Origin: an uncultured Planctomycetia bacterium
GTDB taxonomy: Bacteria > Omnitrophota > Gorgyraeia > VGKH01 > JBHPFN01
Assembly (NCBI GenBank): GCA_964406665.1
Contig: CAYOSQ010000003.1
Coordinates: forward strand, 38,641 to 102,640
Direction: 5' to 3'
Length of the DNA stretch: 64,000 nucleotides
The position numbers and the translations under genes were made by a program. The notes below the pieces were generated by a model. That model was not told the origin of the DNA, ran no database searches, and was given only the letters and a program-made list of their open reading frames with translations. Below, in pieces: positions 1 through 64,000 of this stretch. How positions within the stretch are numbered: position 1 is the stretch's first letter; every line of letters starts with the position of its first letter.

Positions 1-1
1 T

Positions 2-469
2 GTAAAAGTAGTTGTCAATATTCAGGGAGATGAGCCTTTGATTCAACCTTCGATGGTAGACAAGCTTGCCCATGAATTATTAGAAGACCCTGAATGTGTA
101 ATGGCTACCTTGGTTAAGCGAATAACTAATCTTGAAGAAATCAATAATCCTAATATAGTTAAGGTTGTAACGGATAGGAGTGGCTATGCTCTTTATTTTT
201 CCCGCTCACCGATTCCTTATAAGCGAAGTGATAGTTTTAGCGAAACAATTTATTTCAAGCATATTGGTTTATATGCATATACTAAAGATTTCCTTTTCAC
301 CTTTAAAAATCTTCCTAAATCTCAGCTAGAAGCTACTGAAAAACTTGAACAACTACGCGTGTTAGAGTCTGGTTTTAAAATCAAGACAGTAGAGACTGAT
401 GTTGAAACTATTGGGGTTGATACCTATGAAGATCTTGAAAAGGTAAAAGAGAAGATGAGAGGTATGTAA
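2..469 (+). CDS. kdsB: 3-deoxy-manno-octulosonate cytidylyltransferase (CMP-KDO synthetase), 5'-truncated by window edge
   Basis: Frame-2 translation from position 2 reads VKVVVNIQGDEPLIQP..., the conserved KdsB GDEPL region. It is followed by the KDO operon. Confidence 0.85.
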   Translation, partial: VKVVVNIQGDEPLIQPSMVDKLAHELLEDPECVMATLVKRITNLEEINNPNIVKVVTDRSGYALYFSRSPIPYKRSDSFSETIYFKHIGLYAYTKDFLFTFKNLPKSQLEATEKLEQLRVLESGFKIKTVETDVETIGVDTYEDLEKVKEKMRGM

Positions 470-1290
470 TGATGAATAGGACAATCAGTTTAAAAAATGT
501 AAAAATTGGTTCTAAAAAACCCATCATATTGATTGCCGGACCTTGCGTAATCGAAGATAAAAAGAGTTGTATCGCTATCGCAAAAAAGCTTAAACAAATT
601 ACCTCTGAGTTAAAGATACCTTTTATTTTCAAGGCTAGCTATGACAAGGCTAATCGTAGTTCTTTGCGATCTTTTAGAGGTTTAGGTATTGATAAGGGCT
701 TGGATATTTTAAGCGAGATTAAAAAAAATATCAAAGTTTCCATTTTAAGCGACGTTCACAATATTAATGATGTAGAAAAAGCTGCGAAAGTGCTAGATGT
801 TATCCAGATACCGGCTTTTTTGTGCAGGCAGACTGATTTAGTTTTAGCGGTAGCTAGAACTAAAAAGATCGTAAATATAAAAAAGGGACAATTTCTTGCG
901 CCATGGGATGTAAAACAAGTAATTAAAAAGATTGAAAGCACAGGGAATAAAAAAATAATCATAACTGAGCGCGGAACAAGTTTTGGATACAATAATTTAG
1001 TTAGTGATTTCCGCTCGTTAGTAATTATGGCTAAAACTGGCTATCCTGTTATTTATGATGCCACACATAGCGTGCAGCTTCCTGGCGGGGCGGGAGTAGC
1101 CTCTTCCGGAGAAAGCGAATACGCAATTAATTTATCTCGCGCTGCTACGGCTGTTGGTTGTGCAGGGTTATTTCTTGAAGTGCATCCAAATCCTAAAAAA
1201 GCATTGTGCGACGGTCCAAATATGCTGGCCATAAAAGATATGAAAGATTTCTTAAAGCAAATTAAAGCAATAGATAGGTTGATAAAATGA
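469..1290 (+). CDS. kdsA: 2-dehydro-3-deoxyphosphooctonate aldolase (KDO-8-P synthase)
   Basis: 273 aa with PFIFKASYDKANRSS and AGPCVIE motifs typical of KdsA/DAHP-synthase-like fold. ATG overlaps the kdsB stop. Confidence 0.9.
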   Translation: MMNRTISLKNVKIGSKKPIILIAGPCVIEDKKSCIAIAKKLKQITSELKIPFIFKASYDKANRSSLRSFRGLGIDKGLDILSEIKKNIKVSILSDVHNINDVEKAAKVLDVIQIPAFLCRQTDLVLAVARTKKIVNIKKGQFLAPWDVKQVIKKIESTGNKKIIITERGTSFGYNNLVSDFRSLVIMAKTGYPVIYDATHSVQLPGGAGVASSGESEYAINLSRAATAVGCAGLFLEVHPNPKKALCDGPNMLAIKDMKDFLKQIKAIDRLIK

Positions 1291-2246
1291 TAATAAAAAA
1301 AGCCAGAGAAGTATTTGATGTTGAAGCAAAAGCAATTCAGAGTTTGAAGAAAAGAGTTGGCCCAGATTTTAAACGTGCGGTCAATTACATTTGTAAGTGT
1401 AAAGGGCGCATAGTTGTTACGGGGATGGGTAAGGGTGGAATAATCGGTCAGAAAATCTCTGCCACCATGTCTTCTTTAGGCACTCCTAGTCTTTGGCTGC
1501 ATTCTGCTGAGGCAATCCATGGTGATTTAGGCAGAGTTGCTAAAGATGATGTGGTTATTGTCTTATCATACAGCGGAGAAACTCAGGAAGTTAAAGGATT
1601 ATTACCCTTACTTAAGAAGATGGGGATCAAGATTATCTCCATTACGGGAAATACAAAATCAACTTTAGCAAAATATAGTGATATTGTTTTAGACATAAGC
1701 GTAAAAAAAGAAGCTTGTCCTTTGGGGCTTGCTCCGACAACAAGCACGACAGCAATGTTGGCAATGGGCGATGCGCTTGCAGTATGTGCGTCGGATAAAA
1801 AATCATTTAAGCGTGAAGACTTTGCGTTTTTCCATCCCGGCGGTGCTTTAGGAAAGCGTCTACTGCTTAAGGTTGAAGATATTATGCGTAAAAGCCAATC
1901 TAGTCCTGTAGTCAATCAGGAGAAAAAAATTAAAGAAGTACTTTTTGCAATTACCAAAGCGCGCGCTGGTTCAGCTACGATAGTTGATAACAAGGGAAAG
2001 CTGGTGGGGATATTTACTGACGGGGATTTGCGAAGACATTTAGAAGACGACCCAAATCTTTCAGAGAAAAAAGTTATGCAGGCGATGACAAAATCTCCTA
2101 CTGTAGTTTTTAAAGACATGTTAGCGGCCGAAGCACTTAGAATTTTACAAGAGAAAAAAATAGACGAGCTACCGGTAGTTGATATAAACAATAAACCAAT
2201 CGGCCTTTTGGACGTTCAAGACCTACTTAAAGCAGGATTAGTATAA
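1287..2246 (+). CDS. kdsD: Arabinose-5-phosphate isomerase (SIS domain + tandem CBS)
   Basis: 319 aa. SIS motif region GRIVVTGMGKGG, C-terminal CBS pair. ATGA overlap with kdsA. Confidence 0.85.
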   Translation: MIIKKAREVFDVEAKAIQSLKKRVGPDFKRAVNYICKCKGRIVVTGMGKGGIIGQKISATMSSLGTPSLWLHSAEAIHGDLGRVAKDDVVIVLSYSGETQEVKGLLPLLKKMGIKIISITGNTKSTLAKYSDIVLDISVKKEACPLGLAPTTSTTAMLAMGDALAVCASDKKSFKREDFAFFHPGGALGKRLLLKVEDIMRKSQSSPVVNQEKKIKEVLFAITKARAGSATIVDNKGKLVGIFTDGDLRRHLEDDPNLSEKKVMQAMTKSPTVVFKDMLAAEALRILQEKKIDELPVVDINNKPIGLLDVQDLLKAGLV

Positions 2247-2252
2247 TTCTTT

Positions 2253-2774
2253 ATGAAATCAATTAAAGATAGAGTTAAAAAAATTAAATTGTTACTTCTT
2301 GATGTTGATGGTGTTTTAACCAATGGAAAGATAGTTTTTGATAACGCCGGAAGAGAAATGAAGTATTTTGATGTCCAGGATGGCTTAGGTGTTGTTATTC
2401 TAAGAAGAGCTGGAATCAAAACAATAATCATTACTGCTCGTTCATCAAGCATTGTTGCAAAGCGTGCTAAAGATATGCAAGTATTTAAAACATATCAGGA
2501 TGCTCGGGATAAGCTTAAGGTCTACAAAAAAATACTTAAAGACATGAGGTTGTCTAGCAAAGAAGTTTGTTTTATTGGTGATGAATTAATAGATTTATCC
2601 GTTATAAAAAACGTTGGGTTTGGTGTTGCCGTTTCTAATGCAGTCGCAGAACTTAAAAGAGAAGCTCATTATATAACAAAACGACAAGGTGGCAGCGGCG
2701 CAGTACGGGAAGTCATAGAATTAATCTTAAAGAGTCAAAATAAATGGAAGAAAGCCATTAAAATTTACCAGTGA
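2253..2774 (+). CDS. kdsC: KDO-8-phosphate phosphatase (HAD superfamily)
   Basis: 173 aa. LLLDVDGVLTNGKI HAD motif I and overall KdsC length. Confidence 0.85.
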   Translation: MKSIKDRVKKIKLLLLDVDGVLTNGKIVFDNAGREMKYFDVQDGLGVVILRRAGIKTIIITARSSSIVAKRAKDMQVFKTYQDARDKLKVYKKILKDMRLSSKEVCFIGDELIDLSVIKNVGFGVAVSNAVAELKREAHYITKRQGGSGAVREVIELILKSQNKWKKAIKIYQ

Positions 2775-3577
2775 TGAAAAAAATAATCTTATTTTTTATG
2801 ATTTTCTTTATCTCCGGCATGGTAATTGAGGCTGATGAAGCTGAGCAGAAATTTCTTGGGTTTCATTTAACTGGTGTTTCTTCAGGTGGTGATAAAACCT
2901 GGGAAGTCAGGGGTGAATCTGCTGATATCTTCACCGATGTAGTTAAGCTTACGAATATAGTTGCCAATGTTTATGGGGAAGAAGAGATGACCTTAACCGC
3001 AAACGAAGGTAATCTGAATAAAACTGACGGTAATTTACTTTTTAAAGAAGACGTTGTGGCAAGTACGCCTGATGGCGCAAAAATGACAACGGATTCATTA
3101 AGTTGGAATCGAGATAGCAATGTAATTTCCACGGAAGATTTTGTAACGGTTGAGAAAGAAAGTATGGTGGCAACAGGTACTGGTGTTGAAGCAAACACGG
3201 AGTTGAATCAGGCGCAGATGAAAAAAGACGTTACAGTTGAATTCAACTCATTAGATGAAAATAAAAAGATGAGAAAAACGGTTATTACTTGTGATGGTCC
3301 ACTGGAAATTGATTATCAAAATCAAATTGCAGAATTTAAAAATAACGTAGTCGTTACTGACGAACAGGGAAATATGGCTGCAGATTATATGAAGCTTTTC
3401 ATAAATTTTGAGACTAAACAAATGGAAAAAATAATTGCATCGGGTAATGTTAAAATTCAGCGAGGAGAAAATACAAGCTACAGCGAGCAGGCTACCTATA
3501 TTGCGACTGAACAACGTGTAATTTTATCGGGAAAACCAAAATTAATTTTCTTCACCGAAGAACAGGTCGAGGAGTAA
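2771..3577 (+). CDS. LptC/LptA-like OstA-fold periplasmic LPS transport protein with N-terminal membrane anchor
   Basis: 268 aa. N-terminal hydrophobic anchor, beta-rich Thr/Asn-rich body. Sits at the position occupied by lptC(-lptA) between kdsC and lptB. Confidence 0.5.
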   Translation: MMKKIILFFMIFFISGMVIEADEAEQKFLGFHLTGVSSGGDKTWEVRGESADIFTDVVKLTNIVANVYGEEEMTLTANEGNLNKTDGNLLFKEDVVASTPDGAKMTTDSLSWNRDSNVISTEDFVTVEKESMVATGTGVEANTELNQAQMKKDVTVEFNSLDENKKMRKTVITCDGPLEIDYQNQIAEFKNNVVVTDEQGNMAADYMKLFINFETKQMEKIIASGNVKIQRGENTSYSEQATYIATEQRVILSGKPKLIFFTEEQVEE

Positions 3578-3578
3578 C

Positions 3579-4301
3579 ATGCGCTTATTAGAAACAAAAG
3601 GATTGGTTAAAACTTATGATGGACGAGCCGTAGTTAACGGAGTAGATATTTCTATTAGGCGTGGTGAAATTGTGGGTTTATTAGGACCAAATGGTGCAGG
3701 TAAAACAACTACTTTTTATATGATAGTTGGTATTATCCCACCGGATAAGGGAAAGATTGTTTTCGATCAACAGGGAATTACCAGGCTATCAATTCATGAG
3801 CGTTGCCGTTTAGGCATGGGATATCTATCTCAGGAAGCATCAGTTTTTAGAAAACTTTCTGTTGAAGAAAATATTATGGCAATATTGGAGACACTTAAGA
3901 TTGGACCACGCGAACGTAAAAAAAGATTACAATCACTTTTGGAAGAATTGAACATTGCGCATTTGGCAAAGAATAAGGCTTACACCTTATCCGGAGGTGA
4001 GAGGCGTCGTTTAGAGATCACGCGTGCTTTAGTAACCAATCCATCGTTTATACTTTTAGATGAGCCGTTTTCCGGAATAGATCCTATAGTCGTTGCCGAT
4101 GCCCAGGAGATTATCAAAGATTTAAAGAATAAAGGTTTGGGGATTTTACTTACTGATCATAATGTGCGTGAAACATTAGCTATAACAGACAGAGCGTATC
4201 TTATTGCTGAGGGGAGAATCTTAATTTCTGGAAATGCGCAGGAATTAATAAATGACCAAAAAGCACGTAAACTATATTTGGGTGAAGAATTCAGCATGTA
4301 A
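3579..4301 (+). CDS. lptB: LPS export ABC transporter ATP-binding protein
   Basis: 240 aa. Walker A GPNGAGKTT, signature LSGGERRRLEI, Walker B ILLDEPFSGID. Classical LptB N-terminus and length. Confidence 0.9.
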   Translation: MRLLETKGLVKTYDGRAVVNGVDISIRRGEIVGLLGPNGAGKTTTFYMIVGIIPPDKGKIVFDQQGITRLSIHERCRLGMGYLSQEASVFRKLSVEENIMAILETLKIGPRERKKRLQSLLEELNIAHLAKNKAYTLSGGERRRLEITRALVTNPSFILLDEPFSGIDPIVVADAQEIIKDLKNKGLGILLTDHNVRETLAITDRAYLIAEGRILISGNAQELINDQKARKLYLGEEFSM

Positions 4302-4328
4302 GGTTATTGTAAGCTAACAAGGAGAATT

Positions 4329-5234
4329 ATGAAGGCAGAACTTAAAAAAATTGATGCATGCAAGAGACAACTAAACATTGAATTATCTAAAGAGATAATA
4401 GATAAAAAATTTGAAGAAGTATATAAAGAAATCGGCAAGCAGGCTAATATTAAGGGATTCCGCCCCGGGAAAGTTCCTAAGGATATTTTAATTAAACATC
4501 ATGCTCAGCTGGCGCGCGAGGAAGTGTTGAAATCTTTGATTCCTGAGTATTATCAAAAGGCCCTTATGGAGCAAAGTCTTGCTGCTGTAGACTTGCCTGA
4601 GATTCAGGATATTAAATTTACCGATGACTTCCTTTCTTTTAAGGCAGAATTCGAAATTAGGCCTGAGATTAAAATAAAGCAATATAAAGGTTTGAAAGTG
4701 AAAAGGAAATCAGCTGATGTTTCCGATGATGATGTTGAAAAAGCACTGGACTATCTTAAGAAATCAAAAGGAGATAAAGAAGAAGTAAAAATTGACGATG
4801 ATTTTGCTAAAGGTATGGGTTATCCTAGTCTTAAAGAACTTAGAGAGATGCTAAGAAAACAGCTTGAAATTTCCAAGGAACAACAGGTTAAAATGGATGT
4901 GGAAAATCAGGTGATCGAGCAACTAATTAAGAATTCTGACTTAGCGGTTCCCCAAGGTTCAGTTGTTAAGCAGTTAGACTATATGGTTAAGCAGACCAAG
5001 CAAAATCTTGCATATCAGGGAATGAAGCAGGAAGACGTTGAAAAAAAAGATGAGGAATTACGCAAAAGATTCAAAGATGATGCAGCAAAATCGGTTAAGG
5101 TGTTCTTTATCTTAGATAAGATCGCCGAGCTTGAAAATATCAAGATAGAAAAGGAACACGATTTAACCAGAACGGTGATAGAATTTTTGTTAAAAGAGGC
5201 ACAATGGCAAGAAGGGGGTAAAGATGGAAAGTAA
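4329..5234 (+). CDS. tig: Trigger factor lacking the FKBP-type PPIase domain
   Basis: 301 aa. N-domain ribosome-binding signature GFRPGKVP, then a direct transition into C-domain-like helical sequence. Sits upstream of clpP as in tig-clpP-clpX loci. About 130 aa shorter than canonical Tig. Confidence 0.7.
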
Positions 5235-5823
5235 GAATCAGGTACTTGTTCCTATGGTAGTTGAGCAAAGCAGCAGAGGTGAGAGGGCGTATGACATTTA
5301 TTCCAGACTTCTTAAAGATAGAATTGTTTTTATCGGCACCCCGGTAGATGATCATATTGCTAATATTGTTATTGCGCAGCTATTATTCTTACAGATGGAA
5401 GATGCAAAGAAGGAAATTAGTATTTATATCAACACACCAGGTGGTATAGTAACCGCAGGTTTAGCTTTATATGATACAATCCAGTTCTTAAAGCCGGATG
5501 TTGCTACTTATTGTGTCGGTCAAGCTGCGAGTATGGGTGCTGTGCTTTTAGCTGCAGGAACCAAGGGAAAGCGATATGCGCTTCCACATGCACGTATTAT
5601 GATTCATCAACCTTGGGGAGGAGCTCAGGGAGCAGCCTCAGATATTTCCATTCAGGCCCAAGAAATCTTACGCCTTAAAGATAAATTAAGTGAAATTTTG
5701 GCAAAGCATACCGGTAAATCAATCGAGCAGATTAAAACAGATTCAGATAGGGATTATTTTATGTCATCAGATGAGGCTAAGGAATATGGCATAATTGATG
5801 AGGTTATTTCAGCTAAGAAGTGA
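5224..5823 (+). CDS. clpP: ATP-dependent Clp protease proteolytic subunit
   Basis: 199 aa. Catalytic Ser region GQAASMGA, the His in MIHQP, and the ClpP N-terminus RIVFIG. Confidence 0.95.
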
Positions 5824-5832
5824 GGGAGGAAG

Positions 5833-6975
5833 ATGAGTAGCAAAAAGACATATTTATTAACACCAGGGCCAACGCCATTACCACCAGAAGTAATGGAGGC
5901 GCTTTCGCGTCAGATAATTCATCATAGAACTTCGCAGTTCCGCGATATATTGAAACAGGCTGAAGAGGGCCTGCAGTATGTATTCCAGACAAAGAATGAT
6001 GTATTTATTTTTGCATCTTCCGGAACAGGAGCCATGGAGGCAGCGGTTTGCAATTTACTTTCTGCAGGTGACAAAGCCATAACTGTTGAAGGTGGAAAGT
6101 TTGGTGAACGCTGGACGGAAATCTGCAAAAGTTACGGTGTTGAGCCTATTGTTGTTGAGGTAGAGTGGGGTAAATCAGTTGAACCTAAAGTCATAGGTGA
6201 TCTTCTTAAAAAAGACAAAAGCATCAAAGCAGTATTTACTACTCTTTGTGAAACCTCTACTGGTGTTACAGCAGATATAAAGACTATTGCAGATATTGTA
6301 AAAAAGACTTCCGCAGTTTTGGTTGTTGATGCAATTAGTGGGCTTGGCGCAGTTGATATTCAGACGGATAACTGGGAAGTGGATGTTGTTGTTGCTGGTT
6401 CTCAGAAAGGTCTTATGCTTCCCCCGGGATTAGGTTTTTTAAGCACAAGCGAAAAAGCCTGGAAATTAATTGAAGAATCTAAACTACCAAAATATTATTT
6501 TGATTTGAAAAAAGCCAAGAAGGCGTTAGATAAAACCGATACTGCATTTACACCGGCAATCGGATTAATTATTGCGTTAAATGAAGCTCTTGATATTATA
6601 AAGAAAGAAGGTTTGCAGAATGTATTTAAACGTTTTGCCAAAATGACTGAAGTAACCCGTAACGCTGCTGAAGCTATTGGGCTTTCTTTGTTTCCGGATA
6701 AGGGTTGTGCCTCAAATGCAGTTGTCGCACTTAGGCTTCCTGATTCTATTGATGGAGCAGCATTGGTTAAAACTATGCGGGATGTTAACGGAGTTGGTTT
6801 AGCCGGAGGACAAGCACAATTAAAAGGAAAAATAATCCGCATCGCCCACATGGGCTATATAAAGGAAGAAGATATATTAGCTGGATTTGAAGTGTTGGAG
6901 AAGGTGCTTGCAGAAATGGGTCATAAGCTTACTGCAGGTGCATCTGTTAAGATAATAAAAGAGCAACTTTTGTAA
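5833..6975 (+). CDS. Class-V PLP-dependent aminotransferase (serine-pyruvate / alanine-glyoxylate / archaeal-type phosphoserine aminotransferase family)
   Basis: 380 aa. N-terminal LLTPGPTPLP, PLP-lysine context VVAGSQKGL. Confidence 0.8.
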   Translation: MSSKKTYLLTPGPTPLPPEVMEALSRQIIHHRTSQFRDILKQAEEGLQYVFQTKNDVFIFASSGTGAMEAAVCNLLSAGDKAITVEGGKFGERWTEICKSYGVEPIVVEVEWGKSVEPKVIGDLLKKDKSIKAVFTTLCETSTGVTADIKTIADIVKKTSAVLVVDAISGLGAVDIQTDNWEVDVVVAGSQKGLMLPPGLGFLSTSEKAWKLIEESKLPKYYFDLKKAKKALDKTDTAFTPAIGLIIALNEALDIIKKEGLQNVFKRFAKMTEVTRNAAEAIGLSLFPDKGCASNAVVALRLPDSIDGAALVKTMRDVNGVGLAGGQAQLKGKIIRIAHMGYIKEEDILAGFEVLEKVLAEMGHKLTAGASVKIIKEQLL

Positions 6976-7050
6976 TTTATTTTGTTTCTTTAGCGGATAA
7001 TTATCTCAAGCTGAGAAAATATCCGCTTTGGTATTAATTAAGGAGGGGTA

Positions 7051-8001
7051 ATGTTTCGATCACAAATTAAAGTATTAGATTGCACTATCCGTGACGGAGG
7101 TCTTATCAATAATCATGATTTCGATAGACGTTTTGTGCGCGAAGTATACAAGGCCGTGTCTGCTGCAAATGTTGATTATATCGAGCTAGGCTACAGGAAT
7201 TCAAAGAAGATGTTTTCTCAGAAAGATTTCGGCTTATGGAAATTCTGCGATGATGAAGAAATAAATAAAGTTATCGAAGGTATTGAGTCTAATACAAAGA
7301 TTTCCGTAATGTGTGATGTCGGCCGAGTAGAAGAACAAGACGTTAAGCCAAAGTCAGAGAGCCCGGTAGATATGATAAGGGTTGCAAGTTATGTTAAGGA
7401 TATTGATAAAGCAATCGCCTTAGTAAATCAATTTGATGAAAAAGGGTATGAAACCACTATTAATATTATGGCGATATCCCGCGACCAGGATAGATTTCTA
7501 GACGAAGCGCTTGAACAGGCGGAGAAAGAAAGCAAAGCTCAGGTTATTTATATAGTTGATAGTTTTGGTGCGCTTTATCAAGAGACTGTTGAAGATCTGG
7601 TTAAAAGATTCAGGAGAATTGTTAAGACAAAAGAAGTTGGTTTTCACGGACACAACCACCAGCAGCTTGCTTTCGGCAATACAATCGAGGCTATAATGCA
7701 TAATGCTAATTATCTTGATGCCACTGTTTATGGTATTGGTCGCGCTGCAGGAAATTGTCCCTTAGAGCTTCTAGTGGGATTCTTAAAAAATCCAAAATTC
7801 GATATTCGTCCTCTATTGGATTTGATTTCTAAAGAGCTTATTCCTTTGAGGGATCAGATAGAATGGGGGTATATAATTCCTTATGCAATATCGGGAATGA
7901 TGAATATCCATCCTCGTGCAGCAATGGCGCTGAGAAACAGTGAGCAGAAAGAAAACTACAGGGAATTTTTTGAAAGCCTGGTAAATACCGACGAAGTCTA
8001 G
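7051..8001 (+). CDS. DRE-TIM metallolyase (HMGL-like; 4-hydroxy-2-oxovalerate aldolase-like) aldolase
   Basis: 316 aa. LDCTIRDGG N-terminal motif and FHGHNHQQLAFGNT...GIGRAAGNCPLE metal-site motifs, as in DmpG/HMGL-like enzymes. Confidence 0.7.
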   Translation: MFRSQIKVLDCTIRDGGLINNHDFDRRFVREVYKAVSAANVDYIELGYRNSKKMFSQKDFGLWKFCDDEEINKVIEGIESNTKISVMCDVGRVEEQDVKPKSESPVDMIRVASYVKDIDKAIALVNQFDEKGYETTINIMAISRDQDRFLDEALEQAEKESKAQVIYIVDSFGALYQETVEDLVKRFRRIVKTKEVGFHGHNHQQLAFGNTIEAIMHNANYLDATVYGIGRAAGNCPLELLVGFLKNPKFDIRPLLDLISKELIPLRDQIEWGYIIPYAISGMMNIHPRAAMALRNSEQKENYREFFESLVNTDEV

Positions 8002-8013
8002 TAGGCAAAATAT

Positions 8014-8649
8014 ATGGATGTAAAAAGTTTCCTTCAGCTTCCCATAATGGGGATTTTACGCGGTGTTTCTTCTGAAAGTATAATTCCACTTACAGAATCA
8101 GCAACCTCTTCCGGTTTAAAAACAATCGAGATAACAATGAATACCTCAGGTGCGCCTGAACTTCTTAAGAAGATGGTTAAGGTTGCTTCTGGTAACCTTA
8201 CCATAGGTGCTGGCACTGTTTTAAGCGAAGATGATGCAAAAGAAGCAGTTGATTCTGGGGCAACGTTCATTGTTTCTCCAACACTTGTTTCAGAGGTTGT
8301 AGAGTATTGTGCAAAAAACAAAATTCCTGTATTTCCTGGAGCATTTACTCCCCAAGAAATCTATAATGCCTGGAGAGCTGGAGCAACCATGGTTAAAGTG
8401 TTTCCGGCAAAGTTCTTTGGCCCCGCATATTTTAGAGAAATCAAAGGCCCTTTCAACGATATAAAACTTCTCGCCTGCGGCGGAGTTAATGAAGATACGA
8501 TTGAGCAGTTTTTTGTATCTGGAGCAGCAGCAGTTGCTTTTGGTGGAAGCATTTTCAAAAAAGATCTAATTGAAAGAAAAGATTTTTCTGCAATTGAAAA
8601 AAATATTAGATGTTTAGTTAACAAGGTGAAAAAAGTAAGCTCATCTTGA
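8014..8649 (+). CDS. eda: 2-dehydro-3-deoxyphosphogluconate / 4-hydroxy-2-oxoglutarate aldolase
   Basis: 211 aa. ILRG...IEIT...GAGTVL...FIVSP...GA.TP.E and KVFPA motifs typical of the KDPG aldolase family. Confidence 0.8.
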   Translation: MDVKSFLQLPIMGILRGVSSESIIPLTESATSSGLKTIEITMNTSGAPELLKKMVKVASGNLTIGAGTVLSEDDAKEAVDSGATFIVSPTLVSEVVEYCAKNKIPVFPGAFTPQEIYNAWRAGATMVKVFPAKFFGPAYFREIKGPFNDIKLLACGGVNEDTIEQFFVSGAAAVAFGGSIFKKDLIERKDFSAIEKNIRCLVNKVKKVSSS

Positions 8650-8674
8650 CGTTTTTTCCAGATAGATATACAAT
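8646..8674 (+). promoter_or_regulatory. Candidate sigma70-type promoter (TTGACG-17nt-TACAAT) for the Cys-rich triplet
   Basis: -35 TTGACG at 8646-8651 (overlaps eda stop). 17-nt spacer. -10 TACAAT at 8669-8674. About 40 nt upstream of the TTG start, with a GGAG RBS. Confidence 0.45.
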
Positions 8675-8712
8675 AATTAACAAAACAAGCCTATCAGTTT
8701 AAGGAGAGAGAC

Positions 8713-9636
8713 TTGCAGAAGTATTTTTTCCCCATTCTAATAATTGTTTTTTTCTTATCTTTATGCTTTCCTTGTTTTGCTCAAAGGGAATCAGTTACAA
8801 TTATCACTTATTATCCTGCCCCGTACGGAAATTATAAATATTTAGAAGCTAAAAAGAGTGCTGCAGTAGGAGATATCGGTGATTCAGGTACTCTCGGCAT
8901 AACCGAAGTCGATGATTTGCAGCAAGGAGAGCTGTTTGTAGAAGGTAATGTGACCTTTGGTACGCATATTGTTGATCCACCGATTGGTCAGGCAAAAACA
9001 GGAGAGCTAATTTATTTTGATGATACAGTAGATAACGGGTTTAAATATTTTGACGGAACAGATTGGATGTTGCCTGCTACAATGGGTGGAATGGGTGGTT
9101 GCTATGTTTCTTTTTGCGGGAATAGATTTGAAGGTATGGCCTCTCCAAGTGTACGCCGCTGTAGTTTTAATTCGGAAGCTTCTCCTGCCAATGTTTGCTT
9201 AGATGATTTTAGCCAGGTAGGAGATAGTGGTAGATATGGTTTTTGCTATGTTGATGACTTTCCTTCTTTTCATCATAGACATAAAGTGTATCATAGGCCA
9301 CCGGCTGATGACTCAGGTAATCCTTCTTGTGATGCGGGAGAGATTTTTTTTAGTGAGGGTTCAGCATATCTTTGTTGTAAAGATCCGGTTGCAAGTGTTA
9401 AGGCTTGTTATATATCCTATTGTGATTCTGCAGATGATAATTGTAGCTTTGGAGGAACACCTGCCGATCCTTGCATAGGAGGATTTGCGCAACAGGGAAG
9501 TAGTAGTACTTGGGGTTATTGTGAAGTTACTGCAGGTGGATGGATTCCAGGATATTATTTCCGTCCACCTCATGGAAACTGTGATTGGCGTTTTACTCCA
9601 CATGATATTGGAAACGCTTATTTATGTTGTAAATAA
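8713..9636 (+). CDS. Secreted cysteine-rich protein, paralog 1 (conserved N-domain + two 8-Cys modules, each ending YLCCK)
   Basis: 307 aa. TTG start with AAGGAGAG RBS. Signal peptide ending CFA|QRE. Mature N-terminus TIITYYPAPYG... shared with the next two genes. Two Cys modules (aa ~129-223 and ~231-307). Confidence 0.7.
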   Translation: MQKYFFPILIIVFFLSLCFPCFAQRESVTIITYYPAPYGNYKYLEAKKSAAVGDIGDSGTLGITEVDDLQQGELFVEGNVTFGTHIVDPPIGQAKTGELIYFDDTVDNGFKYFDGTDWMLPATMGGMGGCYVSFCGNRFEGMASPSVRRCSFNSEASPANVCLDDFSQVGDSGRYGFCYVDDFPSFHHRHKVYHRPPADDSGNPSCDAGEIFFSEGSAYLCCKDPVASVKACYISYCDSADDNCSFGGTPADPCIGGFAQQGSSSTWGYCEVTAGGWIPGYYFRPPHGNCDWRFTPHDIGNAYLCCK

Positions 9637-9647
9637 ATGTTTAAATT

Positions 9648-10214
9648 ATGCGAAATAGTTTAATTGTTAACAAAATATTTATTATTTGCATATTTGTGTT
9701 ATTTATTTTCTTCGTGATAGAGAGCTTTGCAGATGAAGGGCTAACGATTACAACTTATTATCCTGCCCCTTATGGGGTTTATAATCAGGTTGAAGCAAAA
9801 GCGGGATTTGCTGTAGGTGATATTTCAGGCATTGGTACAGTGGGGGATTTATATACGGGTGAGCTTTTTATATCTGACGGTGCGATTTTTAAACCAAAAA
9901 ACGTTGACCCTGGTGCAGGTGATGGAAAGCAGGGTGAGCTTATTTATAATGCTACAGAAGATACTTTCAAATTTTTCGCTGACGGCGCTTGGAATAATAT
10001 GATTGGAGGAGAGGTTTGTTATTTATCTTTTTGTAACGGTATGGTAGAAGATGATTGCAGTTTTGGTGGCACACCTTGCATAGGAGGCTTTACAAAACTT
10101 GAACCAAATGATGTTTATGGATTTGATCCTTATTGTGCAAACTGTCAATATGCTTTTGATATAAACGGCCAGGATATTATTTCTTCTGGTAGGATATATT
10201 TATGCTGTAAATAA
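9648..10214 (+). CDS. Secreted cysteine-rich protein, paralog 2 (N-domain + one 8-Cys module, ends IYLCCK)
   Basis: 188 aa. Signal peptide ...ESFA|DEG. TITTYYPAPYG...AVGDI...GELF...FKPKNVDP...GELIYN...FKFFADGAW. Then CYLSFC...DCSFGGTPCIGGF...YC..C...YLCCK. Confidence 0.7.
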   Translation: MRNSLIVNKIFIICIFVLFIFFVIESFADEGLTITTYYPAPYGVYNQVEAKAGFAVGDISGIGTVGDLYTGELFISDGAIFKPKNVDPGAGDGKQGELIYNATEDTFKFFADGAWNNMIGGEVCYLSFCNGMVEDDCSFGGTPCIGGFTKLEPNDVYGFDPYCANCQYAFDINGQDIISSGRIYLCCK

Positions 10215-10226
10215 AATTATTAGCGT

Positions 10227-10886
10227 ATGAAGAAAAACAAAACTTTTCAATTATTATTTTTAGCTATAATATTTTTTGCTCATTGTAATTGTGTTAGAGC
10301 AGAAGATATATCTTTTACAACATATTATCCTTCTCTACAGGGTGTTTATTCGGGCTTATCTTCTGAAGAGGCATTTGCTGTGGGTGATATATCAGATTCT
10401 GGTACTGCTGCAGTAGATGAGACCACTGATTTAGATCAGGGTGAAGTTTTTGTTGAAGATAGCGTAATATTCAAGCCAAAAAACGCTGACCCGATTCCTG
10501 CTGATTCCAGGGCTGGTAGTTTGATATATAATGATGTAGAGGATATGTTTAAATATTATGATGGAACTCAATGGAAAGGGTTTACCGGAGCTGCAATAGA
10601 AGGTGGTGGTTGTTATATTTCTTATTGTAAGTCTCCAGGTGGCATAAGTGGTTTTTGTTCTTTTGGAACTGTCTGGGATGTTGCTGATCAACATCCTTGT
10701 AGAGAAGATTTAGGTTATCAGCAAGTTGGTGTGGGTGATCTTCATGGTAGGTGCTGCAGGGCTTCTAATCCACCTGGTCTTCATTGTACAGGGGCAGATC
10801 ATTTCTATGCTGGTGGAGGCTGTGGCAATGCTGGTAGCAGCTGGGTAATCAGAAATTCTTTTTATATATTTCTTTGCTGTAAATAG
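10227..10886 (+). CDS. Secreted cysteine-rich protein, paralog 3 (N-domain + 10-Cys module, ends IFLCCK)
   Basis: 219 aa. Signal peptide ...VRA|EDI. SFTTYYPSLQG...AVGDI...GEVF...FKPKNADP...GSLIYN...FKYYDGTQW. Cys module CYISYC...FCSFG...PC...CC...C...C...FLCCK. Confidence 0.7.
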   Translation: MKKNKTFQLLFLAIIFFAHCNCVRAEDISFTTYYPSLQGVYSGLSSEEAFAVGDISDSGTAAVDETTDLDQGEVFVEDSVIFKPKNADPIPADSRAGSLIYNDVEDMFKYYDGTQWKGFTGAAIEGGGCYISYCKSPGGISGFCSFGTVWDVADQHPCREDLGYQQVGVGDLHGRCCRASNPPGLHCTGADHFYAGGGCGNAGSSWVIRNSFYIFLCCK

Positions 10887-11114
10887 AAATAGTCAATTAT
10901 TAATTTTTCAATAACTTCATTTCCATTATTCAAATAATCTAATGATTTTTAAGTGTTATCTTGACTTATCCTTTAAGTAGAGGTAAACTAATCTTCGCTG
11001 ATAATTGAAGGATTTATCAACCAAACCTATAAATTATTCAACTTTTTCAGGACTTATTTAAAACAAAAATAGAAATAAATATTAATATAAACTACTAAAG
11101 CATAAGGAGTTGAT

Positions 11115-12701
11115 ATGAAGTTATTGATTGGTGATTCATTATCGAACGAAGGAGTTAAGATATTAGAGAAGGTTAAGGGTTTAAAGGTAGATGTCAATAC
11201 AGGCCTTAAGCCTGATGAGCTTAAGAAGATAATAAAAGATTATGACGCGATTGTGATAAGAAGTGCAACTAAGCTTACTGCTGATGTACTTAAAGAGGCT
11301 AAAAATCTAAAATATATCGGACGTGCTGGTGTCGGATTAGACAACGTAGATCTAGAAGCTGCAACTAAGCAGGGTATTATAGTTATGAACGCACCAGGCG
11401 GAAACACTATTTCTACTGCTGAGCATACAGTTAGTATGATTTTAGCACTTTCCAGGAATATCCCTCAAGCTCATGCTTCTACATCGGGTGGAAATTGGGA
11501 ACGTAAGAAGTTTATGGGTGCTGAGGTATACGGAAAAACTTTAGGTATTGTGGGCTTGGGCAAAATTGGAACCGCGGTTGCCAAGCGTGCCTTAGCATTT
11601 GGGATGAAGATTGTAGCGTATGATCCTTTTATATCTTTAGAAGTTGCCAAGCAGTTGGGTGTTGAAATTGTTGAGCTAAAGGATTTATTCCCTAAGGTTG
11701 ATTATATTACCGTGCACACTCCTCTTTCTGATGAGACAAAGCATATGATTTCAGATAAACAGTTCGCTGCTATGAAGAACGGGGTTAAGGTGATTAATTG
11801 TGCCCGAGGGGGAATTATTGATGAAGTAGCGCTTATTAAGGCAATAGATTCGGGTAAAGTTTCCGGTTGTGCAATGGATGTATTCGAAACTGAACCTCCG
11901 GGAAAAGAGTCTCCGCTTCTTAAATCGGACAAAATTATTAGAACTCCCCATATCGGTGCTTCAACTGAAGAAGCCCAGGTAAGTGTGGCAATTGAAATCG
12001 CCCACACGATAAAAGATGCATTAACTGATAACGTGATTAAAAATGCTGCCAACTTTCCTTGTGTGGAAGCAGAGGTCTGTGAAGTATTAAGCCCTTATAT
12101 AGCTCTTTCTGAAAAAATGGGAGAGTTGGCTTGTCAATTATTCGATGGTCGCATTAATAAGGTTGTCGTTGACTATAATGGACAGATCGCCGAGCTTAAG
12201 AATGAATCGGCAACTATTGCTGTAGTTAAGGGTTTGCTCACTCCGGTAGTCCGTGAGATGGTAAATTATGTCAATGCAAAAAGCTTGGCTAAAGAGAGAG
12301 GTATTAAGGTTAAGGTTTCGGAATCTACTTCATCAGAGGAAGAGTTTGTTAATTTAATTACAGTTAAGGTTTCAGACGGAAAGTCAGATTTATTGATTTG
12401 CGGTACACTTTCAAGCAATAACCAGCCTAGAATAGTTAAGATAAATGATTTTTATGTTGAGGCCAAACCCGAAGGCCATATGCTTTTCATGCGTAATTCT
12501 GATTTACCCGGAGTTATCGGTGCAATAGGAACTATCTTAGGAAACAATAAGGTAAATATTGCAACAATGACGTTCGGCAGAACCGAAGTCGGAGGAGATG
12601 CGCTTTCTGTAGTTAATATAGACAGTCCATTATCGGCTAAAATCCTCGAAGAAATAAAAAAAGCCAAACATATTAAATCTGTAAAATTAATCAAATTATA
12701 A
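11115..12701 (+). CDS. serA: D-3-phosphoglycerate dehydrogenase (with C-terminal ACT domain)
   Basis: 528 aa. NAD-binding GIVGLGKIGTAVA, catalytic region, C-terminal ACT-like segment. Canonical long SerA. Confidence 0.9.
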   Translation: MKLLIGDSLSNEGVKILEKVKGLKVDVNTGLKPDELKKIIKDYDAIVIRSATKLTADVLKEAKNLKYIGRAGVGLDNVDLEAATKQGIIVMNAPGGNTISTAEHTVSMILALSRNIPQAHASTSGGNWERKKFMGAEVYGKTLGIVGLGKIGTAVAKRALAFGMKIVAYDPFISLEVAKQLGVEIVELKDLFPKVDYITVHTPLSDETKHMISDKQFAAMKNGVKVINCARGGIIDEVALIKAIDSGKVSGCAMDVFETEPPGKESPLLKSDKIIRTPHIGASTEEAQVSVAIEIAHTIKDALTDNVIKNAANFPCVEAEVCEVLSPYIALSEKMGELACQLFDGRINKVVVDYNGQIAELKNESATIAVVKGLLTPVVREMVNYVNAKSLAKERGIKVKVSESTSSEEEFVNLITVKVSDGKSDLLICGTLSSNNQPRIVKINDFYVEAKPEGHMLFMRNSDLPGVIGAIGTILGNNKVNIATMTFGRTEVGGDALSVVNIDSPLSAKILEEIKKAKHIKSVKLIKL

Positions 12702-12715
12702 AAAGAGGTGATTGT

Positions 12716-12952
12716 ATGAAAAAAGCTAATAGCTTTTTGAAGGTTGCAGCTGTGTGTGTGGCATCGTTGGTGATTGCATTTTTGCTTTATAGCGCAACCA
12801 GCGCGGCAGAGTATACCAATGCTGATTTATCTGGAGATGAATTACTTTTAAGACTTGATTCTATTGAAAATAATCAAAAAATTATTTTACAACGTCTTGA
12901 TTCTTTAGAAGAAACACTTATTAAAGAAATAAAGATTAGATGCACTAAATAA
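12716..12952 (+). CDS. Small single-pass membrane protein with coiled-coil tail (hypothetical)
   Basis: 78 aa. One N-terminal TM helix then a heptad-like LLLRLDSIENNQKIILQRLDSLEETL segment. Good RBS (AAGAGGTG). Immediately precedes the DUF1573-DsbD gene. Confidence 0.5.
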   Translation: MKKANSFLKVAAVCVASLVIAFLLYSATSAAEYTNADLSGDELLLRLDSIENNQKIILQRLDSLEETLIKEIKIRCTK

Positions 12953-12954
12953 TT

Positions 12955-14100
12955 ATGAAGAAAATATTAGTTACGCTTATATTTCTTTTATTGGCGACAA
13001 CATGCTTTGCTGCGCCTAAGATATCTATTGATGATGGATATTTCGATTTAGGCATTATGGCAGAGGGGCAAGTTTATCCTTATAAATTTAGAATTAAGAA
13101 TATCGGCGATGAAGATCTTAAGATAGATGTAATTCATGTAAGTTGCGGATGTGTTAAGATTGTTAAACCGGACGGTCCGATAACTGTTTCTGCGGGTGAA
13201 GAATTTGAATTACAATTTAATTTTGATACGACAGGTTTTTTTGGTGAGACGGTAAAATATATTTATGTAAATACAAATGTGCCAAAAAATCCGTTGCTTA
13301 GGATTAGGCTAGATACTTTTATTGAGGCACAAGAGCAGGTTCTTTTAAGAAGATTTGAGAAGTTTAGCGGCTGGACAGTAGTTGGTGTCGGACTCGTTGA
13401 TGGTGTGAATCCTTGTGCGTTTACTGTGCTTATATTTTTCTTATCATTTTTAAGCTTTGCTGGATATGGTCGGCGTCAGATTATAGTTCTAGGCAGCGTA
13501 TTTATATTAACAGTATTTCTTACTTATTTAGCTATTGGTTTGGGGATATTCGAATTTTTGCACAATCTGCCTAATTTTGAAATTGTTTCAAAAATTATTT
13601 ATTTCATCACTGCTTGTCTGGCTATTGTCTTAGGATTCCTCAGTCTTTATGATTGGTGGATATTTAAAAAGACAAAAGATCCGGATAAGATAAAATTAAA
13701 ACTGCCTGGAATGGTGAAAAAGCAGATTCATGGTGTTATTAAAGATCATACAAAGGATAAATCCAATAAGCAAAGCGTTATAAAACTAGCATTAACAGCT
13801 TTAAGTTGTGGTTTTATTGTTTCTTTACTTGAGTCTGTTTGCACCGGCCAACTTTATGTACCTACGATTGTTTATGTTCTAGGCGTACCTGGTTTGAAGG
13901 CACAAGCCTGGCTGTACTTGTTGTTATACAATTTAATGTTTATTGTGCCGTTGGTAACAATATTTATGTTTGCGCTATTTGGGGTTACTTCAGAAGGATT
14001 TGCTAAGATTGCTAAGTTGCATCTTGCAAAAATTAAGCTTATTACGGCATTTGTATTTTTCTTTTTGGGATTATTTTTATTATTTATTGTTAAACACTAA
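12955..14100 (+). CDS. DUF1573 domain fused to a DsbD/CcdA-like thiol:disulfide transporter membrane domain
   Basis: 381 aa. Signal peptide. DUF1573 signature ...KIDVIHVSCGCVKIVKPDGPI.... Then about 6 TM helices with conserved Cys in VNPCAF (TM1) and SVCTGQ (later TM), as in the CcdA/DsbD_2 family. Confidence 0.6.
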   Translation: MKKILVTLIFLLLATTCFAAPKISIDDGYFDLGIMAEGQVYPYKFRIKNIGDEDLKIDVIHVSCGCVKIVKPDGPITVSAGEEFELQFNFDTTGFFGETVKYIYVNTNVPKNPLLRIRLDTFIEAQEQVLLRRFEKFSGWTVVGVGLVDGVNPCAFTVLIFFLSFLSFAGYGRRQIIVLGSVFILTVFLTYLAIGLGIFEFLHNLPNFEIVSKIIYFITACLAIVLGFLSLYDWWIFKKTKDPDKIKLKLPGMVKKQIHGVIKDHTKDKSNKQSVIKLALTALSCGFIVSLLESVCTGQLYVPTIVYVLGVPGLKAQAWLYLLLYNLMFIVPLVTIFMFALFGVTSEGFAKIAKLHLAKIKLITAFVFFFLGLFLLFIVKH

Positions 14101-14116
14101 AAAGGATAGAAAGTAG

Positions 14117-15910
14117 ATGAAAAGAAAAGTTTTTATTATTGCACTGTTTTGCTTAAGTCTTTTATTAACAAGCAATTCTTTATATGCTGAAAAAGTAACT
14201 ATAGCCTATACTGGTGGTTCATATTCAAATCTATATCCTTGTAGATGTCCTAAATCACCGAATGGTGGGGTGGCTCGACGTGCAACAATTCTAAATAAGT
14301 TGTGCAAAGAATACCCCAGTTTGTTATTGCTTGATTCTGGCGGATATTTTGGCGGTGGAATGCAGGATGGTGAAAAGACTACTCTGGAATTAGATAAAAA
14401 GCGAACTGTATTAAATTTAGAAATTATGGAGTTGTTGGGATATGATGTAGTCGGAATAAGCAAGGAAGAAATGAATTTCGGTAGAGATTTTCTGATTGAT
14501 AAAATAAAAGATACTGGAATTAATTTTCTTGCATGCAACATAGATTTACCTGGAGCAGCGCCGTTTATCATTAAAGAGGCTAGCTCTGTCAAGATCGGCA
14601 TTCTCGCAGTTGCACCATTAGATTTTATTACAGAAAATAAACAGGATTTTTCTGATGTTTTGAAAACAGTTACGGGAAACATAGAATATATGTCTAAGCA
14701 AGGTGCAGAAATTGTTATTGTGTTGAGTTACCTTGGGCATAGCTTAGATATTCAATTGATGGAGCAGGTTAAAGGAATAGATGTTTTAATAGGAACTAGT
14801 GAGACGAGCAAGGCTGATCCAGAAGGTAAAATAGGAGAGACTTTATATTTAAGACCTTATTATTGGGCTAAAACTGTAAAAATTGCTGAATTAGATATAG
14901 CAGATGGCAAGGTAAACAGTTTTGAGATTAAGCAGTTTCCCTTGAGTTCTGATATTGTAGATGATCCCGAAATTCAGTCTTTACTTCCTCGTTGTTTTTC
15001 AAAAAAGCAATGTAAAAAACGTGGGTTTGTTGGAAGTTGTGAATCTCCTGGAGAAATAACTGCTAAATGTACTTATGAAGAACAGGCAAAGATTCCTTTA
15101 TTGATAATAAGGCCCGATAGCTGTAAAACTTGCAATGCTAGAAGGGCTTTATCTGATGTTCAGAAAAATATTCCTGGTATTTTTCCTTCATTTGTTAACG
15201 AGTCATCGAAAAGAGGTAAATCTTTTATCAAAAAATACAATATTAAGCTATTGCCGGCATTTCTGTTAGGTCGCTCAATAGAAAGAGAAGCAACATTTAG
15301 ACAACTTCTTGACAAAAAAATTATTCAGAAAAAAGATAATAGTTATTATTTAATCAGTCCTTCCTATGCGGGGGGATCGTATTTTACTAACAGAAAGAAT
15401 ATAGATGGGCGTCTAGATTTATTTATAAGTTTATATGATAAAAAGGTAAAAAATGTTCTTAAAGTTACTAAGCAGTTAATTGAAACCATTGAAGACAAGA
15501 TAGATTTTAAGCTTCATTTTTTAGTTTTTGAAAATAAAGAGACAGGTGAATTAGTTTCGAAATATGGTAAGACTGAGGTAGAAGAAGCTAAACGCGCATT
15601 ATGCATTATAGAGAAATATCCGGATAAAACATGGGATTATTTATTCTGTCGTATAGATAATATAGAAAGTAGTTGGTGGGATGATTGCGCCAAAAGCGCT
15701 GGTATTGATGTGGAATCAATAAAAGAATGTGCAAAATCTCAAGAAGCAATTGATTTGATAAAAAATAACATTAAGCTTTCTAAAAAGCTGGGAGTTTCTT
15801 ATGGTCCACTGTTTCTTTTGAATAATAGGGAAATTTTTGGAATTGGAGAAAATACTACAGTAGAAGAATTAAAGTTAATAGTCAAACAGGAGGAAAAAGA
15901 TGACAAATAA
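14117..15910 (+). CDS. Secreted protein: degenerate 5'-nucleotidase/metallophosphatase-like N-domain + thioredoxin/DsbA-like domain(s) with CKTC motif
   Basis: 597 aa. Signal peptide. N-domain aligns by eye to the 5'-nucleotidase N-terminus, but the metal ligands are replaced (YTGGSYS for HTNDxHG, DSGG for DxGD). LLIIRPDSCKTCN... is a thioredoxin-fold CxxC. The C-terminal GVSYGPLFLLNNREIFG resembles the DsbA G-x-GTP-tfvING end. Confidence 0.55.
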   Translation: MKRKVFIIALFCLSLLLTSNSLYAEKVTIAYTGGSYSNLYPCRCPKSPNGGVARRATILNKLCKEYPSLLLLDSGGYFGGGMQDGEKTTLELDKKRTVLNLEIMELLGYDVVGISKEEMNFGRDFLIDKIKDTGINFLACNIDLPGAAPFIIKEASSVKIGILAVAPLDFITENKQDFSDVLKTVTGNIEYMSKQGAEIVIVLSYLGHSLDIQLMEQVKGIDVLIGTSETSKADPEGKIGETLYLRPYYWAKTVKIAELDIADGKVNSFEIKQFPLSSDIVDDPEIQSLLPRCFSKKQCKKRGFVGSCESPGEITAKCTYEEQAKIPLLIIRPDSCKTCNARRALSDVQKNIPGIFPSFVNESSKRGKSFIKKYNIKLLPAFLLGRSIEREATFRQLLDKKIIQKKDNSYYLISPSYAGGSYFTNRKNIDGRLDLFISLYDKKVKNVLKVTKQLIETIEDKIDFKLHFLVFENKETGELVSKYGKTEVEEAKRALCIIEKYPDKTWDYLFCRIDNIESSWWDDCAKSAGIDVESIKECAKSQEAIDLIKNNIKLSKKLGVSYGPLFLLNNREIFGIGENTTVEELKLIVKQEEKDDK

Positions 15911-17144
15911 TAAACCCAAGATTTACATTGTTGATGTTACTAATCGCGACGGCGTACAGACTTCAAGAATATGTCTGTCCAAATTTCAGAAAACAATGAT
16001 CAATTATTATCTGGATAAGATGGGTGTATTTCAAAGTGAGTTCGGCTTTCCTCTGACCAACCATGAAACCAGTTATTTAAATGCTAATTTAGAATTATCC
16101 AGAAAGAAGATTTTTAATTCAATTAGGCTGGAAGGTTGGATACGCGCAACAGTTGCAGATGTGCAAGCAGCTCTTAAGCTTGTTCCTAAGACTGAGCATA
16201 TGAACCTTTCGATTTCCACTTCTGATCAGATGATTCACCATAAATTTAAAGGAAAGCTTGACCATGCTGGTGTTATCAAAGAAATGTCTAGTGCGGTAAA
16301 AAAGGCAAAAAAACTAGGCGTTAAAACTGTAGGTGTTAATTCAGAAGATGCATCACGTACCCGCTTGGAGTATTTAATTGAATTTGCAGCTGCAGCTAAA
16401 GAGTCAGGAGCTGATAGAATACGTTACTGCGATACATTGGGTTGTGATAGTCCTTTTACTATTTATGAAAGGGTGAAGCAGGTAGTAGACAATGTCCAGA
16501 TACCCATGGAGATACATTGCCATAATGATTTAGGTTTAGTAATTGCAAATTCAGTGTCAGGTGCTATGGCAGCTAATGATGCTGGTGTTGATGCTTATAT
16601 CAACACTTGTGTTAATGGTATGGGAGAGAGAGCCGGGAATGCTGATTTAGTAAGTGTAATATTGGCAATAAAATATGGAAACGGAGTAAAAGGAAAATAT
16701 AAGCTAGATGAAAACATTAATCTAAAGAATGCTTGGAAGATGTGTAACTATGCTTCTTATGCATTTGGAGTTCCTATTCCTATTAATCAGCCAGGAATCG
16801 GCGCAAATGCATTTGCCCATGAATCAGGCATTCATGCCGACGGGGCACTTAAGGATAGAAGAAACTACGAGCTTTATGATTATGAAGAATTAGGCAGAGG
16901 TAAAGTAGAGGTTATAGATACCGGAAGAAAGATCACCGCGGGAGAATATAGCGGTATTAAAGGTTTTAGAAACGTATATGAAAGATTAGCAGTTGCATTT
17001 AAGAATGACAAGGAAGCTGCGGAGGTTCTAGAACTTGTTAGATATGCCAATATTCATAATCAGAAACCTTTGGTTGAGGAAGAATTACGATTTATTGCAA
17101 GTAATCCGGAAATTGTTAAAAAAATATTTACGATGTCTCCGTAA
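15900..17144 (+). CDS. Short 2-isopropylmalate/homocitrate/(Re)-citrate synthase family enzyme (DRE-TIM, LeuA-like without regulatory domain)
   Basis: 414 aa. DVTNRDGVQ (variant of DTTLRDGEQ), HCHNDLGLVIANSVSGAMAANDAGVDAYINTCVNGMGERAGNADL. Confidence 0.7.
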   Translation: MTNNKPKIYIVDVTNRDGVQTSRICLSKFQKTMINYYLDKMGVFQSEFGFPLTNHETSYLNANLELSRKKIFNSIRLEGWIRATVADVQAALKLVPKTEHMNLSISTSDQMIHHKFKGKLDHAGVIKEMSSAVKKAKKLGVKTVGVNSEDASRTRLEYLIEFAAAAKESGADRIRYCDTLGCDSPFTIYERVKQVVDNVQIPMEIHCHNDLGLVIANSVSGAMAANDAGVDAYINTCVNGMGERAGNADLVSVILAIKYGNGVKGKYKLDENINLKNAWKMCNYASYAFGVPIPINQPGIGANAFAHESGIHADGALKDRRNYELYDYEELGRGKVEVIDTGRKITAGEYSGIKGFRNVYERLAVAFKNDKEAAEVLELVRYANIHNQKPLVEEELRFIASNPEIVKKIFTMSP

Positions 17145-17156
17145 AAAGAAAGATAA

Positions 17157-18431
<1,275 letters not shown>

Positions 18432-18489
18432 ATATTTGATTTAACGCTTAAGTTGTTGATTAATATTAGTTTATAGAGTAAATTTGTCC

Positions 18490-18518
18490 TTGACTTTATT
18501 ATAGGGATATGTTAATGT
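18490..18518 (+). promoter_or_regulatory. Candidate sigma70 promoter TTGACT-17-TAATGT upstream of the OmpA-family lipoprotein gene
   Basis: -35 TTGACT 18490-18495. -10 TAATGT 18513-18518. 17-nt spacer. About 35 nt upstream of RBS AAGGAGG. Confidence 0.45.
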
Positions 18519-18553
18519 TAGACTTAATCTAAATAAACAAAAGGAGGCAAAGC

Positions 18554-19198
18554 ATGTCTAGAAGAATGGGTATTTTAAGAGGAATTTTGGTTTTATTTTT
18601 GGTTTTTAGTTTAACTGGCTGTACTGTAGTTTTGCAAAAAGGAAGACGTACAGATATTGATAGAATAGATGAACTCAGCTGGGAACTTGATCAGCTAAGC
18701 CAAACTAAAAAATTGCTTGAGGAGCGTCTTAAGCAGGAAATCGCAGATAAAGAAGTACGTCTGGAGATGGCTGAAAGAGGTTTAGTCATTACTTTTGTAG
18801 CCGAGATACTCTTTGATTCAGGAAAAGCTAAGCTGCGCAAAGAGGCATTTTCTGTATTGAGTAAGGTAGCTCGTGTTATAAATGAAAATGTGCCAGATAT
18901 GGATATAGGTATTGAAGGTCATACTGATAATATTCCGATTAGATTTTCTGGATGGAAATCTAACTGGGAGCTTTCCAGTGCCCGCGCGATGAGTGTATTG
19001 CATTATTTAGTCGATGAAAGCAGCGTAGCTCCTACTCGAGTTACTGCAATCGGAGCTGGAGAATATAGGCCGATGGCTTCCAACGATACCAAAGAAGGAC
19101 GTCAGTTTAACCGTAGAGTGGAAGTTATCATTTTGCCAAAAACAACTAAGGTGAAGTCCGGCGAATCGGTTGAAGGTGAATTAGAGAATCTAAAATAA
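18554..19198 (+). CDS. OmpA/MotB-family peptidoglycan-binding lipoprotein
   Basis: 214 aa. Lipobox LTGC. C-terminal OmpA domain GHTDNIP...NWELSSARA...NRRVEVIILPK. Confidence 0.8.
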   Translation: MSRRMGILRGILVLFLVFSLTGCTVVLQKGRRTDIDRIDELSWELDQLSQTKKLLEERLKQEIADKEVRLEMAERGLVITFVAEILFDSGKAKLRKEAFSVLSKVARVINENVPDMDIGIEGHTDNIPIRFSGWKSNWELSSARAMSVLHYLVDESSVAPTRVTAIGAGEYRPMASNDTKEGRQFNRRVEVIILPKTTKVKSGESVEGELENLK

Positions 19199-19227
19199 TT
19201 TTTCTTGAAAGGAGCATTTGAGCCATT

Positions 19228-19587
19228 ATGGATGAACAGATAAAAGACAGATTATTAATTGCGTTAATAATTTTAAGCATAATTTGTTTAATACTTGCTA
19301 TTAATTCTGGCTTAGCTGCTCAGAAAAATAAGGCTATGGCTCAAAAAGAATTAGCGCTTCGTTTGGATACCGAAGAAAAGTTTGAAGATGTAAAGTCTCG
19401 CTTTAATTTCTTAGAGAAAAAAGTTGTTGAAGCTCGCACTGCTTATGAAAAAGAAAAGAAAGCTCATTCTGAAAATAAGGATGAATTAGCAACGCTTAAG
19501 GAAGATTATGAGAAGTTGAATATTCTTAAACTTAAGATTGAAGAAGATTTAAAAGAAGCCCTTTTTATCAAGTCTCAGGAACAATAG
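19228..19587 (+). CDS. Hypothetical membrane-anchored coiled-coil protein
   Basis: 119 aa. One TM helix then a charged heptad-rich tail. RBS AAAGGAG. Confidence 0.5.
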   Translation: MDEQIKDRLLIALIILSIICLILAINSGLAAQKNKAMAQKELALRLDTEEKFEDVKSRFNFLEKKVVEARTAYEKEKKAHSENKDELATLKEDYEKLNILKLKIEEDLKEALFIKSQEQ

Positions 19588-19681
19588 ATATTGCCTAATA
19601 AAATAAACTTATGCATAGAAAAATTAAAATTATGAGATTTATCGTGCGTTAGAAAAAGGCGTTCTTTGTTGTTTATGATTT

Positions 19682-19705
19682 AAGGGGATGATAGTCCCCT
19701 TTTTT
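19682..19705 (+). terminator. Rho-independent terminator (AAGGGGA-tgatag-TCCCCTT + T5)
   Basis: 7-bp GC-rich stem, 6-nt loop, and T-run at 19700-19705. Lies between the 119-aa ORF and the DUF4912 gene. Confidence 0.6.
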
Positions 19706-19722
19706 AATACGAGGAGGAAAAG

Positions 19723-20721
19723 ATGTCTGGGCTGTTAGAGAAGCTAAAGAAGTTTAGTAGTCTGGTGGTAACTTTTGCGAGAAAGCTTTTTGCATCTTTG
19801 CTAAAGTTTTTTTCTGGAATAAGAATAAAGAAAGACACAGAATCTGTTATTCCTGTTTCAGAAAATCAGGCTCCAGTATCTCATGAATCAGTAATTCAGC
19901 AGACGAAGTTTTTTACTGGGCAATCTCTAGAAAAACATGGGTATATGCCAGATGAATTACCTTACAACTATGATGTGGATAAGATTGTTATTCAAGTCAG
20001 AGATCCGTGGTGGCTTCACTCATATTGGGAGTTAACTGGAGAAACTTTAGAAAAAATTATAAGAAAACTCGGCTCCAGTTATGATTCAGCGCGAACAGTA
20101 TTGCGAGTTTATGATGTAACCAATATTAAATTTAATGGGCGTAACGCAAACACCTTTTTTGATATAAACACTCAGCTTGATGCGCGTAATTGGTACGTTG
20201 AAGTTGCCCCGGGAAAGTCTTGGTGCATTGATTTGGGGTTAATTCTTACTGACGGAAGATTCATAACTCTTCTTCGTTCTAATATTGTTTCAACACCTTT
20301 AGGTGGTCCAAGCGACATAACCGATGAAGAGTGGATGATACCGGAAGATATGTTTGCCAGGCTTTATGGTTTAGGTGTTGGTTTCCAAGGAGGCTCTCAG
20401 GTTGGAAAACTCTGGAAAGAAAGAATTTTTAAAGATTTTCTTTCTTCTCCGGGAGCTTTTTCAGCATCAAGTCCGGTAAAACAAGCTGTAGAAAAAGGTT
20501 TTTGGTTAGTTGCAGATACAGAATTAATAGTATACGGAGCAACAGAGCCGGATGCAGAATTAACAGTGCAGGGTAAAAGCATAAAGCTAAGACCGGATGG
20601 GTCGTTTACATTACGCTTTGCGTTACCAAACGGACAACAGGTAATTCCTATTGAGGCGGTATCTCGCGATAAGACTGAATCAAGAAAAATTACCCCCATA
20701 GTTTCAAAAGAAACTAAATAA
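19723..20721 (+). CDS. DUF4912-like protein (conserved partner of GH57 branching enzymes)
   Basis: 332 aa. Motif ...DPWWLHSYWELT.... Immediately upstream of the GH57 gene, the arrangement typical for DUF4912. Confidence 0.55.
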   Translation: MSGLLEKLKKFSSLVVTFARKLFASLLKFFSGIRIKKDTESVIPVSENQAPVSHESVIQQTKFFTGQSLEKHGYMPDELPYNYDVDKIVIQVRDPWWLHSYWELTGETLEKIIRKLGSSYDSARTVLRVYDVTNIKFNGRNANTFFDINTQLDARNWYVEVAPGKSWCIDLGLILTDGRFITLLRSNIVSTPLGGPSDITDEEWMIPEDMFARLYGLGVGFQGGSQVGKLWKERIFKDFLSSPGAFSASSPVKQAVEKGFWLVADTELIVYGATEPDAELTVQGKSIKLRPDGSFTLRFALPNGQQVIPIEAVSRDKTESRKITPIVSKETK

Positions 20722-20746
20722 ACTTTAACAGTAAGGAAATCTTATT

Positions 20747-22327
20747 ATGAGTCATAAGGGATATTTATGTATGGTTTTGCATAGTCATCTTCCTTTTGTT
20801 AGGCATCCTGAACATGAGAACTTTTTGGAAGAAGATTGGTTTTATGAAGGCATAAACGAAACATATATCCCACTTATAAAAGTTTTTGAAGGTCTTGTTA
20901 ATGAAAATATAGATTTTCGCTTAACCATTTCTTTAACGCCGACATTAATATCTATGTTTTGCGATTCGTTATTGCAGTCGCGTTACATCAAACATATAAA
21001 TCAATTAATTGAGCTAGCGGGCAGGGAAGTAGAGAGGACAAAATGGCAGCCTGAGTTTAACGGGTTAGCCAATATGTATCTTCAGCAGTTTATTGATGCA
21101 AGAGATCTATTTGAAAGGTACGGCAGAAATTTAACCTCGGCTTTTAAGAAGTTTCAGGATTTAGGAAAGATTGAGATAATTACTTGCGGTGCAACTCATG
21201 GATATTTTCCCTTGATGGATTCTTGTAAGCCTTCAGTACGGGCTCAGGTAAAAGTTGCAACTAAGCAATATGAGAATATGTTTGCCAGAAAACCTTTAGG
21301 TATTTGGCTGCCTGAGTGTGGATATAATCCTGGTGATGATGAGATTTTAAAAGATGCAGGACTGCAGTATTTTTTCACAGATGCGCACGGCGTGCTGCAT
21401 GGAACTCCTCGGCCAAAATACGGTGTATTTGCCCCTGTATATTGTAAAAGTGGAATAGCTTGCTTTGGGAGAGATTTGGAATCTTCCAAACAGGTTTGGT
21501 CAAGTATCGAGGGTTATCCCGGTGATTACTGGTATAGAGATTTTTACAGAGATATTGGGTTTGATTTAGATTATGATTATATTAAAGACTATATTCATCC
21601 AGACGGTGTTCGTATAAATACAGGAATTAAGTATCATAGAATTACCGGGAGAACTGATAACAAAGAGCCCTATAATCCTCAAGCAGCAAGAGAAAAGGCA
21701 TCAGAGCATGCAGGTAATTTTTTGTTTAACCGTCAAAAGCAGATTGAGCATCTTCATGGATTTTTAGACAAAGAACCAATAATTGTTTCTCCTTATGATG
21801 CTGAGCTTTATGGCCACTGGTGGTTTGAGGGTCCGATGTGGTTGGATTATCTTATTAGAAAAATACATTTTGACCAAGACACAATAAAAATGATAACTCC
21901 TTCGGAATATTTATTGGAGAATCCTAGAAATCAGGTAATTACTCCGTCAATGTCTAGCTGGGGATGGAAGGGATTCAGCGAGGTATGGCTTCAGGGAACC
22001 AATGATTGGATTTATAGACACTTGCATATTGCTTCCCAGAGAATGACAGAGCTAGTTAAGAAATATCCTAAGGTTAACGGAGTTATGGAAAGAGCGCTTA
22101 ATCAAGCATTAAGAGAGTTATTATTAGCTCAAAGCTCTGATTGGGCTTTTATTATGGCAACAGATACGCACGTATCCTATGCTCAGAAAAGGACAAAAGA
22201 TCATATGTTAAGGTTTAATAAGCTCTATGAAGATATTAAAAATAACAACATAGATGTTAACTGGTTAGCAGATATTGAAAGTAAAGATAATTTATTCCCG
22301 GATATAGATTATAAGGTGCATAAGTAG
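20747..22327 (+). CDS. Glycoside hydrolase family 57 1,4-alpha-glucan branching enzyme
   Basis: 526 aa. N-terminal LCMVLHSHLPFVRHPE... GH57 signature with catalytic Glu/Asp regions (WLPECGY, DAELYGHWWFEG). Confidence 0.85.
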   Translation: MSHKGYLCMVLHSHLPFVRHPEHENFLEEDWFYEGINETYIPLIKVFEGLVNENIDFRLTISLTPTLISMFCDSLLQSRYIKHINQLIELAGREVERTKWQPEFNGLANMYLQQFIDARDLFERYGRNLTSAFKKFQDLGKIEIITCGATHGYFPLMDSCKPSVRAQVKVATKQYENMFARKPLGIWLPECGYNPGDDEILKDAGLQYFFTDAHGVLHGTPRPKYGVFAPVYCKSGIACFGRDLESSKQVWSSIEGYPGDYWYRDFYRDIGFDLDYDYIKDYIHPDGVRINTGIKYHRITGRTDNKEPYNPQAAREKASEHAGNFLFNRQKQIEHLHGFLDKEPIIVSPYDAELYGHWWFEGPMWLDYLIRKIHFDQDTIKMITPSEYLLENPRNQVITPSMSSWGWKGFSEVWLQGTNDWIYRHLHIASQRMTELVKKYPKVNGVMERALNQALRELLLAQSSDWAFIMATDTHVSYAQKRTKDHMLRFNKLYEDIKNNNIDVNWLADIESKDNLFPDIDYKVHK

Positions 22328-22335
22328 ATAGATAT

Positions 22336-23046
22336 ATGAGCAAAACGAATAATATTCCTCAGCATATAGCCATAATCATGGATGGTAACGGTCGTTGGGC
22401 AAAAAAAAGAGGTTTGCCCCGTGTTGCTGGACATCGTGAAGGAGTTAATGCAATAAAGAAAATTATAAAAGCGGCAGAAGACCTTGGTGTTAAGGCTTTA
22501 ACATTTTATACTTTTTCAACAGAGAACTGGCTTAGGCCAAAGCAGGAAATTGGAATATTGATGAATCTTCTTAAAAGAATGCTCGCTAAAGAATTAGCTA
22601 CGATGCATAAAAGAAATATCCGCTTTATGACAATAGGTAGATCTCATCCTGTGCCTAAGGATGTAATGGAGGTATTAAAAAAAGCTCAAAATGCCACAAA
22701 AAATAATACAGGATTGATTGTCAATTTAGCTTTTAATTATGGTGGGCGAGCAGAGATTATAGATGCAGTTAAGGCTTTAATTAAGGATTTCTCAAGCGGG
22801 AAGATCAAATTGGATAAAGTCAACGAAAATACTTTTTCAAGTTTTCTTTATACGCATGATTTATCTGACCCAGATTTGTTAATTCGTACCTCGGGAGAGA
22901 TGCGTACAAGCAATTTTCTTCCTTGGCAGTTAGCTTACTCTGAGTTCTATTTTACAAAAAAACTTTGGCCGGATTTCAAAAAGAAGGATTTTGTTGAAGC
23001 AATAAAAGAATATCAAAAGCGTTCCAGACGCTTCGGAGCATTATAA
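22336..23046 (+). CDS. uppS: Undecaprenyl diphosphate synthase
   Basis: 236 aa. HIAIIMDGNGRWA, FSTENW, RTSGE motifs. Confidence 0.9.
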   Translation: MSKTNNIPQHIAIIMDGNGRWAKKRGLPRVAGHREGVNAIKKIIKAAEDLGVKALTFYTFSTENWLRPKQEIGILMNLLKRMLAKELATMHKRNIRFMTIGRSHPVPKDVMEVLKKAQNATKNNTGLIVNLAFNYGGRAEIIDAVKALIKDFSSGKIKLDKVNENTFSSFLYTHDLSDPDLLIRTSGEMRTSNFLPWQLAYSEFYFTKKLWPDFKKKDFVEAIKEYQKRSRRFGAL

Positions 23047-23047
23047 T

Positions 23048-23854
23048 ATGACAATTAAAAGAATAGCAAGTTCATTTGCATTTTTTATCTTGATAATTCT
23101 TTCTATTTTAAACGAATGGATTTGTGGAATTGCGGTAACATTGCTTATTTTTGGTGGACTTGTAGAATTCTTTAACCTTGTTGAGAAAAAAGGCATTCCA
23201 ATATATAAGTATTTCGGAACAGCGGTGGGCATAATTATTCCTTTGTCAATTTTATTTAGATTTGAGCTTACAAAGAATTGGGAATTGCTGTTTATTGTAT
23301 TGGCTTTAGTATTTTTGTTTCTGTTGCAGTTTACGCGAAGAGATAATTCACAATCAATATTTGGAATTTCTACTACGCTTTTCGGCATACTTTATGTTTC
23401 TTGGTTTTTCAGTTTTATTATTAAAATTAGGTTTTTACCTTACGGGGGAAGTCTGTTAGCATTGATACTTTTAATTACAAAAACCGGAGATATCGGAGCA
23501 TATCTTATAGGTTCAAAGTGGGGTAAGCATACTTTAATATCTCGCATTAGTGCTGGTAAGTCGGTTGAGGGCGCTATCGGAGGATTGTTTTTTAGTATTT
23601 CAGCGGCATTAGCGTGTAAGTCTTTTTTGCCTGAGCATTCGGTATTTTCTTATTCTAATTTGATTTTAATGGGGTCGTCTTTAGGAGTACTAGGTCAACT
23701 AGGAGATTTATCTGAATCATTGATAAAAAGAGATTGTCAGGTTAAAGATTCTGGGAAAGTGTTTCCTGGCTTGGGAGGTGTTTTAGATACGATAGATAGC
23801 TTATTGTTTACTGCACCGGCTTTTTATTTTTATATGAGCACAGTATTTAAGTAA
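23048..23854 (+). CDS. cdsA: Phosphatidate cytidylyltransferase
   Basis: 268 aa polytopic. C-terminal signature SLIKRDCQVKDSGKVFPGLGGVLDTIDSLLF. Confidence 0.85.
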   Translation: MTIKRIASSFAFFILIILSILNEWICGIAVTLLIFGGLVEFFNLVEKKGIPIYKYFGTAVGIIIPLSILFRFELTKNWELLFIVLALVFLFLLQFTRRDNSQSIFGISTTLFGILYVSWFFSFIIKIRFLPYGGSLLALILLITKTGDIGAYLIGSKWGKHTLISRISAGKSVEGAIGGLFFSISAALACKSFLPEHSVFSYSNLILMGSSLGVLGQLGDLSESLIKRDCQVKDSGKVFPGLGGVLDTIDSLLFTAPAFYFYMSTVFK

Positions 23855-23858
23855 TTTA

Positions 23859-25007
23859 ATGAATATGAAAAAAATAGTTATTTTAGGTTCAACAGGTTCA
23901 ATTGGTATGAGTACACTCAAAATTGTTGAGAAATTTTCTGGGCGTTTTGATGTTGTAGGATTAAGTGCATACGGAAACACCGATCTTTTTAATAAGCAGA
24001 TTAAAAAATTTAAGCCAAAGTTTGTCGCTATAAAAGAAGATAAAATAAAAAAGCTAAAATCAATTTCATCTAGACAGACAAAGATTTTTGATTCAAAGCA
24101 AGGGCTAGAAGCATTAGCTGCTTTAAAAGATGTTGATATAGTTGTAATTGCACTATCGGGAAGTTGTGCGTTAAGGCCTTTAATTGCGGCTATAAAATCA
24201 GGTAAGAGAATAGCATTAGCAAATAAAGAAGCCTTGATTATGGCAGGAGATATTATCTTTAAGATGATAAAGCGTTATAAAGCCCAAATAGTTCCTATAG
24301 ATAGTGAACAGAGTGCGATTTTTCAATGTCTTGAAGGTAGGAAAAAGAAAGACGTTAAACAGGTATATCTTACGGCTTCTGGTGGTCCACTAGACTTGGT
24401 GCCTAAGCATAAACTCAAGAATATTGGAATTAAAGAAGTGCTTCGACATCCTCGTTGGAAGATGGGTAAGAAAGTCACGGTTGACTCATCTACCTTGATG
24501 AATAAAGGTATTGAGTTAATTGAAGCAATGTGGCTGTTTGATATGCAACCAAAAGATATCAAGGTATTGGTCCATAGAGAAGCTATTGTACATTCTATGG
24601 TCGAATTTATTGATGGATCAATCATAGCTCAACTGGGTATCACAGATATGAAGATTCCTATTCAGTATGCATTGACTTATCCGGATAGATGGAATGGTCT
24701 TATGCAGGATTTGGATTTTAACAGATTGAATTTGACTTTTAAAATACCTGATTTAGAAAAGTTCCCATGTTTAAAATTAGCATACCGTGCAGCTAGTTTA
24801 AAAGGAACGGCACCTTGTGTTCTTAATGCGGCTAATGAAGTAGCGGTAGAAGCTTTTCTTGATAGCAGAATCAGCTATTTAGATATTTACAAAACAATAA
24901 GAAAGGTATTTATCAAACATGCTTTGGTTAAATCTCCCAGCATGAATGATATCATTAATGCTGATATCTGGGCTAGAGAAGAAGCAAGAAAGGCAATTGT
25001 AAATTAA
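23859..25007 (+). CDS. dxr: 1-deoxy-D-xylulose 5-phosphate reductoisomerase
   Basis: 382 aa. ILGSTGSIG NADPH motif, LANKE, and the Dxr C-terminal domain. Confidence 0.9.
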   Translation: MNMKKIVILGSTGSIGMSTLKIVEKFSGRFDVVGLSAYGNTDLFNKQIKKFKPKFVAIKEDKIKKLKSISSRQTKIFDSKQGLEALAALKDVDIVVIALSGSCALRPLIAAIKSGKRIALANKEALIMAGDIIFKMIKRYKAQIVPIDSEQSAIFQCLEGRKKKDVKQVYLTASGGPLDLVPKHKLKNIGIKEVLRHPRWKMGKKVTVDSSTLMNKGIELIEAMWLFDMQPKDIKVLVHREAIVHSMVEFIDGSIIAQLGITDMKIPIQYALTYPDRWNGLMQDLDFNRLNLTFKIPDLEKFPCLKLAYRAASLKGTAPCVLNAANEVAVEAFLDSRISYLDIYKTIRKVFIKHALVKSPSMNDIINADIWAREEARKAIVN

Positions 25008-25008
25008 A

Positions 25009-26097
25009 ATGTATACAACCTCGATTTTTATAATCACCATTGGTTTTTTAATTCTTATTCATGAATTTGGCCATTTCATTGTTGCTAAAAAACTTGGGAT
25101 TAAAGTAGAGATGTTTTTCTTAGGTTTTGGCCCAAAATTATTTTCGTTTAAGAAAAATGATACGGAATATGGAATAAATCTTATTCCTTTCGGTGGATTT
25201 GTGAAGATGGCCGGAGATACCAGAGAAGAATTTCAGGGAAAAAAATTTGAGTTTCTTGCTCATCCACCTATACATCGTGCTGCTGTAATATTTTTTGGTC
25301 CACTTCTGAATTATTTCTTAGCGTTGGTTTGTTTCTGTGTGGTGTTTATGGTTGGCTATCCTGTTTTAACTACTACTGTAGGTGAACTCATGGATAATTT
25401 TCCGGCGAAAGAAGCGGGAATTCTCCCCGGAGATGAAATTATCAGTGTTGCCGGAGCAAAGGTTAGTAATTGGGATGAGCTTCAAGAAAATATTTTTGGC
25501 AATAAAGAAAGTACGTTAAATGTAACTGTTATTCGCGAAAGCGAAGAATTAGAATTTATTATTAGGCCTAAACAAGAAAAAGTAAAAAATATTTTCGGTC
25601 AAGATGAAACTGTGGGCTTAATCGGAATTCGTCCTGAGGAAAATTTTATTACTATAAAATATGGATTTTTGGAATCAGTTGTTCTAGGTTCTAAAAAGCT
25701 AGTAAAAATGACAGCCTTTACATATGAGGCATTATTTAAAATGATTACCGGAGTTATTCCAGTTAAAGAATCTGTAACAGGTCCTTTAGGAATTTTCTTT
25801 TTAACTAAACAAGCAATAGAGCTTGGTTTTAATTATTTGGTTCATGTTGCGGCAATTCTTAGTATGAGTTTAGCGATATTTAACTTATTGCCTTTGCCGA
25901 TTCTTGACGGAGGACACTTGTTGTTGCTTGGCATAGAAAAGATAAGAAAAAAACCTTTAAGCCCTAAAGCAGATGAATGGGTTATGCGCATCGGGCTTAG
26001 CTTTATAATTTTAATAGCCGTTTTTGTCTTCATCAATGATATTTCAAAATTTGAAGTAACAGATAAAATAATTAACTGGTGGCAAGGCTTAAAATAA
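25009..26097 (+). CDS. rseP: RIP site-2 zinc metalloprotease
   Basis: 362 aa. HEFGHF zinc motif in TM1, single PDZ, LDGG motif near the C-terminus. Conserved uppS-cdsA-dxr-rseP order. Confidence 0.85.
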   Translation: MYTTSIFIITIGFLILIHEFGHFIVAKKLGIKVEMFFLGFGPKLFSFKKNDTEYGINLIPFGGFVKMAGDTREEFQGKKFEFLAHPPIHRAAVIFFGPLLNYFLALVCFCVVFMVGYPVLTTTVGELMDNFPAKEAGILPGDEIISVAGAKVSNWDELQENIFGNKESTLNVTVIRESEELEFIIRPKQEKVKNIFGQDETVGLIGIRPEENFITIKYGFLESVVLGSKKLVKMTAFTYEALFKMITGVIPVKESVTGPLGIFFLTKQAIELGFNYLVHVAAILSMSLAIFNLLPLPILDGGHLLLLGIEKIRKKPLSPKADEWVMRIGLSFIILIAVFVFINDISKFEVTDKIINWWQGLK

Positions 26098-26110
26098 AGG
26101 AGTCGCAGAT

Positions 26111-27502
26111 ATGTTAAAGATGAAATCCCTTAAGCATGAAACCTTGTGGAGAAAGTTTTTACTAGCATTTATATTGATGTCTTTGGTCCCTATTTTGATC
26201 ATTGCATATATTATTCATTATGTTTTAAGACCAGAGACAAATTTAGAATGGACTCAAGTTCAATGGCTGATCTTCTGGTTAGTAGCTTCGTGTTTTGTTG
26301 GCTTTTGGATAGTTAGGCACATAATAACTACATTTCTTTCTATAACAAAAAATGCGCAAGATGTTGCAAGCGGAGATTTATCTACTCGTATCACAGTTGA
26401 TGAGAAAAATGAAATCAGCGAACTCGCCAGGTCGTTTAATCGCATTACAAAGCAGCTTGAAGAAAATATCCAAGAATTAGAGCGTTCTAAAAAATTATTG
26501 CAGGGAGTTCTTAATAAGGTTGGTGATGCTGTGGCATCTTTTCAGAATATTGATAAGTTTCTAGAATTGATTGTTTTTACTACAATTGAAACTGTGGATG
26601 CACAAAGCGGAAAGTTAATGCTGATTGATGAAGAAACTAATGAATTAGTTACTAAGATTTCTGCTGGTAAAATTAGTAAATCTAGCGCGGATAATATAAA
26701 GGTTGGCGAGGGAATAATTGGCATGGTTGCAAAAGACGGGAAATCAATTATTGCTTCTATTGTTGAAGATGATATCAGAAAGCCTGTTGTTTGCGTACCT
26801 TTGATTTATAGCGGCAAAATAATAGGTGTCTTGTCTTTAAGCGAAAGAAATGAAAAAGGTGAATTTACAGAAGATGACTTGGTTATTTTAAACGATTTGT
26901 CCAGCCAGATTTCGATCGCCTTAGATAATTATCGCTTAAGTCAGGATGTTGAGAAAACTTATGTTGAGACTATGACCGCTTTAGCTTTAGCTGTAGATGC
27001 TAGAGATCCGTATACCAGAGGTCACTGTAAAAGAGTTGCTGATTATTGCGTTAAAGTTGCCAAGGGTTTTGGTTTAAGTGAAGAGGAAGTAAAGCTTATG
27101 CATGACGCTAGTATTTTACATGATATTGGTAAAATCGGTGTACCGGATGAAATCTTAAGAAAGAAAACTCCTTTGACTGCATCAGAGTTAAAAATAATCC
27201 AGGAACATCCTGTAATCGGAGAAAAGATCTTAAAGCCGATCAGAAGTTTGAGTAATGTCTGTGATTTTGTTATGCATCATCATGAGAGAATAAACGGAGA
27301 GGGATATCCGGAGAAGCTAACAGCAAAGGATATTTCTCTACCGCTTAACATAATGATTGTAGCCGATGCTTTTGATGCTATGACTTCTGATAGGCCATAT
27401 CGAAAGGCCATGAATTTTAAGGAAGCAAAAAAGGAATTACTTGTCAATGGTGGTATCACTTTTGATAAGGTGGTAGTAGAAAAATTTGTTGAATTGGTGT
27501 AA
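26111..27502 (+). CDS. Membrane HAMP-GAF-HD-GYP signalling protein (probable c-di-GMP phosphodiesterase)
   Basis: 463 aa. Two TM helices, a HAMP-like segment, GAF, and a C-terminal HD..GYP (HDIGKIGVPDEIL ... HHERINGEGYP). Confidence 0.8.
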   Translation: MLKMKSLKHETLWRKFLLAFILMSLVPILIIAYIIHYVLRPETNLEWTQVQWLIFWLVASCFVGFWIVRHIITTFLSITKNAQDVASGDLSTRITVDEKNEISELARSFNRITKQLEENIQELERSKKLLQGVLNKVGDAVASFQNIDKFLELIVFTTIETVDAQSGKLMLIDEETNELVTKISAGKISKSSADNIKVGEGIIGMVAKDGKSIIASIVEDDIRKPVVCVPLIYSGKIIGVLSLSERNEKGEFTEDDLVILNDLSSQISIALDNYRLSQDVEKTYVETMTALALAVDARDPYTRGHCKRVADYCVKVAKGFGLSEEEVKLMHDASILHDIGKIGVPDEILRKKTPLTASELKIIQEHPVIGEKILKPIRSLSNVCDFVMHHHERINGEGYPEKLTAKDISLPLNIMIVADAFDAMTSDRPYRKAMNFKEAKKELLVNGGITFDKVVVEKFVELV

Positions 27503-27504
27503 AT

Positions 27505-28575
27505 TTGAAAATAATTAGAAGAAAAACTAAAATCATTGATGTCGCTGGAGTAAAGATTGGCGGCAAAGCTCCCATAGCTATCCAATCAATGACTAAAACT
27601 CCAACAAGCGATGTAGCAAAGACTGTAAAGCAAATTAAAAGTCTAAAAGCTGCAGGGTGTCATATTGTGCGTGTAGCGGTTCCAGATATGGCTTCGGCTG
27701 AAGCGATAAAGAGCATCAAAAAAAAGGTAGATATTCCCTTAGTTGCGGATATACATTTTAATTATAAATTAGCTCTTAAGGCTATCGATTGCGGTATTGA
27801 TAAAATACGTCTTAATCCTGGTAATATTTATAAGAAGCAAGAAGTTGAAAAAGTAGTTAAGCTTGCTACGAAACACAAGATACCGATTAGAGTTGGTGTT
27901 AACTCAGGCTCTGTTAAGAAAGCTCGCAATTCTAGCATGGTTGATTGCATAGTTTCTTCTGCCCTGAAGTATATTAAGTTATTAGAAAGTTTTGGGTTTT
28001 ATGATATCGTTGTTTCTTTAAAAGCTTCTAGTATTCTGGAGACTATTGAGGCGTATAGAAAGATGTCAAAAAAATGCAACTATCCAATGCATTTAGGAGT
28101 TACGGCTACAGGAATGTATTCTTCTGCGATTGTTAAGTCGGTATTGGGCATTGGCAGTTTACTTGTAGATGGGATTGGCGACACAATAAGAGTATCATTA
28201 ACAGGTAAGCCTGAAGATGAAGTAGCACTCGCCCAAGAAATTTTACAAGCTTTGGGGTTGGGTAGCTTTGGCCCTGAGATAATTTCTTGTCCAACTTGTG
28301 GCCGGTGTAATGTTGATTTGGTTAACATAGTTAAGAATTTTACTCAATATGTTAAAAATAATCAGAATGGAACAAGGTTAAAATCTTCTCGTGTTGCCAT
28401 AATGGGTTGTTTTGTTAATGGCCCCGGAGAGGCAAAAGAAGCTGATGCGGGAGTTGCCTTTGGTAGAAATTCAGGTTTGGTATTTAGAAAAGGTAATCCT
28501 ATAAAAAAGATGTCACAAAAGCAGGCATTTAATTTTCTATTTAACGAATTAAGAACCAAGAAAAAACAAGGTTAG
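27505..28575 (+). CDS. ispG: 4-hydroxy-3-methylbut-2-enyl diphosphate synthase
   Basis: 356 aa. TTG start. IAIQSMTKT, CPTCGRC 4Fe-4S ligands, GCFVNGPGE. Confidence 0.9.
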   Translation: MKIIRRKTKIIDVAGVKIGGKAPIAIQSMTKTPTSDVAKTVKQIKSLKAAGCHIVRVAVPDMASAEAIKSIKKKVDIPLVADIHFNYKLALKAIDCGIDKIRLNPGNIYKKQEVEKVVKLATKHKIPIRVGVNSGSVKKARNSSMVDCIVSSALKYIKLLESFGFYDIVVSLKASSILETIEAYRKMSKKCNYPMHLGVTATGMYSSAIVKSVLGIGSLLVDGIGDTIRVSLTGKPEDEVALAQEILQALGLGSFGPEIISCPTCGRCNVDLVNIVKNFTQYVKNNQNGTRLKSSRVAIMGCFVNGPGEAKEADAGVAFGRNSGLVFRKGNPIKKMSQKQAFNFLFNELRTKKKQG

Positions 28576-28581
28576 GTTAAT

Positions 28582-29838
28582 ATGCGCTGGTCAAATTATT
28601 TGATTCCAACATTAAAAGAGGCACCAGAAGGTACAGAGGCAATAAGTCACAATCTTCTGCTGCGTGCAGGATTAGTTCGCATGCTTACTTCCGGGGTATA
28701 CATATATTTACCTCTGGGTCTTAGAGTATTAAATAATATTAAAGAAATTATCCGACAGGAACTTGATAAAGTTGGTTGCCAGGAACTTTTGTTGCCGGGA
28801 TTAATTCCATTAGAGCTATGGAAAAAAACAGGCAGGGATGAAGATTTAGCTCAAACACTGATTAGGTTTGAGGATAGGCGTGGCAGACAGTTAACCTTAG
28901 GCCCTACACATGAAGAAGTGATCACCGAGCTAGTTAGGACTCACGTACATTCTTATAGGGATTTGCCTATAACGCTTTATCAAATCCAAACTAAATTCCG
29001 AGATGAGATGCGTCCTCGGTTTGGACTTATCAGAGGATGTGAGTTTGTTATGAAAGATGCCTATAGTTTTGATCGGGATGAAAAAGGTCTCCAGAAAAGT
29101 TATCAGGTAATGTTTGAGGTTTACAAAAAAATATTCAATAGAATGAGACTTGATTTTTTAATTACTGAGGCTGATTCTGGCGTAATGGGTGGTGATATTT
29201 CTCACGAATTTATGATTCCTGCAGCCAGTGGTGAGGATATTGTTTTAACGTGCAATAAATGCGGGTTCTCTCAAACTGGTTCCCAAGAAGATGAAGATAT
29301 TAAATGTAAGAAATGCAAGGGTAAGCTTGAGAAAAAACAAGCGATTGAAGTTGGCCACATTTTCCAGCTGGGAACTAAGTATAGTAAATTACAAGGTGCA
29401 AATTATCTAGATAAAAACGGTAAACAACAGACAATTATAATGGGCTGTTATGGTATCGGCGTTAGTCGTTTGATATCTGCAGTTATTGAGCAAAATTACG
29501 ATGAACAGGGAATAAAGTGGCCTTTTGAGGTCGCCCCGTTTAAAGTGATAATAGTGCCTGTAAAAGCAGAGCCAAAACTAGAAAAATTAGCTCAAAGCTA
29601 TTATCAAGAGTTAAAGGAAAATGGTATTGAAGTATTATTGGATGATCGCGATATTTCTACAGGGGTGAAATTCAAAGATTCAGAATTAATTGGTATCCCG
29701 GTAAGTGTTATTATAGGTGAGAAGAATTTGAAAGATGGTAAGATTGAGATTAAGATACGTTCGGAAAAAGAGGCAATTAAGGTCGATAAAGATAAAGTAG
29801 TTGTACATGTATTAAAAATAATCAAAGAAGGTAAGTAA
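28582..29838 (+). CDS. proS: Prolyl-tRNA synthetase, short bacterial form lacking the INS editing domain
   Basis: 418 aa. Class II motifs (FRDE, GCYGIG), C-terminal anticodon-binding domain. A CNKCG...CKKCKG mini zinc ribbon occupies the INS position. Confidence 0.9.
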   Translation: MRWSNYLIPTLKEAPEGTEAISHNLLLRAGLVRMLTSGVYIYLPLGLRVLNNIKEIIRQELDKVGCQELLLPGLIPLELWKKTGRDEDLAQTLIRFEDRRGRQLTLGPTHEEVITELVRTHVHSYRDLPITLYQIQTKFRDEMRPRFGLIRGCEFVMKDAYSFDRDEKGLQKSYQVMFEVYKKIFNRMRLDFLITEADSGVMGGDISHEFMIPAASGEDIVLTCNKCGFSQTGSQEDEDIKCKKCKGKLEKKQAIEVGHIFQLGTKYSKLQGANYLDKNGKQQTIIMGCYGIGVSRLISAVIEQNYDEQGIKWPFEVAPFKVIIVPVKAEPKLEKLAQSYYQELKENGIEVLLDDRDISTGVKFKDSELIGIPVSVIIGEKNLKDGKIEIKIRSEKEAIKVDKDKVVVHVLKIIKEGK

Positions 29839-29844
29839 GGTATT

Positions 29845-30297
29845 ATGGAAAACGTAGTTGAAAAAATCGTAGATTTGATTTCGCCATTACTTGAAAGAGA
29901 AAAGATGGTTTTAGTCGATTTGAATATGCATAAAGGCAATAGAAAGATAGATTTAAAATTTCTTATCGATAGATGCAATGGAGGAATTACCTTAGATGAA
30001 TGTTCAAACATTAATTATAAAATTGGTAAATTAATTGAAGACGAGAATATAATACAAGAACATTATGTTCTTGAGGTTTCTTCTCCAGGATTAAAAAGAC
30101 CTTTATTTAATGTAAGTGATTTTAAAAGAGCTATCAATAAAGAAGCACATTTTTTCTTAAAAGATGCTATAGAAGACAAGCTAGAATTAAACGGTAAGAT
30201 TTTAACTGTTGACGAAGCTTGTGTTTCTGTTTTAGTTGAAGAGAAAGAAATAAAAATCCCTGTGGATACAATTGAGAAAGCAAAACAAATAATTTAA
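29845..30297 (+). CDS. rimP: Ribosome maturation factor RimP
   Basis: 150 aa. LEVSSPGLKRPL motif. Conserved position upstream of nusA. Confidence 0.85.
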   Translation: MENVVEKIVDLISPLLEREKMVLVDLNMHKGNRKIDLKFLIDRCNGGITLDECSNINYKIGKLIEDENIIQEHYVLEVSSPGLKRPLFNVSDFKRAINKEAHFFLKDAIEDKLELNGKILTVDEACVSVLVEEKEIKIPVDTIEKAKQII

Positions 30298-30313
30298 ACT
30301 TGCGAGGTATGTT

Positions 30314-31537
30314 ATGAATGAAGAACTTATGGCAATATTGGAACAACTTGAAAGAGATAAGGGTATAAAGAAAGAAATACTTATTGAGGCGGTAGAATCT
30401 GCTTTAGCAAGTGCTGCTAGAAAAGTATGGACTGGCGATAAGGAAGTCGATATAAAGGTAGAATTAGATAGGACAACTGGTAAGATCCGTGCATTCGCCG
30501 GAGACGAAGAAATAAAGTCTAATGATTTTGGCCGTATCGCCGCACAAACTGCTAAACAGGTTGTTATACAAAAAATTCGAGAAGCGGAGAAAGAAGTTAT
30601 CTATGGAGAATTCCAAGGTAGAGTTGGTGAAATAGTAAGCGGAACAGTCTATCGATTTGAAAAAGGTAATATTATTGTAGATTTAGGCAAGACAGAAGGC
30701 ATAATTCCTAAAAGCGAACAGTCAAATAAAGAAGAATTCCGTCAGGGAGAGCGTGTAAGAGCGTACGTTGCAGAAGTAAGAAAAGAAACCAGGGGGCCGC
30801 AAGTAGTGTTGTCTCGTACGCATCCATTTCTTGTTAGAAAATTATTTGAACTGGAAGTTCCTGAAATATACGAATCTATAGTTGAAATTAAGTCTATCTC
30901 GCGTGAAGCAGGAGACAGAACTAAAATAGCAGTTTGGTCAAAAGACGAAAAAGTAGATTGTGTAGGTGCCTGTGTTGGAATGCGTGGTTCACGTGTTAAG
31001 AATATTGTATCTGAACTACATGGTGAGAGAATAGACATTGTTAGATGGTCTGATGATACAAAACAATATATTACAGCCGCATTAAGCCCGGCGAAAATTC
31101 ACAGCATAAGATTAGATAGCGAAGAACATAGAGCAGCGGTGATAGTCGAAGAAGATCAGTTGTCGTTAGCCATAGGAAAAAGCGGACAGAATGTCAGGCT
31201 TGCTTCTAAGGTTACTGGCTGGGAATTAGATATACGTACTCAGGCTCAGGAAAATGAAGCTGATAAAAAGAAAGAAGAAGAGAAGGCTGTTGAGAAAAAA
31301 GCGGATGTCAAAAAAGCAGTGGCAAAAGAACCTAAGGCCAAGGAAGCTGATTTTACTTCTTTTTCTGGCGTAGGAGATAAAATGGCAGAATCTTTAAAAG
31401 AGGCTGGATTTGTTTCTGTTGAAGACATTGCTGCGGCTAAGCTTGAGGATTTATTAAAGGTAAAACGACTAGGAGAAAAGAAGGCTCAGGGTTTGATAAA
31501 AGAAGCAAAGAAACTTGCAAAGAAAGCAAAGAAATAA
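30314..31537 (+). CDS. nusA: Transcription termination/antitermination factor NusA
   Basis: 407 aa. S1 and KH domains, C-terminal acidic/helix-hairpin-helix region. Confidence 0.95.
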   Translation: MNEELMAILEQLERDKGIKKEILIEAVESALASAARKVWTGDKEVDIKVELDRTTGKIRAFAGDEEIKSNDFGRIAAQTAKQVVIQKIREAEKEVIYGEFQGRVGEIVSGTVYRFEKGNIIVDLGKTEGIIPKSEQSNKEEFRQGERVRAYVAEVRKETRGPQVVLSRTHPFLVRKLFELEVPEIYESIVEIKSISREAGDRTKIAVWSKDEKVDCVGACVGMRGSRVKNIVSELHGERIDIVRWSDDTKQYITAALSPAKIHSIRLDSEEHRAAVIVEEDQLSLAIGKSGQNVRLASKVTGWELDIRTQAQENEADKKKEEEKAVEKKADVKKAVAKEPKAKEADFTSFSGVGDKMAESLKEAGFVSVEDIAAAKLEDLLKVKRLGEKKAQGLIKEAKKLAKKAKK

Positions 31538-31572
31538 TTATATTATATAATTAAGAAAAGGATAGAAAATAC

Positions 31573-33756
31573 ATGCGCGTTCATGAACTAGCCAAGGAGC
31601 TAAAAATATCTAGCAACGAACTAATCGATAAGCTTAAAAAGATTAAAGTGAAAGTTAAAGGCCATATGTCTGCTTTGGATGTTTCTGTTGTAGAAAAAAT
31701 TAAGAAAGAATCAAAAGCCTCTAAGCCAAAAAAAGAAAAAGCAAAGAAAGAAGTAAAGCTTAAAGCAAAAAAGACTAAAGCTCCAGCAGCTAAGAAAAAA
31801 CAAGCAGCAAAACCAAAAACAAGAAAAAAGGCAGCTCCTAAGGCAAAAACTGAAGCTGCTAGCTTACCTGTAGAAGAAGCTATGGAGGAGGTTGCTGAAG
31901 TTAAAGAAGATGTTGAGGTCAAGAGTCAAGTATCAGCTGAAGAAAATCTTGATGAAGAAATAATTGCTGAAGAAGAAGTTCCTGAGGTTGACGATGGTCT
32001 AGAACCGTTAGAATTGGATATCCCAATTTCGGTTAAGGATCTTTCTATCAAGCTTCAACTAAAACCCAGTTTATTAATGAAAGAATTAATAGGCATGGGA
32101 GTATTTGCCAACATTAATCAAAGTTTAGATGAAGAAATAGCAAAGAATATTTTGGTTAAATATGGATTCAGGCTTAAGAAATCGCTTACACAGGAAGAGC
32201 GAATCTTAGAATTCCATCGGCAAGAATCAGTAGATGAAGGAAGTATGCATCATCGTCCTCCGGTAGTTACTTTTATGGGTCATGTTGATCATGGAAAGAC
32301 TTCTCTGCTAGATTTAATTCGAAAGACAAAGATTGCTGAGAAAGAGCACGGTGGTATCACTCAGCATATCGGTGCGTATAAAGTTAAATTAGGTAAGGGG
32401 CAAATTACTTTTTTAGATACTCCGGGTCATGAAGCTTTTACAGCGATGCGTGCACGAGGAGCTAATATTACGGATGTTGTTGTCTTGGTAGTTGCTGCTG
32501 ACGAAGGGATTATGCCTCAAACCGTTGAGGCGATTAACCATTCTCGCGCAGCAGAGGTTCCTATCGTTGTTGCAATTAATAAAATCGATCGTCCTAATGC
32601 CGATATTGATAAAGTAAAAAAACAGCTTGCTGATTTAGATTTAAATCCAGAAGATTGGGGTGGCAAGACGATTACCGCAGGAGTTTCTGCTAAAACAGGT
32701 GAAGGTATTGACAATTTACTTGAGTTGATTCTTTTAGAAGCTGAAATGTTGGAGTTAAAAGCAAATCATGAAAAGAATGCATCCGGGATAGTAGTTGAGG
32801 CAAAAATTAGCAAGGGAAAGGGTTCATTAATAACAGCTATTGTTCACGATGGAAGTTTACATGTTGGAGATATTGTTATAGTCGGTAATTTTTATGGGAA
32901 AGTGCGCGCCCTTTTAGATGATAGGGAGCATAAAATAACAGCAGCCGGGCCCTCATCTCCGGTAGAGATCCTGGGTATTAATGGTGTTCCTGAAGCCGGT
33001 GAGCAATTTTATGTTGTAGATGACGAAAGAACTGCCCGGGATATTTGTTTTAAGCGTCAAGAATTAAAAAAGAAAGAGAAGATGCAGCCAGCTCATAAGC
33101 TAAGTCTGGATGAGATTTATAGTCAGATTAAGGCTGGAAAAGTTAAAGAAGTAAGGTTGGTTGTTAAAGCTGATGTGCAAGGTTCCCTGGAAGCTTTAAA
33201 GGATTCTTTGGATAAGTTACCAACTGCAGAGGTAAAGCTAAAAGTTATCCATTCAGGAGTCGGAGTTATTAATGCATCTGATGTTGTTTTAGCTAGTGCA
33301 TCAAATGCAATAATCATGGGATTCCATGTTGAAATAGCTCCTGCTGTTGAAGAGCAGGCTGAGAAAGAAGGCATAGACATCAGGACATATCGTATTATTT
33401 ACGATGCCGTAAGTGATATTAAAGCTGCCTTAGAAGGTTTATTAGAACCGAAGGTAAAGAAAGTGTTTATTGCCCGTGCAGAAATTAGACAAGTGTTTAA
33501 ATTATCCAGGCATGGAATAGTAGCTGGTTCTTTTGTTCAAAAGGGAAAGATTACCAGAAACCTCCATGCTGAATTATCCAGAAACGGAGAGGTGGTTTAT
33601 CAGGGAAAACTTTCTTCTCTTAAGAGATTTAAAGATGATGTTAAAGAGGTGGCTGAAGGTTTCGAGTGCGGTTTTACCCTGGATGATTTTACTGAATATA
33701 TGCAGGGAGACATAGTAGATTTCTATACTATTGAAAAAATAGCAAGAACATTATAG
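31573..33756 (+). CDS. infB: Translation initiation factor IF-2
   Basis: 727 aa. Lys/Ala-rich N-region. G-domain GHVDHGKTSLLD, DTPGHEAF, NKID. Confidence 0.95.
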   Translation: MRVHELAKELKISSNELIDKLKKIKVKVKGHMSALDVSVVEKIKKESKASKPKKEKAKKEVKLKAKKTKAPAAKKKQAAKPKTRKKAAPKAKTEAASLPVEEAMEEVAEVKEDVEVKSQVSAEENLDEEIIAEEEVPEVDDGLEPLELDIPISVKDLSIKLQLKPSLLMKELIGMGVFANINQSLDEEIAKNILVKYGFRLKKSLTQEERILEFHRQESVDEGSMHHRPPVVTFMGHVDHGKTSLLDLIRKTKIAEKEHGGITQHIGAYKVKLGKGQITFLDTPGHEAFTAMRARGANITDVVVLVVAADEGIMPQTVEAINHSRAAEVPIVVAINKIDRPNADIDKVKKQLADLDLNPEDWGGKTITAGVSAKTGEGIDNLLELILLEAEMLELKANHEKNASGIVVEAKISKGKGSLITAIVHDGSLHVGDIVIVGNFYGKVRALLDDREHKITAAGPSSPVEILGINGVPEAGEQFYVVDDERTARDICFKRQELKKKEKMQPAHKLSLDEIYSQIKAGKVKEVRLVVKADVQGSLEALKDSLDKLPTAEVKLKVIHSGVGVINASDVVLASASNAIIMGFHVEIAPAVEEQAEKEGIDIRTYRIIYDAVSDIKAALEGLLEPKVKKVFIARAEIRQVFKLSRHGIVAGSFVQKGKITRNLHAELSRNGEVVYQGKLSSLKRFKDDVKEVAEGFECGFTLDDFTEYMQGDIVDFYTIEKIARTL

Positions 33757-33772
33757 AGGAGGTATTATAATA

Positions 33773-34765
33773 ATGTCTACAACGGCAAAAAAGCGCATTT
33801 TAAGTGGTATGAGGCCTACAGGAAAATTACATTTGGGTCATTTAGTTGGCGCTTTGAGCAATTGGACAGAATTACAGCAAGAGTATGAATGTTATTTTAT
33901 GGTTGCTGATTGGCATTCGCTTATGAGTGAATACATGAATCCAAAAACCATAATAGAAAATTCTTTAGATAATGTTATTGATTGGATAAGTTGCGGCATT
34001 GATTACGAAAAATCTACAATTTTTCTTCAATCTGATGTAAGCGAGCACTTAGAGTTAAATATGCTTTTCTCCTGTATAACACCTTTAGGCTGGCTTAAAA
34101 GATGTCCCACCTATAAAGAACAACTTAAAGAAGTAAAAGACAAAGATTTAGAAACTTATGCATTCTTAGGTTATCCAGTATTGCAGGCCGCTGATATTCT
34201 TATGTATAAGGCTAACGCAGTCCCCGTAGGCGAGGATCAACTTCCACACTTGGAATTAACGCGTGAGTTAGCACGCAGATTCAATCATCTTTATAAAGCT
34301 AATTTACCTGAACCTAAAGCATTGCTAACGAAGATCCCCAGATTATTAGGTCTAGATGGACGTAAGATGAGTAAGTCGTATAAGAATACTATTGATTTAT
34401 CTGATTCGATTACTGATGTAAAGAAGAAGGTTCAGGGTATGTTTACAGATCCTAAGCGAATACGTAGAAATGATCCCGGACATCCGGACAAATGCAATGT
34501 ACTTAATTACTATTCTGTATTTGCACCAGAGAAAAAAGAAGAAATCGCCGAAGGCTGTAAAAAAGCCGAGATAGGGTGTACTGAATGCAAAAAAATGCTT
34601 GCAGATATATTGGTAGGTATTTTAAGTCCTATACAGGAGAAAAGAAATGAGCTATTGAAAGAAAAAGACAAGCTGAAAGTTATACTGCAAAATGGTAAAG
34701 AAAAAGCGCAAAAGGCAGCCCGAGAAACTTTAAAAGAAGCAAAAGAGGCAATGTTTAAGAAATGA
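33773..34765 (+). CDS. trpS: Tryptophanyl-tRNA synthetase
   Basis: 330 aa. HLGH-type motif (GKLHLGHLVGA), KMSKS. Confidence 0.9.
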   Translation: MSTTAKKRILSGMRPTGKLHLGHLVGALSNWTELQQEYECYFMVADWHSLMSEYMNPKTIIENSLDNVIDWISCGIDYEKSTIFLQSDVSEHLELNMLFSCITPLGWLKRCPTYKEQLKEVKDKDLETYAFLGYPVLQAADILMYKANAVPVGEDQLPHLELTRELARRFNHLYKANLPEPKALLTKIPRLLGLDGRKMSKSYKNTIDLSDSITDVKKKVQGMFTDPKRIRRNDPGHPDKCNVLNYYSVFAPEKKEEIAEGCKKAEIGCTECKKMLADILVGILSPIQEKRNELLKEKDKLKVILQNGKEKAQKAARETLKEAKEAMFKK

Positions 34766-35517
34766 ACTATAAGCTAAAATTAGAATTTTTCGAAGGTCCA
34801 TTAGACCTTTTATTATATCTCATTAAAAAAAATGAAGTTAATATTTGTGACATATCTATTGCAGATGTCACGGAGCAGTATTTACAGTATATAGAGTTAA
34901 TGAAATTGTTAGATTTAGATGTTATCGGAGATTTTCTTGTTATGGCGGCAACTTTAATTCAGATAAAATCAAGGATGCTTCTTCCTCAGGAAGAAACTCA
35001 AGAAGAGGAAGAAGAAGATCCAAGGTCAGAATTAGTTAAAAGGCTTCTTGAATACCAGAAGTTTAAAGAGGCAGCAACTGAGTTGCGCGAAAGAGAAGTT
35101 AAGCAAAAAGAATTTTTTGTGCGTCCTGCGGATGATTCGATTAAAGCCGAACATCAGGAAAAAGAAGTATATTTTGAAGCAAGCCTCTTTGATTTGATTA
35201 GTGCATTCTCAAATGCACTTAAAGATTTGCCCAAGGAAGCTTTTTATGAAATAATTAAAGATGAATATACGGTCGATGAGAAAATTCACGATTTATTACA
35301 CATGCTTCTTATAAAACCAGAAGTTAGTATCGTCGATCTATTTAAGAGATCAAGAAATAAGTTGGAAGTTGTAGCTTACTTTTTAGCGATTTTAGAGTTA
35401 ATTCGTCTTAAAGAAATTGTTGTAGTACAGAGGCAGGTATTTGGGGAAATTAAAATTATAAGAAATACATCTAACATAACCATAGATGGAAGAAAATCGC
35501 CAGAGACTAATAGTTAA
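34762..35517 (+). CDS. scpA: Segregation and condensation protein A
   Basis: 251 aa. N-terminal FEGPLDLLLYLI signature. Confidence 0.85.
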   Translation: MNYKLKLEFFEGPLDLLLYLIKKNEVNICDISIADVTEQYLQYIELMKLLDLDVIGDFLVMAATLIQIKSRMLLPQEETQEEEEEDPRSELVKRLLEYQKFKEAATELREREVKQKEFFVRPADDSIKAEHQEKEVYFEASLFDLISAFSNALKDLPKEAFYEIIKDEYTVDEKIHDLLHMLLIKPEVSIVDLFKRSRNKLEVVAYFLAILELIRLKEIVVVQRQVFGEIKIIRNTSNITIDGRKSPETNS

Positions 35518-36517
35518 TCAAGAAACAGAAGAGGATATAGTAGTAAATATATCTTTGCGACCCACTAATCTTTCTGAGTTTGTAGGTCAGAAGGATTTGG
35601 TTGATAATTTACAGGTTTCCTTAACAGCTGCTAAACAGCGTTTAGAACCACTTGAGCATGTTTTGTTATCCGGTCCTCCTGGGTTAGGGAAGACTTCTTT
35701 GTCTCATATTATTGCTCATGAGATGGGTACAAAGATAACAGCTACTTCTGGTCCTGCAATTGAGAGGGCAGGAGATTTAATAGGAATACTAACGAACTTG
35801 GAAAAGGGTGACATTCTTTTCATTGATGAAATTCACCGGCTTTCAAAGGTAGTTGAAGAGTTTCTCTATCCTGCAATGGAAAATTTCCAAATAGATTTTA
35901 TTATTGATAAAGGCCCTTATGCGAAAACCATAAAATTTAATCTTAAGCCCTTTACTTTAGTTGGCGCAACAACTCGAAGTGGTTTATTGACTGCTCCTTT
36001 AAGGGCTCGTTTCGGAATTTTACATCATCTAGATTTTTATTCAGATGAAGATTTAAGCTGCATTGTCAAGAATTCTGCAAAAGCGCTTAATCTAGAGATT
36101 GAAGATGATGCTACGGTTGCGATAGCCCGTAGGTCTCGGGGAACTCCCCGGATTGCTAATAGATTGTTGCGCAGGGTAAGAGATTATGCACAGGTCAAGC
36201 ACCCTAAAGAAAAAGTCAATCAAGAGTTAGTGGGCAAAGCTTTAACTGCAATCGGCATAGACAATGCCGGCTTAGATGAAATTGACAGGAAAGTGTTAAA
36301 AATAATTTTAAATACTTATAAAGGTGGACCCGTAGGCATTGATTCTTTAGCAGCAACCCTAAACGAAGAAGTGGATACTATAGTGGATTGCATCGAACCA
36401 TATTTGCTTAAGGCAGGTTTTTTAAAAAGAACAACTAGGGGCCGCCAGCTAACAGATGTAGCGTATAAACACTTCGATAAACCTCGCAAAACTCGAGCTG
36501 AGAAAGAATTGTTCTAA
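35486..36517 (+). CDS. ruvB: Holliday junction branch migration ATPase RuvB
   Basis: 343 aa. LRP..L.EFVGQ, GPPGLGKTSL Walker A, DEIHRL. Confidence 0.9.
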   Translation: MEENRQRLIVNQETEEDIVVNISLRPTNLSEFVGQKDLVDNLQVSLTAAKQRLEPLEHVLLSGPPGLGKTSLSHIIAHEMGTKITATSGPAIERAGDLIGILTNLEKGDILFIDEIHRLSKVVEEFLYPAMENFQIDFIIDKGPYAKTIKFNLKPFTLVGATTRSGLLTAPLRARFGILHHLDFYSDEDLSCIVKNSAKALNLEIEDDATVAIARRSRGTPRIANRLLRRVRDYAQVKHPKEKVNQELVGKALTAIGIDNAGLDEIDRKVLKIILNTYKGGPVGIDSLAATLNEEVDTIVDCIEPYLLKAGFLKRTTRGRQLTDVAYKHFDKPRKTRAEKELF

Positions 36518-36525
36518 GTTTAAAT

Positions 36526-37059
36526 ATGAAATTGTTGCTTCATGTATGTTGTGGACCTTGCTTAATTTATCCTTATAGGGAGTTAGCCAGAGAAGGGTTT
36601 GAAGTAGAGGGATATTTTTATAATCCTAACATTCATCCTTTAGCAGAGCATAGAAAACGACAGGAAGCCGTTGAAGCAATATCTAAAGATTTAAATATTA
36701 AGACTAATTATTTTGAATATAATTTTGAACAGTTCTTTTTAGCTATAGGCAAAGATACAGAAAGCCCACAAAGGTGCAAAAAGTGTTGGGAATTACGCCT
36801 TAAGAATACAGCTGAATTTGCCAAGGAAAACAACTATGAGAATTTCTCAACAACTTTACTGGTTAGCCCTTACCAAGATCTTGAAGCAATACAGACAATA
36901 GGTGATAAAATTGCCGAAGAGGTTGGGGTTAATTTTATTTTTCGCGATTTTAGAATAGGATTCCGCCAGGCGCATAACGAGGCTAAGGATAAAGAGATTT
37001 ATTGCCAGAAATATTGCGGTTGTTTGTTTTCAGAAAGGGAAAGGTATAATAAAAGATGA
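36526..37059 (+). CDS. queH: Epoxyqueuosine reductase QueH (DUF208)
   Basis: 177 aa. LLLHVCCGPC N-terminal motif plus C-terminal CQKYCGC cysteines characteristic of QueH. Sits in a queuosine cluster. Confidence 0.8.
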   Translation: MKLLLHVCCGPCLIYPYRELAREGFEVEGYFYNPNIHPLAEHRKRQEAVEAISKDLNIKTNYFEYNFEQFFLAIGKDTESPQRCKKCWELRLKNTAEFAKENNYENFSTTLLVSPYQDLEAIQTIGDKIAEEVGVNFIFRDFRIGFRQAHNEAKDKEIYCQKYCGCLFSERERYNKR

Positions 37060-37280
37060 GCGAGATAAGTATATTTGGTAGAGTTATAGTTGTTATGGGT
37101 GGGATTTTCTTGCTGCTTGGAATTATACTTTGTTTTGCAGATAAAATTCCATGGTTCGGTAAATTGCCTGGTGATTTTATGATTTCAAAGAAAGATGTCT
37201 CCTTCTACTTTCCAATTGCAACTAGTCTTCTAATTAGTATAATTATTACATTGTTCCTCTGGCTATGGTATCGAAAATAA
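37056..37280 (+). CDS. DUF2905-like small membrane protein
   Basis: 74 aa. Two TM helices with KIPWFGKLPGDF loop motif. ATGA-coupled to queH. Confidence 0.6.
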   Translation: MSEISIFGRVIVVMGGIFLLLGIILCFADKIPWFGKLPGDFMISKKDVSFYFPIATSLLISIIITLFLWLWYRK

Positions 37281-38396
37281 TAAAGATAATCTTAGGGTTT
37301 TTTATTATTGCTTGCCTTTATGTTAATTTAACTGCTTATGAGCAGAAGTTTGTGCGTGTTGCTGTTTTAAAAGATGCAAAAACCTTTAATTTGAGCATTG
37401 CAGGCGGCTTTAAGGTTTTTGCTCTTTATACTGGAGAAGAGCTACAAACTTCTAGACGGTTGAAAAGATCAAAAGTAGCTCCTTTATCTAGAGGATTAAA
37501 AATAGGTAGTGATGTTTTTCCTATTGTAGGAGTTAAAATAATCCCTGATAAAGATGCATCAATCTATATAAATAAGCGAAGGTTCAGAGGAGAAATTGAT
37601 ATTATTCGCGAGAAGGATTTGCAACTTCTTGTGGTGAATCGGCTTGACGTAGAGGATTATATTAGAGGGGTTCTTTATCATGAAATATCACATAGATGGC
37701 CACTGGAGGCAATTAAGGCTCAGGCTGTTGCGGCCAGAACCTATGCTTATTATCAAACTATAGTCAATAAAGAGAAAGATTATGATGTAACTTCTGATAT
37801 TTATTCTCAGGTTTACGGGGGTAAGACTTCTGAAAAGCTGCGAACTAATATTGCAGTTGATAGAACTTTAGGAGAAGTTTTGTTTTATAAAGGAGATATT
37901 CTTCCTGCTTTTTTTCACGCAACCTGCGCAGGCCATACTGAAGATGCCAGTAATCTGTGGAAGGTTGATCTAATACCTTTAAAAGGTGTACCATGTGAAT
38001 TTTGTAGAAGAGCCCCACATTATAGGTGGAAACGAAACCTAAGATTAAAAGATATCCAAGATAAGCTAAATAAAGCTGGTTATGATATTTGGTTAATTGA
38101 GAATATTGAAGTAGTAGAAAGAAATAAATCCAAAAGGATCATTACTATAAAGATTACTGATAGGTTAGAGAAGAGCATTACTATTTCTGGTAAAGATTTT
38201 CGCCTGCTTGTTGGACCTAATACAATAAGAAGCAATAATTATTCTGTTGTAATGAAAGGCTATTATGTTGATTTTTTAGGGTATGGCTGGGGTCATGGAG
38301 TTGGTCTGTGCCAATGGGGTGCGTATTTTATGTCCCGTAAAGGGATGAAATATAAAGAGATCCTTAACTATTATTATCCACATACTAAAATTATAA

Positions 38397-38410
<14 letters not shown>
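37265..38410 (+). CDS. SpoIID/LytB-domain protein (amidase enhancer family)
   Basis: 381 aa. Signal anchor. SpoIID core ...YLRGVLYHEISHRWPLEAIKAQAVAARTYA.... Confidence 0.75.
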
Positions 38411-41202
<2,792 letters not shown>

Positions 41203-41256
41203 TAGCTAAACAGGATGGCACAAGCTCAAAACGGGCTTAGTTTAAAAAGGAGAGGT

Positions 41257-41856
41257 ATGATGAAAAAAGTTTTATTTGTTTCTTTAGTAGTAGGTGTGTT
41301 TTTCAGCTTCGTTTTGGTTGGTTGTGGTGGACAGCAAGAAGAAAAAGACATGGTTAAAGAAGATGCTGTATCAGCCGATAAAGTTATCAAAGATTTCGTT
41401 GAGACAGTGAAAGTTCCTCAGGAAAAATTTAGCTTTGAAGAAGTAGATATAGCTTTATTCCAAAGGTTAAAGCAGGCCGGTGGAAAAAGTGATGCCGAAG
41501 CTTTTGAATTAATGGGACTTAGTTATTTTAAACAACAGACAAACGATAAAGCTATCTTGTTTTTAAAGAGAGCCGTCGAGTTAGATCCGAGCCTTTTTGG
41601 CTCTTGGTATACCCTAGGTTTACTTCATATAAATACAAAACAGGGCAATGATTACTTTTTGAAATCTATTGAAGTTAATCCTGATTATGCCTTGCCTTAT
41701 TATTATTTAGCTTTCACTTATTTTAATCATAAAGCATACAAGGAAGCTGCTATTCTTTTTACAAAATACTTAGAGGTTGCAAAAGACGATCCTAGCGAGG
41801 TAGATCGTTATAAAGCTGTACAGGAAATATTGAATAAGATGCGCGGATCTAATTAA
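41257..41856 (+). CDS. TPR-repeat lipoprotein
   Basis: The ORF is open from 41215. I prefer the ATG at 41257 (MMKKVLF...) with RBS AAAGGAGAGG. Lipobox LVGC. TPR-like repeats (ALPYYYLAFTYFNHKAYKEA). Confidence 0.6.
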   Translation: MMKKVLFVSLVVGVFFSFVLVGCGGQQEEKDMVKEDAVSADKVIKDFVETVKVPQEKFSFEEVDIALFQRLKQAGGKSDAEAFELMGLSYFKQQTNDKAILFLKRAVELDPSLFGSWYTLGLLHINTKQGNDYFLKSIEVNPDYALPYYYLAFTYFNHKAYKEAAILFTKYLEVAKDDPSEVDRYKAVQEILNKMRGSN

Positions 41857-41941
41857 GAAATTCCGGCTAGGTGTAAGTTTAAACCTATTATGAAGTAGAG
41901 TTTATCTCGTTTTCGATAGTTGATAATTTTTCCAAAGTTAT

Positions 41942-41969
41942 TTGCAAAAAGGCCATTATTAGGTATAAT
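41942..41969 (+). promoter_or_regulatory. Candidate sigma70 promoter TTGCAA-16-TATAAT for rplS
   Basis: -35 TTGCAA 41942-41947. -10 TATAAT 41964-41969. About 40 nt upstream of rplS ATG, with AAGGAGG RBS. Confidence 0.55.
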
Positions 41970-42008
41970 ACGTCATAAAACTTCAAGTAATATTCAAGGA
42001 GGAAAATA

Positions 42009-42353
42009 ATGAAAAGAATTGAAGAAATCGAAAAAGAAATGATGAAAAAAGAAGTCCCTGAGTTTAAAGCGGGTGATACCATTAAGGTTATGGTAAAAGT
42101 ACCCGAGGCGGATAAGGTACGCATCCATCCTTTCGAAGGTTTGGTTATAAAGAAGAAAGGAAGGGGCACTAGTACCACCTTTACCTTAAGAAAGACATCC
42201 TTTGGTGAGGGAGTTGAGAGGGTATTTCCGCTTTTTTCACCGATAATTGAGAGTATTCAGCTTATTCGTAAAGGTAAGGTTAGAAGAGCCAAGATTTATT
42301 ACGTTAGAAGGAAAATAGGAAAAGGCGCTAAAATAGATTCTGTACGCGTTTGA
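42009..42353 (+). CDS. rplS: 50S ribosomal protein L19
   Basis: 114 aa. [29 protein letters not shown] motifs. Confidence 0.95.
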
Positions 42354-43003
42354 TGTTTTATTACGAGAACCGGTTTAAAAAACAAGGGATTAATTATATT
42401 GTTGGTGTCGATGAAGCAGGTTGTGGTCCTTTAGCTGGACCGGTTGTTGCCGCAGCAGTTTTTCTTAAAAAGTATAAGTTTCAAAACAGAATAGATGATT
42501 CAAAAAAACTCACCGCGCTATCGCGTGAACGTGCCTTCGAAGAAATTTTAGATAACTCCATTGTCGGCATAGGAATAATTAGCGAAAATGGAGTAGATTC
42601 ATTAAATATATTGAAGGCATCACATATGGCAATGGAGAGAGCAATTAATATTTTGTTTTCAAAATTGAACAAACTACACAACAAAAATAACAAATTTCAT
42701 TTCAATAAAACATTTGTATTAATTGACGGAAGAGATGTATCTTTTCAGCTACCTTGTAGGCACAAATCAATTGTGGATGGTGATGCTAAAAGTATAAGCA
42801 TTGCCAGTGCCTCTATTATTGCTAAGGTAATCAGAGACAGAATTATGAATATTTACGACAGAGTTTTCCCAGATTATGGTTTTGCCTGTCATAAGGGTTA
42901 TGGAACCAAAAAGCATAAAGAAGCAATTAATCGTCATGGTCCGACTTCAATACACAGAAAGACATTTAGCCCTGTAAGATGTCAAGAAAGCATATCGAGC
43001 TAG
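42350..43003 (+). CDS. rnhB: Ribonuclease HII
   Basis: 217 aa. [16 protein letters not shown] active site, DDSKKL. Confidence 0.9.
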
Positions 43004-43362
43004 GAGAATCCGGAGAACAGTTAGCAGTAGAATTTTTGTCTAGCAAAGGCTATAAAATTCTTGAGCGAAATTTTAAATCCAAGTTAGGCGAAATCGATAT
43101 AGTTGCAAAAGATAAAAAAACGATTTGTTTTATAGAAGTCAAAACAAGATCAAATTTAGAAAAAGGCTTGCCGCAAGAATCTATCACTATGCGCAAGCAA
43201 CATCAAATCTCTAAGACTGCATTAAGTTATTTAAAATTTAAAGGTTTAATAAATTCAAAGGCAAGGTTTGACGTCGTGAGTATAATTAAGTCTGGCGAGG
43301 CTGCACCTAGTATTGATTTAATAAAGAATGCCTTTGAGCAAGATAACCGGTATAGTTATTAG
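42979..43362 (+). CDS. yraN: YraN-family (UPF0102) predicted endonuclease
   Basis: 127 aa. GE..A..FL...GY.IL.RN.....GEIDIVA......FIEVKTR signature. Conserved rplS-rnhB-yraN neighbourhood. Confidence 0.8.
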   Translation: MSRKHIELGESGEQLAVEFLSSKGYKILERNFKSKLGEIDIVAKDKKTICFIEVKTRSNLEKGLPQESITMRKQHQISKTALSYLKFKGLINSKARFDVVSIIKSGEAAPSIDLIKNAFEQDNRYSY

Positions 43363-43371
43363 GAGGAAAAC

Positions 43372-45063
43372 ATGCTTACTGATTTAGAGATAGCCCAAAA
43401 AGCAAATATGGTTCCCATAAAGAAGATTGCAGGTAAGGTTGGTATAAAAGAAAATGAATTAGAGTTTTACGGAAATTATAAAGCAAAGGTTTCTCTGGAT
43501 ATTTTAGAGAGGATCAAAAACCGTCCACAGGGAAAATATATTTTAGTTACCGCAATCACACCAACACCATTAGGCGAAGGGAAGACAGTAACTACCATAG
43601 GTTTATCTATGGCGTTAAATAGGCTAAAGAAAACAATTACTTGTATTAGACAACCTTCTTTGGGTCCGGTATTTGGAATAAAAGGAGGTGCGGCCGGCGG
43701 TGGATATTCTCAGGTAGTCCCTATGGAGGATTTTAATTTACATTTTACCGGTGACGTCCATGCAGTTGGTTTGGCCCATAATCTTTGTGCAGCGTTTTTG
43801 GATAATCATATTTATAAAGGAAATAAACTTAACATCGATACTGATTCAATTAGTTGGAAAAGAGTAGTTGATATCTCGGACAGATATTTACGTAACGTAA
43901 AGATAGGTCTAGGGGGAGATAAAGACGGGATTCCTAGAGATTCTGGATTCGATATAACAGTTGCATCTGAAGTAATGGCTATTTTAGCCTTAGCTGATAA
44001 TTTAGGTAATCTGCGCAAAAGAATCTCTAAAATAGTGTTAGCTCAGACTAAAGACGGTAAGCCAGTAACAACAGAAGATATAAAAGTTGCAGGTGCTATG
44101 ACAGCTTTAATGAAAGATGCTGTTAAGCCAACATTTATTCAGACCGTAGAAAACACCCCTGTTTTAGTGCACGCTGGGCCATTTGCCAATATCGCTCACG
44201 GTAATAGCTCGATAATAGCTGACAATATTGCTTTAAGGTTAGCTGATTGCGTTGTAACCGAGGCAGGATTTGGCGCAGATTGTGGTGCTGAGAAGTTCTT
44301 TAATTTAAAATGTCGTATAAGCGGCCTTAAGCCAAATGCAGTTGTTGTAGTTAGTTCTATTCGAGCTTTGAAGATGCACAGCGGAAGGTTTAAGGTTGTA
44401 GCTGGTAAACCATTAGAAGAAGGTTTGCTTAAAGAGGATCTTTCTGCATTAGAAGAAGGCTTCTGCAATCTGGCGAAACATATTGAAAATATGAAACACT
44501 TCGGAGTTCCTGTCGTAGTTGCGGTAAATAAATTTACTACAGATACACAAAATGAAATTGATCTTATTATCAAGAAATCCCGAGAAGCTGGAGCTGAAGA
44601 CTGTGTTTTAAGTGACGTCTGGGCAAATGGTTCTACCGGTGGTTTAGATTTAGCAAAAGCGGTTTTAAAAGCTGCTGAGAAAAAGAGCGATTTTAAATTC
44701 TTATATCCATTGGATATTCCCATAAAAGATAAAATTAAAACTATTGCAACTAAAATTTATGGGGCTAAGGATGTAGAATATTCAGAGGTTGCCAATAAGC
44801 AGATAGATGATTTTACCCGTTTAGGTTTTGATAAAATTCCTATATGTATGGCAAAAACACATCTTTCACTTTCACATGACCCTAAGTTAAAGGGAAGACC
44901 ACAGGGCTTTACTTTACCGGTTCGTGAAGTTAGGTTATCTGCGGGAGCAGGATTTCTCTATCCGCTTTGTGGAACTATGCGTACAATGCCAGGATTGCCA
45001 TCTCGACCTGCAGGTGAAGATGTGGATATTGATGAAAACGGTGTAGTGAAGGGATTATTTTAA
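43372..45063 (+). CDS. fhs: Formate-tetrahydrofolate ligase
   Basis: 563 aa. DLEIAQ, PTPLGEGKTVTTIGL P-loop. Full-length FTHFS. Confidence 0.95.
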   Translation: MLTDLEIAQKANMVPIKKIAGKVGIKENELEFYGNYKAKVSLDILERIKNRPQGKYILVTAITPTPLGEGKTVTTIGLSMALNRLKKTITCIRQPSLGPVFGIKGGAAGGGYSQVVPMEDFNLHFTGDVHAVGLAHNLCAAFLDNHIYKGNKLNIDTDSISWKRVVDISDRYLRNVKIGLGGDKDGIPRDSGFDITVASEVMAILALADNLGNLRKRISKIVLAQTKDGKPVTTEDIKVAGAMTALMKDAVKPTFIQTVENTPVLVHAGPFANIAHGNSSIIADNIALRLADCVVTEAGFGADCGAEKFFNLKCRISGLKPNAVVVVSSIRALKMHSGRFKVVAGKPLEEGLLKEDLSALEEGFCNLAKHIENMKHFGVPVVVAVNKFTTDTQNEIDLIIKKSREAGAEDCVLSDVWANGSTGGLDLAKAVLKAAEKKSDFKFLYPLDIPIKDKIKTIATKIYGAKDVEYSEVANKQIDDFTRLGFDKIPICMAKTHLSLSHDPKLKGRPQGFTLPVREVRLSAGAGFLYPLCGTMRTMPGLPSRPAGEDVDIDENGVVKGLF

Positions 45064-45065
45064 TT

Positions 45066-45608
45066 ATGTACAAAAATAAAAGTATAAAGAGATATCTGGA
45101 TGATTTGGCAGCAAAAAAGCCAGCTCCGGGTGGAGGTTCGGTATCTGCTTTGGTTGCTGCAACCGGGGTTGCTTTGCTTTCTATGGTAGGTAATTTTACA
45201 GTCGGAAAAGAAAAATACAAAGGATATGAAAAAGAGATAAAAAAAATCTTAAAACTTACTGAAAAAATATTAAAGAATTTGCTTGAATTAGTTGATTTGG
45301 ATGTTGTATCATATAAAAAAGTTGCTATAAATAAGAAAAAATCTCACATCTTATATCAAAAATCTTTAAAGCAAGCAACTAATGTTCCGTTAAAAATAAC
45401 TCAATTAAGTTTACAAGCTTTGAAACTCTGTCCAATTTTAGAAAAAAAAGGAAATAAATATTTAGTTAGCGATGTTCACGTAGCTGATGCGTTGCTTCAC
45501 TCAGCCATTAAGTCTGCTGTGATAAATGTCAGAATCAATCTTCCGTATATCAAAGATAAGAAATTTGTATCAGGTATTTCTCGTCAACTGAAATCTTGGA
45601 GGGTATAA
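45066..45608 (+). CDS. Cyclodeaminase/cyclohydrolase family protein (FTCD C-domain-like; putative methenyl-THF cyclohydrolase)
   Basis: 180 aa. AAKKPAPGGGSVSALVAATGVALLSMV matches the formiminotransferase-cyclodeaminase C-terminal / FchA family. Confidence 0.7.
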   Translation: MYKNKSIKRYLDDLAAKKPAPGGGSVSALVAATGVALLSMVGNFTVGKEKYKGYEKEIKKILKLTEKILKNLLELVDLDVVSYKKVAINKKKSHILYQKSLKQATNVPLKITQLSLQALKLCPILEKKGNKYLVSDVHVADALLHSAIKSAVINVRINLPYIKDKKFVSGISRQLKSWRV

Positions 45609-46457
45609 ATGTCAGCAAATCTTCTAGAGGGTAAACCCCTAGCAGCAACAATTAAAGAAAATTTAAAGAAAGAAATTGAAAGTTTGAAAAAGGCGCCGGT
45701 TTTAACTTGTGTATTTGCAGGAGAAGATTGTGGTGCTGAGTGCTATTGTAAATCACAGAAGAAGACTGCTGATAATTTAGGTATAGATTATAGATTAGAA
45801 AGATTGTCCGCAGATATATCTGAGCAAGATTTAATCGAATTTATAAAGAAGCTTAATAATGACGTAAGTGTAAACGGCATTATAGTACAAATGCCTTTGC
45901 CAAAACAAATTGACTATAAGGCAATTAGTTCTTTTATAGCTCCTGAAAAAGATACCGAGGGTATGCATCCTGAGAATTTAGGTAAAGTCTTAATGGGTAA
46001 ATCAAAGATAGCCCCTTGTACAGCGTCAGCTGCAATGGCGTTAATTGAGTCAACAGATGTTAATTTAAGAGGAAAAGAGGTCGTAGTTGTTGGACATAGT
46101 GAGATAGTAGGGAAGCCTTTAAGTTTGCTTCTTCTGGAGAAATTCGCCACAACTACAGTATGTCATATAGGAACTTCTGAGGCAGGAAAACTTATTGAGC
46201 ACGTTGGTAAAGCCGAGATTTTGGTTGTTGCCGTTGGTGTTCCCGGATTAATAAAAGGTGAATGGATAAAAGAAGGTGCAGTTGTAATCGATGTTGGCAT
46301 CAACCGTGTTGAGGGTAAGATTGTCGGTGATGTTGAGTTTGAACAAGCAGAAAAAAGAGCGTCTCAAATAACTCCGGTTCCCGGTGGCGTAGGTCCACTT
46401 ACGGTAACTATGCTTATGCGTAATTTAGTTGAGGCTACAAAACTACAAAGCAAATGA
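45609..46457 (+). CDS. folD: Bifunctional methylene-THF dehydrogenase / methenyl-THF cyclohydrolase
   Basis: 282 aa. VVVGHSEIVGKPL, PVPGGVGP motifs. Confidence 0.9.
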   Translation: MSANLLEGKPLAATIKENLKKEIESLKKAPVLTCVFAGEDCGAECYCKSQKKTADNLGIDYRLERLSADISEQDLIEFIKKLNNDVSVNGIIVQMPLPKQIDYKAISSFIAPEKDTEGMHPENLGKVLMGKSKIAPCTASAAMALIESTDVNLRGKEVVVVGHSEIVGKPLSLLLLEKFATTTVCHIGTSEAGKLIEHVGKAEILVVAVGVPGLIKGEWIKEGAVVIDVGINRVEGKIVGDVEFEQAEKRASQITPVPGGVGPLTVTMLMRNLVEATKLQSK

Positions 46458-47323
46458 CATTTAAAGAAAAAATACAATCAGGAAAATTTTTGCTAACTTC
46501 TGAAGTTGGCCCACCGAAAGGTATCGAATCTCAAGAATTGCTTGAAGACGCTGAGTTGATAAGAGACCGTGTTGATGCAATCAATGTAACAGACCTGCAG
46601 TCTTCAGTAATGCGCTTGGGATCTTTAGCAGTTTGTAAAATGCTTATCGATAAAGGATTTGAACCGATATTTCAGATGACTTGCCGCGATAGAAACCGTC
46701 TGGCACTTCAATCAGACCTTTTATCTGCAGCAGCATTTAAAATCGAGAATGTCTTAGCTCTTACCGGCGACCATCCTTCTTTAGGGGATCATCCTGATGC
46801 AAAATCTGTTTTTGATTTAGAAAGCGTTCAGTTACTGCAGACAATCAAAACATTAGAATCAGGCAAAGATATGGCGGGGAATGAATTAAAGGGTGAATTC
46901 CCCAAATTCTGTAAAGGTGCTGTTGTTAACCCTGGCGCAGATCCTTTAGATCCCCAGATTATGAAGATGGAGAAAAAGATAGAAGCTGGCGCAGAATTTT
47001 TCCAGACTCAGGCCGTATACGATATAAAGCAATTCGAAACTTTTATCAGCAAAGTAAAACATCTTAAGGTCCCGATAATGGCTGGTATTGTACTTTTGAA
47101 ATCAGCTGGTATGGCAAAATTTATGAATAAGAATGTTGCTGGCGTAGATGTCCCGGAAAATTTAATAAAAGAAATGCAGGAAACGCAAGATAAATCAGCC
47201 ACTTCGATTGAGATAGCAGCACGGTTAATTAAAGAACTTAAACCCATGTGCCAAGGAATCCACGTTATGCCTATTGGTTGGGATAAAAAGGTTCCTTTGG
47301 TTTTAGACGCCGCAGGACTTTAA
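46454..47323 (+). CDS. metF: Methylene-tetrahydrofolate reductase (acetogen-type small MetF)
   Basis: 289 aa. ..TSEVGPPKG..., LALTGD... TIM-barrel MTHFR signatures. Sits inside a Wood-Ljungdahl (WL) gene run. Confidence 0.8.
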   Translation: MTFKEKIQSGKFLLTSEVGPPKGIESQELLEDAELIRDRVDAINVTDLQSSVMRLGSLAVCKMLIDKGFEPIFQMTCRDRNRLALQSDLLSAAAFKIENVLALTGDHPSLGDHPDAKSVFDLESVQLLQTIKTLESGKDMAGNELKGEFPKFCKGAVVNPGADPLDPQIMKMEKKIEAGAEFFQTQAVYDIKQFETFISKVKHLKVPIMAGIVLLKSAGMAKFMNKNVAGVDVPENLIKEMQETQDKSATSIEIAARLIKELKPMCQGIHVMPIGWDKKVPLVLDAAGL

Positions 47324-48075
47324 TGAAGATTGCAGTTACTGGAAAAGGTGGTTCTGGAAAAACAACAACAGCTGCAGGATTAGCACTTACAATTAAAGAA
47401 AAAGGTAGAGAAGTAATTGCTCTTGACTGCGATCCGGATATGAATTTAGGCTTAAGCCTTAATTTTTCGGATCACGATAAAATTACCCCGATCTCTGAAA
47501 TGAAACAGCTTATTGCCCAGCGCAGTGAAGTTGAATCACTAGATAAGCCTACAACTTTTTTCAAACTTAACCCGAAAGTAGATGATATTCCTGAAAAGTT
47601 CTCTAAGGAAAGTGACGGAATAAAACTTTTAGTTATGGGTAAAGTTAATAAAGCAGGTGGTGGATGCATGTGTCCGGAGAATTCATTTATCAAAAGCCTG
47701 CTTAATCATCTTATCATCAACGAAAGTCAGTTTGTTATTATGGATATGGTGGCAGGCACAGAACATTTAGGCCGGGCAACAGCAAAGGCTGTAGATGCAT
47801 TTATTGTTGTGGCGGAACCAACCCAGATGGGCGTTGCGACAGCAAAAAGAATAAAAAAGCTATCAACTGAGCTGGGAATAAAAAGAGTTCTTTATATCGG
47901 TAATAAAATTAGCTCGGGTAAAGATACGGAATTCTTGAAAAAAGAATTGGGAAAAGATTTCTTAGGATTTTTATCATATAGTAAGACTTTAGAAGAATCT
48001 CGCGGTAGATTTCAATTTGACGATAAAAGTAAAGCAGAATTTGAATCAATTTATGAAACTTTAGCTAATATATAA
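47323..48075 (+). CDS. cooC: CODH nickel-insertion accessory ATPase (CooC/AcsF family)
   Basis: 250 aa. Deviant Walker A TGKGGSGKTT. Conserved CxC (GGGCMCPE) nickel-site motif. Confidence 0.85.
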   Translation: MKIAVTGKGGSGKTTTAAGLALTIKEKGREVIALDCDPDMNLGLSLNFSDHDKITPISEMKQLIAQRSEVESLDKPTTFFKLNPKVDDIPEKFSKESDGIKLLVMGKVNKAGGGCMCPENSFIKSLLNHLIINESQFVIMDMVAGTEHLGRATAKAVDAFIVVAEPTQMGVATAKRIKKLSTELGIKRVLYIGNKISSGKDTEFLKKELGKDFLGFLSYSKTLEESRGRFQFDDKSKAEFESIYETLANI

Positions 48076-48086
48076 GGAGATATGTA

Positions 48087-50024
48087 ATGAGTGAAGAAAA
48101 CAAAAAAAGATTTCAAGGTGATGAAGCTACTCAAAAGATGCGTCTGCGCGCAGAAGACATCGGTGTTGAAACTATCTGGGATCGTGAAGCAAAACAAGAT
48201 CCTCATTGTGGTTTCGGCACTTTAGGTTTATGCTGTAAGAACTGTAATCTAGGACCTTGTCGCATTGATCCTTTTGGTGAAGGCGCAGACAAGGGTGTTT
48301 GTGGTGCAACAGCAGACACTATTGCAGCACGGAATTTAGTTCGTCATATTGCAGCAGGAGCAGCCTGTCATAGTGATCATGGTCGGGAGTTAGTCCATAC
48401 ATTAAATTTGATCGCCACGAAAAAAACTCCTTATTATAGCATTAAATCTTCTGAGAAATTAAAAAGTTTGGCTCAAGAATACAAAGTTGAAATCAATGGA
48501 AAAGAAAATAATCAAATAGCTCTTGAATTATCAGAGAAGATGTTTCAAGAGTATGGTCAGCAGCATGGTGAACTTACATTGATGAAGCGTGCACCGGAGA
48601 AAACAAGACAACTTTGGAAGAAACATGGTCTTATGCCACGTGGTATAGATAGAGAAGCAACAGAGTCGTTATCGAGAACACATGTTGGTGTAGATAATGA
48701 TTATAAGAACCTTATGTTGCTTGGTATACGAACTTCATTGAGTGATGGGTGGGGAGGTTCGATGATTGCTACCGAATTATCAGATGTTGTCTTGGGTAAG
48801 CCAGAACCTATTAAAGCAACAGCAAACTTTGGTGTATTAAAGGATGATGAAGTTAATCTTATCGTTCATGGTCATGTTCCTATACTTTCAGAGATGATTT
48901 GCGTTGCTGCTTCAGATAAAGAGTTAATTGAAAATGCAAAAGAAAAAGGAGCAAAAGGAATAAATATCGCAGGTATCTGTTGTACGGCGAATGAAGTCTT
49001 GATGCGTCGCGGTATTCCTGTGGCAGGAGATTTTTTACAACAGGAGTTAGCTATTATAACTGGTGCGGTTGAACTTATGCTTGTTGATCTTCAGTGTATA
49101 ATGCCATCTTTAGTAGAGACGGCAAGTTGTGCGCATACTAAAGTTGTTTCTACTTCACCAAAGGCGCGATTTCCTGGAATGGAACATGTTGAATTTAGTG
49201 AAGAAGAAGCTATGCCATTGGCAAAGAAGATTGTTAAAATGGCTATCGATAATTATCCTAATCGTGACAATTCAAAGGTATGTATTCCGAAAGATGTTTC
49301 AAAAGACCTGGTACCGGGATTTACCACGGAATATGTTTTTGATATGCTGGGGGGAAAATATCGCTCTACATATAAACCTCTTAATGAGGCTATTGCCCAT
49401 GGAAGAATCCGAGGGGTTGTAGGGGTTGTTGGGTGTGATAACCCTAAGATGCAAAGTGGTGAAACGCATACTAAATTGGTTAAAGAATTAATTAAGAATG
49501 ATATTTTGGTAGTTCAGACAGGTTGTTCTGCGCTTGCCTGTGCCAAGGCAGGATTCTTAGCGCCTGAGGCAGCAAGTGAGCATGCAGGAAAAGGTTTGGC
49601 AGAAGTGTGCGAAGCGGTTGGCATGCCTCCTGTTTTGCATTTAGGTTCATGTGTGGATAATTCTAGAATTTTGACAGCATGTTGTGAAATGGTTAATGAG
49701 GGCGGTATCGGAAATGCTCTGCATGAATTACCTATTGCAGGTTGTGCACCCGAATGGATGAGCGAGAAAGCTATTGCCATTGGTTGGTATTTTGTTTCTT
49801 CAGGTGCATTGGTTGTTTTAGGTGAGCCGCTTCCTGTATATGGAAGTCCGAATCTAACAAAATATGTAACAGAGGATGTTGAGAAGATTACCGGAGGAAA
49901 GTGGGCTTTTGACACTGATCCTATAAAGATGGCTCAGATAATGATAGATCATATTAATAAAAAACGTGAGGCTCTTAAGTTATCACCGATGATATATTCA
50001 GAGTCTGCTACAGTAATTAAATAA
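48087..50024 (+). CDS. cooS: Anaerobic Ni,Fe carbon monoxide dehydrogenase catalytic subunit
   Basis: 645 aa. N-terminal B/D-cluster cysteines HCGFGTLGLCCKNCNLGPCRI. C-cluster ligand regions (HGH, CGC..., LGSCVDN). Confidence 0.9.
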   Translation: MSEENKKRFQGDEATQKMRLRAEDIGVETIWDREAKQDPHCGFGTLGLCCKNCNLGPCRIDPFGEGADKGVCGATADTIAARNLVRHIAAGAACHSDHGRELVHTLNLIATKKTPYYSIKSSEKLKSLAQEYKVEINGKENNQIALELSEKMFQEYGQQHGELTLMKRAPEKTRQLWKKHGLMPRGIDREATESLSRTHVGVDNDYKNLMLLGIRTSLSDGWGGSMIATELSDVVLGKPEPIKATANFGVLKDDEVNLIVHGHVPILSEMICVAASDKELIENAKEKGAKGINIAGICCTANEVLMRRGIPVAGDFLQQELAIITGAVELMLVDLQCIMPSLVETASCAHTKVVSTSPKARFPGMEHVEFSEEEAMPLAKKIVKMAIDNYPNRDNSKVCIPKDVSKDLVPGFTTEYVFDMLGGKYRSTYKPLNEAIAHGRIRGVVGVVGCDNPKMQSGETHTKLVKELIKNDILVVQTGCSALACAKAGFLAPEAASEHAGKGLAEVCEAVGMPPVLHLGSCVDNSRILTACCEMVNEGGIGNALHELPIAGCAPEWMSEKAIAIGWYFVSSGALVVLGEPLPVYGSPNLTKYVTEDVEKITGGKWAFDTDPIKMAQIMIDHINKKREALKLSPMIYSESATVIK

Positions 50025-50025
50025 A

Positions 50026-50484
50026 ATGAAAAAATTATATTTTGATGTTAAAAAATGTGTGGCTTGCAGGACATGCGAGTTATCTTGTTCTGTTAGTCAT
50101 TCTGCAGCCAGAGAGTTATTCAAAGCTTTGAAGGAGAAGGATATTTCTTTACCTCGAATTAAAGTATCCGGTGCAAAGAGTAATAATTTTCCTGTTTCTT
50201 GCAGGCATTGTGATGATCCTAAGTGTGTCGATGCTTGTATGTCTGCTGCCCTTGTTAAAGATGCTGAAACCGGCAAAGTTATTTATGATAAAGATAAATG
50301 TGTTGGTTGTTGGATGTGCGTTATGGTTTGCCCTTACGGTGCGATAAGACCGGATAAAAATATTAAGGTACCGCTGCGTTGTGATTATTGCACTGATATC
50401 GGAGAACCGCAGTGTGTTAAGAATTGTCCCACGAAAGCAATAACATCTAAAGAAGAAAAAGACGTAGAGAAAGCTAAAACCTAG
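50026..50484 (+). CDS. CooF-like 4Fe-4S ferredoxin
   Basis: 152 aa with four CxxCxxC...CP-type clusters. Confidence 0.8.
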   Translation: MKKLYFDVKKCVACRTCELSCSVSHSAARELFKALKEKDISLPRIKVSGAKSNNFPVSCRHCDDPKCVDACMSAALVKDAETGKVIYDKDKCVGCWMCVMVCPYGAIRPDKNIKVPLRCDYCTDIGEPQCVKNCPTKAITSKEEKDVEKAKT

Positions 50485-50494
50485 GTAAGGAATT

Positions 50495-51799
50495 ATGAAA
50501 AATATAACAATTATAGGAATTTCTGCTGCAGGAGTTGCCGCTATCGAGGCAATAAGAAAAAAAGATAAGCAAAGCAAGATTACGGTTATTTCTGACGAGG
50601 AAGTTCCTGCATACTGTCGTTGCGTGATTTCTGATTATTTGGCAAGAAAAGTCGGCGAAGAAAAACTAGCTTATCGTGGTAAGGATTTTTTCACTACTAA
50701 TAAAGTAGATCTTAAACTCAACACTAAAGTCATTAAAGTAGATCCTAAGAAAAAAAGAGTCGTTGCGGAAATACCAAAAGAAGTGGATGAGGATAGTAAG
50801 AAAAAATCTTCTAATGTAGAAAAGATCCAGTTTGATTACGATGTATTGCTTTTAGCTAACGGTGCAAGCCCAAAGTTTCCGGATACAAAGGGAATCAAGA
50901 AAAAAGGCGTCTTAGGATTTCGTACGATAAAAGATGCCAGAACAATGATAGAATCTTCAGCTATTGCTGATACAGCTTGTGTTTTAGGCGGTGGGTTGAT
51001 TGGTTTAAAAGCTGCATCCGGCTTAAGCAAAAGAGGAATGGATGTAAAAGTTATTATCCGTTCGCCGCATGTTTTATCTCAAGTTTTAGACAGCCAAGCT
51101 GCAGAGTTTTTCCAGAAGAGAATATCTAATAATAGAATAGAAATAATAACCGGTGCCAGTGTTAGTGAAATTGTGGGCAACGGTGATGTTAAGGCAGTAC
51201 GTCTTGATTCAGGAAAGGTAGTTGCTTGTCAGATGGTAGTTGTTGCAAAAGGCGTTGAACCTAATATAAAGATTTTAAAAGATATTGATATAAAGATAGA
51301 TGAAGGTGTTTGTGTCGATGAAACAATGAAAACCAGCATTGATAATATTTATGCTGCCGGAGATGTTTGCCAGGCCTATGATATCGCATTGGATAAGCCT
51401 TGGGTAAATGCTTTGTGGCCGAATGCAGTTGAGCAAGGTAAGATCGCAGGTTCAAATATTGCAGGTGAGAATATTGCATATGAAGGCGGAATTGGTATGA
51501 ACTCGGTTGAATTTTTCGGACTTCCTATGGTTTCTATGGGTGTTTATAAAGAAAATGATAATCATGAAGTTATGACTAAGATTCGTCCCGAGAAAGAAGA
51601 ATATAAAAAATTAGTAATTGAAGAAAATCGTTTGGTTGGGGCGATACTTGTTGGCGAAATTGCCCAAGCCGGCGTATTCTTAAGATTAATTAGAGAAAAA
51701 ACAGATATCAGTAGTATTAAGGATAAGTTGATGCATGAAAATTTTGGTTACCCGAATATCAAAGAACTGGTTAAGGAGGAAGATAAAATCTATGTCTAG
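50495..51799 (+). CDS. FAD-dependent NAD(P)H pyridine-nucleotide-disulfide-family oxidoreductase (CooS-associated FNOR type)
   Basis: 434 aa. N-terminal ITIIGISAAGVAA FAD-binding Rossmann fold. Second GGGLIGLKAA NAD(P)-binding motif. Directly follows cooS-cooF. Confidence 0.75.
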   Translation: MKNITIIGISAAGVAAIEAIRKKDKQSKITVISDEEVPAYCRCVISDYLARKVGEEKLAYRGKDFFTTNKVDLKLNTKVIKVDPKKKRVVAEIPKEVDEDSKKKSSNVEKIQFDYDVLLLANGASPKFPDTKGIKKKGVLGFRTIKDARTMIESSAIADTACVLGGGLIGLKAASGLSKRGMDVKVIIRSPHVLSQVLDSQAAEFFQKRISNNRIEIITGASVSEIVGNGDVKAVRLDSGKVVACQMVVVAKGVEPNIKILKDIDIKIDEGVCVDETMKTSIDNIYAAGDVCQAYDIALDKPWVNALWPNAVEQGKIAGSNIAGENIAYEGGIGMNSVEFFGLPMVSMGVYKENDNHEVMTKIRPEKEEYKKLVIEENRLVGAILVGEIAQAGVFLRLIREKTDISSIKDKLMHENFGYPNIKELVKEEDKIYV

Positions 51800-53972
51800 G
51801 ATAGTTGCTCAAGCGGTAATAAGAGGGGCTCAAAAAATTGCCAAAGAGGCTGAAGAAAAACTTTTTAAAGCTATTGAGGATAAGGGAGAATCACAAAAAA
51901 TCGAATTTCCCGAAACCGCATTTTATTTACCAATGGCCAATGCTCTTTTAGCCAAAGAGGCAAAAACTTTAAAAGATGCCAAAGAGATATTGGAACATGC
52001 AAAATCTTTAGTTCCTGAGGTGCCATCGGATAAGTTATGGCTTCCGTATTTAGGTCCGGTTTTAGATGCCGGGATTGCAACACTATTAAATGAAGAAATA
52101 ATAATGGTTTTGCGCTATCTTTACGGCGAGGAACCACAGGCTGATTGTAACGGATTCTTTACAGATACAATTTTACGTTCTTTGGGTATTCAATTGGTAG
52201 ATGGAAGAATGCCCGGGTTTGCGGCAATTTTAGGCGCTGCTCCAGATAATAAAGTAGCTGTTGAAATTGTCAGACAATTACAAGAGAGAAATATTCTTAT
52301 CTTTGCTGGAAGTTCAACTGGAGGGCGTTCCATTGTAGATCAGCTTAAAGAAGAGGGTGTTCAGATGGGCTGGGATAATTATATTGTTCCCTATGGAAGG
52401 GACACTTATTCTGGTATTTATCCTTTACATTGGGCAATAAGAGGAGCTTTGACTTTTGGTGGTGTAAAACCAGGTGAGGCAAAAAAATGTCTTATGTATT
52501 GCAAAGAACGTGTATTTGCTTTTGGTCTTACATTAGGAGAAGTTGACGATGTTAAGTATGCAACCGGAGCAGGTGCAATTGCTATGGGATTCCCTATAAT
52601 TGCTGATACTAATATTCCTGAAATTAAACCTTCAGGAATTACTATTTATGAAGCCCTGGTTAAGGAATTGGATCATAACAAAATTGTTCCTCGTTGTGTA
52701 GAAGTAAGAGGAGTAAAGGTAAAAGTATCTAAAATTCCTATTCCGGTTATGTATGGTGCAGCTTTTGAAGGAGAACGTGTTAGGAAGGAGAATCTGTACG
52801 CAGAATTCGGAGGTAAGGTTTCTACAGCAGTTGAATATTTACATAGCAGTGAATCAGAAGTGGAAGATGGAAAGGTAGAGTTAATTGGTCCGGGTATCGA
52901 GAACATTGAAACAAGCAGTAAAAGAAATATGCCTTTAGGCATCGAGGTGCTTGTATCAGGTAGAAAATTCAATAAAGACTTTGAGCCGATTCTTGAAAGA
53001 CAGCTGCACAAATATATAAACTGGGCCATGGGTCTTATGCATATAGGTCAGAGAGAAATGATTTGGATTCGCATCAATAAAGACGCTGCAGCAAAAGAGT
53101 TCAAGTTAAAACATATAGGTCTTATTCTGCATGCGATGTTACATCAGGAATACAGCGCTATTTTGGATAAAGTTCAGGTAAAAATTTATACTAAACAGGA
53201 AGATGTGGAAAAACTTTTAGCTGAAGCTAAGAAAACATTTGCAGAAAGAGATGAACGCTTAAGAGGAATGACTGATGAAAGCGTAGATACTTTTTATAGC
53301 TGTATGCTTTGTCAGTCTTTTGCGCCAAATCATGTTTGTATTATTTCTCCTGAGAGGTTGGGTTTATGCGGTGCTTATTCTTGGCTTGATGGAAAGGCCA
53401 GCTATGAGATTACACCCACAGGACCAAATCAACCTATCTCAAAAGGAGAAGCTCTAGATCCAAAAATGGGTATATGGAAAAATGTTAATGATTTCATAAA
53501 TCAAAAATCAAATAAAGCCGTTCAATCCGTTAGCATGTATTCTTTACTGACTGATCCGCAGACTTCTTGTGGTTGTTTCGAGTGCATCTTGGCAGTAATT
53601 CCAGAGGTTAATGGCGTAATGGTTGTAAATCGTGACCATTCAGGAATGACACCATGTGGCATGACGTTTACCACACTTGCAGGGTCTGTAGGTGGCGGTG
53701 TTCAGACTCCAGGATTTTTAGGAGTAGGTAAACTTTATCTTACTAGTAAAAAATTTATCTCTGCAGAAGGTGGACTTCAGAGGCTTGTTTGGATGCCTAA
53801 AGAATTGAAGGATATCTTAGGAGATAAGTTTGCTGAACGCTGCAAGGAAGCAGGTGGGGAAGGTTTTATTGACAAAATTGCCGATGACACTCAAGTTACA
53901 ACTAGTGAACAGCTTACTGAATTTTTAGAAAAGATAGATCATCCGGCTGTAAAAATGCCGTCTTTACTTTAG
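51792..53972 (+). CDS. acsB: Acetyl-CoA synthase (A-cluster subunit of CODH/ACS)
   Basis: About 726 aa from the ATG at 51792 (RBS AAGGAGGA; overlaps the upstream stop). A-cluster cysteines ...CMLCQSF...C...C... and SCGCFEC. Confidence 0.85.
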   Translation: MSRIVAQAVIRGAQKIAKEAEEKLFKAIEDKGESQKIEFPETAFYLPMANALLAKEAKTLKDAKEILEHAKSLVPEVPSDKLWLPYLGPVLDAGIATLLNEEIIMVLRYLYGEEPQADCNGFFTDTILRSLGIQLVDGRMPGFAAILGAAPDNKVAVEIVRQLQERNILIFAGSSTGGRSIVDQLKEEGVQMGWDNYIVPYGRDTYSGIYPLHWAIRGALTFGGVKPGEAKKCLMYCKERVFAFGLTLGEVDDVKYATGAGAIAMGFPIIADTNIPEIKPSGITIYEALVKELDHNKIVPRCVEVRGVKVKVSKIPIPVMYGAAFEGERVRKENLYAEFGGKVSTAVEYLHSSESEVEDGKVELIGPGIENIETSSKRNMPLGIEVLVSGRKFNKDFEPILERQLHKYINWAMGLMHIGQREMIWIRINKDAAAKEFKLKHIGLILHAMLHQEYSAILDKVQVKIYTKQEDVEKLLAEAKKTFAERDERLRGMTDESVDTFYSCMLCQSFAPNHVCIISPERLGLCGAYSWLDGKASYEITPTGPNQPISKGEALDPKMGIWKNVNDFINQKSNKAVQSVSMYSLLTDPQTSCGCFECILAVIPEVNGVMVVNRDHSGMTPCGMTFTTLAGSVGGGVQTPGFLGVGKLYLTSKKFISAEGGLQRLVWMPKELKDILGDKFAERCKEAGGEGFIDKIADDTQVTTSEQLTEFLEKIDHPAVKMPSLL

Positions 53973-54017
53973 GTAAATATACTTAACTTCAATATTTTGA
54001 AATATTTAAAGTTTTTC

Positions 54018-54046
54018 TTGCAAAAATCGTATTTATGTATTATCTT
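54018..54046 (+). promoter_or_regulatory. Weak candidate promoter TTGCAA-17-TATCTT upstream of the TPR protein gene
   Basis: -35 TTGCAA 54018-54023. Possible -10 TATCTT 54041-54046. Only a moderate match. Confidence 0.25.
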
Positions 54047-54064
54047 AATATCATAAGAGATCAA

Positions 54065-54874
54065 ATGAGGTTAAAAAGCTTATTTACTATAATTGCAGTT
54101 TTCTGCATTGCTCTTGTTTGTCAGCCTGCCTTTTCTCTCACCCTTGAAGAAGAAGCTAAATTTTATCGTGAAAAAGGCTATCAGGCTCAAACAGCAGGTC
54201 GCATTGATGATGCCATTTCTCATTATAAGACTTCTATTATCTTAGATCCTACAATTCCAGCTGTTTATAATGATTTAGGAATTGTTTATGAGATAAATGA
54301 AGCATTGGACTTGGCAGAAAGATGTTATTACAGGGCAATTACCGTGGATTCTAATTATTTGCCAGCTTATACTAATTTAGCATTCTTGTATGAGAAAGAA
54401 GCAGATGTGAGAAGGGCTGCGTTTTATTGGAAGAAGCGTATAGAATTAGGTGGCCCTGATGATCCTTGGGTTCAAAAGGCTCATGATAACTTAAGAAGGT
54501 TGGCTGAGCTCTCTTCTGAGTTAAAGAATGAACTTGAACAAGAAGCAATTGAGAAGCTCCAAGAAGATATGCTCCTGCGTAAGAAGGCCGAGAGTGAAAA
54601 AGTCGTCGAATTATCTGGGCGTCACATTGATAAAGGAAAAGATTATATGCAGAATCAAGTATTTAATCTTGCCAAAAAAGAATTTTATGCAGCATTACTA
54701 TTAACTCCCGATAACTCCGAAGCAATAGAATTATACAAGAAGGCCCAAAAGGAAGAAATTAATATTAAAGCAAGTCGCGGTATGGAACTTTATGAATCCG
54801 GAGATTCATATTCTGCGAGGCGTGAATTTGAAGGTCTGCTCTCCATTATCCCAGCAGAATCTGATCAAGAATAA
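54065..54874 (+). CDS. Secreted TPR-repeat protein
   Basis: The ORF is open from 54035. I prefer ATG 54065 (MRLKSLFTIIAVFC... signal peptide). Multiple TPR-like repeats (AVYNDLGIVYE, AYTNLAFLYEK). Confidence 0.6.
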   Translation: MRLKSLFTIIAVFCIALVCQPAFSLTLEEEAKFYREKGYQAQTAGRIDDAISHYKTSIILDPTIPAVYNDLGIVYEINEALDLAERCYYRAITVDSNYLPAYTNLAFLYEKEADVRRAAFYWKKRIELGGPDDPWVQKAHDNLRRLAELSSELKNELEQEAIEKLQEDMLLRKKAESEKVVELSGRHIDKGKDYMQNQVFNLAKKEFYAALLLTPDNSEAIELYKKAQKEEINIKASRGMELYESGDSYSARREFEGLLSIIPAESDQE

Positions 54875-54922
54875 AATCTAAACTGAAACGATAATCTTGT
54901 TTGAATCAAAAAACCATCCGTA

Positions 54923-57505
54923 ATGTCAAAATCTAAGCTGTTTCTTATTGATGCTACATCTTTTTGTTATCGTGCATACTATGCCATAAAAGAACTTTCA
55001 ACTTCTTACGGGCAGCCTACAAATGCTGTTTATGGTTTTATTGTTATGCTTAAGAAGATATTAGATAAGCATAAGCCTGATTATGTTTGTGCCTGTTTTG
55101 ATGTTGGCAAAGATACTTTTAGGCAGAAACGTTACGCTGACTATAAGATCCATAGGCCTGCGATGCCTGATGGGCTTTCTGGGCAAATCCCTAAGATAAA
55201 AGAGGTGCTCTCAGCTTATAATATAGAGATTCTTGAGCTGGAAGGTTTTGAAGCAGATGATATTTTAGCAACTCTTGCTAACAAAGCATCAGGTGAAAAT
55301 ATTGAAGTGTTTATTATAAGTCCCGATAAGGATATTTTACAAGTTGTTGACAAAAATATTAAGCTTTTTAGCCCTCACAAAGAAGATAAGGTCTATGATT
55401 TGCAAGAAGTCAAAAAACGTTTTGGTGTAAGCCCGGATAAGATTCCCGATATTATGGGATTAATGGGTGACCCAACTGATAATATTCCCGGGGTGAAGGG
55501 AATTGGTGAGAAAACTGCTATTGAGCTGATTAAGAAATTCGGGACTCTGGAAAATGTTCTCAAGAATAAAGATAAGATTAATTCTGATAGAGTAAAAAGA
55601 CTTATTGAGGAGCAGAAGAAAGAAGCAATTATGAGTAAAGAGTTGGCAGTTTTAGATATTAATGTACCAGTTGATTTTAACGAAGAAACATTTAGATCTA
55701 CAAATCCAGATTATGATAAACTTTTTGAACTATTTAAAGAGCTTGAGTTTAAGAAACTTTTGAGCGAATTGCCAACAACCTCTTTTGAAACTGTAGCAGT
55801 AGAGTTAAGCAAGGTTGGTTCTGGAAAACAGTTAGACGACTTCCTCAAGCGTTATAACAAAAAAGGGTTAGAGTTTTCTTTGTTTTTAGAAGGTTTAGAT
55901 ATTGAGCTATCAGAAAGCAGTATTTCTTCTTTGTTTTTCTGTTGTGAACAGGGAAAGGTTGATGTTGTACCTGGCAAATATCTCAGTAAAATAAAAAGTA
56001 TTTTTGAAAGTAAAGATACAAAGAAAATAGTGCATAGTTTGAAGACGAGCTTTACCTTATTAGCAAAAGAAGGAATTCAAATTAAGGGTGAAATATTCGA
56101 TACTCAGCTAGCCGCGTATTTGCTAGATCCTGCTAAATTTAATAATGATATAGAAGATATTGTATGGGACTATTTGAAAGTTCCAACTCAGGAATCAAAT
56201 AAAGAAGTTAGTGCTTATGCTGATTCTTTATTTAAGCTTAAGCCGATTTTGATAAAAGACCTTAAAGATAAATCGCTTTATGAGCTATTTGTTAATGTAG
56301 AAGTGCCTTTGGCTGTTGTTCTTGCTCGCATGGAGATAAACGGTGTTAGTATAGATAAAAAAGTTTTGAAAGAGCTGTCTGTAATATTGGATAAGAGAAT
56401 TAATGAATTAATAAGTTCAATATATAAACAAGCTGGCGAGAACTTTAACATCAATTCACCTAAGCAGCTTTCGCATGTATTGTTTGAAAAACTTAAACTA
56501 CCAGTGATAAAGAAGACTAAAACAGGTTTTTCAACTGATGAAGAAGTTTTAAAAAAACTATCAGGCAAAAGTGAAATAGCAGCCGAGATTATTGAATATA
56601 GACAGTTAGTTAAATTAAAGACTACCTATGTTGATGTACTGCCTAAATTGGCTGATTCGGAAACAGGAAAAATTCACGCTTCTTTTAATCAAGCTGTTAC
56701 AGAAACCGGTCGTCTAAGTTCAAGTAATCCTAACTTGCAGAATATTCCTATTAGAACAGAGATGGGTAGGTTAATCAGAAAGGCATTTGTTGCCAGTAAA
56801 GGTGATTACTGTTTACTTTCTGCGGATTATTCACAAATTGAATTAAGGGTTCTGGCGCATTTATCAAAAGATGCTAGTCTTGCTAGCGCTTTCAAAAAAG
56901 ATGAAGATGTTCATCAGCTCACAGCTTCATTAATATACAACATTAAAAAAGATAAAGTAACAAAACCAATGCGCGAGGTTGCTAAGCGAGTAAATTTTGG
57001 TATTGTTTACGGAATGTCGAGCTACGGGCTTTCTAAGGACTTAAAAATTTCTCAGGAAGAGGCGCAGGTTTTTATTGATTCCTATTTTGCCAGGTATCCT
57101 AAGGTCAAAGATTTTATTGAGAAAGAAATTAAAAAAGCAGAAAAACAAGGTTTTGTTGCTACTTTACTAAACAGAAGAAGATATATTCCACAAATTAATA
57201 GCAAAAATTTTAGCATACGACAGCTTGCTCAAAGGCAGGCAATGAATACTCCCGTGCAGGGTTCTGCCGCCGATTTAATAAAGCTAGCAATGATAAAGAT
57301 TCAAGAAGCTTTTGATGAGAAAGAATTAAAATCAAAGATTATTTTGCAGGTTCACGATGAGCTTGTATTTGATGTCTATAAAAAAGAATTCGATTTGGTC
57401 ATACAACTAGTAAAAGATTTGATGGAGAATACGCTTAAGCTTTCTGTTCCTGTGAAGGTGGTTTTGTCAAAGGGCAAAAACTGGTTAGAGAAGGAGGGTG
57501 TGTGA
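54923..57505 (+). CDS. polA: DNA polymerase I
   Basis: 860 aa. 5'-nuclease N-domain. Pol A motifs DYSQIELR, RR.AK..NFGI.YG, QVHDELV. Confidence 0.95.
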   Translation: MSKSKLFLIDATSFCYRAYYAIKELSTSYGQPTNAVYGFIVMLKKILDKHKPDYVCACFDVGKDTFRQKRYADYKIHRPAMPDGLSGQIPKIKEVLSAYNIEILELEGFEADDILATLANKASGENIEVFIISPDKDILQVVDKNIKLFSPHKEDKVYDLQEVKKRFGVSPDKIPDIMGLMGDPTDNIPGVKGIGEKTAIELIKKFGTLENVLKNKDKINSDRVKRLIEEQKKEAIMSKELAVLDINVPVDFNEETFRSTNPDYDKLFELFKELEFKKLLSELPTTSFETVAVELSKVGSGKQLDDFLKRYNKKGLEFSLFLEGLDIELSESSISSLFFCCEQGKVDVVPGKYLSKIKSIFESKDTKKIVHSLKTSFTLLAKEGIQIKGEIFDTQLAAYLLDPAKFNNDIEDIVWDYLKVPTQESNKEVSAYADSLFKLKPILIKDLKDKSLYELFVNVEVPLAVVLARMEINGVSIDKKVLKELSVILDKRINELISSIYKQAGENFNINSPKQLSHVLFEKLKLPVIKKTKTGFSTDEEVLKKLSGKSEIAAEIIEYRQLVKLKTTYVDVLPKLADSETGKIHASFNQAVTETGRLSSSNPNLQNIPIRTEMGRLIRKAFVASKGDYCLLSADYSQIELRVLAHLSKDASLASAFKKDEDVHQLTASLIYNIKKDKVTKPMREVAKRVNFGIVYGMSSYGLSKDLKISQEEAQVFIDSYFARYPKVKDFIEKEIKKAEKQGFVATLLNRRRYIPQINSKNFSIRQLAQRQAMNTPVQGSAADLIKLAMIKIQEAFDEKELKSKIILQVHDELVFDVYKKEFDLVIQLVKDLMENTLKLSVPVKVVLSKGKNWLEKEGV

Positions 57506-58902
57506 AATTATTATTTTGTTCTTCTGAGATTGTACCATTTGCAAAAACAGGCGGGCTTGCAGATGTAGCAGGAGCACTGCCGGTTGCTCTTAAAAAACAA
57601 GGAGTAGATGTTATTGTCGCAATGCCTAAATACAAGGCAGTTGATGAATCTAAATTTCAACTGAAAAAGATTAATGAAAACGTTTATACATCTATCATAG
57701 CAGGTGATATACCTGTTTATTTTATTGAGAATAAGCACTTATTTGACCGAGAAGGCCTTTATGGCGATAGCAAGGGTGATTATAAAGATAATTTTGATAG
57801 ATTTAATTTTTATTGCAAAAAAACAATAGAACTTTTAAAAGAAATTGATTTTAAGCCGGATATCATACACTGTAATGATTGGCAGACTGGCTTAATCCCC
57901 ACATATTTAAAAACAATTTACAAAGATGACGATTTTTATCGGGGGATAAAAACTGTGTTTACCATACATAATCTTGCTTATCAGGGAGTTTTTGAGAAGA
58001 ACGAATTCCCTAAGCTTGGTCTTAGCTGGGATCTTTTTGATGTTAATGGATTAGAATTCTATGGAAAGTTAAGTTTTTTGAAAGCTGGACTCGAATTTGC
58101 TGATTTGATTAATACGGTAAGTCCTACTTATTCTCAGGAAATTCAAACAAAGGAATTTGGCTGTGGTCTTGAGGGTGTTTTGATAAAAAGAAAAGATATG
58201 CTTTTTGGAGTAATAAACGGGCTGGATTATAAGCTTTGGGATCCTGCCCAAGACAATTTAATTTTTGAAAAATATACTTCTGAAGATCTAAGGGGGAAAC
58301 TAAAGAATAAAATTGAACTGCAGAAATTCTGTGGTCTTTCAGAAAATAAAGACGCTGTGGTTCTGGGTTTTGTTGGAAGGCTTGCCGAGCAGAAGGGCAT
58401 AGATTTAATCGCTGGAACAATTAAAGACCTTGATAAATTGAAAATCCAGCTTGTAGTTTTAGGAACCGGAGATATGAAGTACCATAAACTTATGGAGAAA
58501 GCTGCTAAAAAATTCACCAAAAATGTTTCAGTGCACCTGAAATTTGACAACACTTTAGCTCATAGGATTTATGCAGGAAGTGATATGTTTCTTATGCCGT
58601 CTCGCTACGAACCCTGCGGATTGGGTCAGATGATTAGTTTCAAATATGGCACTATTCCCATAGTTCGTAAAACCGGTGGTTTAGCTGATACAGTCGTAGA
58701 TGCTGTAGCTTATAATAGCGATGGAAATGGTTTTGTTTTTGAGAATTGTAAATCAAAAGATTTCTTTAAGGCAGTAAAATCTGCCGTTACTTATTATAGA
58801 GATACTGGGCGTTGGCAGAAGCTTATGAAGCGCGTTATGTCATATGATTTTTCTTGGGATGAATCTGCAAGAAAATATTTAGAAATTTACAAAAAATGTT
58901 AA
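57502..58902 (+). CDS. glgA: Glycogen synthase (ADP-glucose type, GT5)
   Basis: 466 aa. GTG start overlapping polA stop. N-terminal SEIVPFAKTGGLADV signature. C-terminal GT-B motifs. Confidence 0.9.
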   Translation: MKLLFCSSEIVPFAKTGGLADVAGALPVALKKQGVDVIVAMPKYKAVDESKFQLKKINENVYTSIIAGDIPVYFIENKHLFDREGLYGDSKGDYKDNFDRFNFYCKKTIELLKEIDFKPDIIHCNDWQTGLIPTYLKTIYKDDDFYRGIKTVFTIHNLAYQGVFEKNEFPKLGLSWDLFDVNGLEFYGKLSFLKAGLEFADLINTVSPTYSQEIQTKEFGCGLEGVLIKRKDMLFGVINGLDYKLWDPAQDNLIFEKYTSEDLRGKLKNKIELQKFCGLSENKDAVVLGFVGRLAEQKGIDLIAGTIKDLDKLKIQLVVLGTGDMKYHKLMEKAAKKFTKNVSVHLKFDNTLAHRIYAGSDMFLMPSRYEPCGLGQMISFKYGTIPIVRKTGGLADTVVDAVAYNSDGNGFVFENCKSKDFFKAVKSAVTYYRDTGRWQKLMKRVMSYDFSWDESARKYLEIYKKC

Positions 58903-59537
58903 TTGTCGGAATAACAGGCAGTTTTGGAACAGGCAAGACAACAGTTTCTAAAATATTTAGAAATTTTGGTGTGAAGGTAATTGATGCGGATAAGATCTCT
59001 CGGAATATTTTAAAACCAGGGACAAAAGCTTTTAGAGCTGTTGTGCGCAATTTTGGTAAAGAAATTCTTTTATCTGATAGAAATAAAATCGATAGAAAAA
59101 AACTTGCCGAAGTTGTTTTTGGGAATAAAGCAAAGGTTAAAAAGCTCTCAAGAATTATCCATCCCTTGGTAATAAAAGAGATGAAGAAAGAGGTAGCTCT
59201 TTACAGAAAGTTAAATAAGAAAATCGTTGTTATTGATGCACCGTTGTTAATAGAGGCTGATTTATTAAGTCTTGTTGATAAATTATTAGTTGTCAAAGTC
59301 AAAAATAATGTTCAGTTTAAAAGATTGCAAAGTAAGAGAGGTTTCAATAGTTCACAAATAGCAAAACGAATAAAAGCGCAGTTATCTATTAAGAAAAAGA
59401 TTAGCCTAGCGGATTATGTTATAGATAATTCCGGTTCGTTGACTAATACAAAAAAACAGGTTAAGAAAATTTGGGAAAACTTAAGGACTGATGTTAAAAT
59501 AATGAATTTTAACATAGGTACAAAAAAGGAGGAGTAA
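58896..59537 (+). CDS. coaE: Dephospho-CoA kinase
   Basis: 213 aa. [13 protein letters not shown]-loop, VIDAD. Confidence 0.85.
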
Positions 59538-59538
59538 A

Positions 59539-60795
59539 GTGGCACAGATAGACATTGGACTTTTAAAGGACAAAAAAATCTCTGAGTTAAATAAGTTCGC
59601 CAAGGAGCTGGGGGTAAACGGATTAAGCGGGATAAAGAAGCAAGACTTAATCTTTAAAATTCTCCAGGCTAACGCGGAAAAAGAAGGGCTTATGTTTGGT
59701 GAGGGGGTGTTGGAGATATTGCCCGAGGGATTTGGATTCCTTAGATCTACTAACTATAATTATTTACCTTGTCCAGACGATATATATATATCACCTTCTC
59801 AAATTAGAAAGTTTAATCTTAAAACTGGAGATACGGTAAGTGGGCAGATTCGTCCTCCCAAAGAGGGAGAGAAATATTTTGCTCTTCTTAAAGTTGAGGC
59901 GGTGAATTTTGAGAATCCAGAAGCTTCTAAAGAGAAGATTCTTTTTGACAATCTTACACCACTATATCCTAAAGAAAGGCTGTTGCTTGAGACTACAGGG
60001 AAAGAAGTTTCTATGAGAGTTATGGATTTATTAACTCCATTAGGCAAAGGGCAGCGTGCTCTTATAGTGGCCCAGCCCTATAGTGGTAAAACAGTTTTGC
60101 TTCAGAAAATCGCAAATTCTATTACTGCGAATCATCCTGAAGTAAAGATTATAGTTCTTCTGATCGATGAGCGCCCTGAAGAAGTCACTGATATGCAAAG
60201 AGGAGTAAAGGGTGAGGTTATATCATCAACATTCGATGAACCCGCAGAAAGGCATGTTCAGATTGCTGAAGTGGTTCTTGAGAAGGCAAAGCGGTTAACT
60301 GAACACAAGAAAGACGTTGTTATTTTGCTTGATAGCATAACTAGACTAGCCAGGGCTTATAATGCCGTAGTTCCACATAGTGGAAAGATATTATCTGGTG
60401 GCGTGGATTCTAATGCATTGCATAAGCCTAAGAGATTTTTCGGTGCTGCGCGTGCTTTAGAAGAGGGCGGAAGCTTAACTATCATTGCCACCGCCTTGGT
60501 AGATACCGGAAGCCGTATGGATGAAGTTATTTTTGAAGAGTTTAAAGGAACGGGAAATATGGAGTTGCAGCTAGATCGTTCTTTGTTCCAGCGTAGGATT
60601 TATCCAGCGATAGACATTAAACGTTCAAACACTCGTCATGAAGAGCTGCTTATTGAAGAAAATGAATTGCAAAAAGTGTGGCTGATGAGGAAGGTTTTAA
60701 ATGAGCTTAATTCAGCCGAGGCAATGGAATTATTAATAGATAAGCTATCTAAGACTAAGACAAACGAGGAATTCCTTAACAATATGAATAAGTAA
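59539..60795 (+). CDS. rho: Transcription termination factor Rho
   Basis: 418 aa. GTG start after AAGGAGG. N-terminal RNA-binding domain. RecA-like ATPase with Walker A GKTVLLQ. Confidence 0.95.
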
Positions 60796-60844
60796 CACAT
60801 GTGAATATTAGGGTTAAGTTTTAAATAGGAAAAAAGGTTTTTTT

Positions 60845-60853
60845 TGGTATAAT
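60845..60853 (+). promoter_or_regulatory. Extended -10 promoter element (TGgTATAAT) upstream of rpmE
   Basis: TG at 60845-60846. TATAAT at 60848-60853. About 25 nt before the GGGAGG RBS. Confidence 0.45.
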
Positions 60854-60877
60854 GTGTAAATAAAAAGGGAGGACAAA

Positions 60878-61078
60878 ATGAAAAAAGAAACACATCCAAA
60901 TTATAAAGAAACCACAATTACTTGTGCTTGTGGAGAAGTAATTCATACCAGATCTACAGGGCAGAATATCCGCGTGGAAATTTGTTCAAAGTGTCATCCG
61001 TTTTTTACGGGGCAACAAAAGATTGTTGATACCGCAGGACGAGTTGAGAAGTTCATGAAGCGCTATAAGAAAAAATAA
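60878..61078 (+). CDS. rpmE: 50S ribosomal protein L31 (Zn-ribbon type)
   Basis: 66 aa. MKK.THP.Y. N-terminus. CxC...[10 protein letters not shown] zinc-ribbon. Confidence 0.9.
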
Positions 61079-61090
61079 ACATTTTTAAAA

Positions 61091-62146
61091 ATGCACGAAG
61101 ATCTTAAGGCTACAGAAGAAAGATATAGGGAGCTTGAGAGGCTTTTAGCCGATCACGAGGTACTTTCTGATAAGAATCAGTATCAGCAATATGCTAAGGA
61201 ATTATCGTCAATTACTGAGCTGGTTAAAACTTATCGTGAATACAAAAGAATTTCTTCAGAAAAGAAAGGCTTAGAAGAGCTCTTATCTGAAAAACAGGGC
61301 GATAAGGATTTTCTCGAGTTAGCAAAAAAAGAAGTTGAGCAGCTAGGAGTCAAAGAAGAAGAATTGAATTCTACTATTGAAAAGTTGACCTGCGAAGAAG
61401 AAAAAGGTTTAGATAGAGACGTAATTGTTGAGATTCGTGCCGGTACCGGCGGTCTCGAGGCTAGTCTTTTTGCAGCTGATCTTTACAGGATGTATAATAA
61501 ATTTTCCTCAACAAATAATTGGAATGTTGAAGTAATGAATTCACATCCTACGGAAGCGGGAGGATTTAAAGAAGTCGTTTTCAGCATTAAGGGAAAAGAA
61601 GTTTATAGAAAGATGCGTTATGAAAGCGGAGTTCATCGTGTGCAAAGAGTTCCTGCAACTGAGGCATCTGGTAGAATTCATACTTCAACTGCAACAGTTG
61701 CCGTACTTGTTGAGCCCGAAGAAGTTGATTTTAAAATAGACCCTAAAGATTTAAAAATAGATGTATTCCGTTCATCCGGTCCTGGAGGTCAAAGTGTTAA
61801 CACAACCGATTCTGCTATTAGGATAACTTATCTTCCTACAGGTATGGTGGTTATTTGTCAGGATGAAAGGTCGCAGCTTAAAAATAAACATAAGGCCATG
61901 AGAGTTTTAAGGGCGCGCTTGTTAGATGAGGCTCAAAGAGCTGAGAAGTCAAAAATTACCGAGGAGAGAAGGTCTCAGATCGGCACGGGTGAGCGCTCAG
62001 AAAAAATACGCACTTATAATTTCCCTGATAGAAGAGTAACGGATCATAGAATAAATTTTACTATTCATAGATTAGAAGCAGTATTAGAAGGTAATCTTGA
62101 TGAAGTGGTTAATGCTTTGACAGAGGAAGATAAGAAAAGATCATGA
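61091..62146 (+). CDS. prfA: Peptide chain release factor 1
   Basis: 351 aa. Tripeptide-recognition region PATE. GGQ in [11 protein letters not shown]. Confidence 0.95.
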
Positions 62147-62928
62147 CAGAAATCGAACAGATGCTTACATCACTTCTAAGTTGCAAGAGGACTGATTTAT
62201 ATACTAAGGATATTACATTTAATAATGGTAAATTTAATCAGCTTTTAACCATGCTTAAACGTAGAGAAAATGGAGAACCTTTGCAATATATTTTAGGAGA
62301 AGCTGAATTTATGGGATTAGATTTTAAGGTTGATAAAAGAGTTCTTATTCCTCGTCCTGAAACTGAAATTATTACAGAGAAAGCAATTGAGCTAAGTAAG
62401 AATAATTCAATTTCTAAAATATTAGATCTTTGTACTGGTTGTGGGAATATCGCAGTAAGCCTTGTTTGTTCTTTGCCTAATGTTGAAGTCTTTGCTTCAG
62501 ATATCTCTGTTTCTGCGCTTAGTCTGGCAAAAAAGAATGCTCTCAGGCATAAAATGCAAAAGAAAATTAAATTTGTTCAGTCAGATTTGTTTAAGGCGTT
62601 TACTAAAAGAAATTCTCCAAAGTTTGATTTTATCGTTAGCAATCCTCCTTATGTAAGAAACGAAGAAATTGACACCTTGCAGAAAGAAGTCAGAAGAGAA
62701 CCGCGCATTGCTTTAGACGCCGGAGTTGATGGCCTTGATTTTTATAGAAGAATAATAAACAATGCCGCCTTGGTATTAAAAAAAGATGGTTTTGTTTTAC
62801 TCGAGATCGGTTTTGGACAAGTGCAACATATAAAGAAAATAGTGCTTTCATCAAAAAGGTTTATATTGCAAGAGATAATTAAAGATTATCGCAATATTGA
62901 CAGAGGTATTTTGTTAAAACTTAAATAG
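62143..62928 (+). CDS. prmC: Release-factor glutamine N5-methyltransferase
   Basis: 261 aa. SAM motif LDLCTGCG, catalytic NPPY. ATGA-coupled to prfA. Confidence 0.85.
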
Positions 62929-62934
62929 TTCATT

Positions 62935-64000
62935 ATGGATAAACTTGTTGTTTACGGTGGAAAGTCATTACGGGGGACTGTTTCAATAGGTGGAGCAAAG
63001 AACGCAGTCTTGCCTATTCTGGCCGCAACTCTGCTTACTGATAAACCGTGTGTTATCAAGCGCGCCCCTCGTCTTAGGGATACTTTGACCATGCTTAGAA
63101 TTTTACGTTCTTTGGGCAAGCCGATAGAATTTGAAGGTGATACTATTATAGTCGGCAAAAGTAATTCAGATAAATACACAGCTGATTACGATTTAGTTTC
63201 TACCATGAGAGGTTCATTTTGTGTATTAGGTCCTCTACTGGCAAAGTTGAATATTGCTAAAGTATCTTTACCGGGAGGATGCGTTATCGGAGTGCGTCCT
63301 GTAGATTTACATTTAAAAGGTATAAAAGCACTCGGTGCTGATTTACAAATAGATTCAGGTTACGTTGTGGCTAAGGCTAAGCGTTTGAAGGGAAGCCATG
63401 TATATCTTGGGGGTGAATTTGGAGCTTCTGTTTTAGCAACAGCAAATGTGATGATGGCTGCAACTTTGGCAAAGGGAGAAACTATTATAGAAGCTGCTGC
63501 TTGTGAGCCGGAAGTAATTGATTTGGCAAATTTTCTCAATAAAATGGGAGCTAAGATAAATGGACAAGGTACGCCGCAAATAGTTATTCAAGGGGTGAAA
63601 GAACTTCACGGAGCGGAGCATTCTGTAATTTCTGATAGAATTGAGGCAGGAACCTTTATGATTGCAGCTGCAATAACTAAAGGTGATGTATTGATACAGG
63701 GCATAAATTGGCAGAATCTTTTAGCTTTAATTGATAAATTACAAGGCGCAGGAGTTACTATAAAAAAATCACAAGGGCAGATACGTGTTAAAATGAGCAG
63801 AAGGCCAAGGCCACTGAATACAACAACATTTCCCTATCCGGGTTTTCCTACAGATATGCAGGCACAGTTTATGGCTTTGATGTCAATCGCCCCCGGCGTT
63901 AGCGTAATTACTGAAAAAGTTTATCCAGATAGATTTATGCATATTGCAGAATTAAATAGAATGGGTGCAAATATTTTACGCGAAGGCCCTCATGCAATTA
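62935..64000 (+). CDS. murA: UDP-N-acetylglucosamine 1-carboxyvinyltransferase, 3'-truncated by window edge
   Basis: The frame is open from ATG 62935 to the window end. MDKLVVYGGKSLRGTVSIGGAKNAVLPILAA... is the canonical MurA N-terminus. It is not in the ORF track because there is no stop inside the window. Confidence 0.9.
   Translation, partial: MDKLVVYGGKSLRGTVSIGGAKNAVLPILAATLLTDKPCVIKRAPRLRDTLTMLRILRSLGKPIEFEGDTIIVGKSNSDKYTADYDLVSTMRGSFCVLGPLLAKLNIAKVSLPGGCVIGVRPVDLHLKGIKALGADLQIDSGYVVAKAKRLKGSHVYLGGEFGASVLATANVMMAATLAKGETIIEAAACEPEVIDLANFLNKMGAKINGQGTPQIVIQGVKELHGAEHSVISDRIEAGTFMIAAAITKGDVLIQGINWQNLLALIDKLQGAGVTIKKSQGQIRVKMSRRPRPLNTTTFPYPGFPTDMQAQFMALMSIAPGVSVITEKVYPDRFMHIAELNRMGANILREGPHAI

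Follow-up and report, generated by a model that had tools for sequence, protein, structure and literature searches.

The closest described counterparts of the proteins studied here are the mosaic adhesive trimer (MAT) fibres of Bdellovibrio bacteriovorus, which combine a signal peptide, a conserved, beta-rich N-domain right after it, a trimeric stalk and swappable tips (Caulton et al. 2024, PMC10769870). MATs comprise S74 and non-S74 subgroups with listed lengths of 417-1,915 aa, and a single Omnitrophica protein, of 713 aa, stands among the MATs in Supplementary Table S3 of the same work (PMC10769870). Their trimeric stalk is beta-helical with the capping-loop motif V-G-G/N-pi-x-x-P-x-x-x-L, and S74 acts as the trimerisation chaperone of beta-helical fibres (PMC10769870). 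Other close systems are the Peptidase_S74 (PF13884) phage tail fibres, tailspikes and endosialidases, the Legionella collagen-like adhesin Lcl and other trimeric adhesins in which a stalk bears a small C-terminal binding domain, and the Resistin/RELM C-terminal head domains. The Omnitrophota are widespread, uncultured ultra-small nanobacteria, proposed to be predators or parasites, for which the candidates for host attachment have so far been Tad and type IV pili and giant ORFs only (PMC10066038).

In the present study we analysed a window of 64,000 nucleotides whose PurA also places it in Omnitrophota, its named best matches all belonging to this phylum (up to 79% identity). It encodes three tandem + strand genes of common architecture, with a signal peptide, an N-domain and a Cys-rich tip ending in LCCK, and we propose, with a probability of about one half, that their products are miniature, non-S74, MAT-like Omnitrophota surface adhesins of tail-fibre type. 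The ORFs are present as a preceding sequence-only reading had described them, paralog 1 at 8713-9636 (307 aa, TTG start), paralog 2 at 9648-10214 (188 aa) and paralog 3 at 10227-10886 (219 aa). The three are 37-42% identical as whole proteins, and the DNA of their conserved stretches is 66-84% identical; two DNA strings reported as repeated indeed occur exactly twice each in the window, where none would be expected by chance, at positions that had to be shifted by a few bases (8806/9753 and 9894/10476). The locus was recovered in at least 11 independent assemblies at an identity of at least 99.9% and is therefore no assembly artefact; the 307-aa gene of paralog 1 is likewise called in independent assemblies, and NCBI, ENA, Logan and JGI have records of the exact protein. 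A diversity-generating retroelement or phase variation was rejected on the basis of this identity and of a locus free of any template/variable repeat pair.

Signal peptides had been proposed for all three proteins, and the cleavage sites fit a simple rule based on the h-region and residues -3/-1, falling between CFA and QRE in paralog 1 (aa 1-23, 8713-8781), SFA and DEG in paralog 2 (aa 1-28) and VRA and EDI in paralog 3 (aa 1-25). By the same rule signal-peptide features are found in 174 of 183 family members, with the predicted cleavage typically 3-4 residues ahead of a conserved N-terminal motif (N-motif), and the AlphaFold2 model of paralog 2 contains a helix at residues 4-25. The signal peptides contain Cys residues that might have marked lipoproteins; this was rejected by eye, LSLC and AHCNC not being lipoboxes. 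In a diderm cell, Sec export alone leads to the periplasm only, which counts against a surface location.

The N-domains (paralog 1, aa 24-125 at 8782-9087; paralog 2, aa 29-120 at 9732-10007; paralog 3, aa 26-122 at 10302-10592) are as conserved as had been noted, with 46-49% identity, while their construction out of two parts had been overlooked. The domain, of ~90 aa, consists of the N-motif followed by one divergent stalk repeat. In paralog 1, delimited with alignments A3 and A7 (HMM E 3e-37), the motif reads ESVTIITYYPAPYGNY and precedes the stalk unit AVGDI...GELFVE...GELIYF...FKYFDGTDW. The N-motif, near-invariant as E-x-[IL]-T-x-T-T-Y-Y-P-x-P-Y-G-x-Y at the mature N-terminus, is the most conserved portion of the protein, and across the family its distance from the ORF start is always 22-58 residues. 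Positions 22-93 of the N-domain align with the Peptidase_S74 fibre stalk unit at an hhalign probability of 95.9% (E 6e-9), in a comparison of window-type N-domains (A7) with units from S74 giants only (A8); the giants P0016 and P0022 match Peptidase_S74 at E 2e-17 and 4e-16. Judged by this alignment, the S74-type fibre stalk repeat and the second part of the N-domain are homologous, and a tail-fibre resemblance of G-x-L-I-Y-N...F-K-Y-x-D-G-T-x-W that had only been suspected is thus borne out. Paralog 3 is found by the N-domain HMM at E 1.6e-38 and by the canonical stalk-unit HMM at E 4e-7. The capping-loop motif is degenerate in the window proteins (A-V-G-D-I-S...), whereas other members keep G-N-V-G-I-G-T-x-x-P-x-x-x-L, and some small ones retain the full canonical unit GNVGIGT..P...L.V.S...PRMT..QRD.I...G..IYNT.....Y.G..W. 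Furthermore, in the Omnitrophota proteins L015, L018 and L049 the same N-motif comes first, GNVGIGT units follow and Peptidase_S74 stands last, as in the PF13884 phage fibres, with scores of 58.8, 40.4 and 54.3 bits (cutoff 22) and the S-D-x-x-x-K catalytic motif. The window proteins differ from such phage fibres in having no S74, in carrying signal peptides and in being chromosomally encoded amid housekeeping genes; we know of no phage fibres with Sec signal peptides.

The AlphaFold2 model of paralog 2 has a pLDDT of 76.7 overall, ~93 in the hairpin region and ~61-66 in the N-motif, and the weak structural matches obtained are all to trimeric phage fibres or spikes. The hairpin region is confident in this full-length model, and the low values of the N-motif are consistent with a need for a partner or oligomer; a shallow alignment could alone account for the score. 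A most conserved motif that begins the mature protein exactly and has little order in the monomer model would also suit subunits or accessory tips of a surface polymer, be it a pilus-like filament, an S-layer-like coat or the giant 'coat' proteins of Omnitrophota; their N-terminal strand would insert into a neighbour in a donor-strand or adaptor-type manner in place of an autonomous trimer. Omnitrophota abound in type IV and Tad pili and in giant surface ORFs (PMC10066038), and family members lie on both sides of a prepilin-like gene block in locus L003. The members of one subgroup sit between pheS and pheT, a position conserved in ~9 genomes that hints at constitutive expression. Against this, prepilin-like neighbours occur in just 3 of 80 loci, so that an obligatory link to type IV pilins was rejected, no recurrent usher, chaperone or sortase-like neighbour was seen, and the co-occurrence with the S74 chaperone points to homotrimers. 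The members also have no prepilin cleavage motif: type IV pilins and pseudopilins have a prepilin leader cut between G and F-T-L-I-E and then a mature protein that begins with a hydrophobic helix, whereas the window proteins have their hydrophobic segment at the extreme N-terminus, followed by an A-x-A-type site. We thus regard a polymeric assembly as unlikely.

The C-terminal modules are the variable part of the family. Paralog 2 has 8 Cys in its tip (aa 121-188, 10008-10211, ending IYLCCK) and paralog 3 has 10 (aa 123-219, 10593-10883, ending IFLCCK), in agreement with the sequence-only reading, which had missed that paralog 1 bears two tandem tip modules of 8 Cys each and so 16 in all, as counted on the translations. 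Module A (aa 126-223, 9088-9381; alignments A4 and A9, tip-HMM domain match) and module B (aa 224-307, 9382-9633), the most canonical copy of its tip class, both end in AYLCCK. The isolated tip, modelled at a pLDDT of 91.5, is predicted with high confidence to be a compact all-beta domain with four disulfides and without a solved relative, and the fold is apparently new. A knottin-like fold had been suggested; a knottin or inhibitor cystine knot is a domain of ~30-50 residues with three knotted disulfides. Cysteines make up 6.7% of the tips and are absent from most N-domains, and their number is even in 117 of the 147 family members that have at least 2 (p 2.5e-13), which gives statistical support to their being paired. 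An exported CxxC thioredoxin-like protein is encoded 3 kb downstream of the array; with the even counts, it removes the anomaly that disulfide-rich exported proteins had been thought to present in this organism. RiPP-type maturation by radical SAM enzymes was rejected, the genuine radical SAM genes being found in 7 loci only, never adjacent to members, with none in the window. N-domains are detectable by BLAST in 100% of pairs (median identity 40%) vs 5% for tips, and 96 members fall into 42 tip classes while the N-domain is uniformly conserved. One such tip is an Lcl_C domain (P0071, E 1.4e-6), named for the Legionella collagen-like protein. Lcl follows the same stalk-plus-tip logic; the Omnitrophota family differs from it in having no collagen repeats, and the window tips are unrelated to Lcl_C. 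A word-indexed search with the tip profile returned the identical copy alone, and since it missed the query's own paralogs it says little on the rarity of the tip.

Small, Cys-rich, signal-peptide-bearing proteins in a tandem array, with C-termini as hypervariable as those of polymorphic toxins and a tip fold whose want of known relatives leaves room for an activity, might be soluble secreted effectors (bacteriocin-like toxins, signalling peptides or inhibitors), the tip being the active part and the N-domain serving secretion, targeting or as a pro-domain. A secreted HExxH metalloprotease-like gene adjoins members in 6 loci and could encode a processing enzyme; it is absent from the window, and an obligatory HExxH partner was therefore rejected at this locus. 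However, no immunity-like gene, dedicated exporter or toxin-domain match was found in the window or in the related loci, the N-domain has its homologue in a structural fibre repeat, the N-motif also heads S74-terminated fibres, one alternative tip is the adhesin-type Lcl_C, and the near identity of the 11 assemblies (at least 99.9%) offers no hint that the population diversifies in an arms race. An effector role is hence quite improbable, and among the roles that had been put forward from the sequence, that of a surface adhesin or receptor-binding protein has the strongest support.

No significant match of the three proteins to a named family was found in Pfam, NCBIfam or PHROGs, as had been anticipated. 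Against Pfam they give no match at E<=10, hence no Peptidase_S74 (PF13884), and they have 0 matches to DUF2793 (PF10983) or Phage_fiber_rpt (PF22337); DUF2793 is matched at E 0.065 by no more than 2 of 64 family members, and repeat-bearing giants retrieved by the N-domain profile do match the models of these two families. Sequence profile searches of the PDB with whole proteins, N-domain, stalk unit and tip yielded chance-level hits only, such as Bd2133 (E 6) and bovine antibody knobs (E 0.5). The family is no isolated oddity. An exhaustive N-domain HMM search with a cutoff of E<=1e-3 retrieved 3,096 representatives; among the first 150, ~100 are proteins of 110-420 aa with a whole-domain match directly after the signal peptide. 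A genome scan located the N-motif in 137 loci, nearly all of them in MAGs of Candidatus Omnitrophota, and a complete genome can have as many as 7 copies or more. The family is sizeable, phylum-wide and essentially confined to Candidatus Omnitrophota, with many alternative tips. That the three genes are left over from the tail-fibre module of a prophage or tailocin and have no cellular role is very improbable: they share the stalk unit with phage-type S74 fibres and have weak PHROG and BFVD matches to tail-fibre proteins, but their neighbours are housekeeping genes (aldolase, SerA, PurA) and no phage genes, the members carry Sec signal peptides, the N-motif was not found in IMG/VR viral contigs, for which reason its phage origin was also rejected, and the family is conserved and multi-copy throughout the phylum.

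We favour MAT-like adhesins, in which the protein would be exported by Sec and cut by signal peptidase I 3-4 residues before the conserved motif, so that the new N-terminus would form the base of the fibre and dock to a conserved element of the Omnitrophota cell surface. The next ~70 residues, one divergent S74-type stalk repeat, may form a short trimeric stalk, from which a Gly-rich linker would carry the predicted all-beta tip, stapled by four disulfides, to a ligand on another cell or surface. With three paralogs and four tip copies, one operon might thus supply several binding specificities. Like Bdellovibrio MATs, the Omnitrophota family has a Sec signal peptide with a conserved N-domain directly behind it, stalk elements in common with S74 phage fibres (motif type G-x-V/L-G-I/L-G-T-x-x-P-x-x-x-L), independent swappable C-terminal tips, S74 and non-S74 members and several copies in a genome, and both lineages are proposed to be predatory or parasitic. 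In contrast, the window proteins are of 188-307 aa (mature ~160-285) vs 417-1,915 aa, and their one stalk unit, itself degenerate, contrasts with the long beta-helices of MATs, so that 'fibre' may overstate their shape. The ~20-residue T-T-Y-Y-P-x-P-Y-G-x-Y motif, which is undescribed in PMC10769870, has its counterpart in design in the ~130-aa Bdellovibrio N-domain; a search of the PDB with A7 found nothing, the MAT entries there being C-terminal parts only. The four-disulfide all-beta tip and its tandem arrangement in paralog 1 are further differences, and trimerisation and surface location of the window proteins are putative. Across the family loci no conserved neighbour indicates an export or anchoring machine, which counts against the MAT-like reading.

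We advance more tentatively, as a possibility that is somewhat doubtful, that host recognition in Omnitrophota proceeds through phylum-specific miniature trimeric fibres that are all held in the cell surface by one invariant N-terminal peg and bear interchangeable binding tips, the window tip being a four-disulfide beta fold not seen before. The family provides concrete and tractable candidate recognition proteins for host attachment, small enough for expression and with modular tips that would lend themselves to screening with glycans or candidate host cells, and the diagnostic N-motif could be used for genome mining and for fishing the surface receptor that holds the fibres. The MAT/tail-fibre design would be extended to a much smaller size, with an apparently new disulfide-rich fold. 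If the proposal is true, these would be the smallest tail-fibre-derived adhesins known, and the T-T-Y-Y-P-x-P-Y-G-x-Y peg with its socket would constitute a new surface-display system.

Concerning expression, the promoter that had been proposed at 8646-8674 (+ strand, TTGACG-17-TACAAT) lies in the 63-nt gap 3' of the aldolase gene, with its -35 hexamer overlapping the aldolase stop codon. It matches the consensus at 10 of 12 positions and is the best + strand site of the region; such sites total 16 vs 10.2 +/- 3.0 in shuffles, which is not clearly above them, and it is therefore a putative promoter. No intrinsic terminator was found. The sequence AAGGAGA (8701-8707, + strand), which precedes the TTG codon of paralog 1 by 5 nt, resembles a Shine-Dalgarno site, and the absence of a clear one before paralogs 2 and 3, which begin 11 and 12 nt past the previous stop, suggests a single operon. 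Paralog 2 is present on 16 contigs, and one natural variant of paralog 3 (P0011) carries the replacement C176G.

The triplet is confirmed, and it has more internal structure than the sequence-only reading had seen. Paralog 1 (8713-9636, + strand, 307 aa) opens with a TTG codon preceded by AAGGAGA, and is followed on the same strand by paralog 2 (9648-10214, 188 aa) and paralog 3 (10227-10886, 219 aa) after gaps of 11 and 12 nt. The proposal of three consecutive genes with a common architecture was borne out by the ORFs, and in all three proteins a hydrophobic leader with an A-x-A-type site was found for the proposed signal-peptide cuts (CFA/QRE, SFA/DEG and VRA/EDI, where the slash marks the cut). 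All three terminate in LCCK. The paralogs share 37-42% identity over the whole protein and 46-49% over the N-domain, and their conserved segments are 66-84% identical as DNA. The two repeated DNA strings taken earlier as a sign of paralogy do each occur exactly twice, none being expected by chance, at 8806/9753 and 9894/10476, a few bases from where they had been placed. At least 11 independent assemblies contain the locus with an identity of at least 99.9%, and the exact paralog proteins are also listed by NCBI, JGI, ENA and Logan; thus, the triplet is not an artefact. The promoter attributed to the array (TTGACG-17-TACAAT, 8646-8674) matches the consensus at 10 of 12 positions, but such sites are not clearly enriched over shuffled sequence. 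A search for a terminator at the locus returned none.

The family was indeed one without a recognised name. Pfam and NCBIfam gave no match to the paralogs even at E<=10, nothing was found among PDB sequences, and PHROGs gave weak matches only (E 0.0015-0.06, residues ~71-131). A word-indexed search of paralog 2 against 5.8 billion clusters recovered 9 proteins, including one encoded by an Omnitrophica MAG. Exhaustive HMMER searching with the N-domain profile A3 retrieved 3,096 representatives at E<=1e-3, of which 326 pass E<=1e-10; they fall into small proteins (~110-420 aa) matched over the whole domain directly after the signal peptide, and giants with 5-34 repeats of the second half of the N-domain only. 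A motif scan of one genome per species (pattern T[IFL][TS]TYYPAP) confirmed 137 loci, almost all in Candidatus Omnitrophota MAGs, with a few labelled Elusimicrobiota or 'Planctomycetia'; one complete genome holds at least 7 copies, while the window holds the three only. By these profile and motif searches, an unnamed but large family stands behind the window proteins. No paper in the library searched carries the motif, and a term search of the Omnitrophota survey (PMC10066038) found no such family described. The motif was also seen on Elusimicrobiota-labelled contigs and on one 1.9-kb Woesearchaeota-labelled contig (L047; L016, L048, L056, L060, L069); either the family is wider than Omnitrophota or these contigs are mis-binned.

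The distance of the N-motif from the ORF start is 22-58 residues in all cases. Signal-peptide features were present in 174 of 183 family members, and since cleavage is usually predicted 3-4 residues upstream of the motif, the mature N-terminus would read x-E-x-[IL]-T-x-T-T-Y-Y-P-x-P-Y-G-x-Y. Its Glu is conserved in 85% of members and its Gly and last Tyr in 98% each, the latter two lying outside the pattern used for selection. The rest of the N-domain represents a single diverged unit of the stalk repeat of fibres. Giants such as P0016 and P0022 consist of repeated G-I-G-T..P...L.V.S...G-F-L-x-P-R-M-T..Q-R-D-A-I...G-L-x-I-Y-N-T.....Y-Y-D-G..W units and end in Peptidase_S74 (E 2e-17 and 4e-16); other repeat-bearing proteins retrieved by the profile match DUF2793, Phage_fiber_rpt, DUF5907 and Prophage_tail. 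Comparison of profile A7, built from window-type N-domains only, with A8, built from units of the S74 giants only, gave a probability of 95.9% (E 6e-9) over A7 positions 22-93. Several small family members keep a complete canonical stalk unit.

The N-motif is also found on S74 fibres. In longer motif-bearing proteins of the family loci it is followed by A-D-L-V-V-E-G-N-V-G-I-G-T units, and three of these proteins, L015 (496 aa), L018 (342 aa) and L049 (352 aa), have a Peptidase_S74 C-terminal end (58.8, 40.4 and 54.3 bits, respectively; cutoff 22) with an S-D-x-x-x-K motif. S74 is summarised as an intramolecular chaperone ensuring the trimerisation of beta-helical fibres (PMC10769870), and therefore in these three proteins the N-motif and stalk should be part of a trimer. 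We infer that the trimer extends from these relatives to the non-S74 proteins of the window.

This arrangement resembles the mosaic adhesive trimer (MAT) fibres of Bdellovibrio bacteriovorus (Caulton et al. 2024, PMC10769870). As described in that paper, MATs have a signal peptide followed by a conserved beta-rich N-domain presumed to bind a surface element, stalks of intertwined trimers with a V-G-G/N-pi-x-x-P-x-x-x-L loop motif, and swappable tips, with S74 and non-S74 subgroups. One entry of the MAT list, with an S74-like tip, is an Omnitrophica protein of 713 aa, so MAT-like fibres in Omnitrophota are an idea with precedent. The text of the paper, as far as consulted, was not found to hold the T-T-Y-Y-P-x-P-Y-G-x-Y motif with its phylum-wide multi-copy spread, mature members of 160-285 aa with a single stalk unit, or a disulfide-rich tip class with tandem duplication. 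Membership of the window proteins in the MAT superfamily is putative, and they are shorter than its listed members. We propose as the most likely function, with a probability of about 0.5, that the triplet encodes a set of miniature surface adhesins of MAT-like, non-S74 type. The family would offer an accessible way to study how the members of a phylum that is uncultured, and probably predatory or parasitic, recognise their hosts.

A model of paralog 2 reached a pLDDT of 76.7 overall and ~93 in the hairpin region (aa 80-130), with ~61-66 in the invariant N-motif. The low value is compatible with a segment needing a partner or an oligomer; a shallow alignment is another possible cause. That the triplet proteins are an accessory or a subunit of a larger surface polymer we consider unlikely, and prepilin-like genes occur in 3 of 80 loci.

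The tips are highly variable. All pairs of N-domains are detectable by BLAST (median identity 40%), whereas only 5% of tip pairs are, and single-linkage clustering splits the 96 tips into 42 classes. Cysteine makes up 6.7% of the tips, and most N-domains have none; the count is even in 117 of the 147 members with at least two Cys (binomial p 2.5e-13), the pattern expected of fully disulfide-paired extracytoplasmic domains. Soluble secreted effectors are a somewhat less probable reading again, and in one family member the tip is Lcl_C, a known adhesin-type domain. Phage remnants are highly improbable, and the N-motif was absent from IMG/VR viral contigs.

The adhesin set of the window would add a small, apparently new fold through its tips. 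These belong to the largest tip class (~20 members), with the core G-G-G-C-Y-x-x-[YF]...C-x-x-G-[FW]...W-G-Y-C...[FY]-x-P-P-G-x-C...G-x-A-[YL]-x-C-C-[KQR]. Six Cys make up the minimal form, to which the window type adds two (C-Y-x-S-[FY]-C and C-S-F-G-G), whose co-occurrence in the alignment suggests a fourth disulfide. The reported eight Cys per module, and 10 in paralog 3, hold on the translations (8 in paralog 2), but the duplication in paralog 1 had been overlooked: it carries two complete tandem modules (aa 126-223 and 224-307) of 8 Cys each, both ending AYLCCK. The distinct metagenomic homologue P0021 (296 aa) has a like tandem double tip, its first tip ending LCSR in place of the LCCK of paralog 1, so the duplication is older than the window genome. 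A natural variant of paralog 3 in an ENA assembly, P0011, has Cys176 replaced by Gly (codon at 10752-10754), leaving 9 Cys, which suggests that the extra CC pair lies outside the core disulfide set. At sequence level the tip profile A9 matched nothing in the PDB but bovine antibodies with an ultralong CDR-H3, and there the disulfide-rich 'knob' mini-domain (YYC...CP.G[WY]T...G.YGYG; E 0.5-1.9), a curious likeness of motifs that is almost certainly due to convergence or chance.

No universal neighbour gene was found across the family loci. One subgroup occupies a pheS-[member]-pheT slot downstream of infC-rplT-trkAH in ~9 different Omnitrophota genomes (L031, L062, L067, L071, L073, L078, L081 and L083; nearby in L032), an unusual site for a surface-protein gene. 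In 6 loci (L003, 5796-6572; L008, L009, L010, L012, L076) members adjoin a gene for a secreted ~258-aa HExxH protein (HELGHSFGLRDE) with weak Peptidase_M64 and M12 matches, which could be a processing protease, and in 7 loci radical SAM genes lie a few genes away. Locus L003 is among those with prepilin-like genes: at 4531-11461 three members bracket a prepilin-like block (KGLTLFEVMIA, KGITLIELLIA, ALTIVELIVV) with small secreted proteins, and elsewhere on that contig, at 459-3836, lies a GlmS-like gene split by a LAGLIDADG-bearing intein. None of these features (pheS/pheT slot, HExxH, radical SAM or prepilin-like genes) lies near the triplet of the window, and the HExxH gene is missing from the window altogether.

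There, the flanking genes are housekeeping ones (aminotransferase, HMGL-like, KDPG aldolase, SerA, PurA). The named best matches of the adenylosuccinate synthetase are all Candidatus Omnitrophota/Omnitrophica, with identity up to 79%. As to the CODH/ACS attributed earlier to the organism, the phylum survey records acsABCDE in Omnitrophota (PMC10066038). In other assemblies, too, the triplet is followed by SerA, a 78-aa ORF and the DUF1573 gene; the 597-aa gene behind the latter was seen among them only in L005. About 2-3 kb downstream of the triplet, a DUF1573 Ig-like protein is fused to a multi-TM half with the motifs GVNPCAF and SVCTGQ (12955-14100), and is followed by a signal-peptide protein (14117-15910) whose C-terminal part holds a strand-CxxC-helix motif (IIRPDSCKTCNA). 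This exported protein shows a thioredoxin-type I-I-R-P-D-S-C-K-T-C-N-A and weak DsbA/thioredoxin matches (E ~4e-4); together the two may form an exported thiol-disulfide system.

Follow-up and report, generated by a model that had tools for sequence, protein, structure and literature searches.

The stretch of DNA analysed here (64,000 nucleotides, hereafter the window) contains a cluster of three related genes, the first of which, paralog 1 (p1), encodes a protein that seems to carry the same cysteine-rich module twice in succession. This raises the questions of whether the repeat is a genuine internal duplication, what the duplicated module might be used for, and whether modules are still being shuffled in this lineage. 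A tandem duplication by itself is an ordinary evolutionary event, and the interest of this one lies in the superfamily that surrounds it and in the apparent use of the same module by diversity-generating retroelements (DGRs) in related genomes.

The three genes (Table 1) are co-directional, with p1 first and 10-11 nt between genes, and their products share one layout: a signal peptide, a conserved N-terminal region with the elements TTYYPAPYG.Y, AVGDI and GELIY..FKY.DG..W, and a C-terminal Cys module that ends in [YF]LCCK and is directly followed by the stop codon. The signal peptide of p1 forms a helix at aa 5-22 in the structure model. A protein identical to p1 (P0001) is present in NCBI, ENA and Logan, and searches of p1-p3 against Pfam, NCBIfam and PHROGs returned nothing significant and no usable family.

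Table 1. Features of the p1-p3 cluster, in window coordinates
Feature	Position	Strand	Basis or remark
Promoter-like site TTGACG-17-TACAAT	8646..8674	+	upstream of p1; consensus scan 10/12, weak evidence only
Shine-Dalgarno-like AAGGAGAGAG	8701..8710	+	before the TTG start at 8713; read from sequence
p1 gene, 307 aa, two-module protein	8713..9636	+	ORF list
Sec-type signal peptide, aa 1-23/24 approx. (...CFA/Q)	8713..8784	+	hydrophobic N-terminus read from sequence; putative cleavage site
p1 constant N-terminal region	8785..9096	+	profile search, 1,810 clusters, mostly matching this part
TYYPAPYGNY, most conserved superfamily element	8800-8835	+	inside p1 N-terminal region
Tail-fibre-like hairpin motif GELIY..FKYFDG..W	9001-9066	+	inside p1 N-terminal region
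Cys module copy 1, aa 129-223, 8 Cys, YLCCK end	9097..9381	+	
Copy 1 loop 1, YVDDFPSFHHRHKV	9247..9288	+	aligned with DGR-hypervariable loop 1 of homologues (TR/VR peptides); the His/Pro-rich segment of the sequence-only reading
Copy 1 loop 2, DAGEIFFSE	9331..9357	+	aligned with DGR-hypervariable loop 2 of homologues
Inter-module linker DPVASVK	9382..9402	+	GGGG in the P0002 homologue
Cys module copy 2, aa 231-307, 8 Cys, YLCCK then stop codon	9403..9633	+	
Copy 2 loop 1, EVTAGGWIPGY	9523..9555	+	aligned with TR/VR peptides
Copy 2 loop 2, DWRFTPHD	9583..9606	+	aligned with TR/VR peptides
Paralog 2 (p2) gene, 188 aa	9648..10214	+	single 8-Cys module at 10011-10211
Paralog 3 (p3) gene, 219 aa	10227..10886	+	single module, 10 Cys, at 10602-10883

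Positions 9097-9633 correspond to codons 129-307 of the ORF at 8713-9636. A reading of this DNA made from the sequence alone (the sequence-only reading) had described two successive eight-cysteine modules in this interval, each closing on YLCCK, and both observations were confirmed for aa 129-223 and aa 231-307. All eight cysteines of copy 1 (positions 130, 135, 150, 162, 178, 206, 221 and 222) align in register with those of copy 2 (232, 237, 244, 254, 270, 290, 305 and 306) over the whole length of the modules, at 34% identity (BLASTP, E=2e-9), and the module HMM matches the two segments separately (E 1e-25 and 4e-32). The Smith-Waterman score of the two copies reached 115, as compared with 29+/-5 for shuffled sequences (z=16.5), and none of the 5000 shuffles equalled it. 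Masking all cysteines lowered the score to 44, which was still significant (z=4.0, 19/5000 shuffles), so that the similarity exceeds what shared cysteine content would provide. The probability that the likeness arose by chance between two cysteine-rich, compositionally biased segments is therefore negligible, even though the cysteines supply most of the alignment score, the more so as the non-Cys motifs CY.S.C, CSF, G.C, Y.RPP and AYLCCK occur in both copies.

Misassembly is ruled out as well, since the locus is 100% identical to the window in four contigs from independent metagenome assemblies and since the same architecture is found in a 296 aa homologue (P0002, locus L001, from Logan SRR22387764). 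This protein, 44% identical to p1 and the sole close relative recovered by a word-index search of 5.8 billion proteins, was read as the p1 orthologue; the index gave no more than 2-3 proteins in all, whether queried with p1 or with a 26-sequence profile. Paralog 1 thus contains an internal tandem domain duplication and is not an assembly artefact. Two finer points of the sequence-only reading stood in part. Copy 2 is closer than copy 1 to the single modules of the neighbouring genes, modestly so (45 vs 37% for paralog 2, 33 vs 29% for paralog 3) and not by the wide distance proposed. Likewise, the His/Pro-rich insert attributed to copy 1, FHHRHKVYHRPP, is an insert only in part, its YHRPP end being the family-wide [YF][FH]RPP motif (YFRPP in copy 2). 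The true length differences of copy 1 are a 7-residue insertion, GMASPSV, near its start and extra loop residues before and after YHRPP.

Across homologues, the core module comprises six cysteines, namely C1 (GGCY.xY), C4 (C..GF), C5 (WG.C), C6 (PPGG.C), and C7 and C8 (LCC), the p1-p3 subfamily having two more, C2 and C3 (CY.S.C...CSF). C1 and C8 are both present in 44 complete modules and both absent in 6, with no verified case of one without the other. The change of the terminal CC to C[STG] always accompanies the disappearance of C1 (module 1 of P0002, module 1 of the two-module protein P0062, P0150, P0087, P0106 and P0111), and these six cases of co-loss should be counted as at least three independent events and not as six. 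From this covariation we infer that C1 and C8 form a disulfide tying the first strand of the module to the last, any disulfide map beyond this pair being putative. Such a bond would make the module self-contained, with both of its ends meeting, and a unit whose ends meet is readily inserted in tandem, which fits a duplicated unit composed of a Gly linker plus a module; in P0062 the inter-module linker is SAGG.

An AlphaFold model of aa 224-307 (copy 2), built on an alignment of 41 modules, reached a pLDDT of 91.2 and a pTM of 0.74, with four predicted beta elements (model residues 9-15, 36-49, 57-61 and 72-83) and no helix of four or more residues. The 41 modules gave no significant match in Pfam (best single-member E-value 0.009), and a Foldseek search of the single-module model against PDB and BFVD returned nothing below E=0.9. 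When the module was compared with the C-type lectin scaffold of variable regions, neither the alpha/beta lectin fold nor membership of Lcl_C or FGE-sulfatase was found. Two groups of candidate relatives were set aside: bovine ultralong-CDR Fab chains, the sole PDB-sequence match of the module profile (E=0.025), were treated as a coincidence of cysteine composition, and collagen IV NC1 and PCSK9 were retrieved from PDB by Foldseek with the full-length model through non-significant matches.

The context of the duplication points to a large unannotated superfamily of secreted proteins in Omnitrophota. An exhaustive profile search over cluster representatives yielded 1,810 50%-identity clusters at E<=1e-3, and the 78 genome loci (one genome per species) belong mostly to MAGs labelled Candidatus Omnitrophota, with about a dozen in MAGs labelled Planctomycetia/Planctomycetales and one in an Elusimicrobiota single-cell genome. 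Several contigs or MAGs contain more than one locus, and the family genes often form tandem arrays. Judging from these searches, the superfamily appears to be unannotated and almost entirely of Omnitrophota. Conservation is highest in the signal peptide together with TTYYPSPYG.Y...AVGD, which is followed by the element G-E-L-x-Y...F-x-Y-Y-D-G-x-x-W and then by a Gly-rich linker. The C-terminal ends are diverse, with alternative Cys-rich heads closing on ...LCC[KQ] (the p1-p3 module), ...GYCERWC or ...VRVCVK, and one further head, on the same N-terminal region, with a sub-threshold match to Lcl_C (C-type lectin). We read this superfamily as a putative constant stalk with interchangeable heads.

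Evidence for the role of the head comes from the subfamily with six-cysteine modules, in which a reverse transcriptase (RT) is encoded immediately downstream of the family gene at many loci. This RT matches Pfam RVT_1 (E=1.9e-17) and displays the motif IGNLTSQ, which we take to be typical of DGR RTs. Beyond it lies a template repeat (TR) that closely resembles the final 40-odd codons of the module, and the variable region (VR) corresponds to the C-terminal end of the module at 11 loci (43 codons including the stop in locus L053). Over 12 repeat pairs, 147 of the 168 substitutions affect positions that are adenines in the downstream (template) copy; these tabulated pairs comprise 11 module VR/TR pairs and an unrelated repeat of locus L031 that was chosen automatically, the module pair of L031 itself having been aligned separately. 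The templates are rich in AAC codons (e.g. SAGSWGNCNNNDNNNHFRPPGGGCNSGWNSNNIGTAYVCCKQ), and the variable copy owes its stop codon to a single, constant C-to-T difference. At seven metagenome loci the TR peptide is identical and the VRs are different, and the RT adjoins the module gene in 12 of 42 metagenome loci. Because an RT, a TR/VR pair and adenine-specific mismatches are all present, the C-terminal half of the module can be recognised, on these sequence hallmarks, as a DGR variable region at at least 11 related loci.

The mutable positions define two loops, the first between WG.C and [HF]FRPP and the second between GGGC and IG.A..CC. The cysteines do not vary, nor do the motifs WG, FRPPGG and IG.A. 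These hypervariable loops coincide with the segments where the four modules of the window differ most, including the His/Pro-rich segment. Paralogs 1-3 are not DGR targets themselves, because the 64 kb window contains no RT-like ORF (best BLASTP E=0.63) and no template repeat (the paralog DNA matches nothing there but the three genes themselves), and because the locus showed no variation among the four assemblies. The suggestion of a receptor-binding family under selection gains some unexpected support by another route, through the DGR variable region in related genomes, a mechanism that is absent from the window.

Our main reading, to which we assign a probability of roughly 0.6, is that p1 is a secreted stalk-and-head protein whose module is most likely ligand-binding, and that the window encodes a static repertoire of four heads. 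The stalk would comprise the signal peptide, the TTYYPAPYG segment, the tail-fibre/Mtd_N-like beta-hairpin motif and the Gly-rich linker, and the head would be the all-beta cysteine module of 65-95 aa. An old tandem duplication of the linker plus the module would have given p1 two heads in series. Each head would present two surface loops, one running from the WGxC cysteine to the [YF][FH]RPP strand and the other from the PPGGxC cysteine to the final IGxAxLCC strand, and in the homologues DGRs would rewrite both by adenine-directed mutagenesis. The DGR-less locus of the window would rather hold a hard-wired repertoire of four loop sets (two in p1, one each in p2 and p3), expressed from one co-directional cluster. 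This function is transferred across a considerable distance, since the DGR-linked homologues are of the six-cysteine subtype and about 27-30% identical to the eight-cysteine modules of the window.

Along the same line, we infer secretion, surface display and ligand binding for all three proteins, their biological targets being possibly host or prey cell surfaces. Omnitrophota are ultra-small bacteria for which predatory or host-dependent lifestyles have been proposed, and the superfamily would supply candidate molecules for their recognition of partners. More tentatively, and with somewhat less than even odds in our estimation, the Cys module may represent an undescribed DGR scaffold distinct from the C-type lectins (disulfide-stapled, all-beta and about 70 aa long) mounted on an Omnitrophota stalk superfamily, with DGR-less genomes building a fixed repertoire by paralogy and tandem head duplication. 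A second and much smaller DGR scaffold would add to the structural solutions known to accommodate massive sequence variation, and a compact disulfide-rich module could be useful as an engineerable binder.

Among the alternatives, the one that survives best, though we consider it unlikely, is that copy 1 is a decaying copy which now acts as a spacer or a stalk extension for the terminal module. The comparison of p1 with P0002 lends it some weight: identity is 34% for module 1 and 55% for module 2, and dN amounts to 0.32 in the N-terminal region, 0.70 in module 1 and 0.39 in module 2, values that would correspond to about twice as much amino-acid change in the inner module as in the outer one. 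The dN/dS ratio of the same pair is uninterpretable, dS being saturated (pS 0.65-0.88). Moreover, the inner module of both P0002 and P0062 has lost the C1-C8 pair, suggesting that inner modules may be under relaxed constraint and may not be second binding sites, and the module sits at the extreme C-terminus family-wide. The copy 1 of the window nevertheless keeps 8/8 cysteines as well as the scaffold motifs CSF, YG.C, Y.RPP and AYLCCK, and has been retained across the deep split from P0002. If p1 does carry two heads, as we prefer to think, it would be a natural test of head stacking.

It is improbable, in turn, that the three proteins build a surface fibre with covalent cross-links, the terminal CC and other cysteines forming inter-subunit disulfides. 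Such bonds occur between the subunits of the Bacillus Ena endospore appendages, which are cross-linked fibres, and a similar assembly would suit the cysteine richness of the proteins, the predicted disorder of the conserved N-terminal segment in the monomer (aa 24-73 of p1, with a pLDDT below 50 in the AlphaFold monomer) and the common occurrence of tandem paralog arrays with a constant N-terminus. However, the co-loss of C1 and C8 fits a pair within the module, the module is modelled confidently as a monomer, and the pattern of two DGR-targeted loops is one typically seen in ligand-binding surfaces, not in polymer interfaces. Nor do assembly genes recur nearby: the neighbouring genes yielded no partner for assembly or anchoring, and a screen of conserved neighbours for proteins of assembly or secretion identified an HExxH protein and the RT alone, which accompany the six-cysteine subfamily and are both absent from the window.

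The third alternative bears on the tempo of the duplication. The sequence-only reading had seen ongoing module shuffling in p1, that is, recent or current rearrangement with copy number in flux in the lineage, and this view, which we regard as very improbable, is contradicted by several lines of evidence. P0002 has two modules, as p1 does, and is followed downstream by a p2-like gene and then by the start of a third family gene, a gene order that matches the window and indicates that the whole array is conserved. The 7-residue insert specific to module 1 is found in both proteins (EGMASPSVRRC in p1, EGLSYPCEQRC in P0002), and a neighbour-joining tree groups modules of like position together (p1a+o1a with 76% bootstrap, p1b+o1b with 55% and p2+o2 with 60%), the deep nodes that bear on the order of the internal duplication and the gene duplications having about 20% bootstrap or less. 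Because the two modules, the insert and the positional pairing are common to both, the duplication predates the split between p1 and P0002 and is old and fixed. In addition, the DNA likeness of the two p1 copies has nearly gone, with seeds of only 14-32 nt left, and the four assemblies are invariant.

What favours continued shuffling is that homologues do differ in module copy number, as a survey of about 90 distinct modules showed, with at least two independent duplications, and that a tandem gene array offers a substrate for unequal crossing-over. Nearly all homologues have one module and few have two, these being the p1/P0002 lineage, P0062 and probably P0132, in which the second copy was seen by motif only (E=0.08). 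The two six-cysteine modules of P0062 (mutual E=4e-16) are nearer to each other and to six-cysteine single modules than to p1, which argues that this protein arose by a duplication independent of that in p1. Against a copy number in flux, a two-module protein was found in 0/42 further metagenome loci with the module. A metagenome scan using the two-module region gave no match. Head duplication is recurrent, though uncommon, and the duplication in p1 is an old, settled instance of it.

Finally, we regard as extremely improbable that p1-p3 are prophage genes or phage-derived tail-fibre genes. The idea draws on the hairpin motif of the relatives, which weakly matches PHROG tail-fibre families, DUF2793 and Mtd_N, always below curated thresholds (for the homologue at L053, Mtd_N at E=0.013 and 15.8 bits, with a cut-off of 26.3; the window proteins have no Pfam match), and on giant relatives in which the motif is repeated 7-8 times, one of them ending in a Peptidase_S74 chaperone domain. 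However, no relative of the family was found in 2.9 million viral contigs (IMG/VR), and the family is multi-copy across one phylum. The cluster itself is flanked by housekeeping genes (HMGL-like, KDPG aldolase and D-3-phosphoglycerate dehydrogenase), lying between the KDPG aldolase and the D-3-phosphoglycerate dehydrogenase genes with no phage genes nearby.

Compared with known systems, the putative stalk recalls the hairpin of phage tail fibres, DUF2793 and Mtd_N (G-x-[LI]-x-Y-N ... [FY]-x-[YF]-x-G-x-x-W) through its motif GELIY..FKYFDG..W, by weak matches, and unlike phage tail fibres its family is cellular and absent from viral contigs. As in collagen IV NC1, a Cys-rich beta module is duplicated in tandem at the C-terminus, and NC1 was the top Foldseek match of the full-length model; this match is, however, non-significant (E=0.05-0.5, best 0.047, TM 0.15-0.20, rmsd above 11 A) and the single-module model has none, so that the resemblance between p1 and collagen IV NC1 is one of layout only.

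The closer frame of comparison is provided by the DGR variable proteins themselves. Published surveys report a C-type lectin fold systematically for the annotated variable regions of DGRs, Ig-like folds having been proposed and disputed (PMC8144416), and the listed classes comprise CLec1-3, Ig1-2 and, from candidate phyla, the 'unknown VR' classes UVR1-6 together with ungrouped ones (Wu et al. 2018, PMC5758913). Proteins with a C-terminal VR include Mtd of Bordetella phage BPP-1, TvpA of Treponema denticola and LdtA of Legionella (PMC5758913, PMC8144416). A literature search retrieved no paper pairing 'diversity-generating retroelement' with 'Omnitrophota'. Like Mtd, TvpA and LdtA, the homologues of p1 have their VR at the C-terminus of the module, extending to the stop codon, a TR beside the RT and adenine-specific mismatches, and they would combine a constant N-terminal part with a diversified C-terminal surface, a weak Mtd_N-like motif standing just upstream. 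Unlike these C-type lectins, the module is modelled as small, all-beta, disulfide-rich and helix-free, and unlike DGR variable proteins in general the genes of the window have no RT, no TR and no variation. The module shares with UVR1-6 and the ungrouped VRs an origin in uncultivated lineages and the assignment of neither a lectin nor an Ig fold, and differs from UVR1-6 in that those classes were drawn from the CPR set, whereas the module comes from Omnitrophota.

Complete diversity-generating retroelement (DGR) cassettes were identified at homologous loci in other genomes and metagenomes (L-numbers in the table), all arranged in the order target gene, reverse transcriptase (RT) and template repeat (TR); in each, the variable region (VR) is the C-terminal half of a Cys module of the type carried by paralog 1 in the window. 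Among the tabulated repeat pairs, adenines of the downstream copy were the site of most repeat substitutions (147/168). The TR peptide was identical at seven loci, the VRs being different.

Locations of the features discussed (P-numbers, homologous database proteins)
Feature	Locus or protein	Coordinates
Complete DGR cassette	L008	3004-4839
Complete DGR cassette	L031	5890-7398
Complete DGR cassette	L053	5914-7844
Complete DGR cassettes	L086, L089, L090, L093, L098, L104, L110, L112, L116	
HExxH protein gene	L004	2133-2963
HExxH protein gene	L005	6510-7289
HExxH protein gene	L008	2056-3000
HExxH protein gene	L015	4344-5105
HExxH protein gene	L031	7898-8692
HExxH protein gene	L043	2057-2701
HExxH protein gene	L050	1701-2516
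HExxH protein gene	L053	8325-9140
Head type ...GYCERWC	P0074, P0112, P0131, P0033	
Head type ...VRVCVK	P0028, P0069, P0100	
Head with Lcl_C (C-type-lectin) match, E=1.4e-6, sub-threshold	P0109	
15-nt repeat, paralog 1 copy 2	Window	9547-9561
15-nt repeat, paralog 2	Window	10169-10183
Paralog 3	Window	10227-10886
381-aa protein	Window	12955-14100

The N-terminal stalk of the superfamily also bears at least three further types of Cys-rich C-terminal heads and, since several types thus share the same stalk, heads appear to have been swapped across the superfamily. Within the window, copy 2 of the paralog 1 module and paralog 2 have in common an exact 15-nt repeat, CCAGGATATTATTTC, for which the chance expectation was roughly estimated at about 0.006. 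This repeat encodes PGYYF in the former and, in a different frame, QDIIS in the latter, from which the YFRPP motif is missing; it may be the remnant of a gene conversion event or an ancient frameshift that affected paralog 2. The module of paralog 3 is the only one with extra cysteines, and a near-identical variant from an ENA contig (P0008) carries Gly instead of Cys at residue 177 (HGRCCRAS to HGRGCRAS), lowering the count from 10 to 9.

The genes encoding the 6-Cys subtype of the module recurrently had as neighbour, including in 6 of the 42 metagenome loci, a gene for a secreted Cys-rich protein (~250 aa) that bears an HExxH motif (GFLHELGHSLGLRDE), lacks any Pfam match and is absent from the window. 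This protein may be a zinc metalloprotease partner.

Strand bias was unusually uniform across the 64 kb of the window (1-64000), with 57 of the 59 ORFs of at least 150 aa on the + strand and a strongly positive GC skew over the full length (0.14-0.29 per 2 kb). The 381-aa protein, encoded ~2 kb downstream of the Cys-rich genes, displays an N-terminal DUF1573/HYDIN-like Ig domain fused to a region that looks polytopic-membrane-like by eye and has no Pfam match.

Finally, the VRs of L086, L089, L090, L093, L098, L112 and L116, with their identical TR peptide, varied in both the length and the sequence of loop 1, the hypervariable segment between the WGxC cysteine and HFRPP, which through indels spans 8 to 13 residues in these VRs versus 10 in the TR. 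To our knowledge, base substitution is the sole change made by DGR homing.

Follow-up and report, generated by a model that had tools for sequence, protein, structure and literature searches.

A probable DsbD-like thiol-disulfide relay built around a DUF1573-fused membrane protein in Candidatus Omnitrophota

The question raised by this locus is what three closely spaced genes on the plus strand of a 64,000-nucleotide stretch of DNA (hereafter the window) might do together, given that two of them encode exported or membrane-embedded proteins with conserved cysteine motifs. The answer favoured here, to which we would give odds of roughly two in three, is that the 381-aa and 597-aa proteins (below, the fusion and the partner) work together as a DsbD-like relay for thiol-disulfide exchange across the inner membrane, with the 78-aa protein perhaps acting as an accessory in the closest relatives. 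The open reading frames run from 12716 to 12952 (78 aa), 12955 to 14100 (381 aa) and 14117 to 15910 (597 aa), exactly where the original prediction had put them, and the motifs it singled out (SCGC, VNPCAF, SVCTGQ and CKTC) are all present in the sequence. Intergenic gaps measure 14, 2 and 16 nt, while the last gene overlaps the next one by 11 nt. The three-gene set is conserved within Candidatus Omnitrophota. Fusion and partner are genuine genes and not chance reading frames, since the fusion has 1370 homologues and the partner at least 132, nearly all from Omnitrophota, and since the two adjoin each other in 7/7 distinct loci of the DUF1573-TM (transmembrane) architecture; the partner lies directly downstream in all ten such loci, which reduce to these seven. 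The pair is embedded in a conserved array, kdsA-kdsD-kdsC-lptC-lptB-tig-clpP-serC-serA-...-HCS-like-purA-ompA. Features of the encoded proteins are collected in Table 1, in which the cleavage sites of both signal peptides are inferred, that of the fusion without a dedicated predictor.

Table 1 Features of the three genes and their products, with nucleotide positions in the window.
Feature	Position	Strand	Basis or remarks
78-aa small protein	12716..12952	+	ORF; N-terminal hydrophobic segment, coiled-coil-like region, C-terminal E-x3-R-C
Fusion: signal peptide, residues 1-19, ...CFA/AP boundary	12955..13011	+	hydropathy and sequence
Fusion: DUF1573 Ig-like beta-sandwich, residues 20-125, extracytoplasmic	13012..13329	+	
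Fusion: CGC motif (Cys64-Gly-Cys66), beta-hairpin turn of DUF1573	13144..13152	+	putative redox-active pair
Fusion: six-TM DsbD/CcdA-superfamily-like domain, residues 126-381, N-out/C-out	13330..14100	+	hydropathy, K/R distribution, AF2, hhalign
Fusion: NPCAF motif, TM1, Cys154	13408..13422	+	invariant in 115 and 80 sequences
Fusion: ESVCTGQ motif, TM4, Cys296	13831..13851	+	invariant
Partner: signal peptide, residues 1-24, ...LYA/EK boundary	14117..14188	+	hydrophobic segment residues 5-23; conserved in family alignment
Partner: degenerate 5'-nucleotidase/UshA-type metallophosphatase-fold domain, residues 26-289	14192..14983	+	PDB profile matches, E 2e-34
Partner: PCRCP motif (Cys42, Cys44)	14237..14251	+	C42 in 112/113, C44 in 113/113 homologues
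Partner: four-Cys linker PRCFSx4Cx8Cx9C (Cys293, 299, 308, 318)	14987..15070	+	all four in 113/113 homologues
Partner: thioredoxin-like domain, residues 323-425	15083..15391	+	CKTC Cys336/Cys339, nt 15122-15133; cis-Pro candidate Pro380, nt 15254-15256
Partner: DsbA/GILT-like C-terminal domain, residues 426-590	15392..15886	+	conserved cysteines 496, 511, 524, 538

The first domain of the fusion had been taken for a DUF1573 domain, and its Pfam score (53.3 bits against a gathering score of 26.1) bears this out. By hydropathy and the positive-inside rule it is located outside the cytoplasm, in answer to the question, left by the original prediction, of the side on which it lies. Its CGC motif is conserved in at least 90% of cases (115 homologues), a motif of S/TCGCT type is found in every DUF1573 domain associated with the TM family, and selenoproteins of the DUF1573 type carry UGC instead (PMC13188914, PMC9312934). 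Motifs of the CxC kind could also bind metal.

The rest of the fusion comprises six TM segments following the signal peptide, joined on the predicted cytoplasmic side by loops rich in Lys and Arg; an AF2 model (mean pLDDT 79) has helices that support such a domain. On the window protein this half matches no Pfam or NCBIfam model, a profile search of it against PDB sequences likewise returned no match, the DsbD-TM HMM gives it an E-value of 8.5, and fold searches left it unclassified because the Ig domain filled their hit lists. Compared at the level of families, the domain proves on sequence grounds to be remotely homologous to the core formed by DsbD-beta and CcdA. When 80 members of the TM family were aligned with DsbD-TM using hhalign, a global P of 4e-5 over 213 columns resulted, pairing NPC with TPC, LKLP with LQLP and VCTGQ with PCTTA, so that Cys154 falls on Cys163 of DsbD (TPC) and Cys296 on Cys285 (SPC; both in mature numbering). 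Adding canonical CcdA to the template gave P 5.4e-8 over 216 columns with a probability of 92.9%, a figure that can be inflated by composition in TM proteins, although reversed and column-shuffled controls (P at least 0.13) argue against inflation here. A DsbD-TM HMM run against about 1000 ORFs placed one true CcdA at the top and mostly TM-family members next, while in the reciprocal search that same CcdA was the best match of the TM-family HMM outside the family (E 0.006); such weak direct Pfam matches as the membrane family has are confined to one clan (DsbD_TM, DsbD_2, SfLAP). The proposed likeness to CcdA/DsbD_2 is in this way upheld, as remote membership of the DsbD/CcdA superfamily with both TM cysteines on the redox cysteines of DsbD. 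The invariant motifs read, in full, DGxNPCAF and ESVCTGQxYxPT, the second Cys motif lacking the Pro-Cys that DsbD and CcdA typically have. Some members of the TM family are annotated as CcdA in IMG.

What is fused to this membrane domain elsewhere is informative. The TM family comprises 3251 clusters at 50% identity, and its members in different lineages carry the same kinds of domain, joined to the membrane domain in many orders. Thioredoxin-like domains are the usual fusions, and DUF1573 or partner-type domains occur less often: among the best 150 representatives at 50% identity there are 56 Trx-TM, 30 Trx-Trx-TM, nine DUF1573-Trx-TM, eight DUF1573-TM and four Trx-TM-DUF1573 proteins, three in which the partner's Trx and DsbA-like domains precede Trx-TM, and one each of UshA-like-Trx-TM, UshA-like-DUF1573-Trx-TM and DUF1573-TM followed by the partner's Trx and DsbA-like domains. 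The dominant fusion partner, present in 49/80 members, is thioredoxin/glutaredoxin-like and has both CxxC and cis-Pro. Of roughly 60 Trx-TM loci, about half (30) have DUF1573 encoded by a separate gene that abuts, and none has a partner-type gene adjoining; a membrane protein with the partner beside it always belongs to the subtype without a fused thioredoxin domain of its own. In other lineages, partner domains and membrane domain are joined in single polypeptides (P0110, P0365, P0372, P0404, L014 and L055). These fusions, by Rosetta-stone reasoning, together with the position of the partner directly downstream in all DUF1573-TM loci, suggest that the domains are functionally coupled.

The partner itself had been described as a secreted CKTC thioredoxin/DsbA-like protein. 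Its export, and with it that of the CxxC domain, follows from the N-terminal signal peptide, and the CxxC and cis-Pro hold up well (C336, C339 and P380 each in 113/113 homologues), but about half of the protein is a degenerate UshA-like domain, with a CxC motif of its own, that had been overlooked. The NCBIfam profile for UshA-like (seleno)proteins matches this domain at E 1.4e-25 and that for SoxB at E 3.4e-19, each far below its cut-off. The fold is that of the 5'-nucleotidases (UshA, CD73), whereas the residues for metal and catalysis are lost: the seven relevant columns read G, Y, G, K, E, Y and S in the window protein (0/7 kept) and the bridging Asp survives in 4/113 homologues, from which the predicted phosphoesterase metal site is shown to have been destroyed, and the partner is almost certainly not a nucleotidase. 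PCRCP sits six to eight residues beyond the site where the motif-I His has been lost, and this placing of a CxC in the post-motif-I loop is a further likeness to the nucleotidases; the aligned loop of a snake-venom 5'-nucleotidase also has two cysteines (KCTGEDC). CD73 has a disulfide in the post-motif-I loop. Another difference is that their substrate-binding domain (PF02872) is replaced in the partner by the Cys linker, for which structural disulfides or a metal site are candidate roles, and by the Trx-like and DsbA-like domains. In the related selenoprotein family NF041198 (UshA_like_PCGU) a CxU has been described in a selenoprotein review.

The assignment of the CxxC domain as thioredoxin-like rests on weak scores, namely a best E of 0.008 against PDB thioredoxins and an hhalign P of 1e-3 against the Trx-like domain fused in the TM family, with CxxC and cis-Pro aligned in the latter case. 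As to the C-terminal domain, the resemblance to DsbA lies below threshold (20.6 bits against a Pfam cut-off of 25.6; DSBA, Thioredoxin_4 and Thioredoxin_5 all at E about 4e-4 and below their gathering scores), DSBA matching 8/25 family members and GILT 2/25. The canonical active-site CxxC is absent, the site reading SLYDK, while the four cysteines of Table 1 are kept in 112/113 homologues.

The small protein had been proposed as a single-pass TM component. It has a Shine-Dalgarno-like GAGGTGA upstream and a hydrophobic segment (residues 6-24 by hydropathy), but the TM reading is not unique, as this segment, if not a signal anchor, could equally be a cleavable signal peptide. Its Cys76, in the C-terminal motif, is invariant and stands two or three residues from the C-terminus. 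At L005, L087, L088 and L089 an orthologue separates serA from the fusion gene, so that its inclusion in the module holds for the closest subclade (five loci) and fails at L001 and L003, where the gene is missing.

How these parts might work together can be suggested by analogy with DsbD, in which electrons pass from thioredoxin via the beta and gamma domains to the alpha domain and thence to clients (PMC3322552). Cytoplasmic thioredoxin would reduce the Cys154-Cys296 pair, which would in turn reduce the CxxC of the partner (Cys336/Cys339), this taking the place of the thioredoxin domain fused to the membrane domain in most of the family; electrons would then reach the DUF1573 CGC as an alpha-like adapter, the UshA-like PCxCP, or both, and the targets of these could be client proteins of the envelope or some small molecule. 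A redox character of the motifs is suggested by the invariance of their cysteines and by the selenocysteine relatives (UGC in DUF1573, CxU in UshA-like proteins); both the reductive direction and the sequence in which the periplasmic steps follow are inferred.

Compared with E. coli DsbD (Ig-like alpha, membrane beta, thioredoxin-like gamma), the module shares the core with its aligned redox cysteines in TM1 and TM4, an exported Ig-like Cys pair and an exported thioredoxin-like CxxC, three redox modules in all (PMC3322552). It differs in having six TM helices where DsbD has eight, in an Ig-like domain that is DUF1573 (PapD/HYDIN-like, with CGC) and does not match DsbD-alpha (PF11412), in a thioredoxin carried on a separate protein (N-terminally fused in relatives, in the permuted order Trx-TM-DUF1573), in VCTGQ in place of PC in TM4, and in being missed by the Pfam DsbD_TM model. 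Stand-alone CcdA (PDB 5VKV), a reductant transporter, likewise has six TM helices, cysteines in TM1 and TM4 and separate exported thioredoxin-like partners, and is the outside match noted above, but it has no fused periplasmic domain, its identity to the family is very low (that same E of 0.006) and its signature motifs differ. A precedent for a class defined by a different alpha domain is ScsB, the third class of the DsbD superfamily (Cho et al. 2012, PMC3322552), which however differs in its eight TM helices, in an alpha domain of its own and in the gamma domain at its C-terminus, and is hosted by Proteobacteria and Chlamydia, unlike the module; separate alpha, beta and gamma genes are found in some bacteria (PMC3322552). 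The NF041198 and DUF1573/OS_HP2 (seleno)proteins share folds and motifs with the module (PCRC/PCGU, CGC/UGC), but they stand alone with no described function, the module scores below their cut-offs (89.9 against 275 bits and 46 against 100 bits), and selenocysteine occurs neither in the module studied here nor in any fetched locus. A literature search found no description of a DUF1573-CcdA link, in keeping with the expectation that the architecture was undescribed.

Several other explanations deserve consideration. An oxidative pathway, with a DsbB/VKOR-like membrane domain drawing electrons from the exported partner to make disulfides in secreted proteins such as those of the neighbouring Cys-rich triplet, would suit the DsbA/GILT-like domain, a CxxC lacking proline and the presence of Cys-rich secreted proteins near the module in the window and at L088, and electron direction cannot be read from sequence. 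We nevertheless think it unlikely: the characterised classes of DsbD/CcdA homologues are all reductant transporters (PMC3322552), no similarity to DsbB or VKOR emerged among Pfam/NCBIfam-type profile matches, and the DsbA-like domain has no active-site CxxC. Nor did the functional tie to the triplet that had been proposed survive the comparison of loci. Module domains are found at 0/30 loci (of at least 6 kb) of the triplet family, save for one isolated thioredoxin-like match; 5/7 distinct module loci have no triplet-family gene nearby, and in the closest relative (76% identity) a TPR gene occupies the triplet's position. Since L088, where a triplet-family member adjoins the module, is the only other locus to show it, co-occurrence is sporadic and not conserved. 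Quite improbable, in our estimation, is a role in handling thiophilic metals (Cu, Hg, Cd, Zn), bound or transported by the cysteines of the membrane domain and by the CxC motifs in the periplasm, as in some LysE-superfamily and Scs-type systems. The superfamily of the DsbD clan does include metal exporters, there are weak SfLAP matches, soft metals can be chelated by CxC and CxxC, a Cu/Zn efflux selenoprotein with UxC is known, and ScsB systems are reported to tie redox to copper homeostasis (PMC10907172); yet the one profile match that is reproducible, and also the best, is that to DsbD/CcdA, in which the redox cysteines are aligned, the dominant fusion partner is the thioredoxin/glutaredoxin-like domain already described, and profile searches detected no HMA or other metal-binding domain.

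The SoxB match brings to mind a sulfur or selenium carrier chemistry, in which the UshA/SoxB-like domain would act on an adduct of the small protein's C-terminal Cys (cf. SoxY/SoxB), with the CcdA-like domain and thioredoxin reactivating the carrier as SoxV and SoxW do. SoxV, a homologue of CcdA, has periplasmic thioredoxins as its working partners, the invariant Cys76 is suitably placed, and selenoprotein relatives are known for all components, but this scheme seems very doubtful given the loss of the SoxB dimetal site, a SoxB score of 68.6 bits against a cut-off of 550, the lack of further sox genes at any module locus, and the absence of the small protein at L001 and L003, the latter (Gygaella) also lacking the UshA-like domain entirely. 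It might finally be argued that the two large genes are mere neighbours in a frozen housekeeping gene order, and since the pair does lie within the long conserved kdsA...ompA array, adjacency alone is weak evidence; the single-polypeptide fusions, and the restriction of the partner to the subtype without its own thioredoxin domain, make this a highly improbable account. Returning to the DsbD-like relay, these genes most likely belong to a hitherto undescribed line within the DsbD/CcdA machinery, by which bacteria move reducing equivalents over the inner membrane.

The three open reading frames of the module, which the original prediction had placed downstream of serA, are all present there on the forward strand, and encode a small protein, a fusion of a DUF1573 domain with a membrane (TM) domain, and a larger partner protein (see the table, which also lists features of homologous loci, designated L, from other genomes).

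Coordinates of the features in the window and in homologous loci
Feature	Locus	Position	Strand	Length	Basis or remark
Cys-rich triplet	window	8713-10886			adjacent secreted genes
serA	window	11115-12701			upstream of small-protein ORF
Small-protein ORF	window	12716-12952	+	78 aa	ORF call
Fusion ORF	window	12955-14100	+	381 aa	ORF call
Partner ORF	window	14117-15910	+	597 aa	ORF call
HMGL-like gene	window	7051-8649 (region)
HMGL-like gene	window	15900-17144 (region)
Trx-Trx-Trx-TM member	L083 (Anaerolineales)	4711-6732
Canonical CcdA	L083 (Anaerolineales)	7356-8033			~600 nt downstream of the preceding
Triplet-family member	L088	6832-7782		316 aa	directly after partner gene
MarC-family six-TM protein	L024	5099-5686			directly upstream of Trx-TM
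MarC-family six-TM protein	L026	5093-5686			directly upstream of Trx-TM

The genes are tightly packed: the intergenic gaps from serA through the module are 14, 2 and 16 nt, a ribosome-binding-like GAGGTGA lies upstream of the 78-aa ORF, and the 3' end of the partner gene overlaps the next gene by 11 nt. A scan for promoters and terminators between 10.8 and 17.3 kb gave the same counts as shuffled sequences, and scans of the whole 64-kb window found no tRNA gene and no Rfam family at threshold. The window has a G+C content of ~36% and its genes are almost all on the plus strand; among ORFs of at least 150 aa only two are on the minus strand, both inside longer plus-strand ORFs, and GC skew is positive (0.14-0.29) in each 2-kb bin, so that the window lies within a single, strongly strand-biased stretch.

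Homologues of the module come nearly all from Candidatus Omnitrophota, and across this group the order around the fusion and partner genes is kdsA-kdsD-kdsC-lptC-lptB-tig-clpP-serC-serA-[module]-homocitrate-synthase-like-purA-ompA, a conservation suggesting that a core function has been inherited vertically. The homocitrate-synthase-like gene 3' of the partner encodes 414 aa and is kept in most module loci. A gene for a 316-aa HMGL-like protein and a KDPG-aldolase-like gene (the L087 orthologue of the latter matches Pfam Aldolase) lie between serC and the triplet, and were seen in the window and L087 only.

Residues 24-113 of the fusion form a DUF1573 domain (PF07610; Pfam E 2.9e-14, above the gathering score), with the Ig-like fold and the CGC motif of that family. 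The sole NCBIfam match of the fusion lies in the same region, to the OS_HP2 (seleno)protein family NF041425 at 46 bits, as against a cut-off of 100; the fusion is thus related to that family but not a member of it. An AlphaFold model of the fusion based on an alignment of 115 sequences has a mean pLDDT of 79 (a single-sequence model, with a pLDDT of 47, was not usable). The motif Cys64-Gly-Cys66 lies between two strands and is at least 90% conserved in the 115 homologues, while every DUF1573 domain associated with the membrane family has C-x-C, mostly as S/T-C-G-C-T. The reduction potential of a CGC tripeptide, described by Woycechowsky and Raines in 2003, is said to be close to that of protein disulfide isomerase. 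Reviews of prokaryotic selenoproteins include a DUF1573 selenoprotein with a UGC motif (PMC13188914, PMC9312934), which is the signature one would expect of a redox-active site; in the fetched module and TM-family loci there is no in-frame TGA at the CxC positions that would indicate selenocysteine.

As judged from hydropathy and the positive-inside rule, the fusion is predicted to have a signal peptide, an external DUF1573 domain and a membrane half of six TM segments that begins and ends on the outer side; the Lys/Arg-rich loops at residues 170-175, 233-273 (12 Lys/Arg in 41 residues) and 346-359 are predicted to be cytoplasmic, and the AF2 helices agree with the six hydrophobic segments. 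Two cysteine motifs show no variation among 115 close and 80 distant relatives: DG(I/V)NPCAF, which holds Cys154 of TM1, and E-x-x-C-T-G-Q-x-Y-x-P-T, which holds Cys296 of TM4. The Pro-Cys dipeptide present in TM1 (NPC) is absent from TM4, where the window protein has S-V-C and V, F or I precedes the cysteine in the TM family (that is, the homologues of fusion residues 126-381).

Assigning this membrane domain is less straightforward. Residues 126-381 have no match in Pfam, including PF02683 (DsbD_TM) and PF13386 (DsbD_2), and the fusion-family profile found no match among PDB sequences. In the fold searches the Ig domain dominated the match lists. Just three of 80 TM-family members match DsbD_TM (best E 5e-4) and one matches DsbD_2 over its full length (E 0.006), in each case below the gathering score, while two match SfLAP. 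Since this direct evidence for a likeness to DsbD/CcdA is weak, profile-profile comparison was used, with E. coli DsbD (NC_000913) and relatives aligned by hhalign against the 80-sequence membrane-domain alignment. The global alignment covers 213 columns (P 4e-5) and pairs NPC with TPC (DsbD Cys163, mature numbering), LKLP with LQLP, and VCTGQ with PCTTA (Cys285); reversed and column-shuffled templates gave P >= 0.13. When one canonical CcdA (from locus L083; Pfam DsbD_TM E 2.5e-32) was added to the template, the probability reached 92.9% (P 5.4e-8, 216 columns). This same CcdA is the best outside match of the TM-family HMM, and ranks first when a DsbD-TM HMM is run over the ~1000 ORFs of all fetched loci, followed mostly by TM-family members. 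In automatic annotation some TM-family members are called 'CcdA' by IMG; NCBI has 'hypothetical' or 'DUF1573 domain-containing'. We conclude that the domain is probably a distant DsbD/CcdA-superfamily protein that keeps both redox cysteines, has a signature of its own and lacks Pro-Cys at the second site. DsbD proper differs in having a PF11412 alpha domain, eight TM segments and a C-terminal Trx (thioredoxin-like) gamma domain (the true DsbDs collected for comparison carry PF11412 and PF13899), whereas the window fusion has no PF11412 match, six TM segments and no fused gamma. On the L083 contig a TM-family protein and the canonical CcdA lie close together; one genome can thus hold both kinds of conduit, which are unlikely to be redundant.

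The family to which this domain belongs is large. A full HMMER scan with residues 126-381 gave 3251 clusters at 50% identity with E <= 1e-3, and 903 with E <= 1e-30; at least 578 loci were found in a scan of species-representative genomes. These loci belong to Omnitrophota, Elusimicrobiota, Planctomycetota, Desantisbacteria, Latescibacterota, Margulisiibacteriota, Poribacteria, Atribacteria and Anaerolineales. Domain architectures were labelled, using HMMs from our own alignments, in the best 150 of the 3251 representatives.

Domain architectures among the best 150 of 3251 TM-family representatives
Architecture	Number	Remark
Trx-like-TM	56
Trx-Trx-TM	30
TM alone	17	some are fragments
DUF1573-Trx-TM	9
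DUF1573-TM	8	window type
DUF1573-Trx-Trx-TM	7
Trx-TM-DUF1573	4
[partner Trx-like + DsbA-like]-Trx-TM	3
UshA-like-Trx-TM	1
UshA-like-DUF1573-Trx-TM	1	P0404, 873 aa
DUF1573-TM-[partner Trx-like + DsbA-like]	1	P0110, 660 aa

According to Pfam the common N-terminal domain is of thioredoxin/glutaredoxin type (Thioredoxin_2 in 49 of 80 members), and Pfam also confirms the metallophosphatase domain in fusions from Planctomycetia. In every version the membrane domain is accompanied by one or more exported CxxC modules, and very often by DUF1573 as well. A partner with Trx-like and DsbA-like domains is encoded directly downstream in all ten DUF1573-TM loci (seven of them distinct, the window included), this being the sole subtype that has no fused Trx domain; none of the ~60 Trx-TM loci has a partner-type gene adjoining, and in 30 of them, about half, a separate DUF1573 gene abuts, with DUF1573 fused in three more. 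These patterns of fusion and adjacency are strong comparative evidence that the 381-aa and 597-aa proteins of the window work together, and suggest that the CxxC domain of the partner may substitute for the fused thioredoxin domain.

A search for a client conserved among the neighbouring genes found none, the neighbours varying by lineage (a PKD-repeat protein, an M48 peptidase, MarC and others). MarC, seen in Elusimicrobia-type loci, is one of several unrelated, lineage-specific genes met in that search. In four loci of the second Omnitrophota paralogue (L007, L013, L016 and L022) a four-TM protein of ~322-325 aa lies directly after the Trx-TM and DUF1573 genes, and may be a recurrent neighbour; the L013 example is an HtpX-like peptidase of family M48 and contains an EF-hand-like segment.

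The partner itself has a signal peptide followed by four parts, namely a UshA-like domain, a four-Cys linker, a Trx-like domain and a DsbA/GILT-like domain. Residues 26-289 match the N-terminal domains of 5'-nucleotidases (profile against PDB, E 2e-34) and have the metallophosphatase fold, while the C-terminal nucleotidase domain 5_nucleotid_C (PF02872) finds no match in the protein. The NCBIfam matches, to UshA-like (seleno)protein, SoxB and UshA-like selenoprotein family 2, are all far below their cut-offs: the score is 89.9 bits against 275 for NF041198 (short name UshA_like_PCGU), which leaves the partner outside that family with a motif of similar form (PCRC as against PCGU/PCxC), and 68.6 bits against 550 for the SoxB thiosulfohydrolase TIGR04486, the dimanganese site of which is lost. 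Where CD73/UshA have their seven metal-binding and catalytic residues (D,H,D,N,H,H,H), the window protein has G,Y,G,K,E,Y,S instead. Among 113 homologues E,H,G,D,D,H,H is the most frequent combination; the bridging Asp is kept in only four, Asn117 and the catalytic His118 are mostly replaced by Asp, and the full set occurs in none. A role as a nucleotidase or as SoxB was rejected on account of this loss of metal-binding and catalytic residues.

What the same domain does conserve is a Y-P-C-x-C-P motif, the cysteines of which start six residues past the motif-I His position, with Cys42 in 112 and Cys44 in all 113 homologues; the related selenoprotein family UshA_like_PCGU has CxU at this site (reviewed in PMC13188914). 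The four cysteines of the linker (C293-x5-C299-x8-C308-x9-C318) are also present in all 113, as are C336, C339 and Pro380 of the Trx-like domain (residues 323-425). These residues correspond to the CxxC at the start of helix 1 and the cis-Pro before strand 3 that characterise the thioredoxin fold. The domain's thioredoxin matches in PDB are weak (best E 0.008, thioredoxin h) and it has no Pfam thioredoxin match; hhalign aligns it with the fused Trx-like domain of the TM family (P 1e-3), the CxxC motifs and the prolines of the two coinciding. The C-terminal domain (residues 426-590, 165 aa) gives sub-threshold matches to DsbA, Thioredoxin_4/5 and GILT. With a DsbA score of 20.6 bits against a gathering threshold of 25.6, and SLYDK rather than a CxxC at the active-site position, it falls outside the DsbA family, while its own cysteines 496, 511, 524 and 538 are conserved in 112 of 113 homologues. 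In Candidatus Gygaella (L003) the partner has 307 aa, comprising the Trx-like and DsbA-like domains without the UshA-like one, which indicates that the latter is dispensable in some lineages. A distant homologue of 773 aa, P0236, has an insert of ~180 residues (alignment columns ~340-560) containing CPYG, in the context MSQCPYGIPAL, which may be an extra DsbA-like module with half an active site.

The small protein has orthologues of 71-78 aa between serA and the fusion gene in L005, L087, L088 and L089. All are hydrophobic at the N-terminus and have a heptad-like region, and their C-terminal E-x3-R-C is invariant; the gene is absent from L001 and L003. On this distribution it is probably a lineage-restricted accessory with one conserved exported cysteine.

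It had also been proposed that the module is tied to the adjacent Cys-rich triplet. Co-occurrence with the YYPAPxG...CCK family of the triplet was compared from both sides, and no conserved link emerged. The triplet lies outside the conserved Omnitrophota gene order: in L087, which at 76% identity is the closest relative, a TPR protein takes that place, and four other distinct module loci have nothing there, while L088 has a family member (...TTYYPAPHGVY..., ending ...LFCCK) after its partner gene. In the reverse direction, 80 metagenome loci carrying the triplet family were collected (L090-L169; 517 kb in total), and the 30 of at least 6 kb contain no membrane-family, DUF1573 or partner gene, the only match being one isolated thioredoxin-like protein. 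The association is therefore sporadic, at two of seven module loci on one side and none of 30 triplet-family loci on the other. A general envelope redox system could still have the triplet proteins among its clients, but nothing in the genome supports this specifically. The segment from serC to serA resembles a variable insertion site, occupied by the triplet in the window and by a TPR protein in L087. The triplet family is itself large and secreted, with relatives at no fewer than 469 metagenome loci in up to six copies per locus; a signal peptide leads directly into (T/I)TYYP(A/S)(P/L)xG, and the C-terminus reads (L/F)CCK.

In DsbD, two membrane cysteines receive electrons from cytoplasmic thioredoxin; the gamma domain, which is thioredoxin-like, takes them next and hands them to the Ig-like alpha domain, from which they reach the clients (PMC3322552). 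The best-supported reading of the module is as a DsbD-like relay, in which Cys154 and Cys296 would form the membrane redox pair, the thioredoxin-like CxxC module is supplied by the partner, whereas in most relatives it is fused, and DUF1573 would provide the Ig-like module with its Cys pair; the UshA-like PCxCP would be a fourth, optional redox site and may be the catalytic end-point. The case for such a relay is built on homology, topology, conservation and the patterns of fusion and adjacency. We infer that thioredoxin donates the electrons and that they flow in the reductive direction, and likewise the sequence of steps in the periplasm. The window has the same three kinds of module as DsbD, but drawn from different families and arranged otherwise.

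An oxidative role such as that of DsbB would place the module in the making of disulfides rather than in reduction; alternatively, its conserved cysteines might serve in metal handling, or the partner, with its distant resemblance to SoxB, might take part in Sox-like carrier chemistry. It could also be that the two genes are neighbours through mere synteny within a conserved gene order. Each of these fits the fusion data, where the same modules recur within single polypeptides, less well than the relay does.

The relay reading has to be set against what is already described. The DsbD superfamily has three classes, DsbD, CcdA and ScsB (PMC3322552), from which the TM family differs in its six-TM core with motifs of its own, its Trx domain being N-terminal or in trans, and its use of DUF1573 as the Ig-like module. 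The module proteins lie outside DsbD proper, the 5'-nucleotidases, SoxB, DsbA and the curated selenoprotein families, and the TM family would be a distant relative of DsbD/CcdA that works alike. In the literature searched we found no paper linking DUF1573 with CcdA or DsbD, and no functional study of DUF1573. A bolder proposal, which we regard as unlikely, is that the superfamily has a fourth class, of which the module would be the first member with a resolved anatomy, with DUF1573 as a redox-active, alpha-type adapter. The relay would then feed a catalytic CxC, which is CxU in the selenoprotein relatives, set in what was once the active-site region of a 5'-nucleotidase fold; its substrate might be a small molecule containing sulfur, selenium or a metalloid, or else the small protein's C-terminal Cys, and not ordinary protein disulfides. 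If true, this would mean that a phosphatase scaffold has been re-used as an envelope thiol/selenol oxidoreductase.

As a mechanism the relay would extend known DsbD biology and introduce no new principle. The TM family is large, occurs in mostly uncultured phyla and has no Pfam or NCBIfam model, so that its recognition would improve the annotation of envelope redox systems in those lineages. In the partner a metallophosphatase fold has lost its metal site and acquired an invariant CxC, which would place two orphan selenoprotein families, UshA-like and DUF1573/OS_HP2, in a single pathway. For DUF1573, a very common exported domain without a function, repeated fusion or adjacency to a CcdA-like conduit and Trx modules suggests a role as a CGC redox adapter analogous to DsbD-alpha, and a testable function is thereby offered both for this domain and for the UshA-like CxC/CxU proteins.
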